Below are positions 1 through 64,000 of a stretch of 64,000 nucleotides of DNA, in pieces (the stretch's first letter is position 1; every line of letters begins with the position of its first letter). The notes under the pieces were generated by a model, which searched no databases, was not told the origin of the DNA, and saw only the letters and a list, made by a program, of their open reading frames with translations. Source of the DNA: an uncultured Candidatus Rokubacteria bacterium (GTDB lineage: Bacteria > Methylomirabilota > Methylomirabilia > Rokubacteriales > CSP1-6); the NCBI GenBank assembly GCA_963789955.1, contig CAWBMV010000012.1:288001-352000 (forward strand), read 5' to 3'. The position numbers and the translations under genes are program-made.

Positions 1-1583
1 GGCAACGTGACACTGCTGCACATCACCGACGCCCACGCGACGCTCCGGCCGGTGTTCTATCGCGAGCCCGACTCGGTCATCGGCGTCGGCGCCGAACGCG
101 GCCATCCGCCGTTTCTGACCGGCGCCGAGCTGCTTCGCGCGTATCACCTCTCGCCGGGGACCGTCGAGGCGTATGCCTACACGTATCTCGATTTCCCGGC
201 GCTGGCCGCGCGATACGGGCGGATGGGGGGCTACGCGCATCTCGCCACCCTGGTCAAGCGGATCCGCGAGCAGCGCGAGGGGCGCACGCTCTTGCTCGAC
301 GGTGGCGACACGATCCAGGGCTCGGCGACCGCACTCTGGACCCGCGGCGAGGACATGGTGCGGGTCTCGAACCAGCTCGGGGTCGACGTCTTCACGCCCC
401 ACTGGGAGTTCGTGTACGGCATCGATCGCGTGAAGGAGCTCTTCGGCGATCGCGAGAACAAAGGGCTCTTCGCCGGCGACTTCGTCGCCCACAACGTCAC
501 CGAGCTCAACTGGGCCGAGCGCCCGTTTCGGCCGTACACGATCCGGGAAGTGGGCGGTGCCCGCGTGGGCGTCATCGGCCAGGCGTTTCCGTACACGCCG
601 GTCTCCCATCCCCGGCGCTTCGTGCCCGATCTCACGTTCGGTATCAGGGAAGACGGCATCCAGGCGCTGGTGACACGAGCTGCGGGACGGCAAGAAGGTC
701 GACCTGGTCGTCCTGCTCTCGCACAACGGTGTCGCCGTCGACTTGAAGCTCGCCGGGCGCGTGCACGGGCTCGACGTCGTGCTCGGCGGTCACACCCACG
801 ATGCGCTGCCGCAGCCGATCCGTGTGGGCCGCACGCTCGTCGTGAACTCCGGCTCGCACGGCAAGTTCCTGAGCCGCCTGGACATGGACGTCCAGCGCGG
901 ACGCGTCGGCTCCTACCGGTATCGCCTGATCCCGGTCCTGGCCCAGGACGTCCCGGCGGATCCCGAGATGGCGCAGCTGATCGAGGAGATTCGCCGGCCG
1001 TACGAGGACAAGTTGAGCGAGCGGCTGGCGGTGTCCGACACCTTGCTCTACCGGCGCGGCAACTTCAACGGCACGTTCGACGAGCTGATCCTCGACGCGC
1101 TCTTGCGCGGCGCCGACGCGCAGATCGGCTTTTCACCGGGCTTCCGGTGGGGGATCACGATCGTCCCGGGCCAGGAGATCACGCTCGAAGACGTCTACGC
1201 GCACACCGCCGTGACCTACCCGAACACCTGGGTGCGCGAGATGACGGGGAGCGAGATCCACCAGGTGATGGAGGACGTCGCCGACAATCTGTTCCATCCC
1301 GATCCGTACTATCGGCAGGGCGGCGATATGGTCCGGCTGGGCGGGCTGACCTATACGATCGACCCGGCGAAGGGGATGGGCCGGCGCATACGAGACCTCC
1401 GCGTGGCAGGCCGGGCCCTGGAGCCGACGCGCCGCTACAAGTCGACGGGGTGGGCGAGCCTCACCGAGGCCGACGGCCCCCCGGCGTGGGACGTCGTGGC
1501 CGCGCACCTGCGAAGCCTCGGACGAGTCAAGATCGCGCCACGGGCGCGCGTCAAGGTCGTGGGACGCAAAGGAGAATGGATGA
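1..1583 (+). CDS. soxB: Thiosulfohydrolase SoxB (5'-nucleotidase family), 5'-truncated by the window; frameshift near 675; 3' end uncertain
   Basis: GNVTLLHITDAHA, GRMGGYAHLATLVK, LLLDGGDTIQGS, VIGQAFPYTP, then after the shift VVLLSHNG, GGHTHD, LYRRGNFNGTFD, FSPGFRWG, DVADNLFHPDPYYRQGGDMVR are SoxB motifs. Confidence 0.9.
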
Positions 1584-2125
1584 GCCGTAGCCTCGCGCTC
1601 GCGGTGGCCCTGGTCGGGCTCGCGCTGCTGCCGGCCGACGCGGCCGACGATCCGCTCGACGAGCGGCTCTCGGCGTTCCAGGTCACACCGCTCGGCGACC
1701 AGGGCCCGCTGCCGTTCAAGCTCGAGTCGCTCGACGGCAAGCTCGTCTCGCTCGCCGACGTGCGCGGCCGGGTCGCCATGCTCTATTTCTGGGAAAGCAC
1801 CTGACCATACTGCGCGAGGGAGTTGCCCTCGACGATCGAGCGAATCCATCGGGAGCTCAAGGACGAGGGGTTGGTCGTGCTGGCGATCAACCTCGCCGAG
1901 AAGCGCGAGCTCGTCGCGACGTGGGTGAAGAGTCGCAACGTGACGTCGACGGTGCTGCTCGACGCGAGCAAAGAGGTCGAGAAGAGCTACCAGATCGCCT
2001 ACACGCCGACGGTGTTCCTGGTCGATCGCCGCGGCAAGCTGGTCGGCAAGGCGATCGGCGAGCGCGCATGGGCCGGCGAGCAGGGACGGGCGCTGCTGCG
2101 CCTGCTGCTCGCGCGCAAGGGCTAG
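1580..2125 (+). CDS. Exported TlpA/redoxin-family thiol-disulfide oxidoreductase with in-frame UGA at 1802-1804 (probable selenocysteine, UxxC)
   Basis: SD AAGGAG then ATG 1580; signal peptide; FKLESLDGKLVSLADVRGRVAMLYFWEST-TGA-PYC continues in frame into ...LVVLAIN...YTPTVFLVDRRGK (thioredoxin fold cis-Pro loop). Confidence 0.85.
1815..1831 (+). promoter_or_regulatory. Putative bacterial SECIS hairpin
   Basis: CGAGGG-AGTTG-CCCTCG stem-loop starting at the 11th nt after the UGA, G in the loop. Confidence 0.65.
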
Positions 2126-2174
2126 CAGGCTGGCGTCCGCCTCGCATCTGAACTTTTTTCAGCAGCCTGCTAGC
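2121..2174. terminator. Inverted repeat between convergent genes, likely bidirectional terminator
   Basis: GCTAGCAGGCTG (2121-2132) / CAGCCTGCTAGC (2163-2174); each arm contains one gene's TAG stop. Confidence 0.5.
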
Positions 2175-3091
2175 GCCGGCGGCGCGGCGGCCCGTCGGCT
2201 TCGCTGAGCGCCGAACGCAGCGCCTGGAGCAGGGCGCGCGCGGCCGGCGAGAGCGGACGGGGACGCGGGTGGATCACGTCGAGGCTTCGGGCGATCGGCT
2301 CGGCGTCGACGATCTCGAACGCGACCAGGCTGCGCCGGCGTAGCTCGCGTCCGACCGCCAGGTGCGGCAGGAAGGCGAGCCCCATGCCGCGCTCGACCAT
2401 GCGTTTCGCCGTCTCGATCGTCTCGACCTCGAGCGCCACGTTCGGCACGAGCCCCGCCCGCCGGAACAATCCCTGGGTCAAGGTCCAGTCGCTCGAGCCG
2501 CGGTCGAAGAAGATCAGCGGCCGATCGGCGATCTCTTCGAGCCGCGCCCGGCGCTCGCGCTTCGGCCAGGACGCCGCCCGCCCGACCAGCACGAGCGGAT
2601 CGTCGCGCAGGCTCACGGTCTCGACTTCGGGGTGGTGGAGCGACCGCGCGAGGCCGATCTCGGCGTCGCCGCGCAGCACCATCTCGAGCACCTCCTTGGA
2701 GTGGCCGGAGCGGACGGTGATCATCACGTTGGGATGCGCGCTCTGGAATCGCTTGAGGACGTCGGGCAGGAGATAGGTGCAGATCGACAGCACCGCGGCG
2801 ATCTGGATCGCGCCGCCGCTCGCCGGACGGATGTCGTGCACCGCCTGACGCGCGAGCGCCACCGCCTGCAGCAGCTGTTCGGCGTGCGGGCGTAGCGCGC
2901 GGCCCGCCGCCGAGAGCGCGAGCCCGTGACCCTGTCCGGCCACGCTCGAAGAGCCGCACCTTGAGCGAATCCTCCAGGGTGCGGATGCGCGCGCTCACCG
3001 CCGGCTGCGTCAGACGGAGCGCCGCCGCGGCGCGACGAAAGCCGCCGAACGTCCCGACCGCGAGAAACGCTTCGACCTGAGGGATATCCAC
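2170..3091 (-). CDS. LysR-family transcriptional regulator (frameshift near 2940)
   Basis: N-terminal HTH FRRAAAALRLTQPAVSARIRTLEDSLKVRLFER; substrate-binding domain in the next frame. Confidence 0.9.
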
Positions 3092-3119
3092 GCGTGAGCC
3101 TTCCGGAATCTACCTGGTG

Positions 3120-3165
3120 ATAAAGATAATTTATATGGGATATAAAAACAATCACGTTGTTGATT
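3120..3165. promoter_or_regulatory. AT-rich divergent control region with LysR-type dyad
   Basis: ATAA-AGATAAT-TTAT (3120-3134, contains T-N11-A); second dyad AATCA-N6-TGATT (3150-3165). Confidence 0.6.
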
Positions 3166-3236
3166 TGTGATCCTCCCGCGCTCACTCTGGAAATCACCGA
3201 GAGAGATCACGCGACGCGAAGGCGGAGGAGACGGCG

Positions 3237-3401
3237 ATGTCGACGACGTGCGAGTGCGGAGCGACGCTCGAGCAGCCGGGCCGGACGGCGCGCTGCCAGG
3301 AATGTGACGTGGCGGCCTGCCCCGGCTGCGTCATCCATGTGGAGACCATGACCTATTGCCGGTGGTGCGCGACCGTGCTCGCGCGCCATCGTGTCGCCTG
3401 A
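3237..3401 (+). CDS. 54-aa eight-cysteine small protein (putative double zinc finger), not in the ORF track
   Basis: SD GGAGGAG; MSTTCECGATLEQPGRTARCQECDVAACPGCVIHVETMTYCRWCATVLARHRVA; its stop overlaps the SD of the next gene. Confidence 0.75.
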   Translation: MSTTCECGATLEQPGRTARCQECDVAACPGCVIHVETMTYCRWCATVLARHRVA

Positions 3402-3411
3402 GGAGGGATCG

Positions 3412-4386
3412 ATGCCGGAGAGCAAAGGACGACAGTTCCGACGCCTGCTGAAGGAAGAGCCGTATCTGTTCACGGGCGGCATCTACGAGCCGCTCGGCGC
3501 GCAGATGGCCGAGAAGGTCGGCATGAAGTCGATCTACCTGAGCGGCTACTCGATGGCCCTGCACAACGCATGGCCGGACATGGGCTTTCTCACGCAGACG
3601 GAGGTCGCCCGGATCGCGTCGATGGTGGCCTCGGCCACGAGCCTGCCGGTCATCGCCGACGCCGACGACGGCTACGGCAACGCGCTCTCGACGATCCGAA
3701 CGGTGCAGGAGTTCATGAAGACGGGCGTCGCCGGCATCCATCTGGAGGACCAGCGGTTCCCGAAGCGCTGCGGCCACATCGCCGGGAAGACCATCGTGAG
3801 CCTCGAGGAGGCCCTGGGCAAGTACCGGGCCGCGCTCGACACGCGCGACCGCCTCGATCCGGACTTCGTGATCATCGCCCGGACGGATGCCTACGGGGCG
3901 GTGGGCGGCAGCCTCGAGGAAGCGATCCGCCGCGGCCGCGCCTATGCCGACGCCGGCGTCGATTCCGTGTGGTGCGAGCTCTCGAACGCCTCGCGTGAGC
4001 CCGCGGTGGCCTTCGCCAAGGCGATGCGCGAGACCCATCCGGATCTGCCGCTGTCGTTCAACTACTCGTCGTCGTTCCGCTGGCACCAGGACCCGAACCC
4101 GTTCACGTTCAAGGAGCTGGGCGAGCTCGGCTACAAGTTCATCTTCATCACGCTCTTCGCCTCCCACGCGGCGACGTACGCCACCTGGAACGCGATGGAG
4201 GAGCTGGTGCGTGACGAGGAGCAGGCCCAGTGGATGCTCGAGAAGGCGAAGGTCGGCCATCCGACGGAGAGCCACCACGTGATGGCGCGGGTCTCCTATT
4301 TCCAGGAGCTCGAGAAGAAGTACATCCCGGGCACCGAGGACCGGATCAAGTCCTCAGCGGGCTTCGACGACCACCGGATGCATTGA
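3412..4386 (+). CDS. aceA: Isocitrate lyase, short haloarchaeal-like type (ICL/PEP mutase family)
   Basis: DADDGYG, HLEDQRFPKRCGHIAGK, IIARTDA, FNYSSSFRW, ELGELGYKFIFITLF, GHPTESHH. Confidence 0.75.
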   Translation: MPESKGRQFRRLLKEEPYLFTGGIYEPLGAQMAEKVGMKSIYLSGYSMALHNAWPDMGFLTQTEVARIASMVASATSLPVIADADDGYGNALSTIRTVQEFMKTGVAGIHLEDQRFPKRCGHIAGKTIVSLEEALGKYRAALDTRDRLDPDFVIIARTDAYGAVGGSLEEAIRRGRAYADAGVDSVWCELSNASREPAVAFAKAMRETHPDLPLSFNYSSSFRWHQDPNPFTFKELGELGYKFIFITLFASHAATYATWNAMEELVRDEEQAQWMLEKAKVGHPTESHHVMARVSYFQELEKKYIPGTEDRIKSSAGFDDHRMH

Positions 4387-4528
4387 GTCAACATTGGGGA
4401 GGAGCGTCGCCGCTCCGCTCGCACCCATAGTGTCCCCAGGTTGCCGGTAGCCTTCGAGGGGCGAGCGAGCCCGGTAGCTTGCTCTTCGGGAGTTTAGAGC
4501 GCCCCGGTGCAGTCCCGGCCGGGGCGCG

Positions 4529-4677
4529 GTACATTATAAGAATAAGAGTCGTGGGTGTGGCGGCATGGTGCCGCCATAGGTCAGTTCTTCGAGTGGTCGG
4601 GCCGCCACTCGTGAAACTGGGGACGGGTCAAACCGTCTCACTCCCTCACCAGCCTATCTGAGTGCGGGAGTCCTATG
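4529..4677 (+). mobile_element. Structured non-coding segment resembling an IS110-family left end, no transposase follows
   Basis: AT-rich ACATTATAAGAATAAG start, three hairpins (4558-4576, 4590-4611, 4620-4639), GGGAG..ATG at 4666-4677; family assignment is from recalled resemblance only. Confidence 0.4.
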
Positions 4678-4687
4678 GGAGAGCGCC

Positions 4688-4960
4688 GTGCCAGAGAATG
4701 CTCCTCAACGCTCGCCAAAGCAGGCCGATTCGAGCCCTCCTTTCATCGGCGCGGTTGCCCGCCTGTACTGGCTGTTGCTCGGTAACGCTGCCCTATCCCT
4801 GATTGCACTTGGCATAGTCCAGCACGGGCCCGACCGCACATGGATCACGGACGCCGCTTTCTGGACGGTCGTGGCCAGCCTCGTTCTTGTCCGCTACCTG
4901 GATGTTGCTCGGCTTGGCGGTACAACTGCGTCGGGCGAACCGGCTTCGTCCAGACACCGG
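4688..4960 (+). pseudogene. Small membrane protein, apparently truncated
   Basis: Two hydrophobic helices (ARLYWLLLGNAALSLIALGIV; AAFWTVVASLVLVRYLD), then the frame loses protein-like character. Confidence 0.4.
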
Positions 4961-5090
4961 AGCAGCTCAGCCGTTCGATCCCGCACAGTTTCCAGGCGCA
5001 ACGCGACTAGTCCAGGAAGTCGAGTGCGGAGCATCGAGCCCGGGCTTGGCAACAGTCCATTCGTCTTGGGTCGTGGAGAGGAGAGAACCT

Positions 5091-5486
5091 ATGAGTATGC
5101 AGCAGCATTCGCGGCTGGCAGATCCGGTATCGTCGCAGCGCGACCCCACTGCGAGATCGCCACGGCCTTTCAGACGCCGCGCTCTGTGGTGGAAGCTTGC
5201 CTTTGCTATTCCGCTCTCAATGATGCTGTCCGGTGCCGGCGTCATCATTTGGGCTACCGTTCAGGGCTCTCGCTCGGTGGTCCTCTGGAACGTGTGCACC
5301 GGGCTTCTGGTTGTCGGCTTCGCGGTCGGCGTTACATGCCTCGGCGCGTGGGTGGCGAGCGGTGGCACTCAGGCCATCGGACCGGTCATGAAACCACGGC
5401 AGAGCGACGTCGTCGCAGCCTCGCTGATGTCGTTGGGGATCGTCTCGCTCTTGGCAATCGTTGCCAAAGTCATGTTCTTCTTTTGA
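5091..5486 (+). CDS. Hypothetical membrane protein (3 TM)
   Basis: SD GAGGAG, three hydrophobic segments. Confidence 0.5.
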   Translation: MSMQQHSRLADPVSSQRDPTARSPRPFRRRALWWKLAFAIPLSMMLSGAGVIIWATVQGSRSVVLWNVCTGLLVVGFAVGVTCLGAWVASGGTQAIGPVMKPRQSDVVAASLMSLGIVSLLAIVAKVMFFF

Positions 5487-5520
5487 GTCGAATCGTCTTA
5501 GGACGCAGGAGGAAATAGCC

Positions 5521-5865
5521 ATGACCAAGATCGGACCGTTCATCGTCGATCCGAAGGCGGGCGCGTACTGCCGGATCACCCTCGACAGCGGCGAGAAGAT
5601 TTTAGTCAATCACGACATGGGAGGTTTCAAGGGCGGTCGCCTGACAATCGAAGCCCCGAAGTTCCTTGGGTTGAGCTCTGACCAGATTGTTACGTGTGAT
5701 TTGGACAGTCCTCACGGAAGGGCAGCCCTCGCGCAACTGACCGGCGCCGCTTCGAAGGGAGGTGTCAGCGTCACTCCCCTTGGCGCCTTTGTGGAGTACA
5801 TCAAGGACTGTAGGTCGGTCGCCGATGTAAGGACCAAGTGTGCTGCGCTCCTGTCGAGTGCGTGA
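5521..5865 (+). CDS. Hypothetical protein
   Basis: SD AGGAGG, globular-looking 114 aa (MTKIGPFIVDPKAGAYCRITLDSGEK...). Confidence 0.65.
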   Translation: MTKIGPFIVDPKAGAYCRITLDSGEKILVNHDMGGFKGGRLTIEAPKFLGLSSDQIVTCDLDSPHGRAALAQLTGAASKGGVSVTPLGAFVEYIKDCRSVADVRTKCAALLSSA

Positions 5866-5992
5866 GGGGGCGTCGGTGCCGTTCATTCTCGGTTTCGGCG
5901 GCCTGAGGTGGCTCGGATACCCCCACCGACTACCCGCGGCGGTCTCTTGGCTCGCTCGAGTTGCGCCGGCAGAGCCGGCGCTCGAACACTTG

Positions 5993-7873
5993 CTACTTCT
6001 CGGCCGGCTTGTCCTTGGTTTCTGGCGGTCGCTCGCCCGAGCGCGGCGAAGGCTGGCCGTGCTTGCCTTCAGGGCGACGGCCCTTGTCCCCTGCGCCACC
6101 GTGGGGACGTGCTTGGCGCGCGTCCGCGGAGTTGTGTGGTGGTGGAGGCGGCGGATTCACCTTGCGGCCGGCGTCGCCCTCGTCGCTCGCTGGCGGCTTG
6201 CTCTGCCGGGAATCCGGCTGCGCGGGAGCATTGCGAGCGCCGGATCGCGGAGTGCCCGGCGCCGTGTTCGGAGTGGAGCCCGGATCCGGCCGCCGCGCGT
6301 TCGGAGTGTCGGCCGGACGCGGCGGTCTTTGACCCGGGCCCTGGCCTTCGGGCGGCGCCACGGCGACCGTGCGCCGCGGTGCTGGGACGATTCGCGGCGA
6401 CGCCGCTGACGTCGTCGCTTCGCGCGGCGCGCTGAGCCCCTCGGCACGCAGCGACGGCGAGAAATCGCGCGGGGCGCGCGTCGCTACCACGGTGCGGTCC
6501 CGAATGGCGGCCGGTGGTGTCAAGGTCGCGCGGTCAGCGCTCATCACGCTGGCCGCGGCGGGCTTGACCTGGAGCGATCCGCGCACCGGCGTGAGCTCTT
6601 TCACCTGCGCGTCGCTGACCCGCGCGATGTGAGCCGCGCCGCGTCCGAAGCGATCCTCCGGCACGCCCACGACGGCGTTGTGAACGTTGACGTTGCTGTA
6701 GACGTTGATGTTGGTCACGTTGACGGTCGTCGTGCGATTGACGACGACGTTGTTCACGACGCGCGGGCCGCCCCAGCCGCCCCACCAGGCGACGCCGACG
6801 AAGCCCTGGACGGCCCCACCAGGGTACGACGGGTTCGCCCCAGCCGAGAGGCGCCCAGTGCACAGGTCGTGCGGCGACGGCCACGCCGACCGGGCCGCCA
6901 AGGAACACGACGAGCGCCGGCGCGTAGACGGGCCGGACGACGACGGGCCCCGGCGCCCATCCCCAGTAGCCCCGCACGAAGACCCAGCGGCCGTAGTGGT
7001 ACGGCGCCCATCCCCACGGCGCGGCGTCGAGCCACGTCCAGCCGAAGCGCGGATCCCAGATCCATCGCCCCGTGCTGTACGGCACCCATCCCGGCGGCAC
7101 GCTTGCGGGCGCCCACACCGGGCCATAGGCCTCTTCTGTACGCCAGGCCCCGTGCTGCGCGAGCTCCTCGGTGCCGTACATCGCGGGCGAGACGTTCTGC
7201 GCGTTGGTCGGCTGGATCAGGTAGGCCGTGCGCTGGTAGTTCCAGCGATCCCACCGGGTGAGCGGCGGCGCCGCGCTCGTCTCGACGCTCGGCGTCTCGA
7301 CGCCCGCGATCACGATTTGCTGGTTGGCCGCGACGGTCGCGGCCGCTCCGGCGGCCGGAGTCACCGCGGCGCTCCCGCCGCGATGCGCCCTGAAGGTCGT
7401 CGTGTCCTCGGAGAGATCGACGTGGTAGTAGCCCTTGCGCTCGATCGTGAAGGCGGCGTTCGGCGTGTCGATCTCGACCGTGTGACCGGCCGGGATGTCC
7501 CGCACGTCGAACGCGGCGTGGCCGGCCGTGACGCGGAACTGCGTGAAGTCGGGCTCGTCGTTGTCGAGACCGAGCTGCGTTCCGTTGCCGGCGCGCACGA
7601 AGGCACGCGGGCCGACTTGTAGCTCGGCGTTGCCGTCCGGACCGGTGTAGAGGACGTCGCCGGGCGCCAGCGGCGTGTTGACCTTGGCCTCGGCCCACTC
7701 CTGTGCGCCGGGACGCCAGAAGGAGACCTCGCCGTAGAGGTAGCTGACTCGTGTCGGCGTGATCTCGCCGGCCTGCTCGGGGGCCGGTGGGTCGGCCGCC
7801 GGGATCGAGCCCGGACCGCTCGCGGCCAGAGCCAGCATGAGAAGCGCTGACGATGATCCGTCGAGTGCCGCAT
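5993..7873 (-). CDS. Exported FecR-domain/DUF6600-like protein with Pro-rich tail (frameshifts near 7850 and 6810)
   Basis: SD AAGGAG and ATG 7873; RVSYLYGEVSF..NTPLAPGDVLYTG; GWVPYSTGRW..WTW..PWGWAPYHYGRW; low-complexity C-terminus. Confidence 0.75.
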
Positions 7874-8051
7874 TGCGGCGACTCCTTGTTCAAGATCGGA
7901 TCTCGCTCTCCGCGCATACGGGCGGACGGAGCCGTCCGGGCGATCTGTATTGAGACCCAAGAACGGGGTCAGGTGTTTACAGTGTAAGGCGCGCGGCGTG
8001 CGAAGAGGGCATCGGCCGTTCACCGGAATCCCGGATTAAGATAGGCGCCTG

Positions 8052-9786
8052 ATGATGAGGCCAATCGACGCCGTCGAGACGGACGTGCTCGTCCTCGGCG
8101 CCGGCGGCGCCGGGCTCTGTGCCGCGCTCCACGCCGCCGACCGGTCGCCCAATCTTTCGGTCACCGTCGTCGTCAAGGGGTTGCTCGGCCGCGCGGGCTG
8201 TACGCGCATGGTGCAGGGCGGGTACAACGCGGTGCTGACGGCGCCGGACTCGCTCGAGGCGCATTTTCTCGACACGCTCGCGGGCGGCGGGTGGATCAAC
8301 GACCAGGAGCTCGTGTGGACCCTCGTCGTCGAGGCGCCCGGCCGGGTGCTCGAGCTCGAGTCGCGCTACGGGTGCCTCTTCGACCGCACGACCGAGGGGC
8401 GGATCCATCAGAAGCCCTTTGCCGGCCAGACGCACGATCGGACGATCCACAAGGGCGACCTGACCGGCATCGAGATCATGAACCGCCTGTCGGAGCAGGT
8501 GCTCCGGCGCGAGAACGTCCAGGCGCTCGAAGAGTGTCGCGCGGTCGAGCTTCTGCTCGACGGCACGGGGCGCTGCGCGGGCGCGCTCGTCCTCGACATC
8601 CGCCAGGGGCGATTCGTCGTCGTGACCGCCCGCGCAACCTTGCTGGCCATGGGCGGCGGGCCCACCATGTACAAGGTCGTCGCGTGTTCGGCCGACAAGG
8701 CCGCCGACGGTATCGCGCTCGGGTATCGTGCGGGGTTGCCGCTGCGCGACATGGAGATGATCCAGTTCCATCCGACGGGTCTCGTCATCCCGGACTCGCT
8801 GATGACGGGCGCGCTCCTCGAGGAAGGGCTGCGCGGCGCCGGCGGCCATCTGAAGAACGGGCGCGGCGAGCGGTACATGGAGCGGTACGATCCGGCTCGG
8901 ATGGAGCGCTCGACCGCGCGATCTCGTCGCGCGGGCCTCGTTCCTCGAGGTGACGGAGGGCCGCGGGACGCCGAACGGCGGCGTGTGGATCGACGTCTCG
9001 CATCTCGGCGCCGACGTGGTCGAGCGGAACTTCCGCGGCATGGTCCGGCGCTGTCGTGACTTCGGCCGGGATCTCGCGCGCGGGCCGGTCGAGGTCGGCC
9101 CGACGACACACTTCATGATGGGTGGCGTCGTCGTCGACACCGCGTGCCGCACGGCGATCGACGGGCTCTTCGCGGCCGGTGAGGATACCGGTGGTGTCCA
9201 CGGCGCCAACCGCCTGGGCGGCAACGGTGTCGCGGAGTCGACCGTGTTCGGCGGCATCGCCGGCGACGTGATGGCTGATTTCGTCGCCGGACGCGCGGCG
9301 CCGCGCCACGCCGCCGCCGTCGGCGACGTCGTCGAGCGGCTCACCGCGCCGCTCGAGCGCCGCGGCGGCGATCTCTATGCGCTACAGCGCGAGCTGCGTG
9401 AGGTGATGTGGGAGCGGGCGGGGCTCGTGCGTGACGGCGAAGGCCTGAAGATCGCGGCGGCGACCGCCGATCGGATCGCCGGCGAGCTCGCGCGTGTCGG
9501 TGTTCCCGGGGGAGCGGCGTTCAATCTGGCGTGGCAGGACTGGATCAACCTGACCAACCAGACGGCCGTCGCCCGCCTGATCACGGCCAGCGCCCTGGCA
9601 CGGACCGAAAGCCGCGGCGCGCACTACCGCAACGATTTCCCGGCGCCGTCGGCCGCGCCGCTCTACACCGTGCGCGTCCAGTCGCGCGCCGGCGAGAGCG
9701 CGGTGTGGACGGAGCCGGTGGCGCTGACGCGCGCGACACCCGCCGGAGCGGGGCGTGTGTCGTCGATGGTCGAAGTTGGAGACTGA
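8052..9786 (+). CDS. SdhA/FrdA/TfrA-family flavoprotein, non-canonical (frameshift near 8915)
   Basis: DVLVLGAGGAG, GCTRMVQGGYNA, QFHPTG, EEGLRGAGG, HFMMGG, HGANRLGGNG, RTESRGAHYR. Confidence 0.85.
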
Positions 9787-9812
9787 GCGACCCAAGCGAG
9801 GGAGGGCACGAG

Positions 9813-10184
9813 ATGGCGTTCGACGGTGAAGCGTTCGTGGATCGATTCAACACGGTGTGGAACGGGCACGATATCGAGGGAATTCTCGCCATGATGACCG
9901 ACGACGTCATCTTCGAGGCCTCCTTCGGCAAGGACCCCTGGGGATCGCGAGTCGTCGGCAAGCCGGCGGTGCGCGAGTTCCTCGAAGAGATGTTCGGGCG
10001 CGTCGCTGACATCCGCTGGGACGAGATCCGGCACTTCGCCGGCCCCGAGCTGGCGGTGGTCGAGTGGCTGACGACCGGGACGCCGCGCGGCTCCACGCGC
10101 TTCGAGGTGCAGGGGTGCGATCTGCTGACCCTGCGCAACGGCAAGATCGCCGCCAAGCGCTCCTACCGCAAGGGGCAGCTGTAG
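9813..10184 (+). CDS. SnoaL/NTF2-like protein (TauX-like)
   Basis: SD GGAGGG; FNTVWNGHDIEGILAMMTDDVIFE...GCDLLTLRNGKIAAKRSYRK. Confidence 0.8.
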   Translation: MAFDGEAFVDRFNTVWNGHDIEGILAMMTDDVIFEASFGKDPWGSRVVGKPAVREFLEEMFGRVADIRWDEIRHFAGPELAVVEWLTTGTPRGSTRFEVQGCDLLTLRNGKIAAKRSYRKGQL

Positions 10185-10188
10185 CCGA

Positions 10189-10216
10189 CGCCGCGCCGGC
10201 CCGCGCCGGCGCGGCG
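10189..10216. terminator. GC hairpin between convergent genes
   Basis: CGCCGCGCCGGC-CCGC-GCCGGCGCGGCG, 12-bp stem. Confidence 0.55.
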
Positions 10217-10218
10217 CT

Positions 10219-11798
10219 TCAGTGCGAGGAGACGCGCGTCTTGAACGTCGGCGCGGGCACGCCGTCGATCGCCACGTTGACGCACGCGGGACGGCCCGAG
10301 GCGATCGCGCGCGCGACCGCCGGCGCGAGCTCCTCGGGCCGCTCCACGCATTCACCGTGGCCGCCCAGCGCCTCCACGATCCGCTCGTAGCGCGACGGCA
10401 GCAGCTCGCAGCCCACGGTCCGGTCGGCTCCGTAGTGCTGGATCTGCAGCTGGTACTCCGCATTCCAGCGTGCGTCGTTGCCGACGATCGCCACGATCGG
10501 CAGACCGTAGCGCAGCGCCGTGTCGAATTCGAGCGCGTGATAGCCGAATGTCCCGTCGCCGAGCGTCGTGATGATCGTGCGGTCGGGGTGGGCGACCTTG
10601 GCGGCCACGGCCATCGGCAGGGCGCTGCCGATCGAGCCGGACGGGCCGTTGATCAACCGAGTCTGGGCGACCAGAGCGGCCTGGGCCCACTGGCCGAACT
10701 CTCCGCCATCGCTGACGAGCACGGCTCCGCGGTCGAGGTGCGGCTGGATTGCGGCGCAGAGGCGGACCGGATGCATCGGCGCGCGCGGAGAGCGCTGCAG
10801 ATCGTCCCAGCCCGACGGACGCGCCGTGCGCGCCGTCTCGATCTCGTCCGTCCATTCGGTGCGCCGCCAGTGTCGCTCGCGGGCGACGCGCAGCATCGCG
10901 TCGACTCTGGTGGCCGGATCGCCCGCGCCGTCGAAGTCCAGATGCAGGAAGCGCACATCTGCGGCGAACGCGGGCGGGCGGCCGAAGCGCAAGGTGTAGT
11001 CGAGCTTCTTGCCGAGCAGCAACACCAGATCCGCGTCGGACAGACACGCCGCCGCCGCCCGCAACGATGGGTCGTTGACACCGCGCGGGCTCTCCATGAC
11101 GAGCGCCGGAACCTGGGTGAGCTCCGCGAGCGCGGTGACCGCGCGCCAGCGCGCTCCGCGCCCCATCGCCGGCCCGGCGATGATCAGCGGGCGCTTGGCC
11201 TCGGCGAGTAGCCCGAGCGTCTCGCGAACCGCGGCCACGGACGGATCGGCCACGGGCGGCGGCGCTCTGCACCGCCATGCGCGGTCTCTTCGTCGACGAT
11301 CGTCTCGAGCAGGTCTCCCGGGAGGCTCACGTGCACGGGACCGGGGCGGCCGGTCGTGGCCAGGGTGAGAGCCCGGGCGATGTCGTCCCCGAGCGTGTCG
11401 GCGCTGTCGGCCAGCCACGCCGCCTTCGTGACCGGCCGCGCGGCGCCGACCTGGTCCATCTCCTGGAAGGCGCCGGTTCCGAGCTGGTTTCGCGGCGCGT
11501 GGCCGCTCAGCAGTACCACCGGCGACTCGGACATGAGCGCGCCGTAGAGCGCGGAGACCGCGTTGCAGTGTCCGGGGCCCGCCGTGACCAGCGCGACACC
11601 CGGCTGGTCGGTCAGACGCCCCCACGCGTCGGCCATGTGGACGGCGGCGGCTTCGTGCCGCGTGTGAACGAGGGCGATGTCGCGCCCGACCGTGGCGTCG
11701 TAGATCGACAGGATCTGGTTTCCGGAAAGCGTGAAGAGATATTTGACGCCGTGGGCGGCCAACGCGTCGACGAGGCACTGGGCTCCGGTCCGTGACAT
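10219..11798 (-). CDS. Thiamine pyrophosphate-dependent enzyme (ALS/2-hydroxyacyl-CoA lyase-like; frameshift near 11270)
   Basis: TRHEAAAVHMADAWGRLT, VTAGPG, GDGTFGY...GNDARWN TPP motif. Confidence 0.85.
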
Positions 11799-11828
11799 GC
11801 GGACGATAATACGGTAGCTTGGCGGGCC

Positions 11829-12146
11829 GTGAGCCGCGTTCTCAAGCGCGACTGGAGTACCGCGGAAGGCTGGCGCGACACGAAGGCCGGCATGTGGGCG
11901 TGGCTGATCCAGCGCGCCGCGGCCGTGGCGCTCTTGCTCGTGATCGCGCTGCATCTGGCGAACCCGTTCCGCCGCGGCACTCAGGCCGCGCTGCTGGCCC
12001 TCGTGCTGGTCCACGCTCTGCTCGGCGTTCGAGCGATCCTGCTCGACTTCGGTCTCGCGCACCGCTGGCACCGCGCGCTGTTCGCGCTCGCGATAGTGCT
12101 GGCGGCGATCGTCTTCGTGCTGGTCTGGGCGTGGAGGTGGTACTGA
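11829..12146 (+). CDS. Small SdhC/cytochrome b556-like membrane anchor
   Basis: GMWAWLIQR, LVHALLGVRAILLDFG; 3 TM helices. Confidence 0.65.
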   Translation: MSRVLKRDWSTAEGWRDTKAGMWAWLIQRAAAVALLLVIALHLANPFRRGTQAALLALVLVHALLGVRAILLDFGLAHRWHRALFALAIVLAAIVFVLVWAWRWY

Positions 12147-12157
12147 GCCGCGCCGAG

Positions 12158-13484
12158 CTACATCGGACGTGAGGACACGATCGCGGCGTAGAGCGCGGTC
12201 TGGCGGTAGAAGTGTCGCAGCACGTAGTGCTCGTTGACGTCGTGCTGCTGGTTGTTGCTGTTGGCCGCCGGAATCCAGAGGCACGGAATCCCCAGGACGT
12301 CCGTGAAGACGTGAAGCGGCAGGGTGCCGCCGAGAATCGGCAGCGCGATCGGCTCCTCGCCGCCGTGCTCCTCCAGCAAGCGTAGAAGCCAGCCGAACTC
12401 CGGCCGCGCGGGCGAGGTGTAGCTCGCGGGCTGACCGTCGGTCTCGACCGTGAACGTGATGCCCGGCGTGCGGCTCTGGTGGTCGGCGACCGCGCGCTGG
12501 ACGATGTCGCGCATCGCGGCGACCGGCGTGTCGGGCGTCAGCCTGATGTCCAGACGCGCATGGGCCGTGCGCGGGATGATGGTCCGCCGCAAGCGTCGGC
12601 GAGGCGCCGTCGGAGATGAAGCTGTTGATGTTCACGGTCGGCTTCAAGAACGGCGTCCAGACCGCCTTGTCCTCCCACTTCGCGAACACCTCGCTCGCCT
12701 CACGCCGAAACGCCTCGTGCTCGGCCGACCAGACCCGAACGCGCTCCTCGATGTCGCCGATGAGCCGGGCGAGGGGAAGCACCGGGTTCGGCACGATGTT
12801 GCCGTAGTTGCCCGAGTGGACGGACGCGGTCTGCCCGTTGTCGGCGACGATGTTGACGGTCAAGAGGCCGCGCACGCCCATCACGAGCGTCGGGGCGTTG
12901 TTCTGCTTGGGGCCGTCGGAGCCGATCAGGACGTCCGCGGCGAGCTTGTCTCGATGGGCCTGGGCGATCGCCGCGAGATTCGGGCTCCCATGCTCCTCTT
13001 CGCCGTCGAGGATGATCTTGACCTTCCACTGGGCGGCGCCGGACCGAACGGCGTCCATGGCGCCGAGGATGTTCGAAAGATGCTGGCCCTTGTTGTCGGC
13101 TCCTCCGCGTCCCACCATTATCAAGTCGTCGAGCGCCTGGTCGCCGATCAGGCGCGGCTCGACCGCGCGCCCGTCGAGGAAGTAGGCCGGCACGAACGGC
13201 TCGCACGGGACGCCCTGCCACGTCCAGCGCGTCACGTCACCCGTGGGCTGGACGTCGTAGTGACCGTAGAGGAGGAGCGTCGGAGCGCCCTTCGGTCCGG
13301 GCAGCTCGCCGTAGAGGGCGGGGGTGCCGCGGCCGTCGTCGGGCGCCAGGGGCGTCAGCTCGAGACCGAGCCCACGCCAGAGGCCGCGGACGGCTTCGAC
13401 CATGTCCGGAGTGACCTGACGACTGATCGTCGGGATCCGGAGATAGCGATCGAGGAGCTCGAGCCGGTCGTGACGCGAGGACAT
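12158..13484 (-). CDS. M20/M25/M40 metallo-hydrolase (frameshift near 12590)
   Basis: LLYGHYDVQP, GRGGADNKGQ, DGEEEHGSP, HSGNYG, QHDVNE. Confidence 0.85.
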
Positions 13485-13511
13485 TGAAGTGGCGGTAGTA
13501 TAACGCCGACG

Positions 13512-14229
13512 ATGACGTCGCCCGCCGCGCTCCGCGTCTTTCGCTGGACGGCCGACCAGGCCGAGCGTGTCGACGAATATCGGGTCACCGCCGCGGCCGA
13601 CACGACGGTGCTCGACGCGCTCGTGGAGATCCAGCGCACGCAGGATCCGACGCTCGCCTTCCGCTACGCCTGTCGCGTCGGGATGTGCGGCTCGTGCGCG
13701 ATGGTGGTGAACGGCCGGGAGCGGTGGGCCTGCCGCACGCGGCTCGAGTCGCTCGGCCCGGGACCGATCAGCGTCCGTCCGCTCTATCACTTCCCGCTGC
13801 TGCGCGATCTGGTCGTCGACATGACGCCGTTCGCGGCCAAGCTCCGGGACGTGAGCGCGGCCCTCACGCCGCGCGAGGGGGCTCGAGCCCTATGCCCTGG
13901 TGTCGAGCGGCTCGGCCGAGCGCCACGAGATCGACCTGGCGATCGAGTGCATCGGCTGCGGGATGTGCGTCTCCGCCTGCACGATGGTCGGTCACAACGA
14001 CCGATTTCCCGGGCCGGCCGCGCTCAACCGGGCGCTGACGCTCGAGCTCGACCATCGCGACGGTGGTCGCGAGGGGCGCTGGCGCGTTCTCCTGGGCGAC
14101 GACGCGCTCGCGCGCTGTCACGGCCAGGGCAACTGCACCGAGGTCTGTCCGATGAGCCTCTCGCCGGCCGATTCGATTCGCCGGCTTCGTCGGCTCGCCG
14201 TGCCACGGTTGTTCGGTCTGTCGGGTTGA
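13512..14229 (+). CDS. SdhB/FrdB-like iron-sulfur subunit (frameshift near 13885)
   Basis: YACRVGMCGSCAMVVNG..WAC; CIGCGMCVSAC; CHGQGNCTEVCP. Confidence 0.85.
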
Positions 14230-15023
14230 TTCGCCTGGGCGATCTGACCTCACCCGGCGCCGCAAGGCTTGCCCGTGATCCCCGCGCCGTTGTGTTCCTT
14301 CCGCTCGGTGCGATCGAGCAGCACGGCCCGCATCTTCCGCTCCTGGTCGACTGGCGGGGCGCCGAGGAGCTGGCGCGCCGGGTCGCGCCCCATCTGCGTC
14401 GCGCCGGGTGGCGTCCGATTCTCGCGCCGTCGATCCCGTACGGCGTCAGCACCCTGGCCGTCGGCTGGCCGGGCACGGTCTCGCTCTCGATCTCGACCTT
14501 GCGTCGGCTGATCGTCGAGCTCGTCAACGGGCTCGCGAGCCACGGCTTTCGTCGATTCGTCCTGACGAACTATCAGGCGGATCCGGATCACTTGAGAGCG
14601 ATCGCCGCCGCGCGGCGAGCGCTCGCCCGGCGCCGGCAATTGCGCGTGCTCGTGGCGGGCTTCGAGCCCGCAACTCGACCGCCGACGCCGATGGTGAACC
14701 GCCGGGTGCAGGCGCTCATGCGCAGCCCGAATCCCGACGCGGAGTGGCACTCCGGCGAGCTGGAGACCGCTCTCATGCTGTCGGTCGACAGAAAGCTCGT
14801 CCGAGAGCGAATCGCGCGACGGCTGCCGCCGGCGTGGTTCGACTTCCGCCGCGAGCTGGCGCGCGGCGCGCGCAATTTTCGGCAGCTCGGTCCGGGCGGG
14901 GCCGGTTACTTCGGCTGGCCGGCGGCCGCGCGAGCGCGGACGGGCCGCGCCGTGATGGCGCTGCGCGGCCGGCTGATCGCGCGACGGCTGCTCGAAACGC
15001 TCGGGAAGCCGTCGCGTTCTTGA
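14226..15023 (+). CDS. Creatininase-family amidohydrolase
   Basis: TTG overlapping the upstream TGA; LPLGAIEQHGPHLPLLVD, HSGELETA. Confidence 0.8.
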   Translation: MIRLGDLTSPGAARLARDPRAVVFLPLGAIEQHGPHLPLLVDWRGAEELARRVAPHLRRAGWRPILAPSIPYGVSTLAVGWPGTVSLSISTLRRLIVELVNGLASHGFRRFVLTNYQADPDHLRAIAAARRALARRRQLRVLVAGFEPATRPPTPMVNRRVQALMRSPNPDAEWHSGELETALMLSVDRKLVRERIARRLPPAWFDFRRELARGARNFRQLGPGGAGYFGWPAAARARTGRAVMALRGRLIARRLLETLGKPSRS

Positions 15024-15048
15024 CCCTGTCTGCGCGGCGCGTTAGAGT
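15020..15048 (+). promoter_or_regulatory. Putative sigma70 promoter of the TCA operon
   Basis: TTGACC-N17-TAGAGT. Confidence 0.5.
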
Positions 15049-15226
15049 AATGCGTCATTGAAATCGACGAGATCGGCGGCAAATTGCTCGCAACGAGCCT
15101 CACAATCGAGCACATCGAGTTCTTCCAGGGCGCAGAGCCCGCTCGGCGACGACCGCGCGGGATGTGCGCGCTGCAGGGCGTCGCGGGGCTGGGGCCACGC
15201 CGGCCGAGGCGCGCCTCTAGATTTAG

Positions 15227-16228
<1,002 letters not shown>

Positions 16229-16348
16229 TCCAGGGAGTGTCACGCGGATGGCGAAGCGAGCGAAGGCGAGGCAGAAGAAGAAGTCCGCCGCCCGGAGGCC
16301 ACCCGCGAGGGTCAAGCCGATTGGCGAACATGCCGGCAGGGCCGCGTC

Positions 16349-17172
16349 GTGAGAGACGTTCACGTCAGCGCCATCGTCGACGCGGTCAAGAAGCTCTGCA
16401 TCGGCGCCAACCTGGAGCTCGAGCCCGACATGCTGCGCGCCTTCGACCGCGCGCTGACCACCGAGCGCTCGCCGGCCGGCAAGCAGGTGCTGCAGATCCT
16501 GAAGGACAACGCCGAGATGGCCCGGACCCGGCGCATTCCGTACTGCCAGGACACCGGCTTCGTCGTGTGCTTCGTCGAGCTCGGCCAGGACGTGCACGTC
16601 ACGGGGGGCGGGCTCTACGACGCGATCAACGAGGGCGTGCGCCAGGGCTACAAAGAGGGCTATCTGCGCGCCTCGATCGTGCGGTCGCCGCTCGACCGCG
16701 TGAACACCGGCGACAACACGCCGGCGGTGATCCACGTCGACGTCGCGCCGGGCGCCGAGCTCAAGCTCGCGATCATGGCCAAGGGCGGCGGCTGCGAGAA
16801 CCGCTCGAAGTACACGATGCTGACGCCGGCCGCGGGTGTCGACGGCGTGAAGGACTTCATCATCGACTGCGTGAAGATGGCGGGCCCGGACGCGTGCCCG
16901 CCGCTCATCCTGGGCGTCGGCGTCGGCGGCACGTTCGAGAAGGCCGCGATCTTGTCGAAGAAGGCGCTGTTCCGCGAGGTCGGCTCCGCCAACTCGGACC
17001 CCACGCTCGACGCGCTGGAGAAGGAGCTGCTCGCGCGCGCCAACCGGCTCGGGATCGGCCCGCAGGGTTATGGCGGCGACACGACGTCCCTCGGCATCCA
17101 CGTGCTCACGTACCCCTGCCACATCACGTCGCTGCCCGTCGCCGTCACGATCGAATGCCACGCGCATCGCCA

Positions 17173-17191
<19 letters not shown>
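16349..17191 (+). CDS. Class I Fe-S fumarate hydratase, alpha subunit
   Basis: PYCQDTG, NTGDNTPAVIH, KGGGCEN, ACPP, CHAHRH. Confidence 0.9.
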
Positions 17192-19558
<2,367 letters not shown>

Positions 19559-19560
19559 CG

Positions 19561-20142
19561 ATGAGCGTCACGACCGCGGCCGACGGCCTCAAGGACGTCA
19601 CGACGCCGCTCAGCGACGCCGACGTCGAGTCATTGAGGACCGGTGACCGAGTGCGGATCACCGGTGTCGTCTACACGGCGCGCGACGCGGCGCACGGACG
19701 ACTGTGGCCGCTGATCCAGGAAGGCAAGCAGCTCCCGATCGACGTGCGCGGCCAGATCATCTACTACACCGGCCCGTCGCCGGCGAAGCCCGGCGATGTC
19801 GTCGGCTCGATCGGTCCCACCACCGGCAGTCGCATGGACAAGTTCACACCGGCGCTGATCAAGCTGGGGCTCAAGGCCACCATGGGCAAGGGCGCCCGCT
19901 CGCAGCCGGTCAAGGATGCGTTCAAGCAGTACAAGGGCGTGTACTTCGGCGCCATCGGGGGCGCCGGCGCCGTGCTCTCGCGGTTCGTGAAGCGCGTCGA
20001 GATCGTCGCGTACGAGGATCTCGGCACGGAGGCGATCCGGCGCCTGGAGGTCGAGGCGTTTCCGGCCATCGTGGTCAACGACTGCCACGGCGGCGATCTC
20101 TATCAGGACGGCATGAAGGCCTATGCGCGGGAGGAGACATGA
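19561..20142 (+). CDS. Class I Fe-S fumarate hydratase, beta subunit
   Basis: [33 protein letters not shown]. Confidence 0.9.
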
Positions 20143-20935
20143 GCAGCCGGGTGATCGGGCAATCGCGGCCCTCCATCACGGCATCGCACCTGAGGACGGA
20201 TCCGTGGTGGGCGCTGCCGATCACGGTGGTGATCGTGCTCGGCTCGTTCATCGTCTACTCGACGTGGGCGGCCTTCCAGAACGCCCACTATTTCGTCGAT
20301 CCGTATCTGTCGCCGTTCTATTCGCCCTGTCTCTCGCAGACGTGCCTGCACAAGAGCTTCGGGTTCGCGCTGCCGGACATCCACTTGCCGATCATCGGGC
20401 TGCTCTCGCCCGCGTTCCTCATCCTCGGCGGGCCGGGCTTGTTCCGGCTGACCTGCTACTACTACCGCAAGGCGTACTACCGCTCGTTCTGGCTCACGCC
20501 GCCGGCGTGCGCGGTGCCCGACTTGAAGCGGGGCTACAGCGGTGAGACGAGGTTCCCGCTGCTCTTCCAAGCGTTTCCATCGCTACACCTGGTATGTGGC
20601 GGTGCTCTTCATCCTGATGCTGACCTGGGATGCCATCCTCGCGTTCCGGTTCCCGAACGGTTTCGGGATCGGCGTGGGCACGCTCGTCATGTGGGTCAAC
20701 GTGATCTTCCTGGCCGGCTACACGTTCTCGTGCCACTCCTGCCGCCACGTCTGCGGCGGCCACGTCAACGTGTTCTCGAAGGCGCCGGGCCGCTATCGCA
20801 TCTGGCATTTCGTGACGCGCCTGAACGAGCGCCATCCCGACATTTGCCTGGCTCTCGCTCTTCAGCGTCGGATTGACCGACCTCTACATCCGACTGGTCT
20901 CGATGGGCGTGATTCGAGACTGGAGGATCATCTGA
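20139..20935 (+). CDS. sdhC: Succinate dehydrogenase membrane anchor, actinobacterial Sdh1 (Rv0249c-like) type (frameshifts near 20570 and 20845)
   Basis: [49 protein letters not shown]. Confidence 0.8.
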
Positions 20936-22737
20936 TGGCGAATCCGGACTACGAGACACACGAGCACGACGTCCTGGTCATCGGCGCCGGCGGCGCCGGC
21001 CTGCGGGCGGCGATCGAGGCCGCGGCGCAGGGCGTGTCGGTCGGCCTGGTCTGCAAGTCGCTTCTCGGCAAGGCGCACACCGTGATGGCCGAGGGCGGGA
21101 TCGCCGCGTCGCTCGGCAACGTGTGGCCCGAGGACAACTGGCAGGTGCACTTCCGCGACACGATGCGCGGCGGCAAGATGCTCAACAACTGGCGGATGGC
21201 GCAGCTGCACGCCCAGGAAGCACCCGACCGGGTGCTCGAGCTGGAGCGCTGGGGCGCCCTGTTCGATCGCACCAAGGACGGGCGGATCCTCCAGCGCGAC
21301 TTCGGCGGACACCGCTACGCGCGCCTGGCCCACGTCGGCGACCGCACCGGTCTGGAGATGATCCGCACGCTCCAGTATCACGGCATCCACCAGGGCATCG
21401 ACGTGTACATGGAGTGCAAGGTCGAGCGCCTCCTGAAGGACGGCGATCGCGTCAACGGCGCCTTCGGCTACTGGCGCAACACCGGCAAGTTCGTGCTCTT
21501 CAAGGCCAAGGCCGTCGTGCTCGCCACCGGCGGCGTCGGCAAGGCGTGGAAGGTCACGTCGAACTCGTGGGAGTACACGGGCGACGGCCAGTCGCTCGCG
21601 CTGTGGGCGGGCGCGGATCTGCTCGACATGGAGTTCGTCCAGTTCCATCCGACCGGCATGGTCTGGCCGCCGTCGGTGCGCGGCATCCTCGTCACGGAGG
21701 GCGTGCGCGGCGACGGCGGGACGTTGAAGAACACCAAGGGCGAGCGGTTCATGTTCAATTACATCCCGGAGTTCTTCAAGGGCGAGACCGCCGACAACGA
21801 GGCCGAAGCCGACCGCTGGTACGCGGACAAGAAGAACAACCGGCGCACGCCCGATCTCTTGCCGCGCGACGAGGTCGCGCGCGCGATCAATGCCGAGATC
21901 AAGGGCGGGCGCGGGACCCCGCACGGGGGCGTCTTCCTCGACATCTGCACGCGCCGTCCGGCCGACTACATCAGGAAGCGCCTGCCGTCGATGTACCACC
22001 AGTTCAAGGAGCTCGCGGGTGTCGACATCACCAAGGAGCCGATGGAGGTCGGACCGACCTGCCACTACATCATGGGCGGCGTCCGTGTCGACGCGGACAC
22101 CACCGCGGCGACCGTGAAGGGGCTGTTCGCGGCCGGCGAGGTCGCCGGTGGCATGCACGGCTCGAACCGCCTCGGCGGGAACTCGCTCTCGGATCTCCTG
22201 GTGTTCGGCCGGCGCGCCGGATTGTACGCCGCGCTCTACGCCAAGGATTTCGGCGGCGCGCTGACGGTCGAGTCGAGCCAGGTCGACTCGCTCGCCCGCG
22301 AGATGCTCGAGCCGTTCACGCGGAGCGGCGGTGAGAACCCGTACGCGATCCAGGCCGACCTTCAAGAGACGATGCAAAGCCTGGTCGGGCTGATCCGGAC
22401 CGAGCAGGAGCTGCGCGAGGCCTTGAAGCGGATCGAGTCGTTCAAGCACCGCGCGGCGCGCACGCACGTCGACGGCGGCCGCACCTACAACCCCGGCTGG
22501 CACACGGCGCTCGATCTCGGCTCACTGCTCACCGTGGCCGAGTGCTGCACGCTGGCCGCGCTCGAGCGGCGGGAGAGCCGCGGCGGTCACACGCGCGACG
22601 ATCACCCGTACACCGACGACTCGTGGGGCAAGATCAACGTGGTCATCCGCCAGAGGCAGGGGGCGCTCGCCCTCAGCCGTGAGCCGCTGCCGGAGATGCC
22701 GGCCGAGCTCAAGGCGCTCTTCCAGGAGAGGAAGTAG
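20935..22737 (+). CDS. sdhA: Succinate dehydrogenase flavoprotein
   Basis: GKAHTVMAEGG (FAD-His), QFHPTG, VTEGVRGDGG, PRDEVAR, HGSNRLGGNS. Confidence 0.93.
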   Translation: MANPDYETHEHDVLVIGAGGAGLRAAIEAAAQGVSVGLVCKSLLGKAHTVMAEGGIAASLGNVWPEDNWQVHFRDTMRGGKMLNNWRMAQLHAQEAPDRVLELERWGALFDRTKDGRILQRDFGGHRYARLAHVGDRTGLEMIRTLQYHGIHQGIDVYMECKVERLLKDGDRVNGAFGYWRNTGKFVLFKAKAVVLATGGVGKAWKVTSNSWEYTGDGQSLALWAGADLLDMEFVQFHPTGMVWPPSVRGILVTEGVRGDGGTLKNTKGERFMFNYIPEFFKGETADNEAEADRWYADKKNNRRTPDLLPRDEVARAINAEIKGGRGTPHGGVFLDICTRRPADYIRKRLPSMYHQFKELAGVDITKEPMEVGPTCHYIMGGVRVDADTTAATVKGLFAAGEVAGGMHGSNRLGGNSLSDLLVFGRRAGLYAALYAKDFGGALTVESSQVDSLAREMLEPFTRSGGENPYAIQADLQETMQSLVGLIRTEQELREALKRIESFKHRAARTHVDGGRTYNPGWHTALDLGSLLTVAECCTLAALERRESRGGHTRDDHPYTDDSWGKINVVIRQRQGALALSREPLPEMPAELKALFQERK

Positions 22738-22739
22738 CG

Positions 22740-23496
22740 ATGGCGCAATTCACGATGCGGGTGTTCCGCGGTGATGCCTCGGGCGGGGGCTTCAAGGACT
22801 ACAACGGTCGAGCCCGAGGAAGGCATGGTCGTGCTGGACGTGATCCACAAGATCCAGGCGACTCAGGCCAACGATCTCGCGTGCCGGTGGAACTGCAAGG
22901 CCGGCAAGTGCGGATCGTGCAGCGCCGAGGTGAACGGCAAGCCCCGTCTGATGTGCATGACCCGGATGGACTTGTTCCAGCCCGGCGACACGATCACGGT
23001 GGCGCCGATCCGGACCTTCCCGCTCATTCGCGACCTCGTCACCGACGTGTCCTACAACTACGAGAAGGCCAGGCAGGTGCCGCCGCTGCGCCTGAAGCCG
23101 CCCGAGCCCGACGGCACCTACCGGATGATGCAGGAAGACATCGATCGCATCCAGGAGTTCCACAAGTGCATCGAGTGCTTCCTGTGCCAGGACGTGTGTC
23201 ACGTGATCCGCGACCACGAGGACAAGAAGCGCGCCTTCGCCGGGCCGCGCTTCTTCATCAAGCTGGCGGGGCTCGACATGCATCCGCTGGACACCCGCGA
23301 CCGCGCGCGCTTCATCACGGATGAGGCGGGAGTGGGGCTCTGCAACATCACCAAGTGCTGCACCGAGGTGTGCCCCGAGCACATCCACATCACCGACAAC
23401 GGGATCATCCCGCTCAAGGAACGGGCGGCCGATGCGGTCGACCCGGTCGTCTGGCTGCTGCGGAAGTTCCGCGGCCAGAAGAGCCAACAGGCCTGA
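22740..23496 (+). CDS. sdhB: Succinate dehydrogenase Fe-S subunit (frameshift near 22805)
   Basis: WNCKAGKCGSC, CIECFLCQDVC, CNITKCCTEVCP. Confidence 0.9.
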
Positions 23497-23506
23497 TCTC
23501 GCGTCC

Positions 23507-24667
23507 GTGAAAATCCACGAGTACCAGGCCAAGGCCCTGCTGCGCGAGTTCGGCGTGCCGGTCCCGGCCGGCGACGTCGCCACCACGCCCGCGGAGGCTC
23601 GAGCGGTTGCCGCGCGCCTGGGCGGCAAGGTGGTCGTGAAGGCGCAGGTGCACGCGGGTGGCCGCGGCAAGGCCGGCGGGATCAAGCTCGCCGACGACCC
23701 GGAGGGCGCCCAGCGCGCCGCGCAGCAGATCCTCGGCATGAAGCTCAAGACGCCCCAGACGCCGCCCGACGGCATCCTCGTGCGCTCGGTGCTCATCGAA
23801 GAAGCCTCGGCCGTCGACCGTGAGCTCTACCTCTCGATGACGCTCGATCGCGCCCGCGCGACCCACGTCGTGATGGCCTCGCAGGCGGGCGGGATGGACA
23901 TCGAGGAGGTCGCCGCACGTACACCCGAGCGGATCTTCCGGGAGTGGGCGCATCCGGCGCTCGGGATCCAGGACTACCAGGCGCGCCGTCTCGCGTACGG
24001 GCTCGGGCTGACGGGCGAGCCGTTCAAGCAGGCGGTCGGCCTGATCCGAAGCCTCTTCGCACTCTACCTCGCGCGCGACTGCTCGCTGGCCGAGATCAAC
24101 CCGCTGGTGGTCACCAAGGACGGGCGCGTGCTGGCCCTCGACGCCAAGCTCAACTTCGACGACAACGCGCTCACTCGGCACAAGGAGATCGCGGCCCTCC
24201 GCGACGTCAACGAGGAAGATCCGCTCGACGTCGAAGCCTCGAAGTACGGCCTGAACTACATCAAGCTCGACGGGAACGTCGGCTGCATGGTGAACGGCGC
24301 AGGGCTCGCGATGGCGACGATGGACATCGTGAAGCTCGCCGGCGGCGAGCCCGCCAACTTCCTCGACGTCGGCGGCGGCGCCTCACCCGAGCAGATCGAG
24401 AACGCGTTCCGCATCCTCTCGTCCGATCCGAGCGTGAAGGCGGTGTTCATCAACGTGTTCGGCGGCATCCTACGCTGCGACCGTCTGGCCGCGGGCGTGA
24501 TCGCCGCCGTCCAGAAGCTCGGGCTGCGGCTGCCGGTCGTGGTGCGCATGGAAGGCACCAACGTGGAGCAAGGCAGGCAGATGCTCGCCGAGTCGGGCCT
24601 GCATCTGACCAACGCCGACGACATGGGGGATGGCGCGAAGAAGGCGGTGGCCCTCGCGCGGGGCTAG
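23507..24667 (+). CDS. sucC: Succinyl-CoA synthetase beta
   Basis: [47 protein letters not shown]. Confidence 0.95.
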
Positions 24668-24980
24668 CCGGTGGCTACCCCTCTTGCTCCTCACGGCCCT
24701 GGTCGTCGCGAGCGCCGGGTGTCGGCGCGGCGACGAGCGAGCCTACGAGGACGCCGTCGCGACGATGTCGATGGTGAAGGCCAAGGCGTTCTTCGAGAAG
24801 TACCCGCAGAGCCCGTACCGGGATCGGCTCGTCGAGGACATGATCCGGTGGTGCCGGCGTGAGGACACCGACGCGTGCTATGAGATCATCGTCAAGACGA
24901 TGCCGACCGATCATCCCCGCTACCAGGAAGTCGCCGACCTCGTCGAGCGTCGGCGCGCCGACAAGCGGCGGAAGCACTGA
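24630..24980 (+). CDS. Hypothetical lipoprotein between sucC and sucD (start uncertain)
   Basis: Hydrophobic segment plus lipobox SAGC; stop abuts the sucD ATG. Confidence 0.6.
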
Positions 24981-25853
24981 ATGAGCATTCTGGTCGACCG
25001 GTCGACGCGCGTGGTCGTGCAAGGGATCACCGGCCGTGAAGGCGCCTTCCACGCCGCGCGGTGCAAAGAATACGGCACGCTGGTGATCGGTGGTGTGACG
25101 CCGGGCAAGGGCGGTACGACGCACGAAGGCTTCCCGGTCTGGAACACGGTGGCCGAGGCCGTGGCCAGCGAGGGCGCGACCTGCGCCCTGATCTTCGTGC
25201 CGCCGCCGGCCGCGGCCGACGCGATCATGGAGGCCGCCGCCGCGGAGATCCCGCTGGTCGTCTGCATCACCGAGGGCATTCCGGTCACCGACATGGTGAA
25301 GGCCAAGCACTTCCTGGCCGGCACCAAGAGCCGTCTCATCGGACCGAACTGCCCCGGCGTCATCACGCCGGATCAGGCGAAGATCGGGATCATGCCCGGA
25401 CACATCCACAAGGCGGGACCGGTGGGTGTGGTGTCGCGCAGCGGCACCCTGACCTACGAGGTCGTCGGCCAGCTGACCGGGCGCGGGATCGGGCAATCGA
25501 CGTGCGTCGGGATCGGCGGCGATCCGGTCAACGGCACGACCTTCGTCGACGTGCTGCGGATGTTCAACGACGATCCCGAGACGCGCTCGATCATGATGAT
25601 CGGCGAGATCGGCGGCACCGCCGAGGAAGAAGCGGCCGCCTTCGTCAAGGCCAAGGTGAAGAAGCCCGTCGTCGCGTTCATCTGCGGCCAGACGGCGCCG
25701 CCCGGGCGCCGGATGGGCCACGCGGGCGCGATCATCGCGGGCGGCAAGGGGACGGCGGCTGAGAAAATGAAAGCACTCGAGGAGGCGGGGGCCACCCTGG
25801 TCAAGAGCCCCGCCGACATGGGAGCGACCATGGCCAAGGTGATCGGACGATGA
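24981..25853 (+). CDS. sucD: Succinyl-CoA synthetase alpha
   Basis: [33 protein letters not shown]. Confidence 0.95.
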
Positions 25854-26275
25854 GCGCGCAGCGCACCCTCGCCATCGTCAAGCCCGACGCGGTGGCCAAG
25901 CGCGTGGCGGGCAAGATCATCACGCGCATCGAGGAGGCCGGCTTCACGATTCTCGCGGCCAGGCTCGTGCACATGTCGCTCACCGAGGCGCGCGGCTTCT
26001 ACTATGTTCATCGCGCGCGGCCCTTCTACGAGAGCCTCTGCTCCTTCATGGCGCAGGGGCCGTGCCTCTTAATGGTGCTCGAGGGCGAGAACGCGATCCA
26101 GCGCTGGCGCGACCTCATGGGCGCCACCGATCCGGCCAAGGCGGCGTCCGGGACGATCCGAAAGGATTTCGCCTCGTCCATCGAGGCCAACGCCGTGCAC
26201 GGCTCCGACTCGCCCGAGACGGCGGCGGTCGAGATCCCCTACTTCTTCTCCAGCCTCGAGCTCTGCCCGCGGTAA
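25850..26275 (+). CDS. ndk: Nucleoside-diphosphate kinase
   Basis: [27 protein letters not shown]. Confidence 0.95.
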
Positions 26276-26282
26276 CCACGCG

Positions 26283-27775
<1,493 letters not shown>

Positions 27776-27779
<4 letters not shown>

Positions 27780-28276
27780 AGTTCGCGGTGACGGTCGGCG
27801 ACACCACCGAGATGGTCGAGGTGAGCGGCGAGGCCGGGCACTACCGGCTGACCATCGGCTCCGAGGTCTGGGAGGTCGACGGGCGTCTCACCGCGCAAGG
27901 CATCTACTCGCTGCTGATCGGCGGGGTGTCCTACGTCGCCGACGTCTGGGACGAGGACGGCGCGTGTGTCGTCGATGTGGGAACGGAGCGCTACGTGGTC
28001 AACGTCGAGGAGCACACCCGCCACATCATCCGCACGAAGGGCGGCGCCGGCGGCGGGCAGGCGGGCCGAACGCTCGTGGCGCCGCTGCCCGGACGCATCG
28101 TCAAAGTCGCGGTGAAGCCGGGCGATCGCGTCGAGAAGGGCGCCACCTTGCTGGTGATCGAGGCGATGAAGATGGAGAACGAGTTCAGGGCCGGCGCCTC
28201 GGGCACCGTCGCCGAGGTTCGGGTCGAGCCCGGTCAGGCCGTGAACGGAGGGGACGTCCTCGTCGTCATCCGCTGA
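27776..28276 (+). CDS. Biotin carboxyl carrier protein (BT plus biotinyl domain)
   Basis: APLPGRIVKV, IEAMKMENE. Confidence 0.9.
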
Positions 28277-28297
28277 GCACCGGGCGGCTCGCCGCCC

Positions 28298-29032
<735 letters not shown>

Positions 29033-29054
29033 GACGGTTTCCCCCGGCTCCCGA

Positions 29055-29750
29055 TCAACGGCTCGGTACGGTTATCTGGGCCTGGAGCCGCTTCACGAGG
29101 CTCGACAGGCCGAAGCTGATCGCGAAGTAGACCACCGCGACGAACAGGTACATCTCCACCAGGCGTCCGTCCCGCTGAGCGATCTTCGAGGCGGCGCCGA
29201 GGAAATCGGTGATGGAGATCACGTACACGAGCGAGGTGTCCTGGAACAGGATGATCGTCTGGGTGAGCAGCACCGGCATCATGTTCCGGAACGCCTGCGG
29301 CAGCACGATGCGTCCCATGGTCTGCCAGTAGCTCAGGCCGAGCGCGTAGCCGGCCCACATCTGCCCGCGCGGGATCGACTGGATGCCGGCGCGCATGATC
29401 TCGCAGTAGTAGGCGGCCTCGAACATCATGAAGGTGACGAGGGAGGAGACGAACGCGCCGACCTGGATCGGCCGGCTCGCCCCGAGCAGCCAGCCGCCGA
29501 TCCAGGGCACCAGGAAGTAGAACCAGAAGATCACGAGCACGAGCGGCGTCGAGCGCATCACGTTCACGTACGCGCCGGCGACGCTCGAGAGCACGCGGTA
29601 GCTCGCCAGCCGCATCATCGCCAGCAGGGTGCCGAAGACGATCCCGCCCGTCATGGCCAGCGCGGTGAGCGTGAGCGTGAAGGTCATGCCCTCCCGGAAC
29701 AGGTAGGGCGCAGTCCGTCGGATGACGTCCCAGTCGAATCCGGTCAGCAC
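29055..29750 (-). CDS. gltK: Glu/Asp ABC permease
   Basis: FDWDVI.., [30 protein letters not shown]. Confidence 0.8.
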
Positions 29751-29752
29751 GC

Positions 29753-30510
29753 TCAGTGCCCGGCCTGCGGCATCGCCGGTGCCCGCACCGATGAGCCCCG
29801 GCACCGCCAGCCTCCGCTCGAGCCAGCGCATCCCGAGCACCACGACGAGGTTCAGCGCCAGGTAGATGAGGGTGGCCGCCGTGAACGCCTCGAAGACCTG
29901 GAAGCTGAACTCCTGCATCGAGCGAGCGCTGGCCGTGAGCTCGACCAGCCCGATCGTCAAGCGCCACGGCGCTGTTCTTGATGACGTTCAGGAATTCCGA
30001 CGTGAGCGGCGGCATGACGATCCGGATCGCCATCGGCAAGAGGATGTAGCGATAGGTCTGCGGCAAGGTGAGCCCGAGCGCGACGCCCGCCATCCGCTGG
30101 CCACTCGCCAGGGACTGGATCCCGGCACGCACCTGCTCGGCCACGCGCGCCGAGGTGTAGAGGCCGAGGCAGACGACCGCCGTGTAGAACGCTGAGCGCG
30201 GCAGCTGCTTGAGCCAGGTCCCGACCGCGGTCGGCAGGAGCTCGGGCACCACGAAGAACCAGATGAACATCTGGACCAGCAGGGGAACGTTGCGGAACAC
30301 CTCGACCCACGCGTCGCCGAGGCGGCGCAGCCAGTTGACCGGCGTGGTCCGGACCACGCCGACGATCATGCCCAGCGCGAGCGCGATCAGCCAGGCGGCC
30401 AGCGCGGTCGCCAGGGTCCAGCCGAGGCCGGCGATGAGGGTGTCGAGATAGGTGCCGCGCCCGTCCGGCGAGAGCTGCCAGAAGATGCCCCAGTTCCAGT
30501 TGTACTTCAC
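29753..30510 (-). CDS. gltJ: Glu/Asp ABC permease (frameshifts near 29960 and 29760)
   Basis: MKYNWNWGIF, FRNVPLLVQMFIWFFV, PPLTSEFLNVIKNSAVA. Confidence 0.8.
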
Positions 30511-30558
30511 TGGCTCAGCTCCCCGGCCGGACGGGCGCGGCGCGCACGCGGTGTCGAG

Positions 30559-31473
30559 CTACTTGTAGTCGTTCGGGTCGCCGGAGTCCGTGGGCTTGGC
30601 CACCACGTGCTTGAAGACCTCGCTCATCGGCACGTTGAGGTTGATGCCCTTCGGCGGTACCGGCTGCCAGGAACCACTTCGCGTAGATCTTGTTGATCTC
30701 GCCGGACTTGTAGACCTTCGTCATCGCCTCGTCCACGACCTTCTTGAACGACGGATCGTCCTTGCGCAGCATGATGCCGTAGGGCTCGACGGACAGTGCG
30801 TCGGCGGAGATGACCCACTCCGACGGGGTCTTCGAGTTGGCCACCAGGCTGTAGAGCAGGATGTCGTCCATGACGAACGCGACGGCGCGGCCGGTCTCGA
30901 CCATCAGGAACGCCTCGGCGTGATCCTTGGCGGGCAGGATCGTGAGGCCGAGATTCTTCGGGCGTTGAGCTCGGTGATCTGCTTGATGTTGGTCGTGCCC
31001 GAGGTCGAGACGACCGTCTTGCCCTTGAGGTCGTCGAGGCTCTTGAGGTTCGCGGCCTTCTTGCTGACGAATCGGTTGGCCGTGACGAAGTGGGTGATCG
31101 TGAAGGCCACCTGCTTCTGCCGCTCGAGGTTATTGGTGGTCGAGCCACACTCGAGGTCGATCGTCCCGTTCGCCATCAGCGGAATGCGCGTCGCCGAGGT
31201 CACCGGATTGAGCTTCACCTGCAGATTGGGCATCTTGAGCTCGGCCTTCACGGCGTCGACGATCTTGCCGCAGAGGTCCATCGCGTAGCCGATGGCCGCC
31301 TGCTTGTCGTCGAAGTACGAGAAGGGGATCGATACGTCGCGATGCCCGAGCGTGATCGCGCCCGTCTCCTTGATCTTCTTGAGCGTGCCCTCCTGCGCGT
31401 GTGCCGGCGCTGCGACCAGCAGAGCGCACAGGGCGGCCAGGCCAACAGAGACGAAGCTTCTGAGATTGCGCAT
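30559..31473 (-). CDS. gltI: Glu/Asp ABC substrate-binding protein (frameshifts near 30955 and 30665)
   Basis: TLKKIKETGAITLGHRD.SIPFSY, VTSATRIPL, ECGSTTNN.ER, AFVMDDILL. Confidence 0.85.
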
Positions 31474-31598
31474 GTGTCGTGTCTCCTCCGCTACGTGTTG
31501 TTCGGTCCTACCCAATAGGCAAAAGGCCGGATCTTTCCGGAACTCAGCCTGCATCCAAGGGCCCCAGGCGGATCGATTCGCTTTCGTTGTGCGAGCGG

Positions 31599-31629
31599 CG
31601 CGGGCGGGTGCGCGAAGCACCCGCCCGCG
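31599..31629 (-). terminator. Hairpin after the sugar ABC operon
   Basis: CGCGGGCGGGTGC-GCGAA-GCACCCGCCCGCG. Confidence 0.55.
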
Positions 31630-31647
31630 GTCGTGCCGCCGGTCGGC

Positions 31648-32490
31648 TTACTTGATGGCGCCGGCGGTGAGGCCGGAGACGTAGTAGTCGAGGAAGAAGA
31701 CGTAGAGGATCACGATCGGGACCGAGGCGAGGACCGCGCCGGCCATCAGCGAGCCCCAGTAGTAGATGTCGCCGCGGATCAGCTCGGTCGTCACGCCCAC
31801 GCTGGCGGTGATCTGCTCGGACGACGACGTGAACGTGAGCGCGTAGATGAACTCGTTCCAGGAGAGCGTGAAGGCGAAGAGCGCGGCGCACACGAGGCCG
31901 GGCACCGCGATCGGCAGCACGATCCGCCACAGCGCCTGGATGCGCGTCGCGCCGTCGACCATCGCGCACTCCTCGACCTCTTTCGGCACGGTACGGAAGT
32001 AGCCCATCAGGAGCCACGTACAGAAGGGCACGAGGAACGTCGGATAGGTGACCACCAGCGCCCATTTCGAGTCGCCGAGCCCGAGCCAGTTCACGACCTG
32101 GGCCAGCGGCAGGAACAAGAGCGACGTCGGCACCAGGTAGGTGACGAAGATCCCGGTGCCGAGACTGGCGACGGCGAAGAATTTCAGCCGTGCCAGCGCG
32201 TACGCGGCGATCGTGCCGATGACGAGCGAGACGACCGTCGCCAGGATGGTGACCAGCAGGCTGTTCTGCGTCCACGTGATGAACTCGGTCTCCCAGAGGA
32301 GCCGCTTGTAGTGCTCGAGGGTCGCGCCCTGTCGGATGAGCAGCGGCACCGCGGTGCGATCGTACAGCTCCTTGTTCTGCTTCAGCGACGTCAGCGCCAT
32401 GTGATAGAAGGGGAACACCGCGAAGATGATGAACGGCATCAGCGCCAGGTGCGACAGGATCTGGTGCCAGAACTTCCTGCCCTTCATCAT
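31648..32490 (-). CDS. Carbohydrate ABC permease (MalG-like)
   Basis: EECAMVDGATR EAA motif, SWNEFIYA. Confidence 0.9.
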   Translation of the reverse strand: MMKGRKFWHQILSHLALMPFIIFAVFPFYHMALTSLKQNKELYDRTAVPLLIRQGATLEHYKRLLWETEFITWTQNSLLVTILATVVSLVIGTIAAYALARLKFFAVASLGTGIFVTYLVPTSLLFLPLAQVVNWLGLGDSKWALVVTYPTFLVPFCTWLLMGYFRTVPKEVEECAMVDGATRIQALWRIVLPIAVPGLVCAALFAFTLSWNEFIYALTFTSSSEQITASVGVTTELIRGDIYYWGSLMAGAVLASVPIVILYVFFLDYYVSGLTAGAIK

Positions 32491-33431
32491 CAGTAGGCCT
32501 GCTTTCTGACGTAGCGGAGCTGCGCCCACACGACGATCATCAGCGCCGGGAACAGGTAGAGCGAGATCGCCGCGCCCTCACCGATCCGCCCCGTCTCGAG
32601 CCCGACCTGCCGCGCGAGCGTGGCGAAGAGGTGGGTCGAGTTGATCGGCCCGCCGTGGGTCAGGACGTAGATGATGTTGAACTCGCTGAAGGTGAAGATC
32701 GTCGAGAACAGCACGACGATGGCCAGGACCCCCTTCAGGAGCGGCAGGGTGACGTACCAGAAGCGCGCGATCGGCCCCGCGCCGTCGGCCTCCGCCGCCT
32801 CGTAGAGCTCCTTCGGAATCGCGACCAGCCCCGCCAGCAAGGTGATCGCGAAGAACGGCAGGCCGCGCCAGATGTTGACGATGATCACGGCGGCCATCGC
32901 GTAGTACTTCTGGCCGAGCCAGTTGGGCCCGGGCGGATCGATGATGCCGCTGGCCAGGAGGGTCCAGTTGACGACGCTGTAGAGCGAGTTGAACATCCAC
33001 GACCAGCCGAGCGTCGACAGCGCGGTCGGGATGACCCAGGGCAGCAGCACGGCGCCGCGGATCAGGCGCTTGAACCAGAGCTGCTGGTTGAGCAGCAGGG
33101 CGAGCGAGATACCCAGGACGATCTTCGCCCCCACCGCCAGGCCGCAGAAGACGAACGCGTTCTGAAACGTCTGCCGGAACGCGTCGCTGTCCCAGAGATT
33201 GACGAAGTTGCGAAGGCCGATGAAGCTGCTCGGCCGGCCGATGAACGCGTTGGAGACCGAGAAGTAGAGCGCCATGCAGAACGGATAGGCTACCAGCAGC
33301 AGGATCAGCACCAGGGCCGGGCTCACGAAGATCGGCCCGAGCCACGACTCGCGGTCGAGCAGCTCGCTGATCCGAGTCCGTAGCGAGGTGCTCCGCGCCG
33401 CGGTCGCGATGCCGACGCTTCCGACGGCCAT
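32490..33431 (-). CDS. Carbohydrate ABC permease (MalF-like)
   Basis: FIGLRNF, LLPWVIP, ELYEAAEADGA. Confidence 0.9.
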   Translation of the reverse strand: MAVGSVGIATAARSTSLRTRISELLDRESWLGPIFVSPALVLILLLVAYPFCMALYFSVSNAFIGRPSSFIGLRNFVNLWDSDAFRQTFQNAFVFCGLAVGAKIVLGISLALLLNQQLWFKRLIRGAVLLPWVIPTALSTLGWSWMFNSLYSVVNWTLLASGIIDPPGPNWLGQKYYAMAAVIIVNIWRGLPFFAITLLAGLVAIPKELYEAAEADGAGPIARFWYVTLPLLKGVLAIVVLFSTIFTFSEFNIIYVLTHGGPINSTHLFATLARQVGLETGRIGEGAAISLYLFPALMIVVWAQLRYVRKQAY

Positions 33432-33433
33432 GG

Positions 33434-34715
33434 CTAGCTGCCCGCCATGATTTTCTTCATCTCGTTCTCGGCCCAGGCGACGGACTCCTTCGTCGAGGTC
33501 CCCGTGACCGCCTTGGCGAGCATGTTGGGCAGGATGAACGAGTTGGTGATGAGCTGCACCTTGTCGGAGGCCGGCGCCGGCCAGCCGTAGGTGTGATAGT
33601 TCGTGCCCTCGCCCTTGAGGGTGGCCAGCTTCGGATCGGTCTTGAGGACCGCGTGATCCTGCATTTTCGAGTAGACGCGGCAGGAGGAAGGCGCCGCCCG
33701 ACATGATGTACTCGTCGTAGACTTCCTTCTTGCCGAGCAGGTAGCGGATCCACTCCTTCGCGGGCTCGATGTTCTTCGAGAATTTCCAGATGCCGATCGA
33801 GCGCGGCGCGGTGACGTCATGGCGGCCGCTGGGGCCTGACAGACTCAGGTGATGATTGATCCCGTCGGCGCTGGGGAGCTTCTGGTCACGGGCGACGATG
33901 TAGGCGCTCACCGGATTGTGGATCCAGCCGGCCTTGCCCTGCTGGAGCGACTCGTTGTTGCTGGCATCGCTCCAGGAGAGGACTTCCGGCTCCATGCAGT
34001 CGCGGTACATCTTCCGGTACCACTCGACGACCTGAGCGGTCTGTTCCGAGTTGATCTTGACGGTCTTGCCGTCCTTGTCGACTTCTATGGCGCCGTGGCA
34101 CCACATGACGGCCGAGCCGGTCGAGATCGTGTCGAAGTTCTGGCTGATCGGAATGCCGACCGGGTGCCCCATCTTCTTCAGCTCGAGGCCGACCTTGTAG
34201 AGGTCTTCCCACGTCTTGGGCGCCGCGAGGCCGGCCTTCTTGAAAAGGTCCTCGCGATACGCGGAGACGAAGATGGAGTGGTACTGGGGCACCGCGCGCC
34301 AGACGCCCTTCACGTGCGCCGCCTCGTAGCCCGGCGCAATGACCTTGCCGTAGTTCTTTTCGAGGTTCGTGACGATGTCGGAGACGTCGACCAGCTGTGG
34401 CTCGTAGAGCCAGGGCACGTGCATGCGCATCTCGACCAGGTCATGGCCGGCCTGCGTCTGGACCTCGGAGGCGTACTTGGCCGCCTGCTGCGGGGCGGCG
34501 ATGTGGTCGATCTTGATCTTGATGCCGGTGTCCTTCGTGAAACGCGGGCCGAGCTCCGCCAGCTTCTTGTCGGAGAGCGGCGCGAAGTTGTTCCAGCACA
34601 GGTACGAGATCTCGCGCTGCTGCCCGCGCGCGGGCGGCACGCCGGTGGCGAGAATTCCCGCAAGGCCCGCCCCGGTCGTGGTCGTCAGGAAGTGCCGTCG
34701 GGTCAGAGAGGACAT
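33434..34715 (-). CDS. Carbohydrate ABC substrate-binding protein, Tat signal (frameshift near 33685)
   Basis: SLTRRHFL twin-arginine leader; YREDLFKKAGL..PKTWEDL. Confidence 0.85.
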
Positions 34716-34847
34716 GAATTCTCCTATCGTTCACGGATGGTTACGCCTGCCGGCCTCGCCGAGGCCGGCTCGTTTTCACTGCTCTCGGTGGCGCGGGCGG
34801 GCTGGCGGCCGAATCCCGCGTACCGGAAGGCCATTTGGCCCGTCATA

Positions 34848-36490
34848 TTACACCGGGCGCACCAGTTCTTGTAGCGCTCGCGTAGGACCTTCTTGTCGAA
34901 CTTGCCGACGCTCGTCTTGGGCACGGCCTCGACGATCTCGACGGCATCGGGGAGGGCCCACCGGGCGAGCTGCGGCCGGAGAAACTCGATGATCTCGCCC
35001 GGCTCGAGCACAGAGCCCGGCTTGGGCACCACGCAGGCCAGCGGGCGCTCGACCCACTTGGGGTGCGGCACCGCGATGACCGCTGCCTCCAGCACTTTCG
35101 GGTGGCTCATGATCATGTTTTCGACGTCGACGCTCGAGACCCATTCGCCCCCGGACTTGATCAGGTCCTTGGTTCGATCGGTGATCTGGACGTAGCCCTC
35201 CGCGTCGATCGTGGCGACGTCGCCGGTGCGGAACCATCCGTCCGCGGTGAACCGATCGGCGGATTCGGGGTTGTCGTAGTAGGCGGCGACGACCCACGGC
35301 CCGCGTACCTGGAGCTCGCCCATGCTCTGACCGTCCCATGCCAGCTCGGCTCCAGGTCGTCCACGATCCGAACGTCGACGCCGACCGAGGCGTAGCCGAC
35401 GCGCGAGTAGACGTCGTACTTCTTCTCCTCCGACCAGTCCTCCATGTAACTCTTGAGCCGCGTCACCGTTCCCAGCGGCGTCATCTCGGTCATGCCCCAG
35501 GCGTGCGACATCTGGACACCGAAGTTCTTGGCGTACGCCTGCTGCAGGCTCCTGGGTGCCGCGGAGCCGCCGATCGCGATCGTGCGCAGCGACGAGATGT
35601 CGTAGCCCTCTTTCTCGCAGAGCTCCTTGATCGCGATCCAGACGGTCGGCACCGCGCCGGTGAAGGTGATCTTCTCGGACTGGATCATCCGGCAGATGTC
35701 GGGCGGCTGTGGATTGGCGCCGGCGAAGATCTGGTCGGCGCCCACCATGACCGCGGTGAACGGCAGGCACCACGAGTTGGCGTGGAACATCGGCACGATG
35801 TGCAGGATGCGGTCGTTCTCGGAGATGCCGAACAGGTCGGTCGTCGCCTCGGCGAGGCAGTGCAGGAACATCGCGCGATGGGTGTAGACGACGCCCTTGG
35901 GATGGCCGGTGGTGCCGGAGGTGTAGCACATGCCCGCGGCGTCGGTCTCGGCGAGCGACGGCCATTCGCGCACCGGCTCGGCGCCGGCCACGAGCGCTTC
36001 GTACTCCGCATGCTCCGCCCCCGCCGTCTCGGCCGCTCCGGCCACGCCGTCGGGCATGATCACGATGCGCCGCACGGTCGGGAGCTTGTCTCGGATGCCC
36101 GCGATCACGGGCCAGAGGCTCGCGTCGACGAAGATGACCGCGTCGCCGGCGTGGTTGATGATGTAGGTCAGGTCCGACGGCGAGAGCCGGATGTTGAGGG
36201 TGTGTAAGTATTGCGCCGGAGAGCGGCGCCGCCCAGTAGAGCTCGAGGTGGCGGTGGCTGTTCCACGCGAACGTCGCCACGCGGTCGCCGCGGCGGATGC
36301 CGAGCGCCGCGAGGGCGCCGGCGAGCCGCATGGTCCGCTCGGCGAAGTCGGCGTACGTATAGCGGAACATCGGGCGGCCCGGCACGCGCGTGGCGATCGT
36401 CTTTCTGGCGAAGAGCCGCCGGCTCCGCTCGAAGAAGTGCGTCAGGGTGAGCGGGTAGTTCATCATGAGGTTGTCGAAGCGCGCGGTCAC
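34848..36490 (-). CDS. Fatty-acid--CoA ligase (AlkK/DmdB-like; several frameshifts)
   Basis: MCYTSGTTGHPKGVVYTHR, WGMTEMTP, WFRTGDVA, DRTKDLIKSGGEW, PKTSVGKFDKK. Confidence 0.9.
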
Positions 36491-37323
36491 TGTGATCGTC
36501 CTCCTGGAGCTACTTCTCCCAGATCTTCCGACGTGGCGCAGCGAAAGCCGACGAAGTGGTGCCCGGCCGCCGCGCCGCGGCGGTCGTAAGAGCGCCGCCG
36601 CGTCACGGCGAGCGAGTCCACGGGGTCGTCGTGACTCGCGCCTCGAACGACCACGCGTCCGCTCGTGCCCGTGTACGGCTCCCGGTCGTCGTCGATCCTA
36701 TAAGGATAGGGGCGGAGGAGGGTGAGCGTCCACTCTCGCAGGTTGCCGAGCATGTCCTCGACGCGGTACGGGCTCGTGCCGTCCGGCGTGCTCGCGGTCG
36801 GCTCGGTCGCGTTGTAGGCGCGGCCGAAGACGGCCAGGTGCGGCACCGGGGTGGCCGAGCCCCAGGGATACAGGCGGCGGTCGTCGCCACGCGCGGCTTT
36901 TTCCCACTCCGCCTCGGTGGGCAGGCGCCGACCCTTCCACGCGCAGTAGTCGCGCGCGCCGAACCAGGAGACCTCCACCACGGGATGGCGCTCGAATCCC
37001 GGATCGGCGACCCAACGGTCTTGAGAGCGGTGGATACGCGCGTCGGCGTCGTCCTCGTCGTACCGTCGCTCGCGGCCGGGCGGGCGCAGGCCGGTCGCAT
37101 TCAGAAACGCGGCGAACTCGGCGTTCGTGACCTTGTGGCGCTCGATCCAGAAGTCGCGCACGTAGACCCGGTGCAGGGGCGCCTCGTCCGGCGGGCCGTC
37201 GTCGCGCCCCATCCAGAAGGCTCCGGCCTGCACCAGCATGATCCCGTCCGCCGCGGCGACCGCCGGGAGCGCCAGCAGGACGGCGGCCACGAGGATCACG
37301 ACGGAGCGGCCCACACCGATCAT
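36487..37323 (-). CDS. Exported FGE-sulfatase (SUMF1/EgtB) domain protein; start 37323 or GTG 37314
   Basis: FWMG..DEAPLHRV, HPVVEVSWFGA, RLPTEAEWEKAARG, DMLGNLREW, GFRC. Confidence 0.85.
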   Translation of the reverse strand: MIGVGRSVVILVAAVLLALPAVAAADGIMLVQAGAFWMGRDDGPPDEAPLHRVYVRDFWIERHKVTNAEFAAFLNATGLRPPGRERRYDEDDADARIHRSQDRWVADPGFERHPVVEVSWFGARDYCAWKGRRLPTEAEWEKAARGDDRRLYPWGSATPVPHLAVFGRAYNATEPTASTPDGTSPYRVEDMLGNLREWTLTLLRPYPYRIDDDREPYTGTSGRVVVRGASHDDPVDSLAVTRRRSYDRRGAAAGHHFVGFRCATSEDLGEVAPGGRSQ

Positions 37324-37340
37324 GGTATCGTGAGTGCGGC

Positions 37341-39401
37341 ATGCGCTCCCGCTGGAACGACGCCGAGGCAAGCCAGCTCCACGGCCTCGATCTTCTCGTC
37401 TACGCGTCGCGTCTGGTCGGCGCCGAAACCGCGCTCGTCATCTGGGGCGGCGGCAACACCTCGATCAAGACCCGCGAGCGGGATCACCGCGGCCGGGAGA
37501 TTCCGGTGCTCCGCGTCAAGGGAAGCGGCTCCGACCTCAAGTCGGTCCAGCGCAAAGACTTCCCGGGCGTGCGCATGGACGACATCACCGCGCTCCTCGA
37601 CCGCAGCGAGATGGGCGACGAGGAGATGGTGAGCTACCTCGCTCACGCGCTGCAAGAGCCGGGAGGTGTGCGCCCGTCGATCGAGACCTTGCTGCACGGG
37701 TTTCTCGAGGCGCCCGCCATCGTTCACACACACGCCGACGCCGTCGTCTCGCTCACGAACAACGACCGCGCGCACGACGTGGTGCAGGGCGTGTACGGCA
37801 AGGACGTCATCGCGCTCGCGTATCGCCGGCCCGGGTTCAAGATCTCGCGCGACGTGGCCGACGCGATCGCCGAGCGCCCCGACGCGAAGGCCTTGCTCCT
37901 CGAGCGGCACGGCACCATCACCTGGGGCGCGACCGTCCGCGAGGCGTACGAAGGGACGATCGAGCTGATCACGCGGGCGGAGGACGCGATCGCCGAGCGT
38001 AAGAAGGGCCGGCGGGTGTTCGGCGGCGCGCGCGTGTCCGTCCTGGAGCCGGCGGCTCGGCGCCAGACGGCGCTGGCGGTCGCGCCGCGGCTTCGCGGAG
38101 CGCTGAGCCGGAGCCGGCGCGTCCTGGTCGGATTCGACGATTCGCCCGACGTCACCGAGTTCGTGTCGTCGGTCGACGCCTCGCGCGTCTCGCAGATCGG
38201 GCCGGCGACTCCGGATCACACGATCTACGCCAAGCGGCTCCCGTGCTACGTCGATGCGACCGGCGCCGAGGGGCCGGAAGCCTTGTTCGGATCGATCGAG
38301 CGCTCGATCGAGGGCTTCGTCGCCGGTTACACACGCTACTTCGAGGATCACCGCTTCGAAGGCGCTCAGCTGCTCGATCCGCTGCCGCGGGTCGTGCTCG
38401 TGCCGGGCCTCGGCATGTTCACCGCCGGGAAGGACCGGCGCACGGCCGGGATCGTGAATGACATCTATCACCACACGATCGGCGTCCTCGGCAACGCCGG
38501 CGCCTTCGGCCAGTACGTCTCGCTCTCGGCCAAGGATGCCTTCGACGTCGAGTACTGGCCGCTCGAGCTCTACAAGCTCACCCTGGCGCCGCCCGAGAAG
38601 GAGCTGGCACGCCGGATCGCGCTCGTGACCGGCGGCGGGTCGGGCATCGGGCGCGCGGTGGCGCGCAAGCTCGCCGCCGAGGGCGCTCACGTGGTCGTGG
38701 GGGATCTCGACGGCGCGACGGCCCGGCGGACGGCGGACGAGATCGTCGCGGCCGTCGGCTCGGGACGCGCGCTCGGCCTCGAGATGGACGTGACGCGGGA
38801 GGCCTCGGTGCGGGCCGCGTTCGAGGAGACCGTGCTCGCGTACGGCGGTCTCGACATTCTCGTCTCGAACGCGGGAATCGCGCACTCCGCTCCGGTGGTT
38901 CGCCTGGAGCTCGCCGACTGGGAGCGCTCGTTCGCGGTGAACTCGACCGGCCACTTCATCGTCGCCCGCGAGGCGATGCGGCTGCTCACGGCCCAGGGGC
39001 TCGGCGGCGCGCTCGTCTTCGTCGCGACCAAGAACGTGATGTCGCCGGGGAAGGACTTCGCAGCGTACTCGGCGGCGAAGGCGGCGGAGGCCCAGCTCGC
39101 CAAGGTGCTGGCCCTCGAGGGCGCGCCGCACGGCATCCGCTCGAACATCGTGAACCCGGACGCGGTGTTCCAGGACTCCAAGCTCTGGTCGGACGACATC
39201 CGGCGCGAGCGGGCCGCGGCGCAAGGCATCAGGGTCGACCAGGTCGAGGACTTCTATCGCAAGCGCAACCTCCTCGGGGTCGGGATCTTGCCGGAAGACG
39301 TCGCCGAGGCGGTGCTCTTCCTCGCATCGGACCGCTCCGCCAAGACGACGGGCTGCTCCGTGACGGTCGACGGCGGCGTACGGGACGCGTTCCCGAGGTG
39401 A
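37341..39401 (+). CDS. Bifunctional class II aldolase/short-chain dehydrogenase (RhaEW-like)
   Basis: GGGNTS, VKGSGSDL, PSIETLLH, HTHAD, FDVEYWPLE, VTGGGSGIG, YSAAK. Confidence 0.9.
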   Translation: MRSRWNDAEASQLHGLDLLVYASRLVGAETALVIWGGGNTSIKTRERDHRGREIPVLRVKGSGSDLKSVQRKDFPGVRMDDITALLDRSEMGDEEMVSYLAHALQEPGGVRPSIETLLHGFLEAPAIVHTHADAVVSLTNNDRAHDVVQGVYGKDVIALAYRRPGFKISRDVADAIAERPDAKALLLERHGTITWGATVREAYEGTIELITRAEDAIAERKKGRRVFGGARVSVLEPAARRQTALAVAPRLRGALSRSRRVLVGFDDSPDVTEFVSSVDASRVSQIGPATPDHTIYAKRLPCYVDATGAEGPEALFGSIERSIEGFVAGYTRYFEDHRFEGAQLLDPLPRVVLVPGLGMFTAGKDRRTAGIVNDIYHHTIGVLGNAGAFGQYVSLSAKDAFDVEYWPLELYKLTLAPPEKELARRIALVTGGGSGIGRAVARKLAAEGAHVVVGDLDGATARRTADEIVAAVGSGRALGLEMDVTREASVRAAFEETVLAYGGLDILVSNAGIAHSAPVVRLELADWERSFAVNSTGHFIVAREAMRLLTAQGLGGALVFVATKNVMSPGKDFAAYSAAKAAEAQLAKVLALEGAPHGIRSNIVNPDAVFQDSKLWSDDIRRERAAAQGIRVDQVEDFYRKRNLLGVGILPEDVAEAVLFLASDRSAKTTGCSVTVDGGVRDAFPR

Positions 39402-39405
39402 CGGC

Positions 39406-40323
39406 ATGATCGGCTTCGGCGCCCAGCTCTCGCTCCATCCCCCGGCCGAGCAGTTCGAGCTCGTCCAGCGCCTCGAAGCGGTCGGCTACGACTCGGTGTG
39501 GACCGGCGACCACATGTCCTTTCACAACCCGATCCACGAGTCGATCACCCTGTTGGCGTCCTACGTGCCGATCACGCGGCGGATCCGGCTCGGCGTCGGC
39601 GTCTATCTCCTGGCGCTGCGCTCGCCGGCGGTGGCCGCCAAGCAGGCGGCGACGCTCGATGTGCTCTCGGGCGGCCGGCTCGTGTTCGGCGTCGGCGTCG
39701 GCGGCGAGAACCCGAAAGAGTTCGAGCTCTGCGGCATTCCCCACAAGGAGCGCGGCGCCCGCGTGAACGAGGGGATCGACGCGGTGCGCACGCTCTGGCG
39801 CGACACGCCGGCGAGCTTCCACGGACGCTTCACGCGCTTCGAGTCGGTCTCGATCGATCCTAAGCCCGTGCAGCAGCTTCCGCCGATCTGGATCGGTGGC
39901 CGCTCCGACGCGGCGCTGGCCCGCGCGGGCCGTCAGGGCGACGGCTGGATGTCGTACGTCGTACAGGCCGACCGCTACGCGCAGAGCCTCGACAAGATCC
40001 GCGCCGCCGCGGCCACGGCGGGCCGCTCGATGGACACGTTCACCGCGGCGCACCTGGTCTTCATCACGATCGGGCGCGATTTCGAGGCCGCGAAGCGCGC
40101 GTGGGTGAGCGTGCTCAGCAAACGCTACGCGCAGGACTTCGAGCCCCTCGCCAACCGGTACGGCGTCATTGGCACGCCGGAGCAGTGCGCCGAGCAGCTC
40201 GAGCGGTTCCGCGCCGCCGGCTGCAGCTACTTCGTCATGAGCGCGATCGGCGAGCCGCGCGACGAGCGCGCCCAGCTCGAGACGATCGCCGCCGAGATCA
40301 TCCCTCGATTCAGGTCGCGCTGA
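39406..40323 (+). CDS. LLM-class flavin-dependent oxidoreductase
   Basis: GYDSVWTGDH, ATLDVLSGGRLVFGVGVG, PPIWIGG. Confidence 0.9.
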   Translation: MIGFGAQLSLHPPAEQFELVQRLEAVGYDSVWTGDHMSFHNPIHESITLLASYVPITRRIRLGVGVYLLALRSPAVAAKQAATLDVLSGGRLVFGVGVGGENPKEFELCGIPHKERGARVNEGIDAVRTLWRDTPASFHGRFTRFESVSIDPKPVQQLPPIWIGGRSDAALARAGRQGDGWMSYVVQADRYAQSLDKIRAAAATAGRSMDTFTAAHLVFITIGRDFEAAKRAWVSVLSKRYAQDFEPLANRYGVIGTPEQCAEQLERFRAAGCSYFVMSAIGEPRDERAQLETIAAEIIPRFRSR

Positions 40324-40342
40324 GCGTGCGGCGGACGGCACC

Positions 40343-40700
40343 ATGGCAGATCTGACGGGCGGACAGCTCGTGGCCCGCACCCTCAAACAGGCCGAAGACG
40401 GCCGTGCGCTTCAAGCTTCCGTACACGTGTGTCATCGGCAACGACGGCGGGTGGGGCCCGATCCGGAGCCCACAGGTGTCGTTCTTCGGCGAGGGGCGCA
40501 CCGTGGCGACCTCGCTGCCGACAACCCGCTACGATCTGATGATCGAGGCGCTCGGCGGCCGCGGCGCCTACGTCACGGATCCGAGCCAGATCGGCCCGGT
40601 GCTCGCTCGCGCGCTCGCCTCGGACGAGGTCTGGTGCGTCAACGTGGCGCTCGACCCGGAGGCGTACCGCAAGAGCGGCCAGGTCTCGATGGCCATTTGA
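40343..40700 (+). pseudogene. TPP-binding (ALS-like) gene with a large internal deletion
   Basis: N-terminal MADLTGGQLVARTLKQA joined out of frame to C-terminal TAVRFKLPYTCVIGNDGGWG..TRYD..VNVALDP. Confidence 0.75.
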
Positions 40701-40707
40701 CCGCCGC

Positions 40708-41724
40708 GTGAAGATCACGTTTCTGTGCCCGCACCTCCGCATTGCCGGCGGCGTGCGCGCGATCCTCACGTACGCGGATCTCCTCACGGCTGACGGACAT
40801 CAAGTCAGCGTCGTCGTGCCGGCCAAGGGCCGTGGCCGTGCGTTCTGGCGGTCAGTCACCCGCGCGGGGCCGGACTGGATCCCGGGCTTCCGGGCCCGCG
40901 TCGTGTGGGTCGATCGATGGCGCGCGGACGCGCTGCCGGACGGCGACGCGATCCTCGCGACGGCGTGGCGGTCCGCGACCGCCGTGGCCGAGGCACCGGC
41001 GCGCTGCGGCCGGAAGTTCTACTTCGTGCAGCACTACGAGAGCCTCTATCACGGCCAGGCGGAGACGGTCGACGCGACGTATCGTCTGCCGCTCAAGAAG
41101 ATCGTGATCTCCACGTGGCTTCGCGACATCATGCGTGAGCGCTTCGCGTGCGATGCGGAGATCCTGGTCACGCCGGTCGACCCGATGCTGTTTCATGCCG
41201 TTTCCGTCACGGTCGCCACGTCGCGCCCGCGTGTACTGATGCTGCATCATGACTACGCCTGGAAGGGGACTGCCGAGGGCTTCGAGGTCGTCGCGCGCGT
41301 CAAGCAGCGCGTCCCGGGGCTCTTCCTCGTCGGATTCGGTGTCAGCGCGCCCCGGGGCTCGGCGAGCTATGACGAGTTTCACGCCGACCCGCCGCAAGAC
41401 ACGCTCGCCACCCTCTACAGCGGCTGCGAGATCTACCTGTGCCCCTCGTGGGACGAGGGCCTCGGCATGCCGCCGATGGAGGCGATGGCCTGCGGCGCCG
41501 CCCTCGTGACCTACGACAACGGCGGCTGCCGCGACTATGCCTACGACGACGAAACCGCCCTGGTCGCGCGCCGGCGCGACGTCGCCGATCTCGCGGCCAA
41601 GCTCGAGCGAGTCGCCACCGACGAGACACTGCGCGGGCGCATCGCCGCGGCCGGCTCGGCGTTCATCCGCAACACGTTCGACTGGGGACGCTCCGTCCGC
41701 CGCATGGCGGCGCTCTTTCAGTGA
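40708..41724 (+). CDS. GT4 glycosyltransferase
   Basis: IAGGVRAI, YFVQHYE, SWDEGLGMPPMEAMACG. Confidence 0.9.
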   Translation: MKITFLCPHLRIAGGVRAILTYADLLTADGHQVSVVVPAKGRGRAFWRSVTRAGPDWIPGFRARVVWVDRWRADALPDGDAILATAWRSATAVAEAPARCGRKFYFVQHYESLYHGQAETVDATYRLPLKKIVISTWLRDIMRERFACDAEILVTPVDPMLFHAVSVTVATSRPRVLMLHHDYAWKGTAEGFEVVARVKQRVPGLFLVGFGVSAPRGSASYDEFHADPPQDTLATLYSGCEIYLCPSWDEGLGMPPMEAMACGAALVTYDNGGCRDYAYDDETALVARRRDVADLAAKLERVATDETLRGRIAAAGSAFIRNTFDWGRSVRRMAALFQ

Positions 41725-42749
41725 CGGTCGGGCTGCCGACGGTCGAGGCTCCGTGCTTCGTGTGCGGAGACGACGGCGCCGATCGGGTCTGGGCGACGCC
41801 GGATCGCGCGTTCGCGGTGCCCGGCCTCTACACGGTCGTGCGCTGTCGTCGCTGCGGCTTTCTCTATCAGCGCCCGCGCGTGCGCGACGAGCATCTCGCC
41901 GCGTGCTATCCCGATCACTATCCGCGACACCAGGAGCCGTCGCCGCGGATGCCGCTCAAGGGATCGAAGAGCCGGCAGCGGGCCGCGCGCTGGGCGCTGG
42001 CCAGCGGCCTCGGCTACGAGGCTTTCCGCGACGCGCAGCGTCTCGCTTCTGACTCGGCTGCGCGCGCCCCGGATGCTTCGACGGATCCGGTGGAGCTGTC
42101 CGCCGTGGACCGGCGCGGGTCGCTATCTCGACGTCGGGTGTGGCTCGGGCGGATCGCTGGCGGTCGCGCAGGCGCTCGGCTGGCGGGTCGCGGGCATCGA
42201 GATGGACGCCGCCGCCGCGGCGCTCGCGCGGCGCTTCACCGGACGAGCTCCACGTCGGCGATATCCTGACCGCGCCGTTCGCGCCGGACCGCTTCGACGT
42301 GGTCACGGCCTTTCACGTCCTCGAGCACGTGCCGGATCCGATCGCCGTTGCCGGCCGCATGCTCGAGTGGCTGGCCCCCGGCGGGCTCTTGATCGTGGAG
42401 GTTCCGAACGCCGGAGGGCTGGGCGCGCGCTTCTTCGGTGGGGCCTGGGCCGGGCTCGAGCTTCCGCGACACCTATCGCATTTCACTCCGGAGACGCTCG
42501 ACGCCGTAATCGAGAAAGCCGGCGGCCGGGTCGTCTGGACGTGGCATCAGGCGAAGCCGCGTACCTACCTCTGGAGCCTGTCGGCGTGGCTGCGTGATCG
42601 TGGCTGGGATGGGCTCGCGAAGCTTGCGGAGCGACGGTCCGGTCTACGGGGTGCTGAAGCTCGGACTGGAGCTGCTGGTGCCGCTCGCGCGCGTGGCGCG
42701 TCGCGGCGAGTCGATCAGGATCGGCGCCGTCCGGAATCGCCCGCGGTGA
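41721..42749 (+). CDS. Class I SAM-dependent methyltransferase with N-terminal Cys pairs (about three frameshifts)
   Basis: CFVC..CRRCG, YLDVGCGSG, FDVVTAFHVLEHVPDP, ELPRHLSHF. Confidence 0.8.
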
Positions 42750-42921
42750 CGTAGGCCGACGGCGCGTCGTGCCGGGCGGCGAGGTTGGCGAGCTCGCGCT
42801 CGAGGTCGGCCAGGCGCTTGGCCAGGCGGTCCCGCTCCTCGCGGAGCGACTGGGTGGCCGACTGGATGTGCGCCGCCAGGTGCTGGTCCCGATCCGCTCG
42901 CCGCCGTCTCGCCTCGTCCAT
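42715..42921 (-). CDS. Possible small coiled-coil protein
   Basis: Heptad-like LREERDRLAKRLADLERELANL; fills an intergenic gap. Confidence 0.35.
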   Translation of the reverse strand: MDEARRRRADRDQHLAAHIQSATQSLREERDRLAKRLADLERELANLAARHDAPSAYVTAGDSGRRRS

Positions 42922-43078
42922 GGTCGACTGGTCGAGCAAGAGCGGTGCCGCTGCGCGACCCCTTACACGCCGCGAGCTTCCGACCCGGAAGCCGTGCAGT
43001 CTGACACGTGCGACGAGAGCGTCAGTCAAGCTGACACGCCGGAATTCGTCCGAAAGTCGCATGCTAGAATCGGTCGCG

Positions 43079-43459
43079 ATGCCGATCTACGAGTACGAAT
43101 GTCACGGCTGCCGGAGAAGGGTCAGTCTGCTCGTACTGCGTCCCTCGGCCGCGGAAGCTCCGACCTGCCCCCGATGCGGAAGTCAGGCGCTGTCCCGGCT
43201 GATGTCGCGGTTCGCGACGGTGAAATCGGAAGATGCCCGGATGGACGCGCTGGCCGACTCCTCGAGCCTGGGCGACCTCGACGAGAACGATCCGTCGAGC
43301 GTCGCGCGGTTCATGAAGAAGATGGGCCGTGAGCTCGGGGACGACCTCGGCGACGACTTCGAGTCCGCCATGGACGAAGCCATGGCGGAAGGCGAGGGCG
43401 CCGGGGACGCGGACGCCGAATCTCCGGGCGCCGCCGACGCATCTTCTCCTGAAGAGTAG
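43079..43459 (+). CDS. FmdB-family zinc-ribbon protein
   Basis: MPIYEYECHGC..CPRCGS..LSRLMSRF, acidic tail. Confidence 0.85.
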   Translation: MPIYEYECHGCRRRVSLLVLRPSAAEAPTCPRCGSQALSRLMSRFATVKSEDARMDALADSSSLGDLDENDPSSVARFMKKMGRELGDDLGDDFESAMDEAMAEGEGAGDADAESPGAADASSPEE

Positions 43460-43473
43460 CCTGCAAGCCTCGA

Positions 43474-44454
43474 ATGAAAGTCTCGATCCGTGACCGGCTG
43501 GAGGCGATAGGGGCTCCTGCGTGGGACGGGCTTGTCGCGGCCTCCCGCCTGCGGTCGCCGTTTCTCTCCTGGGCGTGGCAATCCGAGTGGGCGCGCACAT
43601 TTGCCGCTGACCGCCGGCTCGAGATCCGGTGCGTGGAAGACGGCGGCGGGAACCTGGTAGCGATCCTTCCGCTCTACGAGACGCCTTCCGGCTCACTGGA
43701 GCTGATCGGCGGTGCCGACGTTTCCGACTATCTCGATCTGATTTCGGTCCATGGCAGGGAGGAGGAGGCGTGGATGGCCCTCCTTCAGTCCCGCACGGCC
43801 GAGCGGGTCGAGTGGGAGCTTCACGCCGTACCTGAAACCTCGCCCACCGTGGCCGCGCTGCCGCCGCTGGCCGCCGCCTGCGGTCTCGCCGCATCGACCA
43901 CCGTGGAAGAACGATGTCCCGTGCTGATTTTGCCGTCCTCCTGGGAGACCTACCTCGCCCGCCTGTCCGGAAAGCACCGACACGAGCTCCAGCGAAAGAT
44001 GCGACGCCTCGAACGTGACGCCCCCGATGCCCGGGTGTCGTGCGTGAGCGCGCCGTCCGACGTCGCGTCCCGCCTGGGCGATTTCCTCGCGCTGCATCGG
44101 AGCTCGCGCGTGGGCAAGGCGCGCTTCATGGACGAGCGGATGGAGCGATTCTTCCGGGCCGCGCTCGCGGCATTCGCCGAGCGTGACGCCGCCCGGCTCT
44201 GGTTCCTCGACACGGCGTCGGGGCCGATCGCGGCCTTCGTCACGATCGAGTGGGACGGTACGGTCGGCCTCTACAACTCGGGGTTCGCGCCGGATCGCGC
44301 GGCGCTCTCTCCCGGCGTGGTGTTGCTGGCGCAGCTGATCCGGGATGCGATCGGGCGTGGGCGAGAGAAGTTCGATTTCCTCCGCGGCGAGGAGCGGTAC
44401 AAGTACGAGTTCGAGCCCGTCGCCCAGGCCGTCTACCGGGTGACGATCCAGTGA
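43474..44454 (+). CDS. GNAT acetyltransferase (BcsL/CelD-like)
   Basis: VSDYLD, SWETYLARLSGKHRHELQRK, SPGVVLL, FDFLRGEERYK. Confidence 0.8.
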   Translation: MKVSIRDRLEAIGAPAWDGLVAASRLRSPFLSWAWQSEWARTFAADRRLEIRCVEDGGGNLVAILPLYETPSGSLELIGGADVSDYLDLISVHGREEEAWMALLQSRTAERVEWELHAVPETSPTVAALPPLAAACGLAASTTVEERCPVLILPSSWETYLARLSGKHRHELQRKMRRLERDAPDARVSCVSAPSDVASRLGDFLALHRSSRVGKARFMDERMERFFRAALAAFAERDAARLWFLDTASGPIAAFVTIEWDGTVGLYNSGFAPDRAALSPGVVLLAQLIRDAIGRGREKFDFLRGEERYKYEFEPVAQAVYRVTIQ

Positions 44455-45710
44455 ATCTGCACGTCGCGATGCTCAGCGTGCACACCTGTCCGCTGGCCGC
44501 TCTGGGCGGCAAGGAAACGGGCGGGATGAACGTGTACGTGCGCGAGGTCTCTCGCGAGCTCGGACGCATGGGGATGACGGTCGACGTCTTCACGCGCTCG
44601 CAGAACCCGACGATTCCGCGTGTGGTGTCGCTCGGCGAGCGCGCCCGTGTCATCCACCTGCCGGCGGGAGACGAAGCGCCGATGGCCCGCGTCCGCGTCC
44701 ACGAGCACCTGGACGAGTTCGTCGACGGCGTCGAGGCGTGGCGCATCGCCCGGTCGATCGACTACGACCTGATCCACGCCCACTACTGGCTCTCCGGGGT
44801 CGCCGGGCTCAGGCTGAAGGAGCGCTGGTCGGTGCCCGTCATGCAAATGTTCCACACCCTGGGCCGGCTGAAGAACCGAGTCGCCCGGACCGCGGCGGAG
44901 CAGGAGCCCGCGATCCGATTGCACGAGGAGATGCGGATCGTCGGCGCCTGCGACCGCATCGTGGCGGCCAACGTCGTCGAGCGCGCCGAGCTCCTGCGCG
45001 ACTACGGCGCCGCCGCCTCGCGCATCGCGACGATTCCGTGCGGCGTCGACACCGACCTCTTCGTGCCCGGCGATCGCGCGGCCGCGCGCGCCCGCCTCGG
45101 GCTCGACGACCAGCCGGTGCTGCTGTGGGTGGGCCGCGTGGCGCCGATCAAGGGGCTCGACACCTTGCTCGACGCGGTCGCGCGGCTGCGCGGGACCGGC
45201 CGGGCCGTCCGCCTGCTGATCGTGGGCGGCGATGCCGACGAGCCGATGAGCGAGCACGAGGTGTCGCTGCGCGACCGCATCGAGCGCCTCGATCTGGCCG
45301 ACTCGGTCTGCTTCGTCGGCCCTCAGCCCCAGAACGTGCTGCCCCTCTACTACGCCGCGGCGGACGTGACGGTCCTGCCCTCGTACTACGAGTCGTTCGG
45401 CATGGTCGCGCTCGAGGCGATGGCGTGCGGGAGCCCCGTCATCGCCTCCCGGGTCGGCGGGCTGGTCACCACGGTGCGCGACGGCGTCACGGGCTTCCTG
45501 ATTCCGGAAGCCGACGTCGACGCGCTGGCCGAGCGGATCGACGCCCTCGTCGCCGATCCCGACCTGCGCTGGCGCGTGGGCCGGGAGGGCGTGCGCTGGG
45601 CGGCCCAGCACCGCTGGGCCTGTGTCGCCGAGGCGGTCTGCCGCGAGTACGCCTCGCTCGAGTCCCGCGCCGGCGCGCATCTGGACGCGGCGCGCTGCCG
45701 CGAAGACTGA
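44451..45710 (+). CDS. MshA-like GT4 glycosyltransferase
   Basis: MLSVHTCPLA..GGMNVYV, IHAHYWLSG, FHTLG..KN, SYYESFGMVALEAMACG. Confidence 0.8.
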   Translation: MNLHVAMLSVHTCPLAALGGKETGGMNVYVREVSRELGRMGMTVDVFTRSQNPTIPRVVSLGERARVIHLPAGDEAPMARVRVHEHLDEFVDGVEAWRIARSIDYDLIHAHYWLSGVAGLRLKERWSVPVMQMFHTLGRLKNRVARTAAEQEPAIRLHEEMRIVGACDRIVAANVVERAELLRDYGAAASRIATIPCGVDTDLFVPGDRAAARARLGLDDQPVLLWVGRVAPIKGLDTLLDAVARLRGTGRAVRLLIVGGDADEPMSEHEVSLRDRIERLDLADSVCFVGPQPQNVLPLYYAAADVTVLPSYYESFGMVALEAMACGSPVIASRVGGLVTTVRDGVTGFLIPEADVDALAERIDALVADPDLRWRVGREGVRWAAQHRWACVAEAVCREYASLESRAGAHLDAARCRED

Positions 45711-45767
45711 CCGGCCGACCAGCCTCGCTCCCGTCCCCGTCGGCTGAAGTGCTACACTGCGGCCGCG

Positions 45768-46769
45768 GTGGGCACCCTCCTCGAGGTTAAAAACCTCAAG
45801 ACGCATTTCGTGACGCGCAGCGGCGTCGTGCGCGCGGTCGATGACGTTTCCTGGGACGTGGGCGAGAGCGAGACCGTCGCGCTCGTGGGCGAGTCCGGCT
45901 GCGGCAAGAGCGTCAGCGCGCTGAGCATCATGCGGCTCGTGGCCGGCCCGTCCGGCCAGATCGTCGGCGGCCAGATCCTCTTCAAGGGCCGCGATCTCCT
46001 GCGGCTCTCCGAAGAGGAGATGCGCCACGTGCGAGGGCGCGAGATCGGCATGGTCTTCCAGGAGCCGATGACCTCGCTCAATCCCGTGCTGACGATCGGC
46101 CGCCAGATCACCGAAGGGCTGGAAATTCATCTGGGACTGGCGCCGACCGAGGCGCGGCGGCGCTCGGTCGAGCTGCTCGGCATGGTCGGCATTCCCGACG
46201 CGGAGCGACGCCTGCCGCAGTACCCGCACCAGTTCAGCGGCGGCATGCGGCAGCGGATGATGATCGCGATGGCGCTGGCCTGCAATCCGGCGCTGATCCT
46301 CGCCGACGAGCCGACCACGGCGCTCGACGTGACGATCCAGGCGCAGATCCTGGAGCTCATGAAGGATCTGTCGCGACGCTTCGGCGTCGCCCTCTTGATC
46401 ATCACGCACAACCTGGGCGTCGTGGCCCGGTACGCCGACCGCGTGAACGTCATGTACGCCGGCAAGATCATCGAGCGCGGCACCGCGCGTGAGCTCTACG
46501 CCAACCCGCGACATCCGTATACGCTCGGTCTCCTGCGCTCGGTGCCGCGCCTGGACGAGCCGCGTCGCGCGCGACTGGATCCGATCGAGGGCCAGCCGCC
46601 CGACCTGACGCGTCTGCCGACCGGGTGCGCCTTCAGCGCCGCGCTGCGCCTTCAGCGTCGACCGGTGCCGCGTCGAGACGCCGCCCCTGCGTCCGGTGAG
46701 CGGGGGCGGCCACGTGAGTGCCTGCTGGGAAGCCGAGAATCTCGACCGGGCCCGGACCGCGGCGCGAAC

Positions 46770-46773
<4 letters not shown>
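45768..46773 (+). CDS. Peptide ABC ATPase DppD/OppD (frameshift near 46640)
   Basis: [32 protein letters not shown]. Confidence 0.9.
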
Positions 46774-47751
<978 letters not shown>

Positions 47752-47833
47752 CTCCCGACCATGCTCTGCTCGATGCTGAAACCGCTCGTGCTCGATGCTG
47801 GTTATCCTAGCAAGACCTTCGAAGGAGAAACGA

Positions 47834-49429
47834 ATGCGACACTACCTCTATAGCCTCGTCATCGCGATCGTCGCCGTCGCGCTGGCCGGCCCAGCCACGG
47901 CTCAGGACAAACCCCGATACGGTGGCGAGCTGGTCTTCGCGGTGCCGTCCGAGCCGCCGTCCTACGATGCCCACCGCGAGGAGACGTTCGGGGTCATCCA
48001 CCCGGTGGCCCCGCACTACAGCACGCTGCTTCGGCCCGATCCGACCGACAAGCTGGCGGCGAAGATCGTCGGAGACCTCGCCGAGTCGTGGACGATCTCG
48101 AAGGACGGCCGGACCTACACGCTCAAGCTCCGGCATGGCGTCAAGTTCCACGACGGTAGCGAGATGACGTCCAAGGACGCCAAGGCCAGCTACGACAAGA
48201 TCATCTTTCCGCCGGCCGGCGTCGCCTCGGACCGCAAGGGCGAGTACCTCGATGTGGAGGCCGTGCAAGCGCCGGATCCCTACACGCTCGTCTTCCGGCT
48301 GAAGTGGCCGTCCGGCTCGTTCCTGATGTCGTTGGCCTCCCCGTGGAACTGGATCTACAAAGCCGACATTCTGGCCAAGGACATGCGCTGGTACGAGACC
48401 CATGTGATGGGCACCGGGCCCTTCATCTTCGTCGAACACGTGAGAGGGTCCCACTGGGTCGGCAAGAAGAATCCGAACTACTGGGACAAGGGCAAGCCGT
48501 ACCTGGATGGTTACCGGGCGATATTCATCAAGGACTCCGCCGCCCAGGTTGCGGCCGTTCGCGGCGAGCGGGCGCACATCCAGTTCCGGGGGTTCTCGCC
48601 GGCCGAGCGCGACAGTCTCGTCCAGGCTCTCGGTTCCAAGATCACCGTGCAGGAGAGCCCCTGGGACTGCGCGCTGCTGGTGGCCATGAATCATGAGAAG
48701 AAGCCGTTCGACGACAAGCGGGTCAGGCGCGCCCTCTCGCTCGCGCTCGATCGATATCAGGGCTCGCAGGCGCTGTCGAAGATCGCCATCGTCAAGGAAG
48801 TCGCCGGCGTGCAGGTACCCGGGACGCCGTTCGCCACGCCGCCGGCCGAGCTCGAAAAGCTGACCGGCTATGGCCGCGACATCACAAAGTCGCGCGCCGA
48901 GGCACGGCGGCTCCTCAAGGAGGCCGGCGTCGCCGACGGGTTCGCGTTCACGTTCAAGAATCGGGGTATCCCGATGCCCTACGAGCCGGTCGGAGTCTGG
49001 CTGATCGACCAGTGGCGGCAGATCGGCCTCAACGTCAAACAGGACGTGATCGAGGCGGCCAAGTACTACGCGGAGCTCCGCGGCGGCAACTTCGAGGTCG
49101 CGATGGACTTCCAGTGCGGCTACATCGTCGAGCCCGACCTCGACCTCTACAAGTTCCAGTCGAAGGACAAAAGTCCGGCGAACTACAGCCGTTACACCGA
49201 CTCGGTGCTGGACGAGTTCTACGAGAAACAAGGCCGCGCCGTGGACACCGAGGAGCGCAAGAAGTACATCCGTGAGTTCGAGCGCCGCCTCGTCGACGAG
49301 GAGGCGCACTACCTGTACACGCTCCAGTGGCATCGGATCATTCCCCACAGCTCGAAGGTCAAGGGCTGGACGATCACGCCGAGCCACTACCTGAACAACC
49401 AGCTCGATACCGTCTGGCTGACGGAGTGA
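47834..49429 (+). CDS. Peptide/nickel ABC substrate-binding protein (family 5)
   Basis: SD AAGGAG, signal peptide, DLAESWTIS.DG, VKFHDG, GTGPF. Confidence 0.9.
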   Translation: MRHYLYSLVIAIVAVALAGPATAQDKPRYGGELVFAVPSEPPSYDAHREETFGVIHPVAPHYSTLLRPDPTDKLAAKIVGDLAESWTISKDGRTYTLKLRHGVKFHDGSEMTSKDAKASYDKIIFPPAGVASDRKGEYLDVEAVQAPDPYTLVFRLKWPSGSFLMSLASPWNWIYKADILAKDMRWYETHVMGTGPFIFVEHVRGSHWVGKKNPNYWDKGKPYLDGYRAIFIKDSAAQVAAVRGERAHIQFRGFSPAERDSLVQALGSKITVQESPWDCALLVAMNHEKKPFDDKRVRRALSLALDRYQGSQALSKIAIVKEVAGVQVPGTPFATPPAELEKLTGYGRDITKSRAEARRLLKEAGVADGFAFTFKNRGIPMPYEPVGVWLIDQWRQIGLNVKQDVIEAAKYYAELRGGNFEVAMDFQCGYIVEPDLDLYKFQSKDKSPANYSRYTDSVLDEFYEKQGRAVDTEERKKYIREFERRLVDEEAHYLYTLQWHRIIPHSSKVKGWTITPSHYLNNQLDTVWLTE

Positions 49430-49448
49430 CCGATCGATGAATCCCGTG

Positions 49449-49610
49449 GGTGCGCGATTTCGAGCGGCGGCTGCTGGACGAGGAGGCGCACTACTTCTAC
49501 ACGCTCCAGTGGCACCGCATCATCCCGCACAGCGCCAAGATGCACGGCTGGACCGTCACGCCCAGCCACTTCGTCAACAACCAGCTCGACGGCGTGTGGC
49601 TGAGCGAATA
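49449..49610 (+). pseudogene. C-terminal remnant of a second paralogous substrate-binding protein
   Basis: RDFERRLLDEEAHYFYTLQWHRIIPHSAKMHGWTVTPSHFVNNQLDGVWLSE* mirrors the upstream C-terminus with many synonymous changes. Confidence 0.8.
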
Positions 49611-49624
49611 GCGGGCGCGCGGTC

Positions 49625-50578
49625 GTGACCAAGTACATCGTCAAGCGCCTGCTGCTGATGATTCCGACCTTGCTCGGCGTCGCGGTGCTCATCTTCTTCC
49701 TGATGCGGATCGTGCCCGGCGACATCGTCGAGCTGCGCTTCGCCGGGGAGAGCGCCTACGCGTCGAAGGAGAACCTCGACAAGGAGCGGGCGCGGCTCGG
49801 GCTCGACAAGCCGGTCTGGCAGCAGTTCGTCAGCTGGATGGGCGGGCTCGTGCGCCTCGATTTCGGGACCTCGATGTGGACGGGGGCGCCGATCGCGGAG
49901 GAGATCAAGCTGCGGTTCGCGCTCTCGCTCCAGCTCGCGATCATGGCGACGATCGTCGCCATCCTGCTGGCGATCCCGCTCGGCGTGATCGCCGCGCTCC
50001 GGCAGGACACGTGGATCGACTACGTGGTGCGCGTCATCTCGATCGCCGGGCTGGCCACGCCGTCGTTCTGGCTCGGCATCGTGTTCATCCTGGGTCTCTT
50101 GATCATCTTCAAGTGGCTGCCGCCGATGGTCTACACGCCGTTCTGGGTCAACCCCGTGCAGAACCTGGCGCAGCTGATCTGGCCGGCGCTCGCGGTCGGC
50201 TACCGCTACTCGGCGGTGGCCACGCGCATGACGCGCTCGGCGATGCTCGAGGTGCTGCGCGAGGACTACATCCGCACGGCGCGCGCGAAAGGGGTCTGGG
50301 AGAAGCTGATCCTGTCGCGTCACGCCCTGAAGAACGCGATGCTGCCCGTGCTCACGGTCATCGCGCTCGAGTTCGCCTTCCTGATCGGCGGGCTCGTCGT
50401 CACCGAGCAGGTCTTCAACCTGAACGGGCTCGGCATGCTCTTCGTGGAAGCGGTCGGCCACCGCGACTACACGCTCACGCAGGCGCTCGTCATGCTGGTG
50501 GCGTTCGTCTTCATCTTCGTCAACTTCCTGGTCGATCTGGCGTACGCGTGGATCGACCCGAGGATCCGGTTCCGCTGA
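49625..50578 (+). CDS. Peptide ABC permease DppB
   Basis: KRLLLMIPTLLGV, EVLREDYIRTARAKG. Confidence 0.9.
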   Translation: MTKYIVKRLLLMIPTLLGVAVLIFFLMRIVPGDIVELRFAGESAYASKENLDKERARLGLDKPVWQQFVSWMGGLVRLDFGTSMWTGAPIAEEIKLRFALSLQLAIMATIVAILLAIPLGVIAALRQDTWIDYVVRVISIAGLATPSFWLGIVFILGLLIIFKWLPPMVYTPFWVNPVQNLAQLIWPALAVGYRYSAVATRMTRSAMLEVLREDYIRTARAKGVWEKLILSRHALKNAMLPVLTVIALEFAFLIGGLVVTEQVFNLNGLGMLFVEAVGHRDYTLTQALVMLVAFVFIFVNFLVDLAYAWIDPRIRFR

Positions 50579-51481
50579 TGGCGATCGGACGACCGGTCGA
50601 GGCCGTCGCCGATGTCCCCGAGGCCGCGCCGCGGCGCCGGTGGCTCGCGGTGGTCGGCGAATTCTGTCGCCAGCGGCCCCTGGGCGCGCTCGGCGCCGCC
50701 GTCGTCGCCGTCAACATCCTGGTCGGCCTCGGTGCCAACGTGATCGCGCCCTACGATCCGCTGGCCACCGACTACGGCGCGATGCTCGCGCGCCCGTCGA
50801 CGGCGCACTGGCTCGGCACGGACGCGTTCGGTCGAGACGTGCTCTCGCGCATCATCTACGGCTCGCGCACGGCGATGCTGGTGGGCTTCGCGTGCGCGTT
50901 CCTCGGGGCCACGGTCGGGGCCGTGATCGGCGTCGCCAGCGCGTACTTCGCCGGCAAGGTCGATCTGCTCGTGCAGCGGGTGATGGACATCTTCCTCGCG
51001 TTTCCGCTGATCATCCTGGCGCTCGCGGTGGTGTCGATCCTCGGGCACCGGCATCGGCAACGTCATCGTGGCCATCGCGATTCCGATGATTCCGCGCGCC
51101 GCGCTCGTGGCGCGGTCGAGCGCCTTGGCGATCCGCGAGATGCCGTACGTCGACGCGGCGCGCGCGGCCGGCTTCCGGCACCGGCGCATCATCCTGCGCC
51201 ACATGCTCCCGAACGTGATGGCGCCGTACCTCATCATGCTCACGGCGTATCTCGGTCAGGCGATCCTGGCCGAGGCCTCGCTCACGTTCCTCGGGCTCGG
51301 CGTCTCCGAGCCGACGCCGGCATGGGGCCTGATGCTGAGGGGCGCCGCGGTGCAGTTCGCCGAAGCGGCGCCGTGGATGGCGATCTTTCCGGGCCTCGCG
51401 ATCAGCCTGGCCGTCTTCGCCTTCAACCTGTTCGGCGACTCGTTGCGCGATGCGCTAGACCCGCGGCTCCGCGCGCAGTGA
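50578..51481 (+). CDS. Peptide ABC permease DppC (frameshift near 51045)
   Basis: HWLGTDAFGRDVLSRIIYG, YVDAARAAG, FNLFGDSLRDALDPR. Confidence 0.9.
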
Positions 51482-51527
51482 CGGCGTCCGATACCGGCGC
51501 GAAAGCGGCCCCAACTAAGCGGAAATC

Positions 51528-51556
51528 TTGACACATTGCGTAGATTCGGGTACAAA
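51528..51556 (+). promoter_or_regulatory. sigma70 promoter of the ferredoxin gene
   Basis: TTGACA-N17-TACAAA. Confidence 0.6.
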
Positions 51557-51618
51557 AGCCGATGGCTTCGGAAGAAATAAACGCGCCGTCCACAGGCGCT
51601 CGCTAGCGGGAGGACTCG

Positions 51619-51885
51619 ATGCCGTACATCATCGCTGAACCGTGCATCAACGTGAAGGACAAGGCCTGCGTCGAGGTCTGTCCGGTGGATTGCATCTACG
51701 AAGGCGAGACGATGCTCTACATCCATCCGGACGAGTGCATCGACTGCGGCGCTTGTGAGCCCGTGTGCCCGGTCAAGGCGATCTTCGCGGAAGACGAGAC
51801 GCCGGATCAGTGGAAGAGCTTCATCGAGCTGAACAAGAAGTTCTTCAAGGACAATCCGGGAGTCAAGCCGGCCACCAAGTCCTAG
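51619..51885 (+). CDS. fdxA: 7Fe-type ferredoxin
   Basis: YIIAEPCINVKDKACVEVCPVDCI, CIDCGACEPVCP. Confidence 0.92.
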   Translation: MPYIIAEPCINVKDKACVEVCPVDCIYEGETMLYIHPDECIDCGACEPVCPVKAIFAEDETPDQWKSFIELNKKFFKDNPGVKPATKS

Positions 51886-51910
51886 CTGCACACGTCCAAC
51901 GGCAGCGCGC

Positions 51911-51956
51911 CAGGCCCGCAGGGCATTCACCGGAGTGCGGCGGGCCTGATTCTTTT
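51911..51956 (+). terminator. Intrinsic terminator after ferredoxin
   Basis: CAGGCCCGC...GCGGGCCTG followed by ATTCTTTT. Confidence 0.6.
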
Positions 51957-51977
51957 GCAAAACCACTCGTTCGTGAC

Positions 51978-51992
51978 TGGCATGCCGGTTGC
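51978..51992 (+). promoter_or_regulatory. sigma54 -24/-12 promoter
   Basis: TGGCAT-GCCGG-TTGC versus consensus TGGCAC-N5-TTGC. Confidence 0.6.
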
Positions 51993-52006
51993 CGATATGA
52001 CGAGTC

Positions 52007-52243
52007 ATGAACTCAATGCCCGGACCGAGTCCGACCGCTCCCTCGTCCACGCCCGGCTATCACGGCGCAGTGTCCGACTTCAAACGGCGGCTCATCGAGG
52101 CGACGCTCCATCAAGCGCGCGGCAACCGCACGCACGCGGCGCGCGCGCTCGGGCTGCAGCGGACATACCTGCTGCGCTTGATCCGCGATCTCGGCGTCGC
52201 GGCGCCGCCGCCACCGCCGCGCCGGAGGCGACCCGCCGCGTAG
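52007..52243 (+). CDS. Stand-alone Fis-type HTH protein
   Basis: FKRRLIEATLHQARGNRTHAARALGLQRTYLLRLIRDLG. Confidence 0.8.
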   Translation: MNSMPGPSPTAPSSTPGYHGAVSDFKRRLIEATLHQARGNRTHAARALGLQRTYLLRLIRDLGVAAPPPPPRRRRPAA

Positions 52244-52285
52244 AAGTTGACCTTTGGCGACCCGCCCGGCAATCTGTGGGCCGCC

Positions 52286-53408
52286 ATGCGTGACGTGTGG
52301 ATCGCCGGCGCCGACATGACTCGCGTCGGCCGACTGCAGGAGCCGCTGCAAGACTTGATGGCCGTCGCCGCCCATGCGGCGCTGCGGAGCGCCGATCGCG
52401 ATCGACCCGATTCGATCGTCGTCGCGACCATGAACCCCGAGGAGTTCCTGGGCGACGGCAACTTCGCCTCGAACGTCGCGACCCACATGGGCTTCGCGAA
52501 CGTCCCGGCGATCCGGGTCGAGACGGCGACGTCGTCGGGCGCGGCGGCGTTCTACACGGGCTTCGCGCAGATCGCCTCGGGGCTGGCCGATACGGTCGTC
52601 GTGGTCGGCGGCGAGAAGATGACGCATCTGCCGACGCCCAAGGTGTCGGAGCTGATCGGACGCTCGCTCGATCCGTACGAGCGCTCGTACGGAACCACCA
52701 TGCCGGCGTTCGCGGCGCTCGTCACCCGCGCCCTGATGGCGCGAGGGGTCACCGAGCGCGAGATCGCACAGGTCCCTGTCAAGAATCACGCGAACGGGGC
52801 GCGCAATCCGCTCGCTCACTTCCGCGAAGCGATCACGCTCGAGATGGTGCTCGGCAGCCGCATGGTGGCCGATCCGCTGCGTCTCTTCCATTGCTGTCCG
52901 ATCTCCGACGGCGCGGCCGCGGTGGTGCTGACCTCCGAGCGTGCCACCGTGCGCGTGGCCGGCGTGGGGCAGGGGACCGACGCGCTGGCGCTCCGGCATC
53001 GCGAGAGCCTCACGAGCTTTCGGGCGACGCAGGCGGCCGCGAGCGCGGCATTCAAGATGGCCGGCTTCGGCGCCGAGCGGATCGACGTCGCCGAGATCCA
53101 CGACGCGTTCGCGCCGTTCGAGCTCATCTCGCTCGAGGACGTGGGGCTCTTTCCCGCGGGCAAGGCGGGACCGGCCACCCTCGACGGCGAGACCGCGCTC
53201 GAGGGACGCCTGCCGATCAACCCGTCGGGCGGGCTCAAGGCGCGCGGCCATCCGCTCGCGGCCACGGGGCTCGCGCAGATCGTCGAGTGCGTCTGGCAGC
53301 TGACCTGGTGCGTGCCGCGCCGCCAGGTCGAAGTGCAGCGTGGCGCTCGCCCACTCGATCGGCGGCCCCGGCACCAACAACTGGGTCACTATCCTCGAAT
53401 CCCAATGA
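52286..53408 (+). CDS. Thiolase-family protein (SCP2/archaeal type; frameshift near 53310-53340)
   Basis: VGGEKMT, VKNHANG, CCPISDGAAA, AEIHDAF, INPSGGLKARGHPLAATG. Confidence 0.85.
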
Positions 53409-53869
53409 GCGCCATGCGCGCGGGAAGCCGGGACTCGGCGTTGATCGAGCACCTCGCGGCGTCTCGTTGTCCCGAGTGCCGGCTCGTCGCCGCGCCGCCT
53501 TCACGCTGGTGTCCGCGCCATCCGGTCGAGATGACGCCGACCTCGGTGATGGGCGGCGGTGAGGTCGTCTCGTTCACGACGTTGCTCTCGCCACCCGAGG
53601 GCTTCCGCTCGCCGCTTCACATCGCGCTGGTCGATCTGGTCGGCGGCGCGCGGCTCGTCTGCCACGGCGACAAGACCCAGGGGCTCAAGATCGGCTCATG
53701 GGTGGCCATCGAGGCGGTTGGCAACATCTACTACTTCTCGCACCTCGGCGCGCTCGATCGCGCGAAGCTCTTCTGGCGACGCGCGGGCCGAGCCGGTGAG
53801 CGCATGAGCGCGATCGCGCAGAGTCTCGCGAAGCGCGCCTGGAAAGGACGACTCCGTGGCGAAAGCTAA
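53405..53869 (+). CDS. DUF35 zinc-ribbon/OB-fold thiolase partner
   Basis: SRCPEC..PP..WCPRH, GEVVSFTT, IALVDL. Confidence 0.75.
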   Translation: MSAMRAGSRDSALIEHLAASRCPECRLVAAPPSRWCPRHPVEMTPTSVMGGGEVVSFTTLLSPPEGFRSPLHIALVDLVGGARLVCHGDKTQGLKIGSWVAIEAVGNIYYFSHLGALDRAKLFWRRAGRAGERMSAIAQSLAKRAWKGRLRGES

Positions 53870-55054
53870 AGGACCGCTGGCCGGCGTTCGTGTGCTCGAC
53901 CTCACCCGCGTCCTGGCGGGTCCCTTCTGCGCGATGATGCTCGGCGACATGGGCGCCGAGGTGATCAAGGTCGAGGAGCCCGGCAAGGGCGACGACACGC
54001 GCAGCTGGCCGCCGTTCGTCGGCGGCGAGTCGACCTACTTCATGTCGGTGAACCGGAGCAAGAAGAGCATCACCCTGAATCTCAAGGCCAAGGAAGGACA
54101 AGAGATCTTTCGGAAGCTGGTCAAGAAGTGCGACGTGCTGCTGGAGAACTTCCGTCCGGGCACGATGGACAAGCTCGGCTTCGGCTATCGCGCGCTCGCG
54201 CGCCTGAACCCGCGCCTCGTGTACTGCTCGGTGTCGGGGTTCGGCGAGTCGGGCCCCGAGGCGCACCGAGCGGGCTACGACCTGGTGATCCAGGCGGAGT
54301 CCGGCGTGATGGATCTCACGGGCTTCGCGGACGGTCCGCCCGTGAAGGTCGGCAACTCGATCGGCGACCTGGTCGGCCGGCATGTCGGCGGCCCACGGCG
54401 TCGTGCTGGCACTGCTCGCTCGAACCCGCTCCCGTCGCGGGCAAAAGGTCGAGATCTCGATGCTCGACGTCATGGCGGCGCTGCTCACATATCAAGCCGG
54501 CATCTATTTCGGCACGGGCGCGCGCCCGGCCCGCCGCGGCAACGCCCATCCGTCGATCGTGCCGTACGAGGTGTTCCGCGCCGCCGACGCGTTCGTCGTG
54601 CTCGGCGTCGCCAACAACTCGCTGTGGAACAAGTGCTGCACCGCGCTCGGGCCATCCGGAGCTCGCGACCGATCCGCGCTTCGATGCCGAGGCCAAGCGC
54701 GTGCGGAACCGCGACACGCTCGTGCCTCTGCTGAACGAGATCCTCGGGACGCGACCGGCCGCGGATTGGGTCAAGCAGTTCGAGGGCGCCGGCATTCCGG
54801 CCGGTCTCATCAAGTCCGTCGCCGAGGTGTGTGAGAGCGAGCACCTCAAGGCGCGCGGGATGATCGTGTCGCTGCCGCACCCGCGGGCCAAGAAGGTCAC
54901 CGTGATGGGCGTGCCCATCCGCCTGCATGCCACCCCCGGCGCGGCCACGATCCCGCCTCCCGTCATCGGCCAGCACACGGAGACGGTCCTGCGAAGCCTG
55001 GTGGGCCTCAGCAAGCCCGCCGTCGAGCGACTCCGCGCGCACGGCGTCGTCTGA
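53856..55054 (+). CDS. Family III CoA-transferase (CaiB/BaiF; frameshifts near 54378 and 54655)
   Basis: PLAGVRVLDLTRVLAGPFC, NRSKKSITLNLK, ENFRPG, GYDLVIQAESG. Confidence 0.9.
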
Positions 55055-55064
55055 CGCGCTGACC

Positions 55065-55665
55065 GTGTCGGCGACTCTCGCGACGCTCGCGCCCGTCACG
55101 CTCGAGGGACGCTACCTCACCCTGGAGCCGGTCGCCGAGCGCCACGCCCGCGATCATCTTCGACGTGATGCAGGACGAGGAGGTTTGTCGTTACCTCGCG
55201 TGGCCGCCGCCCCAGGCGCTCGATGAGACCCTCGCGCTGATCCGCCAGGCCGAGGACCTGATGGCCCGGCGGGAGTCGATCGTCTTCGCGCAGATCTGGA
55301 AGGCGACGGGTCGCGCGATCGGCTCGACGCGCCTGCTCGACGTGCGCCCCAATGATCGGCAGGTCGAGATCGGCTCCACGTTTCTCGGCCGCGAATACTG
55401 GCGGACTCCGGCCAATACCGAGTCGAAGTTCCTCTTCTTGCGTTATTGCTTCGAGACCCTCGGCTGCGTGCGTGTCGCGCTCAAGACCGACGGCCGCAAC
55501 GTCCGCTCTCAAGAGGCGATCACGCGCCTCGGGGCGGTCCGCGAGGGCACGCTCCGCCGGCACATGAACGTCCGCGGCTTCCAGCGCGACACGGTCTACT
55601 TCTCGATCCTCGACACCGAGTGGCCCGCCATCAGCACCCGCCTCGCGACCCGCCTCTACGCCTGA
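55065..55665 (+). CDS. RimJ/RimL-type GNAT acetyltransferase (frameshift near 55155)
   Basis: PVTLEG..LEP, VEIGSTFL, KTDGRNVRSQEAI.RLGA.REG, RDTVYFSI. Confidence 0.85.
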
Positions 55666-55726
55666 AGAGCAGTTCCTGATGATGCGTTCTTCGGTGCGGT
55701 GCGGCAGTCAGGGCTCTCGCGAGTGA

Positions 55727-55886
55727 CGGCGGCGGGGCAGGGGCGTGCGGGAGGGGTCGACGCGACCCGTTCCCTCCAAGGGACAACGGACGAGCGGCGC
55801 CCAGATGGAGCCCAGCCGCGCGCGGAAATGCGCACGCGCGCCGCGTGGTCGCGCGACCCCTCCCGCACGCCCCTGCCCCGCCGCCG
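55727..55886. repeat. About 40-bp terminal inverted repeat element (REP doublet/MITE-like)
   Basis: CGGCGGCGGGGCAGGGGCGTGCGGGAGGGGTCG(A)CGCGACC (55727-55767) and its reverse complement (55847-55886). Confidence 0.8.
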
Positions 55887-55947
55887 CCTCCCGCGGGCGC
55901 CGATTGTTGACACGTCGACGATGGAGAGGGCATGATCGGGGTCTGCC

Positions 55948-57528
55948 ATGCGCCGCCTGATCAAGATCTACGATACGACGCTCCGCGACGGCACCCAGGG
56001 CGAGGGTGTGTCCTTCTCGATGGAAGACAAGGTCCGGCTCGCGACCCGGCTCGACGCGCTGGGAATCCACTACATCGAGGGCGGTTGGCCGGGCTCGAAT
56101 CCGAAAGACCTGCGGTTCTTCCGTCGCATGCAGGACGTGACGCTCAAGCAGGCGAAGCTCGCCGCGTTCAGCATGACCCGGCGCGCCGGGGTCACGGCCG
56201 AGGCCGATGCGAACATGCAGGCGCTGCTCGACGCCGGCACGCCGGTGGCGACGATCGTCGGCAAGTCGTGGGACTTCCACGTCACCGAGGCGCTCGGCAC
56301 GACGCTTCCCGAGAATCTGGCGATGATCGGCGACACGATCGCGTTCCTCCGGCCGCGGATGGACGAGGTGCTCTTCGACGCCGAGCACTTCTTCGATGGC
56401 TTCCGCGCCAACCGCGACTACGCGCTGGCGACGTTGCGCGCGGCCGAGGCGGCCGGGGCGCACTGGCTCATCCTGTGCGACACGAACGGCGGCACGTTGC
56501 CCGCGCAGCTCGTCGCGATCATCGCGGATGTGAAGAAGCACGTGCGGACTCCGCTCGGGATCCACGTGCACAACGACGCCGAGTGCGCCGTCGCGAACTC
56601 GCTCGCCGCCGTGGCCGAAGGTGTCGGCCAGGTGCAGGGCACCCTCAACGGCTTCGGCGAGCGCTGCGGCAACGCGAACCTCGTGTCGATCATCCCGAGC
56701 CTGATCTTGAAAATGGGCCTCGACTGCATCCCCGAGCCCAACCTGCGCGAGCTTCGCGATGTCTCTCGCTTCGCCTCGGAGCTGGCCAACCGCAAACCCT
56801 GGTCGTCGCAGCCGTACGTGGGCGATTCGGCCTTCGCGCACAAGGGCGGCATGCACGTCTCGGCCGTCCAGAAGCATCCGGAGACTTACGAGCACATCGA
56901 CCCCGCGGCCGTGGGCAATCGCCGGCGCGTGCTCGTCTCCGAGCTGGCCGGTAAGTCGAACATCCTCTGGAAGGCGCGCGAATACGGCATCGACCTCGAT
57001 CAGGACACGCCGGACTCCCGTCGAATTCTCGACCAGCTCAAGACCCTGGAGGATCAGGGATTCCAGTTCGAGGGCGCCGAGGCGTCGTTCGAGCTGCTCA
57101 TGGAGCGGGCGCTCGGCCGCCACCGGCCATGGTTCACGCTCGAGGCGTACCGGGTGATCGTCGAGGAGCAGAACACCGCCCAGGAGCCAGTGGCCGAAGC
57201 GACGGTGCGTCTGCGGGTGAAGGGGATCCTGGAGCACACCGCCGCCTCTGGAAACGGTCCCGTCGACGCGCTCGACCACGCGCTCCGGAAGGCTCTCGAG
57301 GAGTTCTATCCGAACCTCAAGACCATGAGGCTCCTGGACTACAAGGTGCGCATCCTGGACGAGTCGAAGGGGACAGCGGCCAAGACGCGCGTTCTGGTGA
57401 CCTCGGGCGACGGCGACGAGACCTGGGGCACGGTCGGCGTCGCGGACAACATCATCGAAGCCTCATGGCAGGCGCTGGTGGACTCGGTCGAGTACAAGCT
57501 TCGTCGCGATAGTTCCGCTCGTCGCTGA
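55948..57528 (+). CDS. cimA: Citramalate synthase
   Basis: [60 protein letters not shown]. Confidence 0.9.
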
Positions 57529-57594
57529 CCCGCCGGTCAGGAACTGTTCGGCTCCCCTCTTCAGTACCGATCACGAACCATCTGGATCGAGAGT

Positions 57595-57700
57595 GATCTA
57601 GGTGGTCAAATACCTACCAGGATCGGGCTGCTCGCCATACCGTAAGTTTCCTTAAATACAGAGAAAATGCCCATGCCTGAGACTCGGTATCGGAATTGCT
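57595..57700 (+). promoter_or_regulatory. sigma54-type promoter with upstream dyad and AT-rich (IHF-like) tract
   Basis: GG-N10-GC in TCGGTATCGGAATTGCT (GG 57686-7, GC 57698-9); imperfect dyad GGTGG-TCAAATAC-CTACC (57601-57618); AT-rich 57643-57668. Confidence 0.5.
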
Positions 57701-57727
57701 TTTTCCGGTACCCAGGAGGGCTCAGAC

Positions 57728-58012
57728 ATGTCGGTCAATGGAGCGGCGGTCAGTGAGTCGGTCAACGGTGGCGGGTCTCGCACGTGGCACCAGCCGCGTG
57801 GCGTAGGCCGCCCATCGACGGTGGCTCCGTTCGCACCTCAGATCGAGGCATGGCTGCGTGAGACACCTTCGATGTCGGGTGCAGAGGTGCTCCGTCGCGC
57901 GCGTGAAGTCGGCTACCGCGGCGGGAAGAGCGCGCTCTACGAGCTCGTGCGGCGTCTGCGGATTCCCGTCGCGGCGAGCCTGTCGGTCGTCCCGTCCAGC
58001 GGCAGCCACTAG
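57728..58012 (+). CDS. Small HTH protein resembling the IS21 IstA DNA-binding region
   Basis: SD AGGAGG; RGVGRPSTVAPFAPQIEAWLRETP.MSGAEVLRRAREVGYRGGKSALYELVRRLR. Confidence 0.7.
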   Translation: MSVNGAAVSESVNGGGSRTWHQPRGVGRPSTVAPFAPQIEAWLRETPSMSGAEVLRRAREVGYRGGKSALYELVRRLRIPVAASLSVVPSSGSH

Positions 58013-58024
58013 TCGCTAGTGGCG

Positions 58025-58068
58025 CCGGACCCGCACCGAGGATTCGAGCACGCTCGGTGCCGGGTCGG
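58025..58068. terminator. Hairpin between convergent genes
   Basis: ACCCGCACCGAG...CTCGGTGCCGGGT. Confidence 0.45.
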
Positions 58069-58145
58069 TTGTCGGCCGGCGGTGCTCCGCCGGCCCGCGG
58101 TCTGAAGCTCTAGAAGGCCGCGTCGACCCCGAGAAGCGCTCGCGG

Positions 58146-58823
58146 CTAGTACGTGCCCGGGCGGATCTGCTTGTAGAGCTGCTTGAGAGCGTCGGCGGTG
58201 AACGTCGGCGACTGGCAGACCGAGATGATCTTACGCTCGTCGGCCTCGACCTTTGCGACCGCTTCGGGGATCCGCGCGGCGATGTCGGTCGGAATCGTCA
58301 CGGCGCCGTGCTGGTCGGCGTGAACCAGATCGCCCGGCTTCACCCACAGCCCACCCACCTTGATCGGCAAACCGAAGTCGACCATGTGCACGTAGGCGTG
58401 CGAGACCGAGACGTGAGCCGCGGCGAACTGGAACCCCAGCGCCCGTACCTCGTCGAGGTCGCGCACCGAGCCGTCCGTGATGACGCCGGCGCAGCCGAGC
58501 GCGCGGTGGATGTTGGCCTGGACCTCGCCCCACTGGGCACCCTGGCCCCGAGGCTCGTCGAGGTCGTGGACGACGATCACGCGGGGCGCCGGGATCGAGA
58601 GCACGTAGTCCCACCACCCGAACGTGGAGGCGCGATGGCCCTCGAGCGGCTGGGGCTCGGCGCGGATCACCGCGGTGACCGCGTACCCGACCAGCGGCCC
58701 GAGCTCGGTGAACAAGGTGCGGATCTCGGACGACATGTTGCCGTGATTGCGGGGGCGGACGTTGAACGTCTCGATCGCGTTGGCCACGCTGGGGCTGGAG
58801 ATCTTCTTGAGGGCGTCGATCAT
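58146..58823 (-). CDS. RraA-family protein (HMG aldolase-like)
   Basis: SPSVANAIE, QWGEVQANIH, GVITDGSVRDLDEV, PGDLVHADQHG. Confidence 0.85.
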   Translation of the reverse strand: MIDALKKISSPSVANAIETFNVRPRNHGNMSSEIRTLFTELGPLVGYAVTAVIRAEPQPLEGHRASTFGWWDYVLSIPAPRVIVVHDLDEPRGQGAQWGEVQANIHRALGCAGVITDGSVRDLDEVRALGFQFAAAHVSVSHAYVHMVDFGLPIKVGGLWVKPGDLVHADQHGAVTIPTDIAARIPEAVAKVEADERKIISVCQSPTFTADALKQLYKQIRPGTY

Positions 58824-59469
58824 CAGATGGTGTCCTTTCGGCGCTGGATCAGCAGGGTTTTGAGCATCTCGATCGTCTGCCGGGTCGACTCGAGATTCGG
58901 GTTCACGCGGAGCGCGCGCTCGAAGTACTCGAGCGCGATCGCGGGCTGGTCGAGCTGCATGTAGATCATCCCGTAGCCGCTGAGCGCGCCGAAGTGATAC
59001 GGGTTGCGCTTCATCACTTCGTCGCAATCGGCGAGCGACTTCTGATATTCGCCCAGGAGGTAATAGACGGTCGCCCGCTTGTTCCAGCCTTCGGCGAACT
59101 CCGGCTTACGCCGGATGATCTCGCTGAAGGTCTCGACGGCCTGCTCGCCCTGGCGCGCGTTCATTTGCTCGAGGCCGGTCGCGAAGAGCCGGTCGATGGT
59201 CGGGTCGCCCGATCGGCTCCACACCTGCCACATCGAGCTCTCCGCATTCTCGCGGACGACCTCGTCGCTGTCGCGCAGCGCCGCGGCCAGCTGCGGCAGG
59301 TCGCTCATGAGCCCGGTCTCGCCCAGCGCTTGAGCGCCCAGGCGGCGACTGTCGGCGCTGCCCTTGTCGGCGAGCGCCTTGAGCGCCTCCTCGCGCGTCG
59401 GGCCGGCGAGCAGCGGCGCCGGCGACAAGGCGAGCGCGATGAGCACGAGGGTCCCGAGCCATCGACGCC

Positions 59470-59473
<4 letters not shown>
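58823..59473 (-). CDS. Exported HEAT/TPR-repeat protein
   Basis: Signal peptide; FAEGWNKRATVYYLLG, NPYHFGALSGYG. Confidence 0.8.
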
Positions 59474-62506
<3,033 letters not shown>

Positions 62507-62553
62507 TTATACTGCGGGACGATCGGTCGAGAATTCCTTCGGTAGGATTGAAC

Positions 62554-63267
62554 ATGCCACGAACCCCAGTCCTGAACGTTGCGATCGAGACCCGAGACAC
62601 GACGGCCTCGGTCCAAGATTACCTCGCGGCCATTTACGACCTGGCGGGCAGCGGCAAGCCGGTGATCGGCGCGCGGCTCGCGAAGCACATGGCGATCTCC
62701 GCGCCCGCGGTCACCGAGGCGATCCATCGGATGGCCCGCGGCGGGTACGTGAAGATCGGGCGCGGCAAGGAGCTCGTGCTTTCGACCAAGGGCCGGCAGA
62801 TCGCCGAGGTCATGGCGCGGCGTCACCGTCTCCTGGAGCGCTGGCTCACGGATACGCTCGGCCTCAACTGGACGGACGCCCACGAGGAGGCGCATCGACT
62901 CGAGCATGCCCTGTCGCCGCGCGTCGAAGACCGTCTGGCGGAGCTCCTGGGCATGCCGAGCACCTGCCCGCACGGCAACCCCATCCCCGGGATGTCGAAG
63001 CCACCCAAGGTCGAGCCGTTCCCGCTCGCCCAGGCGAAGGAAGGCACGACCGTCGTGGTCGAGCGCATCACGGAGGAGGCGGAGGCCGACAAGAAGCTCC
63101 TCGAGCATCTCTGGAAGAACGACGTCCGCCCGGGTCGGCGCCTGAAGATCACCGAGGTCGCGCCCTGGGCCGGGACGATCACGGCATCGGGCGACGGCCA
63201 GACCATCGCGCTCGGCCTGCCGGCCGCCGCGAAGATCTGGGTCTACCTCCCCGGTGCGGCTGGATGA
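62554..63267 (+). CDS. DtxR/IdeR/MntR-family metal-dependent regulator with FeoA domain
   Basis: VQDYLAAIY, RRHRLLERWL, HEEAHRLEH, TCPHGNPIP. Confidence 0.9.
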   Translation: MPRTPVLNVAIETRDTTASVQDYLAAIYDLAGSGKPVIGARLAKHMAISAPAVTEAIHRMARGGYVKIGRGKELVLSTKGRQIAEVMARRHRLLERWLTDTLGLNWTDAHEEAHRLEHALSPRVEDRLAELLGMPSTCPHGNPIPGMSKPPKVEPFPLAQAKEGTTVVVERITEEAEADKKLLEHLWKNDVRPGRRLKITEVAPWAGTITASGDGQTIALGLPAAAKIWVYLPGAAG

Positions 63268-63620
63268 AGGCTCTCGGCTGGGTTTTTGTCGCGATCGGCT
63301 GCGTCTACGTCTTCTACTGCGGTGCGATGGCCGTCTGGTCCTATCTCGAGGTCACCAGCGTGGTCGAGGAGGTCGTCAACGAGCGTGCCTCACGGACCGA
63401 GCGTCAGGAGCGTGCGACTCGCGTCAGGGACGACATCGTCAAGAAGATGACGGCGAGCGGTATCAACGTCGACGAGCGCGCCATCTCGGTGAGCGACGAG
63501 GGCAAGACGATCGACGTCAGCGTGCGGTGGAGCTGGCCGGTGATCGTCTACCAGGAGCGGGAATACCTGGCGGTTCCGATGAAGCACGAACGGACATTCC
63601 CGGCGCCCGAGCGGCGCTGA
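63264..63620 (+). CDS. Hypothetical membrane-anchored protein (DUF4845-like)
   Basis: N-terminal TM helix, ATGA overlap with the upstream stop. Confidence 0.6.
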   Translation: MKALGWVFVAIGCVYVFYCGAMAVWSYLEVTSVVEEVVNERASRTERQERATRVRDDIVKKMTASGINVDERAISVSDEGKTIDVSVRWSWPVIVYQEREYLAVPMKHERTFPAPERR

Positions 63621-63621
63621 G

Positions 63622-64000
63622 TCAGCGCTTGGCCTGAGCCTCGCGGATCATCTTCGCGACCCGATCTCGGTCCTCTCCCGGCGGCGCCAGCGCGACGAAC
63701 TTTTCCCAGGAACGAACCGCCCCGGCGACGTCGTGCTTGGCCTCGTAGAGGATCTGGCCTCGATAGAGGAGGGCCGGCAAGTAGCTCGGATCGGTCGTCA
63801 GCGCGCGATCGAGGATCTCGAGCGCGCGATCGGCGTGCTCGGGGCCGCCACCGACCGCGAGGATCAACGCCAGATGAGTCGTCGCGTCCACGTTGTTCGG
63901 ATCGCGTTTGAGGACGGCCTGGTACGCGGCGATGGCCTCGCTGTAGCGGCCCTGGGCCAGGCTCGAGCGCGCCGCCTGCAACATGCCGTGAAGCATCTCG
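63622..64000 (-). CDS. TPR protein C-terminus (CcmH/CycH-like), truncated by the window
   Basis: EAIAAYQAVLKRDPNNVDA, ALLYRGQILYE, WEKFVALAP. Confidence 0.7.
   Translation of the reverse strand, partial: EMLHGMLQAARSSLAQGRYSEAIAAYQAVLKRDPNNVDATTHLALILAVGGGPEHADRALEILDRALTTDPSYLPALLYRGQILYEAKHDVAGAVRSWEKFVALAPPGEDRDRVAKMIREAQAKR

What the first reader, a model, noticed from the sequence alone, without database searches (positions are those of the whole stretch)
1580..2125. Hidden selenoprotein: exported UxxC redoxin directly behind soxB
Seen: the ORF track splits this gene (ends 1804, restarts 1823), but both halves are in one frame separated by a single TGA: FWEST-TGA-PYC. A 6-bp hairpin CGAGGG/CCCTCG starts at the 11th nt after the UGA. 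Established: TlpA/ResA redoxins have FWAxW-CxxC, so the UGA sits exactly at the nucleophilic Cys, and bacterial SECIS hairpins lie just 3' of the UGA. Sox clusters use periplasmic Cys thioredoxins (SoxS/SoxW) to maintain SoxYZ. Inference: this is a selenocysteine version of a Sox accessory reductase, linking Se to thiosulfate oxidation; I know of no description of that pairing. The other defects in this window are indels, not substitutions to stops, which argues against an error.
Basis: partly seen in the sequence, partly recalled or inferred. Interest (0 to 1): 0.85.

Follow-up and report, generated by a model that had tools for sequence, protein, structure and literature searches.

The report
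Selenocysteine redoxin closing sulfur-oxidation operon
An apparent stop codon inside this soil-bacterium gene is almost certainly read as selenocysteine, giving a known kind of selenium-containing disulfide reductase, predicted to be exported, that stays at the end of a sulfur-oxidation gene cluster even in relatives that lack the sox genes, so it is likely not a dedicated Sox partner.

Summary
Observation confirmed. Window 1580-2125 is one 181-codon frame with a single TGA (1802-1804) at the first Cys of a ResA/TlpA-type CxxC. The genome (Ca. Rokuibacteriota by its homologues' names) has selA, selB, selC and selD. Of 136 subfamily sites, 112 have TGA and 24 Cys. The hairpin's five inner pairs hold in 112 of 112 TGA sites and 1 of 24 Cys sites. 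So this is a real UxxC selenoprotein (about 0.97), of a catalogued kind (Prx-like/Redoxin/TlpA UxxC).

The Sox link is only partly supported. The gene lies within 3 kb behind soxB in 48 of 80 soxB genomes. It also keeps its place behind an NrfCD-molybdoenzyme pair in 18 genomes without an orthologous soxY. Standalone paralogues carry the same Sec and hairpin, so Sec predates the cluster. The fold is ResA/TlpA, and no SoxV/CcdA gene was seen in the cluster.

Best reading: an exported Sec thiol-disulfide reductase serving the whole sulfur-oxidation operon, with SoxY as one likely client. Nine literature searches found no such pairing. This scan noted the same gene before in another genome (e1-4980515).

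The parts
1..1579 (+). 3' part of soxB (thiosulfohydrolase). One extra base at 674 splits its frame. It has no stop codon before the redoxin in this assembly.
   Evidence: TIGR04486 hits on both halves, E 1e-88 and 1e-124; base 674 left out in 4 of 4 DNA runs; frame run-on at 1 of 270 sites
1568..1574 (+). Shine-Dalgarno-like AAAGGAG, 5 nt before the ATG at 1580
   Evidence: sequence; function inferred
1580..2125 (+). Gene for a 181-aa ResA/TlpA-type redoxin with a UxxC site (U75-P-Y-C78)
   Evidence: (PF00578 E 5e-22, PF08534 E 3e-20)
1580..1642 (+). Predicted cleavable signal peptide (basic n-region, hydrophobic core, A-D-A); read by eye, no predictor run
   Evidence: sequence; similar hydrophobic N-termini in the soxB-linked orthologues printed; low pLDDT in residues 1-20
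1802..1804 (+). In-frame TGA = predicted Sec75 at the nucleophilic position
   Evidence: TGA in 112 and Cys in 24 of 136 subfamily sites; identical in independent contigs
1811..1813 (+). Resolving Cys78 (TGC)
   Evidence: TGC in 136 of 136 subfamily sites (Cys at this place was part of my subfamily definition)
1815..1831 (+). Bacterial SECIS: 6-bp stem, AGUUG loop 16 nt after the UGA, -10.4 kcal/mol; written with rare codons AGG and TTG. The annotated 'restart' TTG (1823) lies in the loop.
   Evidence: codon use; consensus criteria from PMC13188914
2006..2008 (+). Pro143, the thioredoxin-fold cis-Pro position (role recalled)
   Evidence: invariant in alignment A1, 16 sequences
2170..3091 (-). 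Convergent LysR regulator (frameshifted); neighbour mostly in the window's own genus, not part of the conserved cluster
8052..9786 (+). SdhA/TfrA-like flavoprotein gene (split in two ORFs) whose orthologue follows the redoxin directly in many relatives

Best explanation
This gene likely encodes an exported ResA/TlpA-type thiol-disulfide reductase with selenocysteine as its attacking residue, and it likely services the periplasmic proteins of a Rokubacteria sulfur-oxidation operon as a whole rather than SoxYZ alone. Shown here: one frame with a TGA at the first CxxC position; selA, selB, selC, selD in the genome; a hairpin kept with TGA and lost with Cys; ResA/TlpA fold; a fixed place at the end of the cluster MBL-rhodanese, YeeE, FCSD, TauE, NrfC-NrfD, molybdoenzyme, [soxY, soxZ, soxXA, soxB, dsrE-like], redoxin, SdhA-like gene. 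Inferred: SelB binds the AGUUG hairpin and inserts Sec75 (about 0.97); the signal peptide exports the protein (about 0.9); the selenolate attacks disulfides, persulfides or polysulfide adducts on periplasmic sulfur carriers (SoxY where present, the exported DsrE-like protein, flavocytochrome c sulfide dehydrogenase, or sulfur bound for YeeE import), Cys78 resolves the mixed bond, and the genome's one detected CcdA/DsbD-type protein re-reduces it (about 0.5). Sec is inherited from a Sec-rich redoxin lineage and is replaceable by Cys, so it would tune the rate rather than be required.
For: Machinery over family cut-offs: selA, selB, selD, tRNA-Sec, anticodon TCA; selA in 125 of 151 family genomes. 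TGA 112 / Cys 24 of 136 sites; inner five pairs 112 of 112 vs 1 of 24; AGG in 111 of 112 TGA sites vs 0 of 12 Cys sites with Arg there; TTG/TTA in 111 of 112 vs 0 of 22 Cys sites with Leu, against genome use of 3.7% for AGG and 5.4% for TTG+TTA. Six paralogue sites show compensatory changes at three stem positions around the same loop. Fold: pLDDT 89.5, best match ResA, rmsd 1.3 A. Context: 103 of 111 rows of tree clade II lie within 3.5 kb of a cluster gene; 48 of 80 soxB genomes have it within 3 kb downstream on the same strand; 12 of 12 long sox-less loci read NrfCD-molybdoenzyme-redoxin. Periplasmic thioredoxins in sox clusters are established: SoxS reduces false mixed disulfides of SoxYZ and may pass sulfane sulfur to a YeeE-like transporter (PMC10451225; PMC11582611); Thermus has a thioredoxin heading its sox operon (PMC10318464).
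Against: No client is shown; the function rests on gene order. The most constant neighbours, the molybdoenzyme and NrfC-NrfD, start without a visible export signal, so an exported protein would not reach them, and retention could be positional inertia. FCSD lies upstream in only 6 of the 12 long sox-less loci. The only DsbD/CcdA hit lies on another contig next to a Cys TlpA, so the electron donor is unclear. Clade II has only SH-aLRT 86 in a quick tree. Among 39 metagenome loci with the same SECIS and 1200 nt or more upstream, 23 show no cluster gene. No data on protein or Se incorporation.
Confidence: 0.5

Rival explanations
1. It is a dedicated SoxS/SoxW equivalent: its main job is to reactivate SoxYZ, and selenium supply therefore gates thiosulfate oxidation.
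For: Within 3 kb behind soxB in 48 of 80 soxB genomes. TGA at 51 of 53 soxB-neighbouring sites but at 20 of 40 sites beside other sox genes or the molybdoenzyme only. SoxS targets SoxYZ. SoxY here is a true GGCGG SoxY.
Against: Kept in place in 18 genomes with no orthologous soxY (8 with no hit, 10 with hits of 38% identity or less); 17 of these have no soxB hit; 9 of the 18 still use TGA. The Sec/Cys contrast reflects about six switches only, two beside soxB and one more in a soxB genome. ResA/TlpA fold; SoxS not among rows shown. No SoxV/CcdA among the cluster proteins scanned.
Confidence: 0.22
2. It is a ResA/CcmG-like reductant that keeps the CxxCH motifs of the operon's c-type cytochromes (SoxXA, FCSD cytochrome) reduced for heme attachment.
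For: Closest structures are ResA; Glu81 is invariant in A1 and matches ResA Glu80 (role recalled). The cluster encodes SoxXA and a second cytochrome c.
Against: A Cys TlpA sits directly before the genome's ccdA-like gene, the usual maturation pair. Six of 12 sox-less loci show neither soxXA nor FCSD nearby. The fold is shared by many redoxins with other clients.
Confidence: 0.13
3. It is a general envelope redox or antioxidant protein of a Sec-rich lineage that merely travels with the cluster.
For: Four of ten TlpA-like genes in this genome carry TGA. Thirty of 31 clade I paralogue rows lie beside none of the cluster genes. 23 of 39 long metagenome loci show no cluster gene.
Against: 103 of 111 clade II rows stay in the cluster across many genera despite gain and loss of the genes on both sides; the start overlaps the upstream dsrE-like gene in many loci.
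Confidence: 0.13
4. The TGA is a true stop (pseudogene) or a sequencing error.
For: The assembly has errors nearby (soxB 674). The hairpin is not stronger than shuffles.
Against: TGA at the same column in 112 of 136 sites with intact downstream frames and a conserved hairpin; same TGA in independent contigs.
Confidence: 0.01

Closest known systems
[quoted passage not shown]
   Same: Same Pfam domains, same UxxC motif, SECIS meeting all four consensus criteria.
   Different: A Rokubacteriales subfamily (U-P-x-C-x-R-E-L-P); below the cut-off of every NCBIfam model hit, including WAxxUGC_long and redoxin_TUGYCR. The review has no occurrence of 'Sox' or 'sulfur oxidation'.
ResA (Bacillus subtilis) and TlpA (Bradyrhizobium)
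   Same: Fold (rmsd 1.3 A, TM 0.92 on ResA), Glu three residues after the second Cys, Pro at the cis-Pro place, exported.
   Different: Sec for the first Cys; 28% identity; PRK03147 score 80.5 against cut-off 170; no ccdA/resBC seen beside it.
SoxS (Paracoccus pantotrophus) and SoxW (Rhodovulum; Thermus TTHA1422)
   Same: Exported thioredoxin-fold protein encoded in a sox cluster.
   Different: Different thioredoxin subfamily by best matches; no SoxV/CcdA partner in the cluster; kept without soxYZ; no SoxC over cut-off in this genome.

Membership tests
Bacterial selenoprotein | In-frame UGA aligned to Cys in homologues | tested here: met
   112 TGA and 24 Cys of 136 subfamily sites
Bacterial selenoprotein | bSECIS: 3-9 nt loop, 4-16 bp stem, G in first two loop positions, 16-37 nt from UGA, MFE <= -7.5 (PMC13188914) | tested here: met
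   5-nt loop AGUUG, 6 bp, 16 nt, -10.4 kcal/mol; kept in 112 of 112 TGA sites, 1 of 24 Cys sites
Bacterial selenoprotein | selA, selB, selC, selD in the genome | tested here: met
   all over cut-off; anticodon TCA
Bacterial selenoprotein | Selenium found in the protein | not testable with these tools
   needs mass spectrometry or 75Se
Prx-like / Redoxin / TlpA-like UxxC selenoproteins | PF00578 and PF08534 domains over gathering score with UxxC | tested here: met
   78.5 bits (cut-off 26) and 72.9 bits (cut-off 26.6)
ResA/TlpA (named equivalogs) | Score over the curated NCBIfam cut-off | tested here: not met
   ResA 80.5 of 170; TlpA 43.8 of 230; StoA 60 of 210
ResA/TlpA (fold class) | TlpA-type thioredoxin fold | tested here: met
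   model pLDDT 89.5; top Foldseek and HMM hits are ResA, TlpA, StoA, CcmG
ResA-type cytochrome c maturation reductant | Encoded with ccdA or heme-attachment genes | tested here: not met
   the one PF02683 hit is at C6:158896, beside a different, Cys-type TlpA
SoxS / SoxW | Encoded in a sox cluster | tested here: met
   48 of 80 soxB genomes; soxY, soxZ, soxXA over cut-off upstream
SoxS / SoxW | Sequence or structure closest to SoxS/SoxW | tested here: inconclusive
   no SoxS entry in the 60 rows or the rows; no direct pairwise comparison was run
SoxS / SoxW | SoxV/CcdA partner in the cluster | tested here: not met
SoxS / SoxW | Occurs only with SoxYZ | tested here: not met
   kept in 18 genomes without orthologous soxY; completeness 75-100%
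SoxS / SoxW | Binds and reduces SoxYZ | not testable with these tools
   needs biochemistry

The most novel reading that the evidence does not exclude
Rokubacteria run their periplasmic sulfur oxidation with a selenocysteine reductase that reactivates SoxY and frees sulfane sulfur for the YeeE/molybdoenzyme branch. It would be the first Sec component of a Sox system, so soil selenium would set the rate of thiosulfate and sulfide oxidation in a widespread uncultured lineage, and Cys versions would mark lineages that lost soxB or face Se shortage.
Probability: 0.25. Interest if true: 0.7.

Novelty: new member of a known kind. Interest (0 to 1): 0.4.

Why it matters
It repairs a systematic annotation miss: most database hits for this subfamily are 100-aa fragments that begin at the TTG inside the SECIS loop and lack the active site. 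It gives a clean natural Sec/Cys series, with about six independent switches and loss of the hairpin at nearly every Cys site, useful for studying SECIS constraint on coding sequence. If the protein services the sulfur-oxidation operon, selenium supply would touch sulfur cycling in soil Rokubacteria. The protein type itself is known, and Sec is not special to the sox copy.

Tried and rejected
Complex prediction of the Cys orthologue P0007 with SoxY and SoxZ of L056: no answer, score 0.12 against a mark of 0.34, neither for nor against. Folding of 69 nt from the UGA: not better than shuffles. Genome scan for TGA plus hairpin: 12 TGA hits against 14 TAG and 1 TAA control hits, so not discriminating alone. 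The search for related loci in genome contigs gave only 2 loci. The profile search of 1.84 billion representatives returned mostly multi-domain TlpA proteins and was uninformative. Promoter and terminator scan of 1400-2400: nothing. RNA-library contigs cover the gene (X15, X16, X17, X19) and one X15 contig runs from soxB into the redoxin, but contigs cannot show transcription or strand, so this was not used as proof of expression. A real SoxB-redoxin fusion was considered and judged unlikely: 1 of 270 sites, none of the listed contigs crosses that junction as in the window, and one base fewer than in G013 removes the soxB stop. A statistical link between Cys reversion and soxB loss was rejected as unproven: about six events only. 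The 'stops inside' flags used are not codon calls (G139 is TGT), so codon counts come. One search crashed and one search had a faulty pattern; both were rerun. The tree is the quick version; the careful one did not finish. Becraft 2017 (PMC5712423) has no occurrence of sox, selen, thiosulfate or thioredoxin.

Full report
OBSERVATION. Window 1580-2125 (+) is one frame of 181 codons with a single internal TGA at 1802-1804, reading FWEST-U-PYC. Contigs of public runs cross the codon with no difference (X4 record 28; X17 record 23; X1 record 5 also, with only 28 flanking letters). The same DNA runs show that the extra base at 674 in soxB is absent in 4 of 4 runs, and that close strains carry 443 nt between soxB and the redoxin. 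In this assembly soxB has no stop before the redoxin, found at 1 of 270 sites and probably a one-base loss.

ORGANISM AND MACHINERY. Named homologues are from Ca. Rokuibacteriota. The genome has selA, selB and tRNA-Sec together on C1 and selD on C6, all over their cut-offs; selD itself has an in-frame TGA near its start. selA was found in 125 of 151 family genomes. Four of ten TlpA-like genes in this genome carry TGA at this site. A review reports a Methylomirabilota MAG with 63 predicted selenoprotein genes (PMC13188914, passage).

IS IT SEC? The 30 best loci from 61 genomes gave 27 TGA and 3 Cys. A wider set of 150 sites gave 118 TGA, 31 Cys and 1 misaligned row. I defined the main subfamily by the residues after the site (136 rows: 112 TGA, 24 Cys); 14 rows fell outside it. 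The five inner stem pairs hold in 112 of 112 TGA rows and 1 of 24 Cys rows. TGA rows use AGG (111 of 112) and TTG or TTA (111 of 112); Cys rows use AGG in 0 of 12 with Arg and TTG/TTA in 0 of 22 with Leu. Genome-wide these codons make up 3.7% of Arg and 5.4% of Leu codons in my ORF sample. Six paralogue rows change three stem positions on both sides around the same loop. Rows are related, so these are not independent trials; the tree shows about six separate Cys groups. Part of the Cys contrast comes from changed residues, but the three Cys rows with the identical R-E-L-P-S peptide also avoid AGG and TTG. The hairpin alone would not convince: z = -0.11, and 413 of 3000 random TGAs have a similar one. 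All four consensus criteria of PMC13188914 (passage) are met. I put Sec at about 0.97.

PROTEIN. Pfam AhpC-TSA and Redoxin are over cut-off; no NCBIfam model is. The model (pLDDT 89.5) matches ResA best, rmsd 1.3 A; the profile search agrees. C78, E81 and P143 are invariant in a 16-sequence alignment. The signal peptide is read by eye. Databases hold the family mostly as 100-aa fragments starting at the loop TTG.

CONTEXT. Upstream of the window lie MBL-rhodanese, YeeE, flavocytochrome c sulfide dehydrogenase, a cytochrome c, TauE, an NrfC-NrfD fusion, a PhsA-like molybdoenzyme (below cut-off), soxY, soxZ, fused soxXA and soxB. No SoxC passes its cut-off. In 151 family genomes soxB was found in 80, and 48 have the redoxin on the same strand within 3 kb downstream; G019 is a further, frameshifted case. 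Several misses are at contig ends; in others soxB is on another contig while the redoxin still follows soxYZ-XA. Of the 136 rows, 53 neighbour soxB (51 TGA), 22 other sox genes (11 TGA), 18 only the molybdoenzyme pair (9 TGA), 10 only the SdhA-like gene (10 TGA) and 33 none (31 TGA). The 18 genomes of the third class have no orthologous soxY (8 no hit, 10 hits of 38% identity or less) and 17 have no soxB hit; several are 95-100% complete. For 12 of them I fetched long stretches: all 12 read NrfCD-molybdoenzyme-redoxin, 6 with FCSD upstream. So the sox genes are a cassette that comes and goes in front of a redoxin that stays. The quick tree splits a clade of 31 TGA rows, 30 outside the cluster, from a clade of 111 rows, 103 inside (SH-aLRT 96 and 86). 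Sec is therefore older than the cluster link. Among 120 metagenome loci with this SECIS, the 39 with 1200 nt or more upstream gave 10 soxB, 6 other cluster genes and 23 none. At E <= 1e-36 the subfamily was found in 85 of 142 genomes of families f1, f3 and f4 and in 0 of 58 genomes of the nine other families sampled.

MECHANISM. Most likely SelB reads the hairpin, the exported protein uses Sec75 to attack disulfides or persulfides on periplasmic sulfur proteins of the operon, Cys78 resolves, and a CcdA-type protein recharges it. The only such gene found is on C6 next to a Cys TlpA. SoxY is a likely client where present, by analogy with SoxS (PMC10451225 and PMC11582611, passages), but cannot be the only reason the gene is kept. 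Against my reading: the constant neighbours look cytoplasmic, so position may be inertia. Rivals are a dedicated SoxS role (0.22), cytochrome c maturation (0.13), a passenger (0.13) and a pseudogene (0.01).

NOVELTY. UxxC redoxins of PF00578, PF08534 and cd02966 are catalogued (PMC13188914, section 7 parts 1-2 of 3). Thioredoxins in sox clusters are known (PMC10318464, passages). I found no paper joining the two in nine searches of the open library, of which I saw listings only; subscription papers and the groundwater deep-Sep study with its supplements were not seen. This scan reported the same gene in another genome (e1-4980515); that is not independent support. Recalled, not checked: the role of ResA Glu80 and of the cis-Pro. 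Verdict: real selenoprotein, new member of a known kind, in an apparently undescribed sulfur-oxidation context; interest 0.4.

Noticed in passing
window 1571-1584: soxB lacks a stop and runs in frame into the redoxin; unique among 270 sites; close strains have 443 extra nt here. Probably a dsrE-like deletion plus a one-base loss or error.
   Followed up: partly
L058, L074, L075, L080, L208, L223, L261, L268, L307, L314 (redoxin 5' ends): In 10 of 25 loci with a dsrE-like end just upstream there is no in-frame ATG, GTG or TTG before residue -50, but an in-frame ACG 6 nt after AGGAGG; two loci have ATG at that place. Possible ACG initiation, confounded by the dsrE coding frame.
   Followed up: partly
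G000 C12:275800-289600 (L083), just upstream of the window: Large sulfur cluster without soxCD: MBL-rhodanese, YeeE, FCSD, cytochrome c, TauE, NrfC-NrfD fusion, signal-less PhsA-like molybdoenzyme, soxYZ, fused soxXA, soxB. The molybdoenzyme fits no NCBIfam model over cut-off.
   Followed up: partly
L330, L331, L332, L336, L337 (genus g47): Divergent soxYZ (43-52% identity) kept between the molybdoenzyme and a Cys redoxin, with no soxXA or soxB in the locus.
   Followed up: no
G000 C34:120311, C34:569329, C22:106521, C6:128189, C22:153213, C38:8187: Other in-frame TGA candidates with hairpins: three more TlpA-like genes, a DsbA-like DYQ-U-PYC, and two others.
   Followed up: no
window 2170-3091, 8052-9786: Frameshifts in the lysR gene and in the SdhA/TfrA-like gene, probably long-read indel errors.
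   Followed up: no
window 3391-4386 and 8052-26275: Isocitrate lyase/PEP mutase family gene; SdhA-like, SnoaL-like, TPP-enzyme-like and small membrane-anchor genes, followed by TCA-cycle-like genes read by eye. The SdhA-like gene follows the redoxin in many relatives; its substrate is unknown.
   Followed up: no
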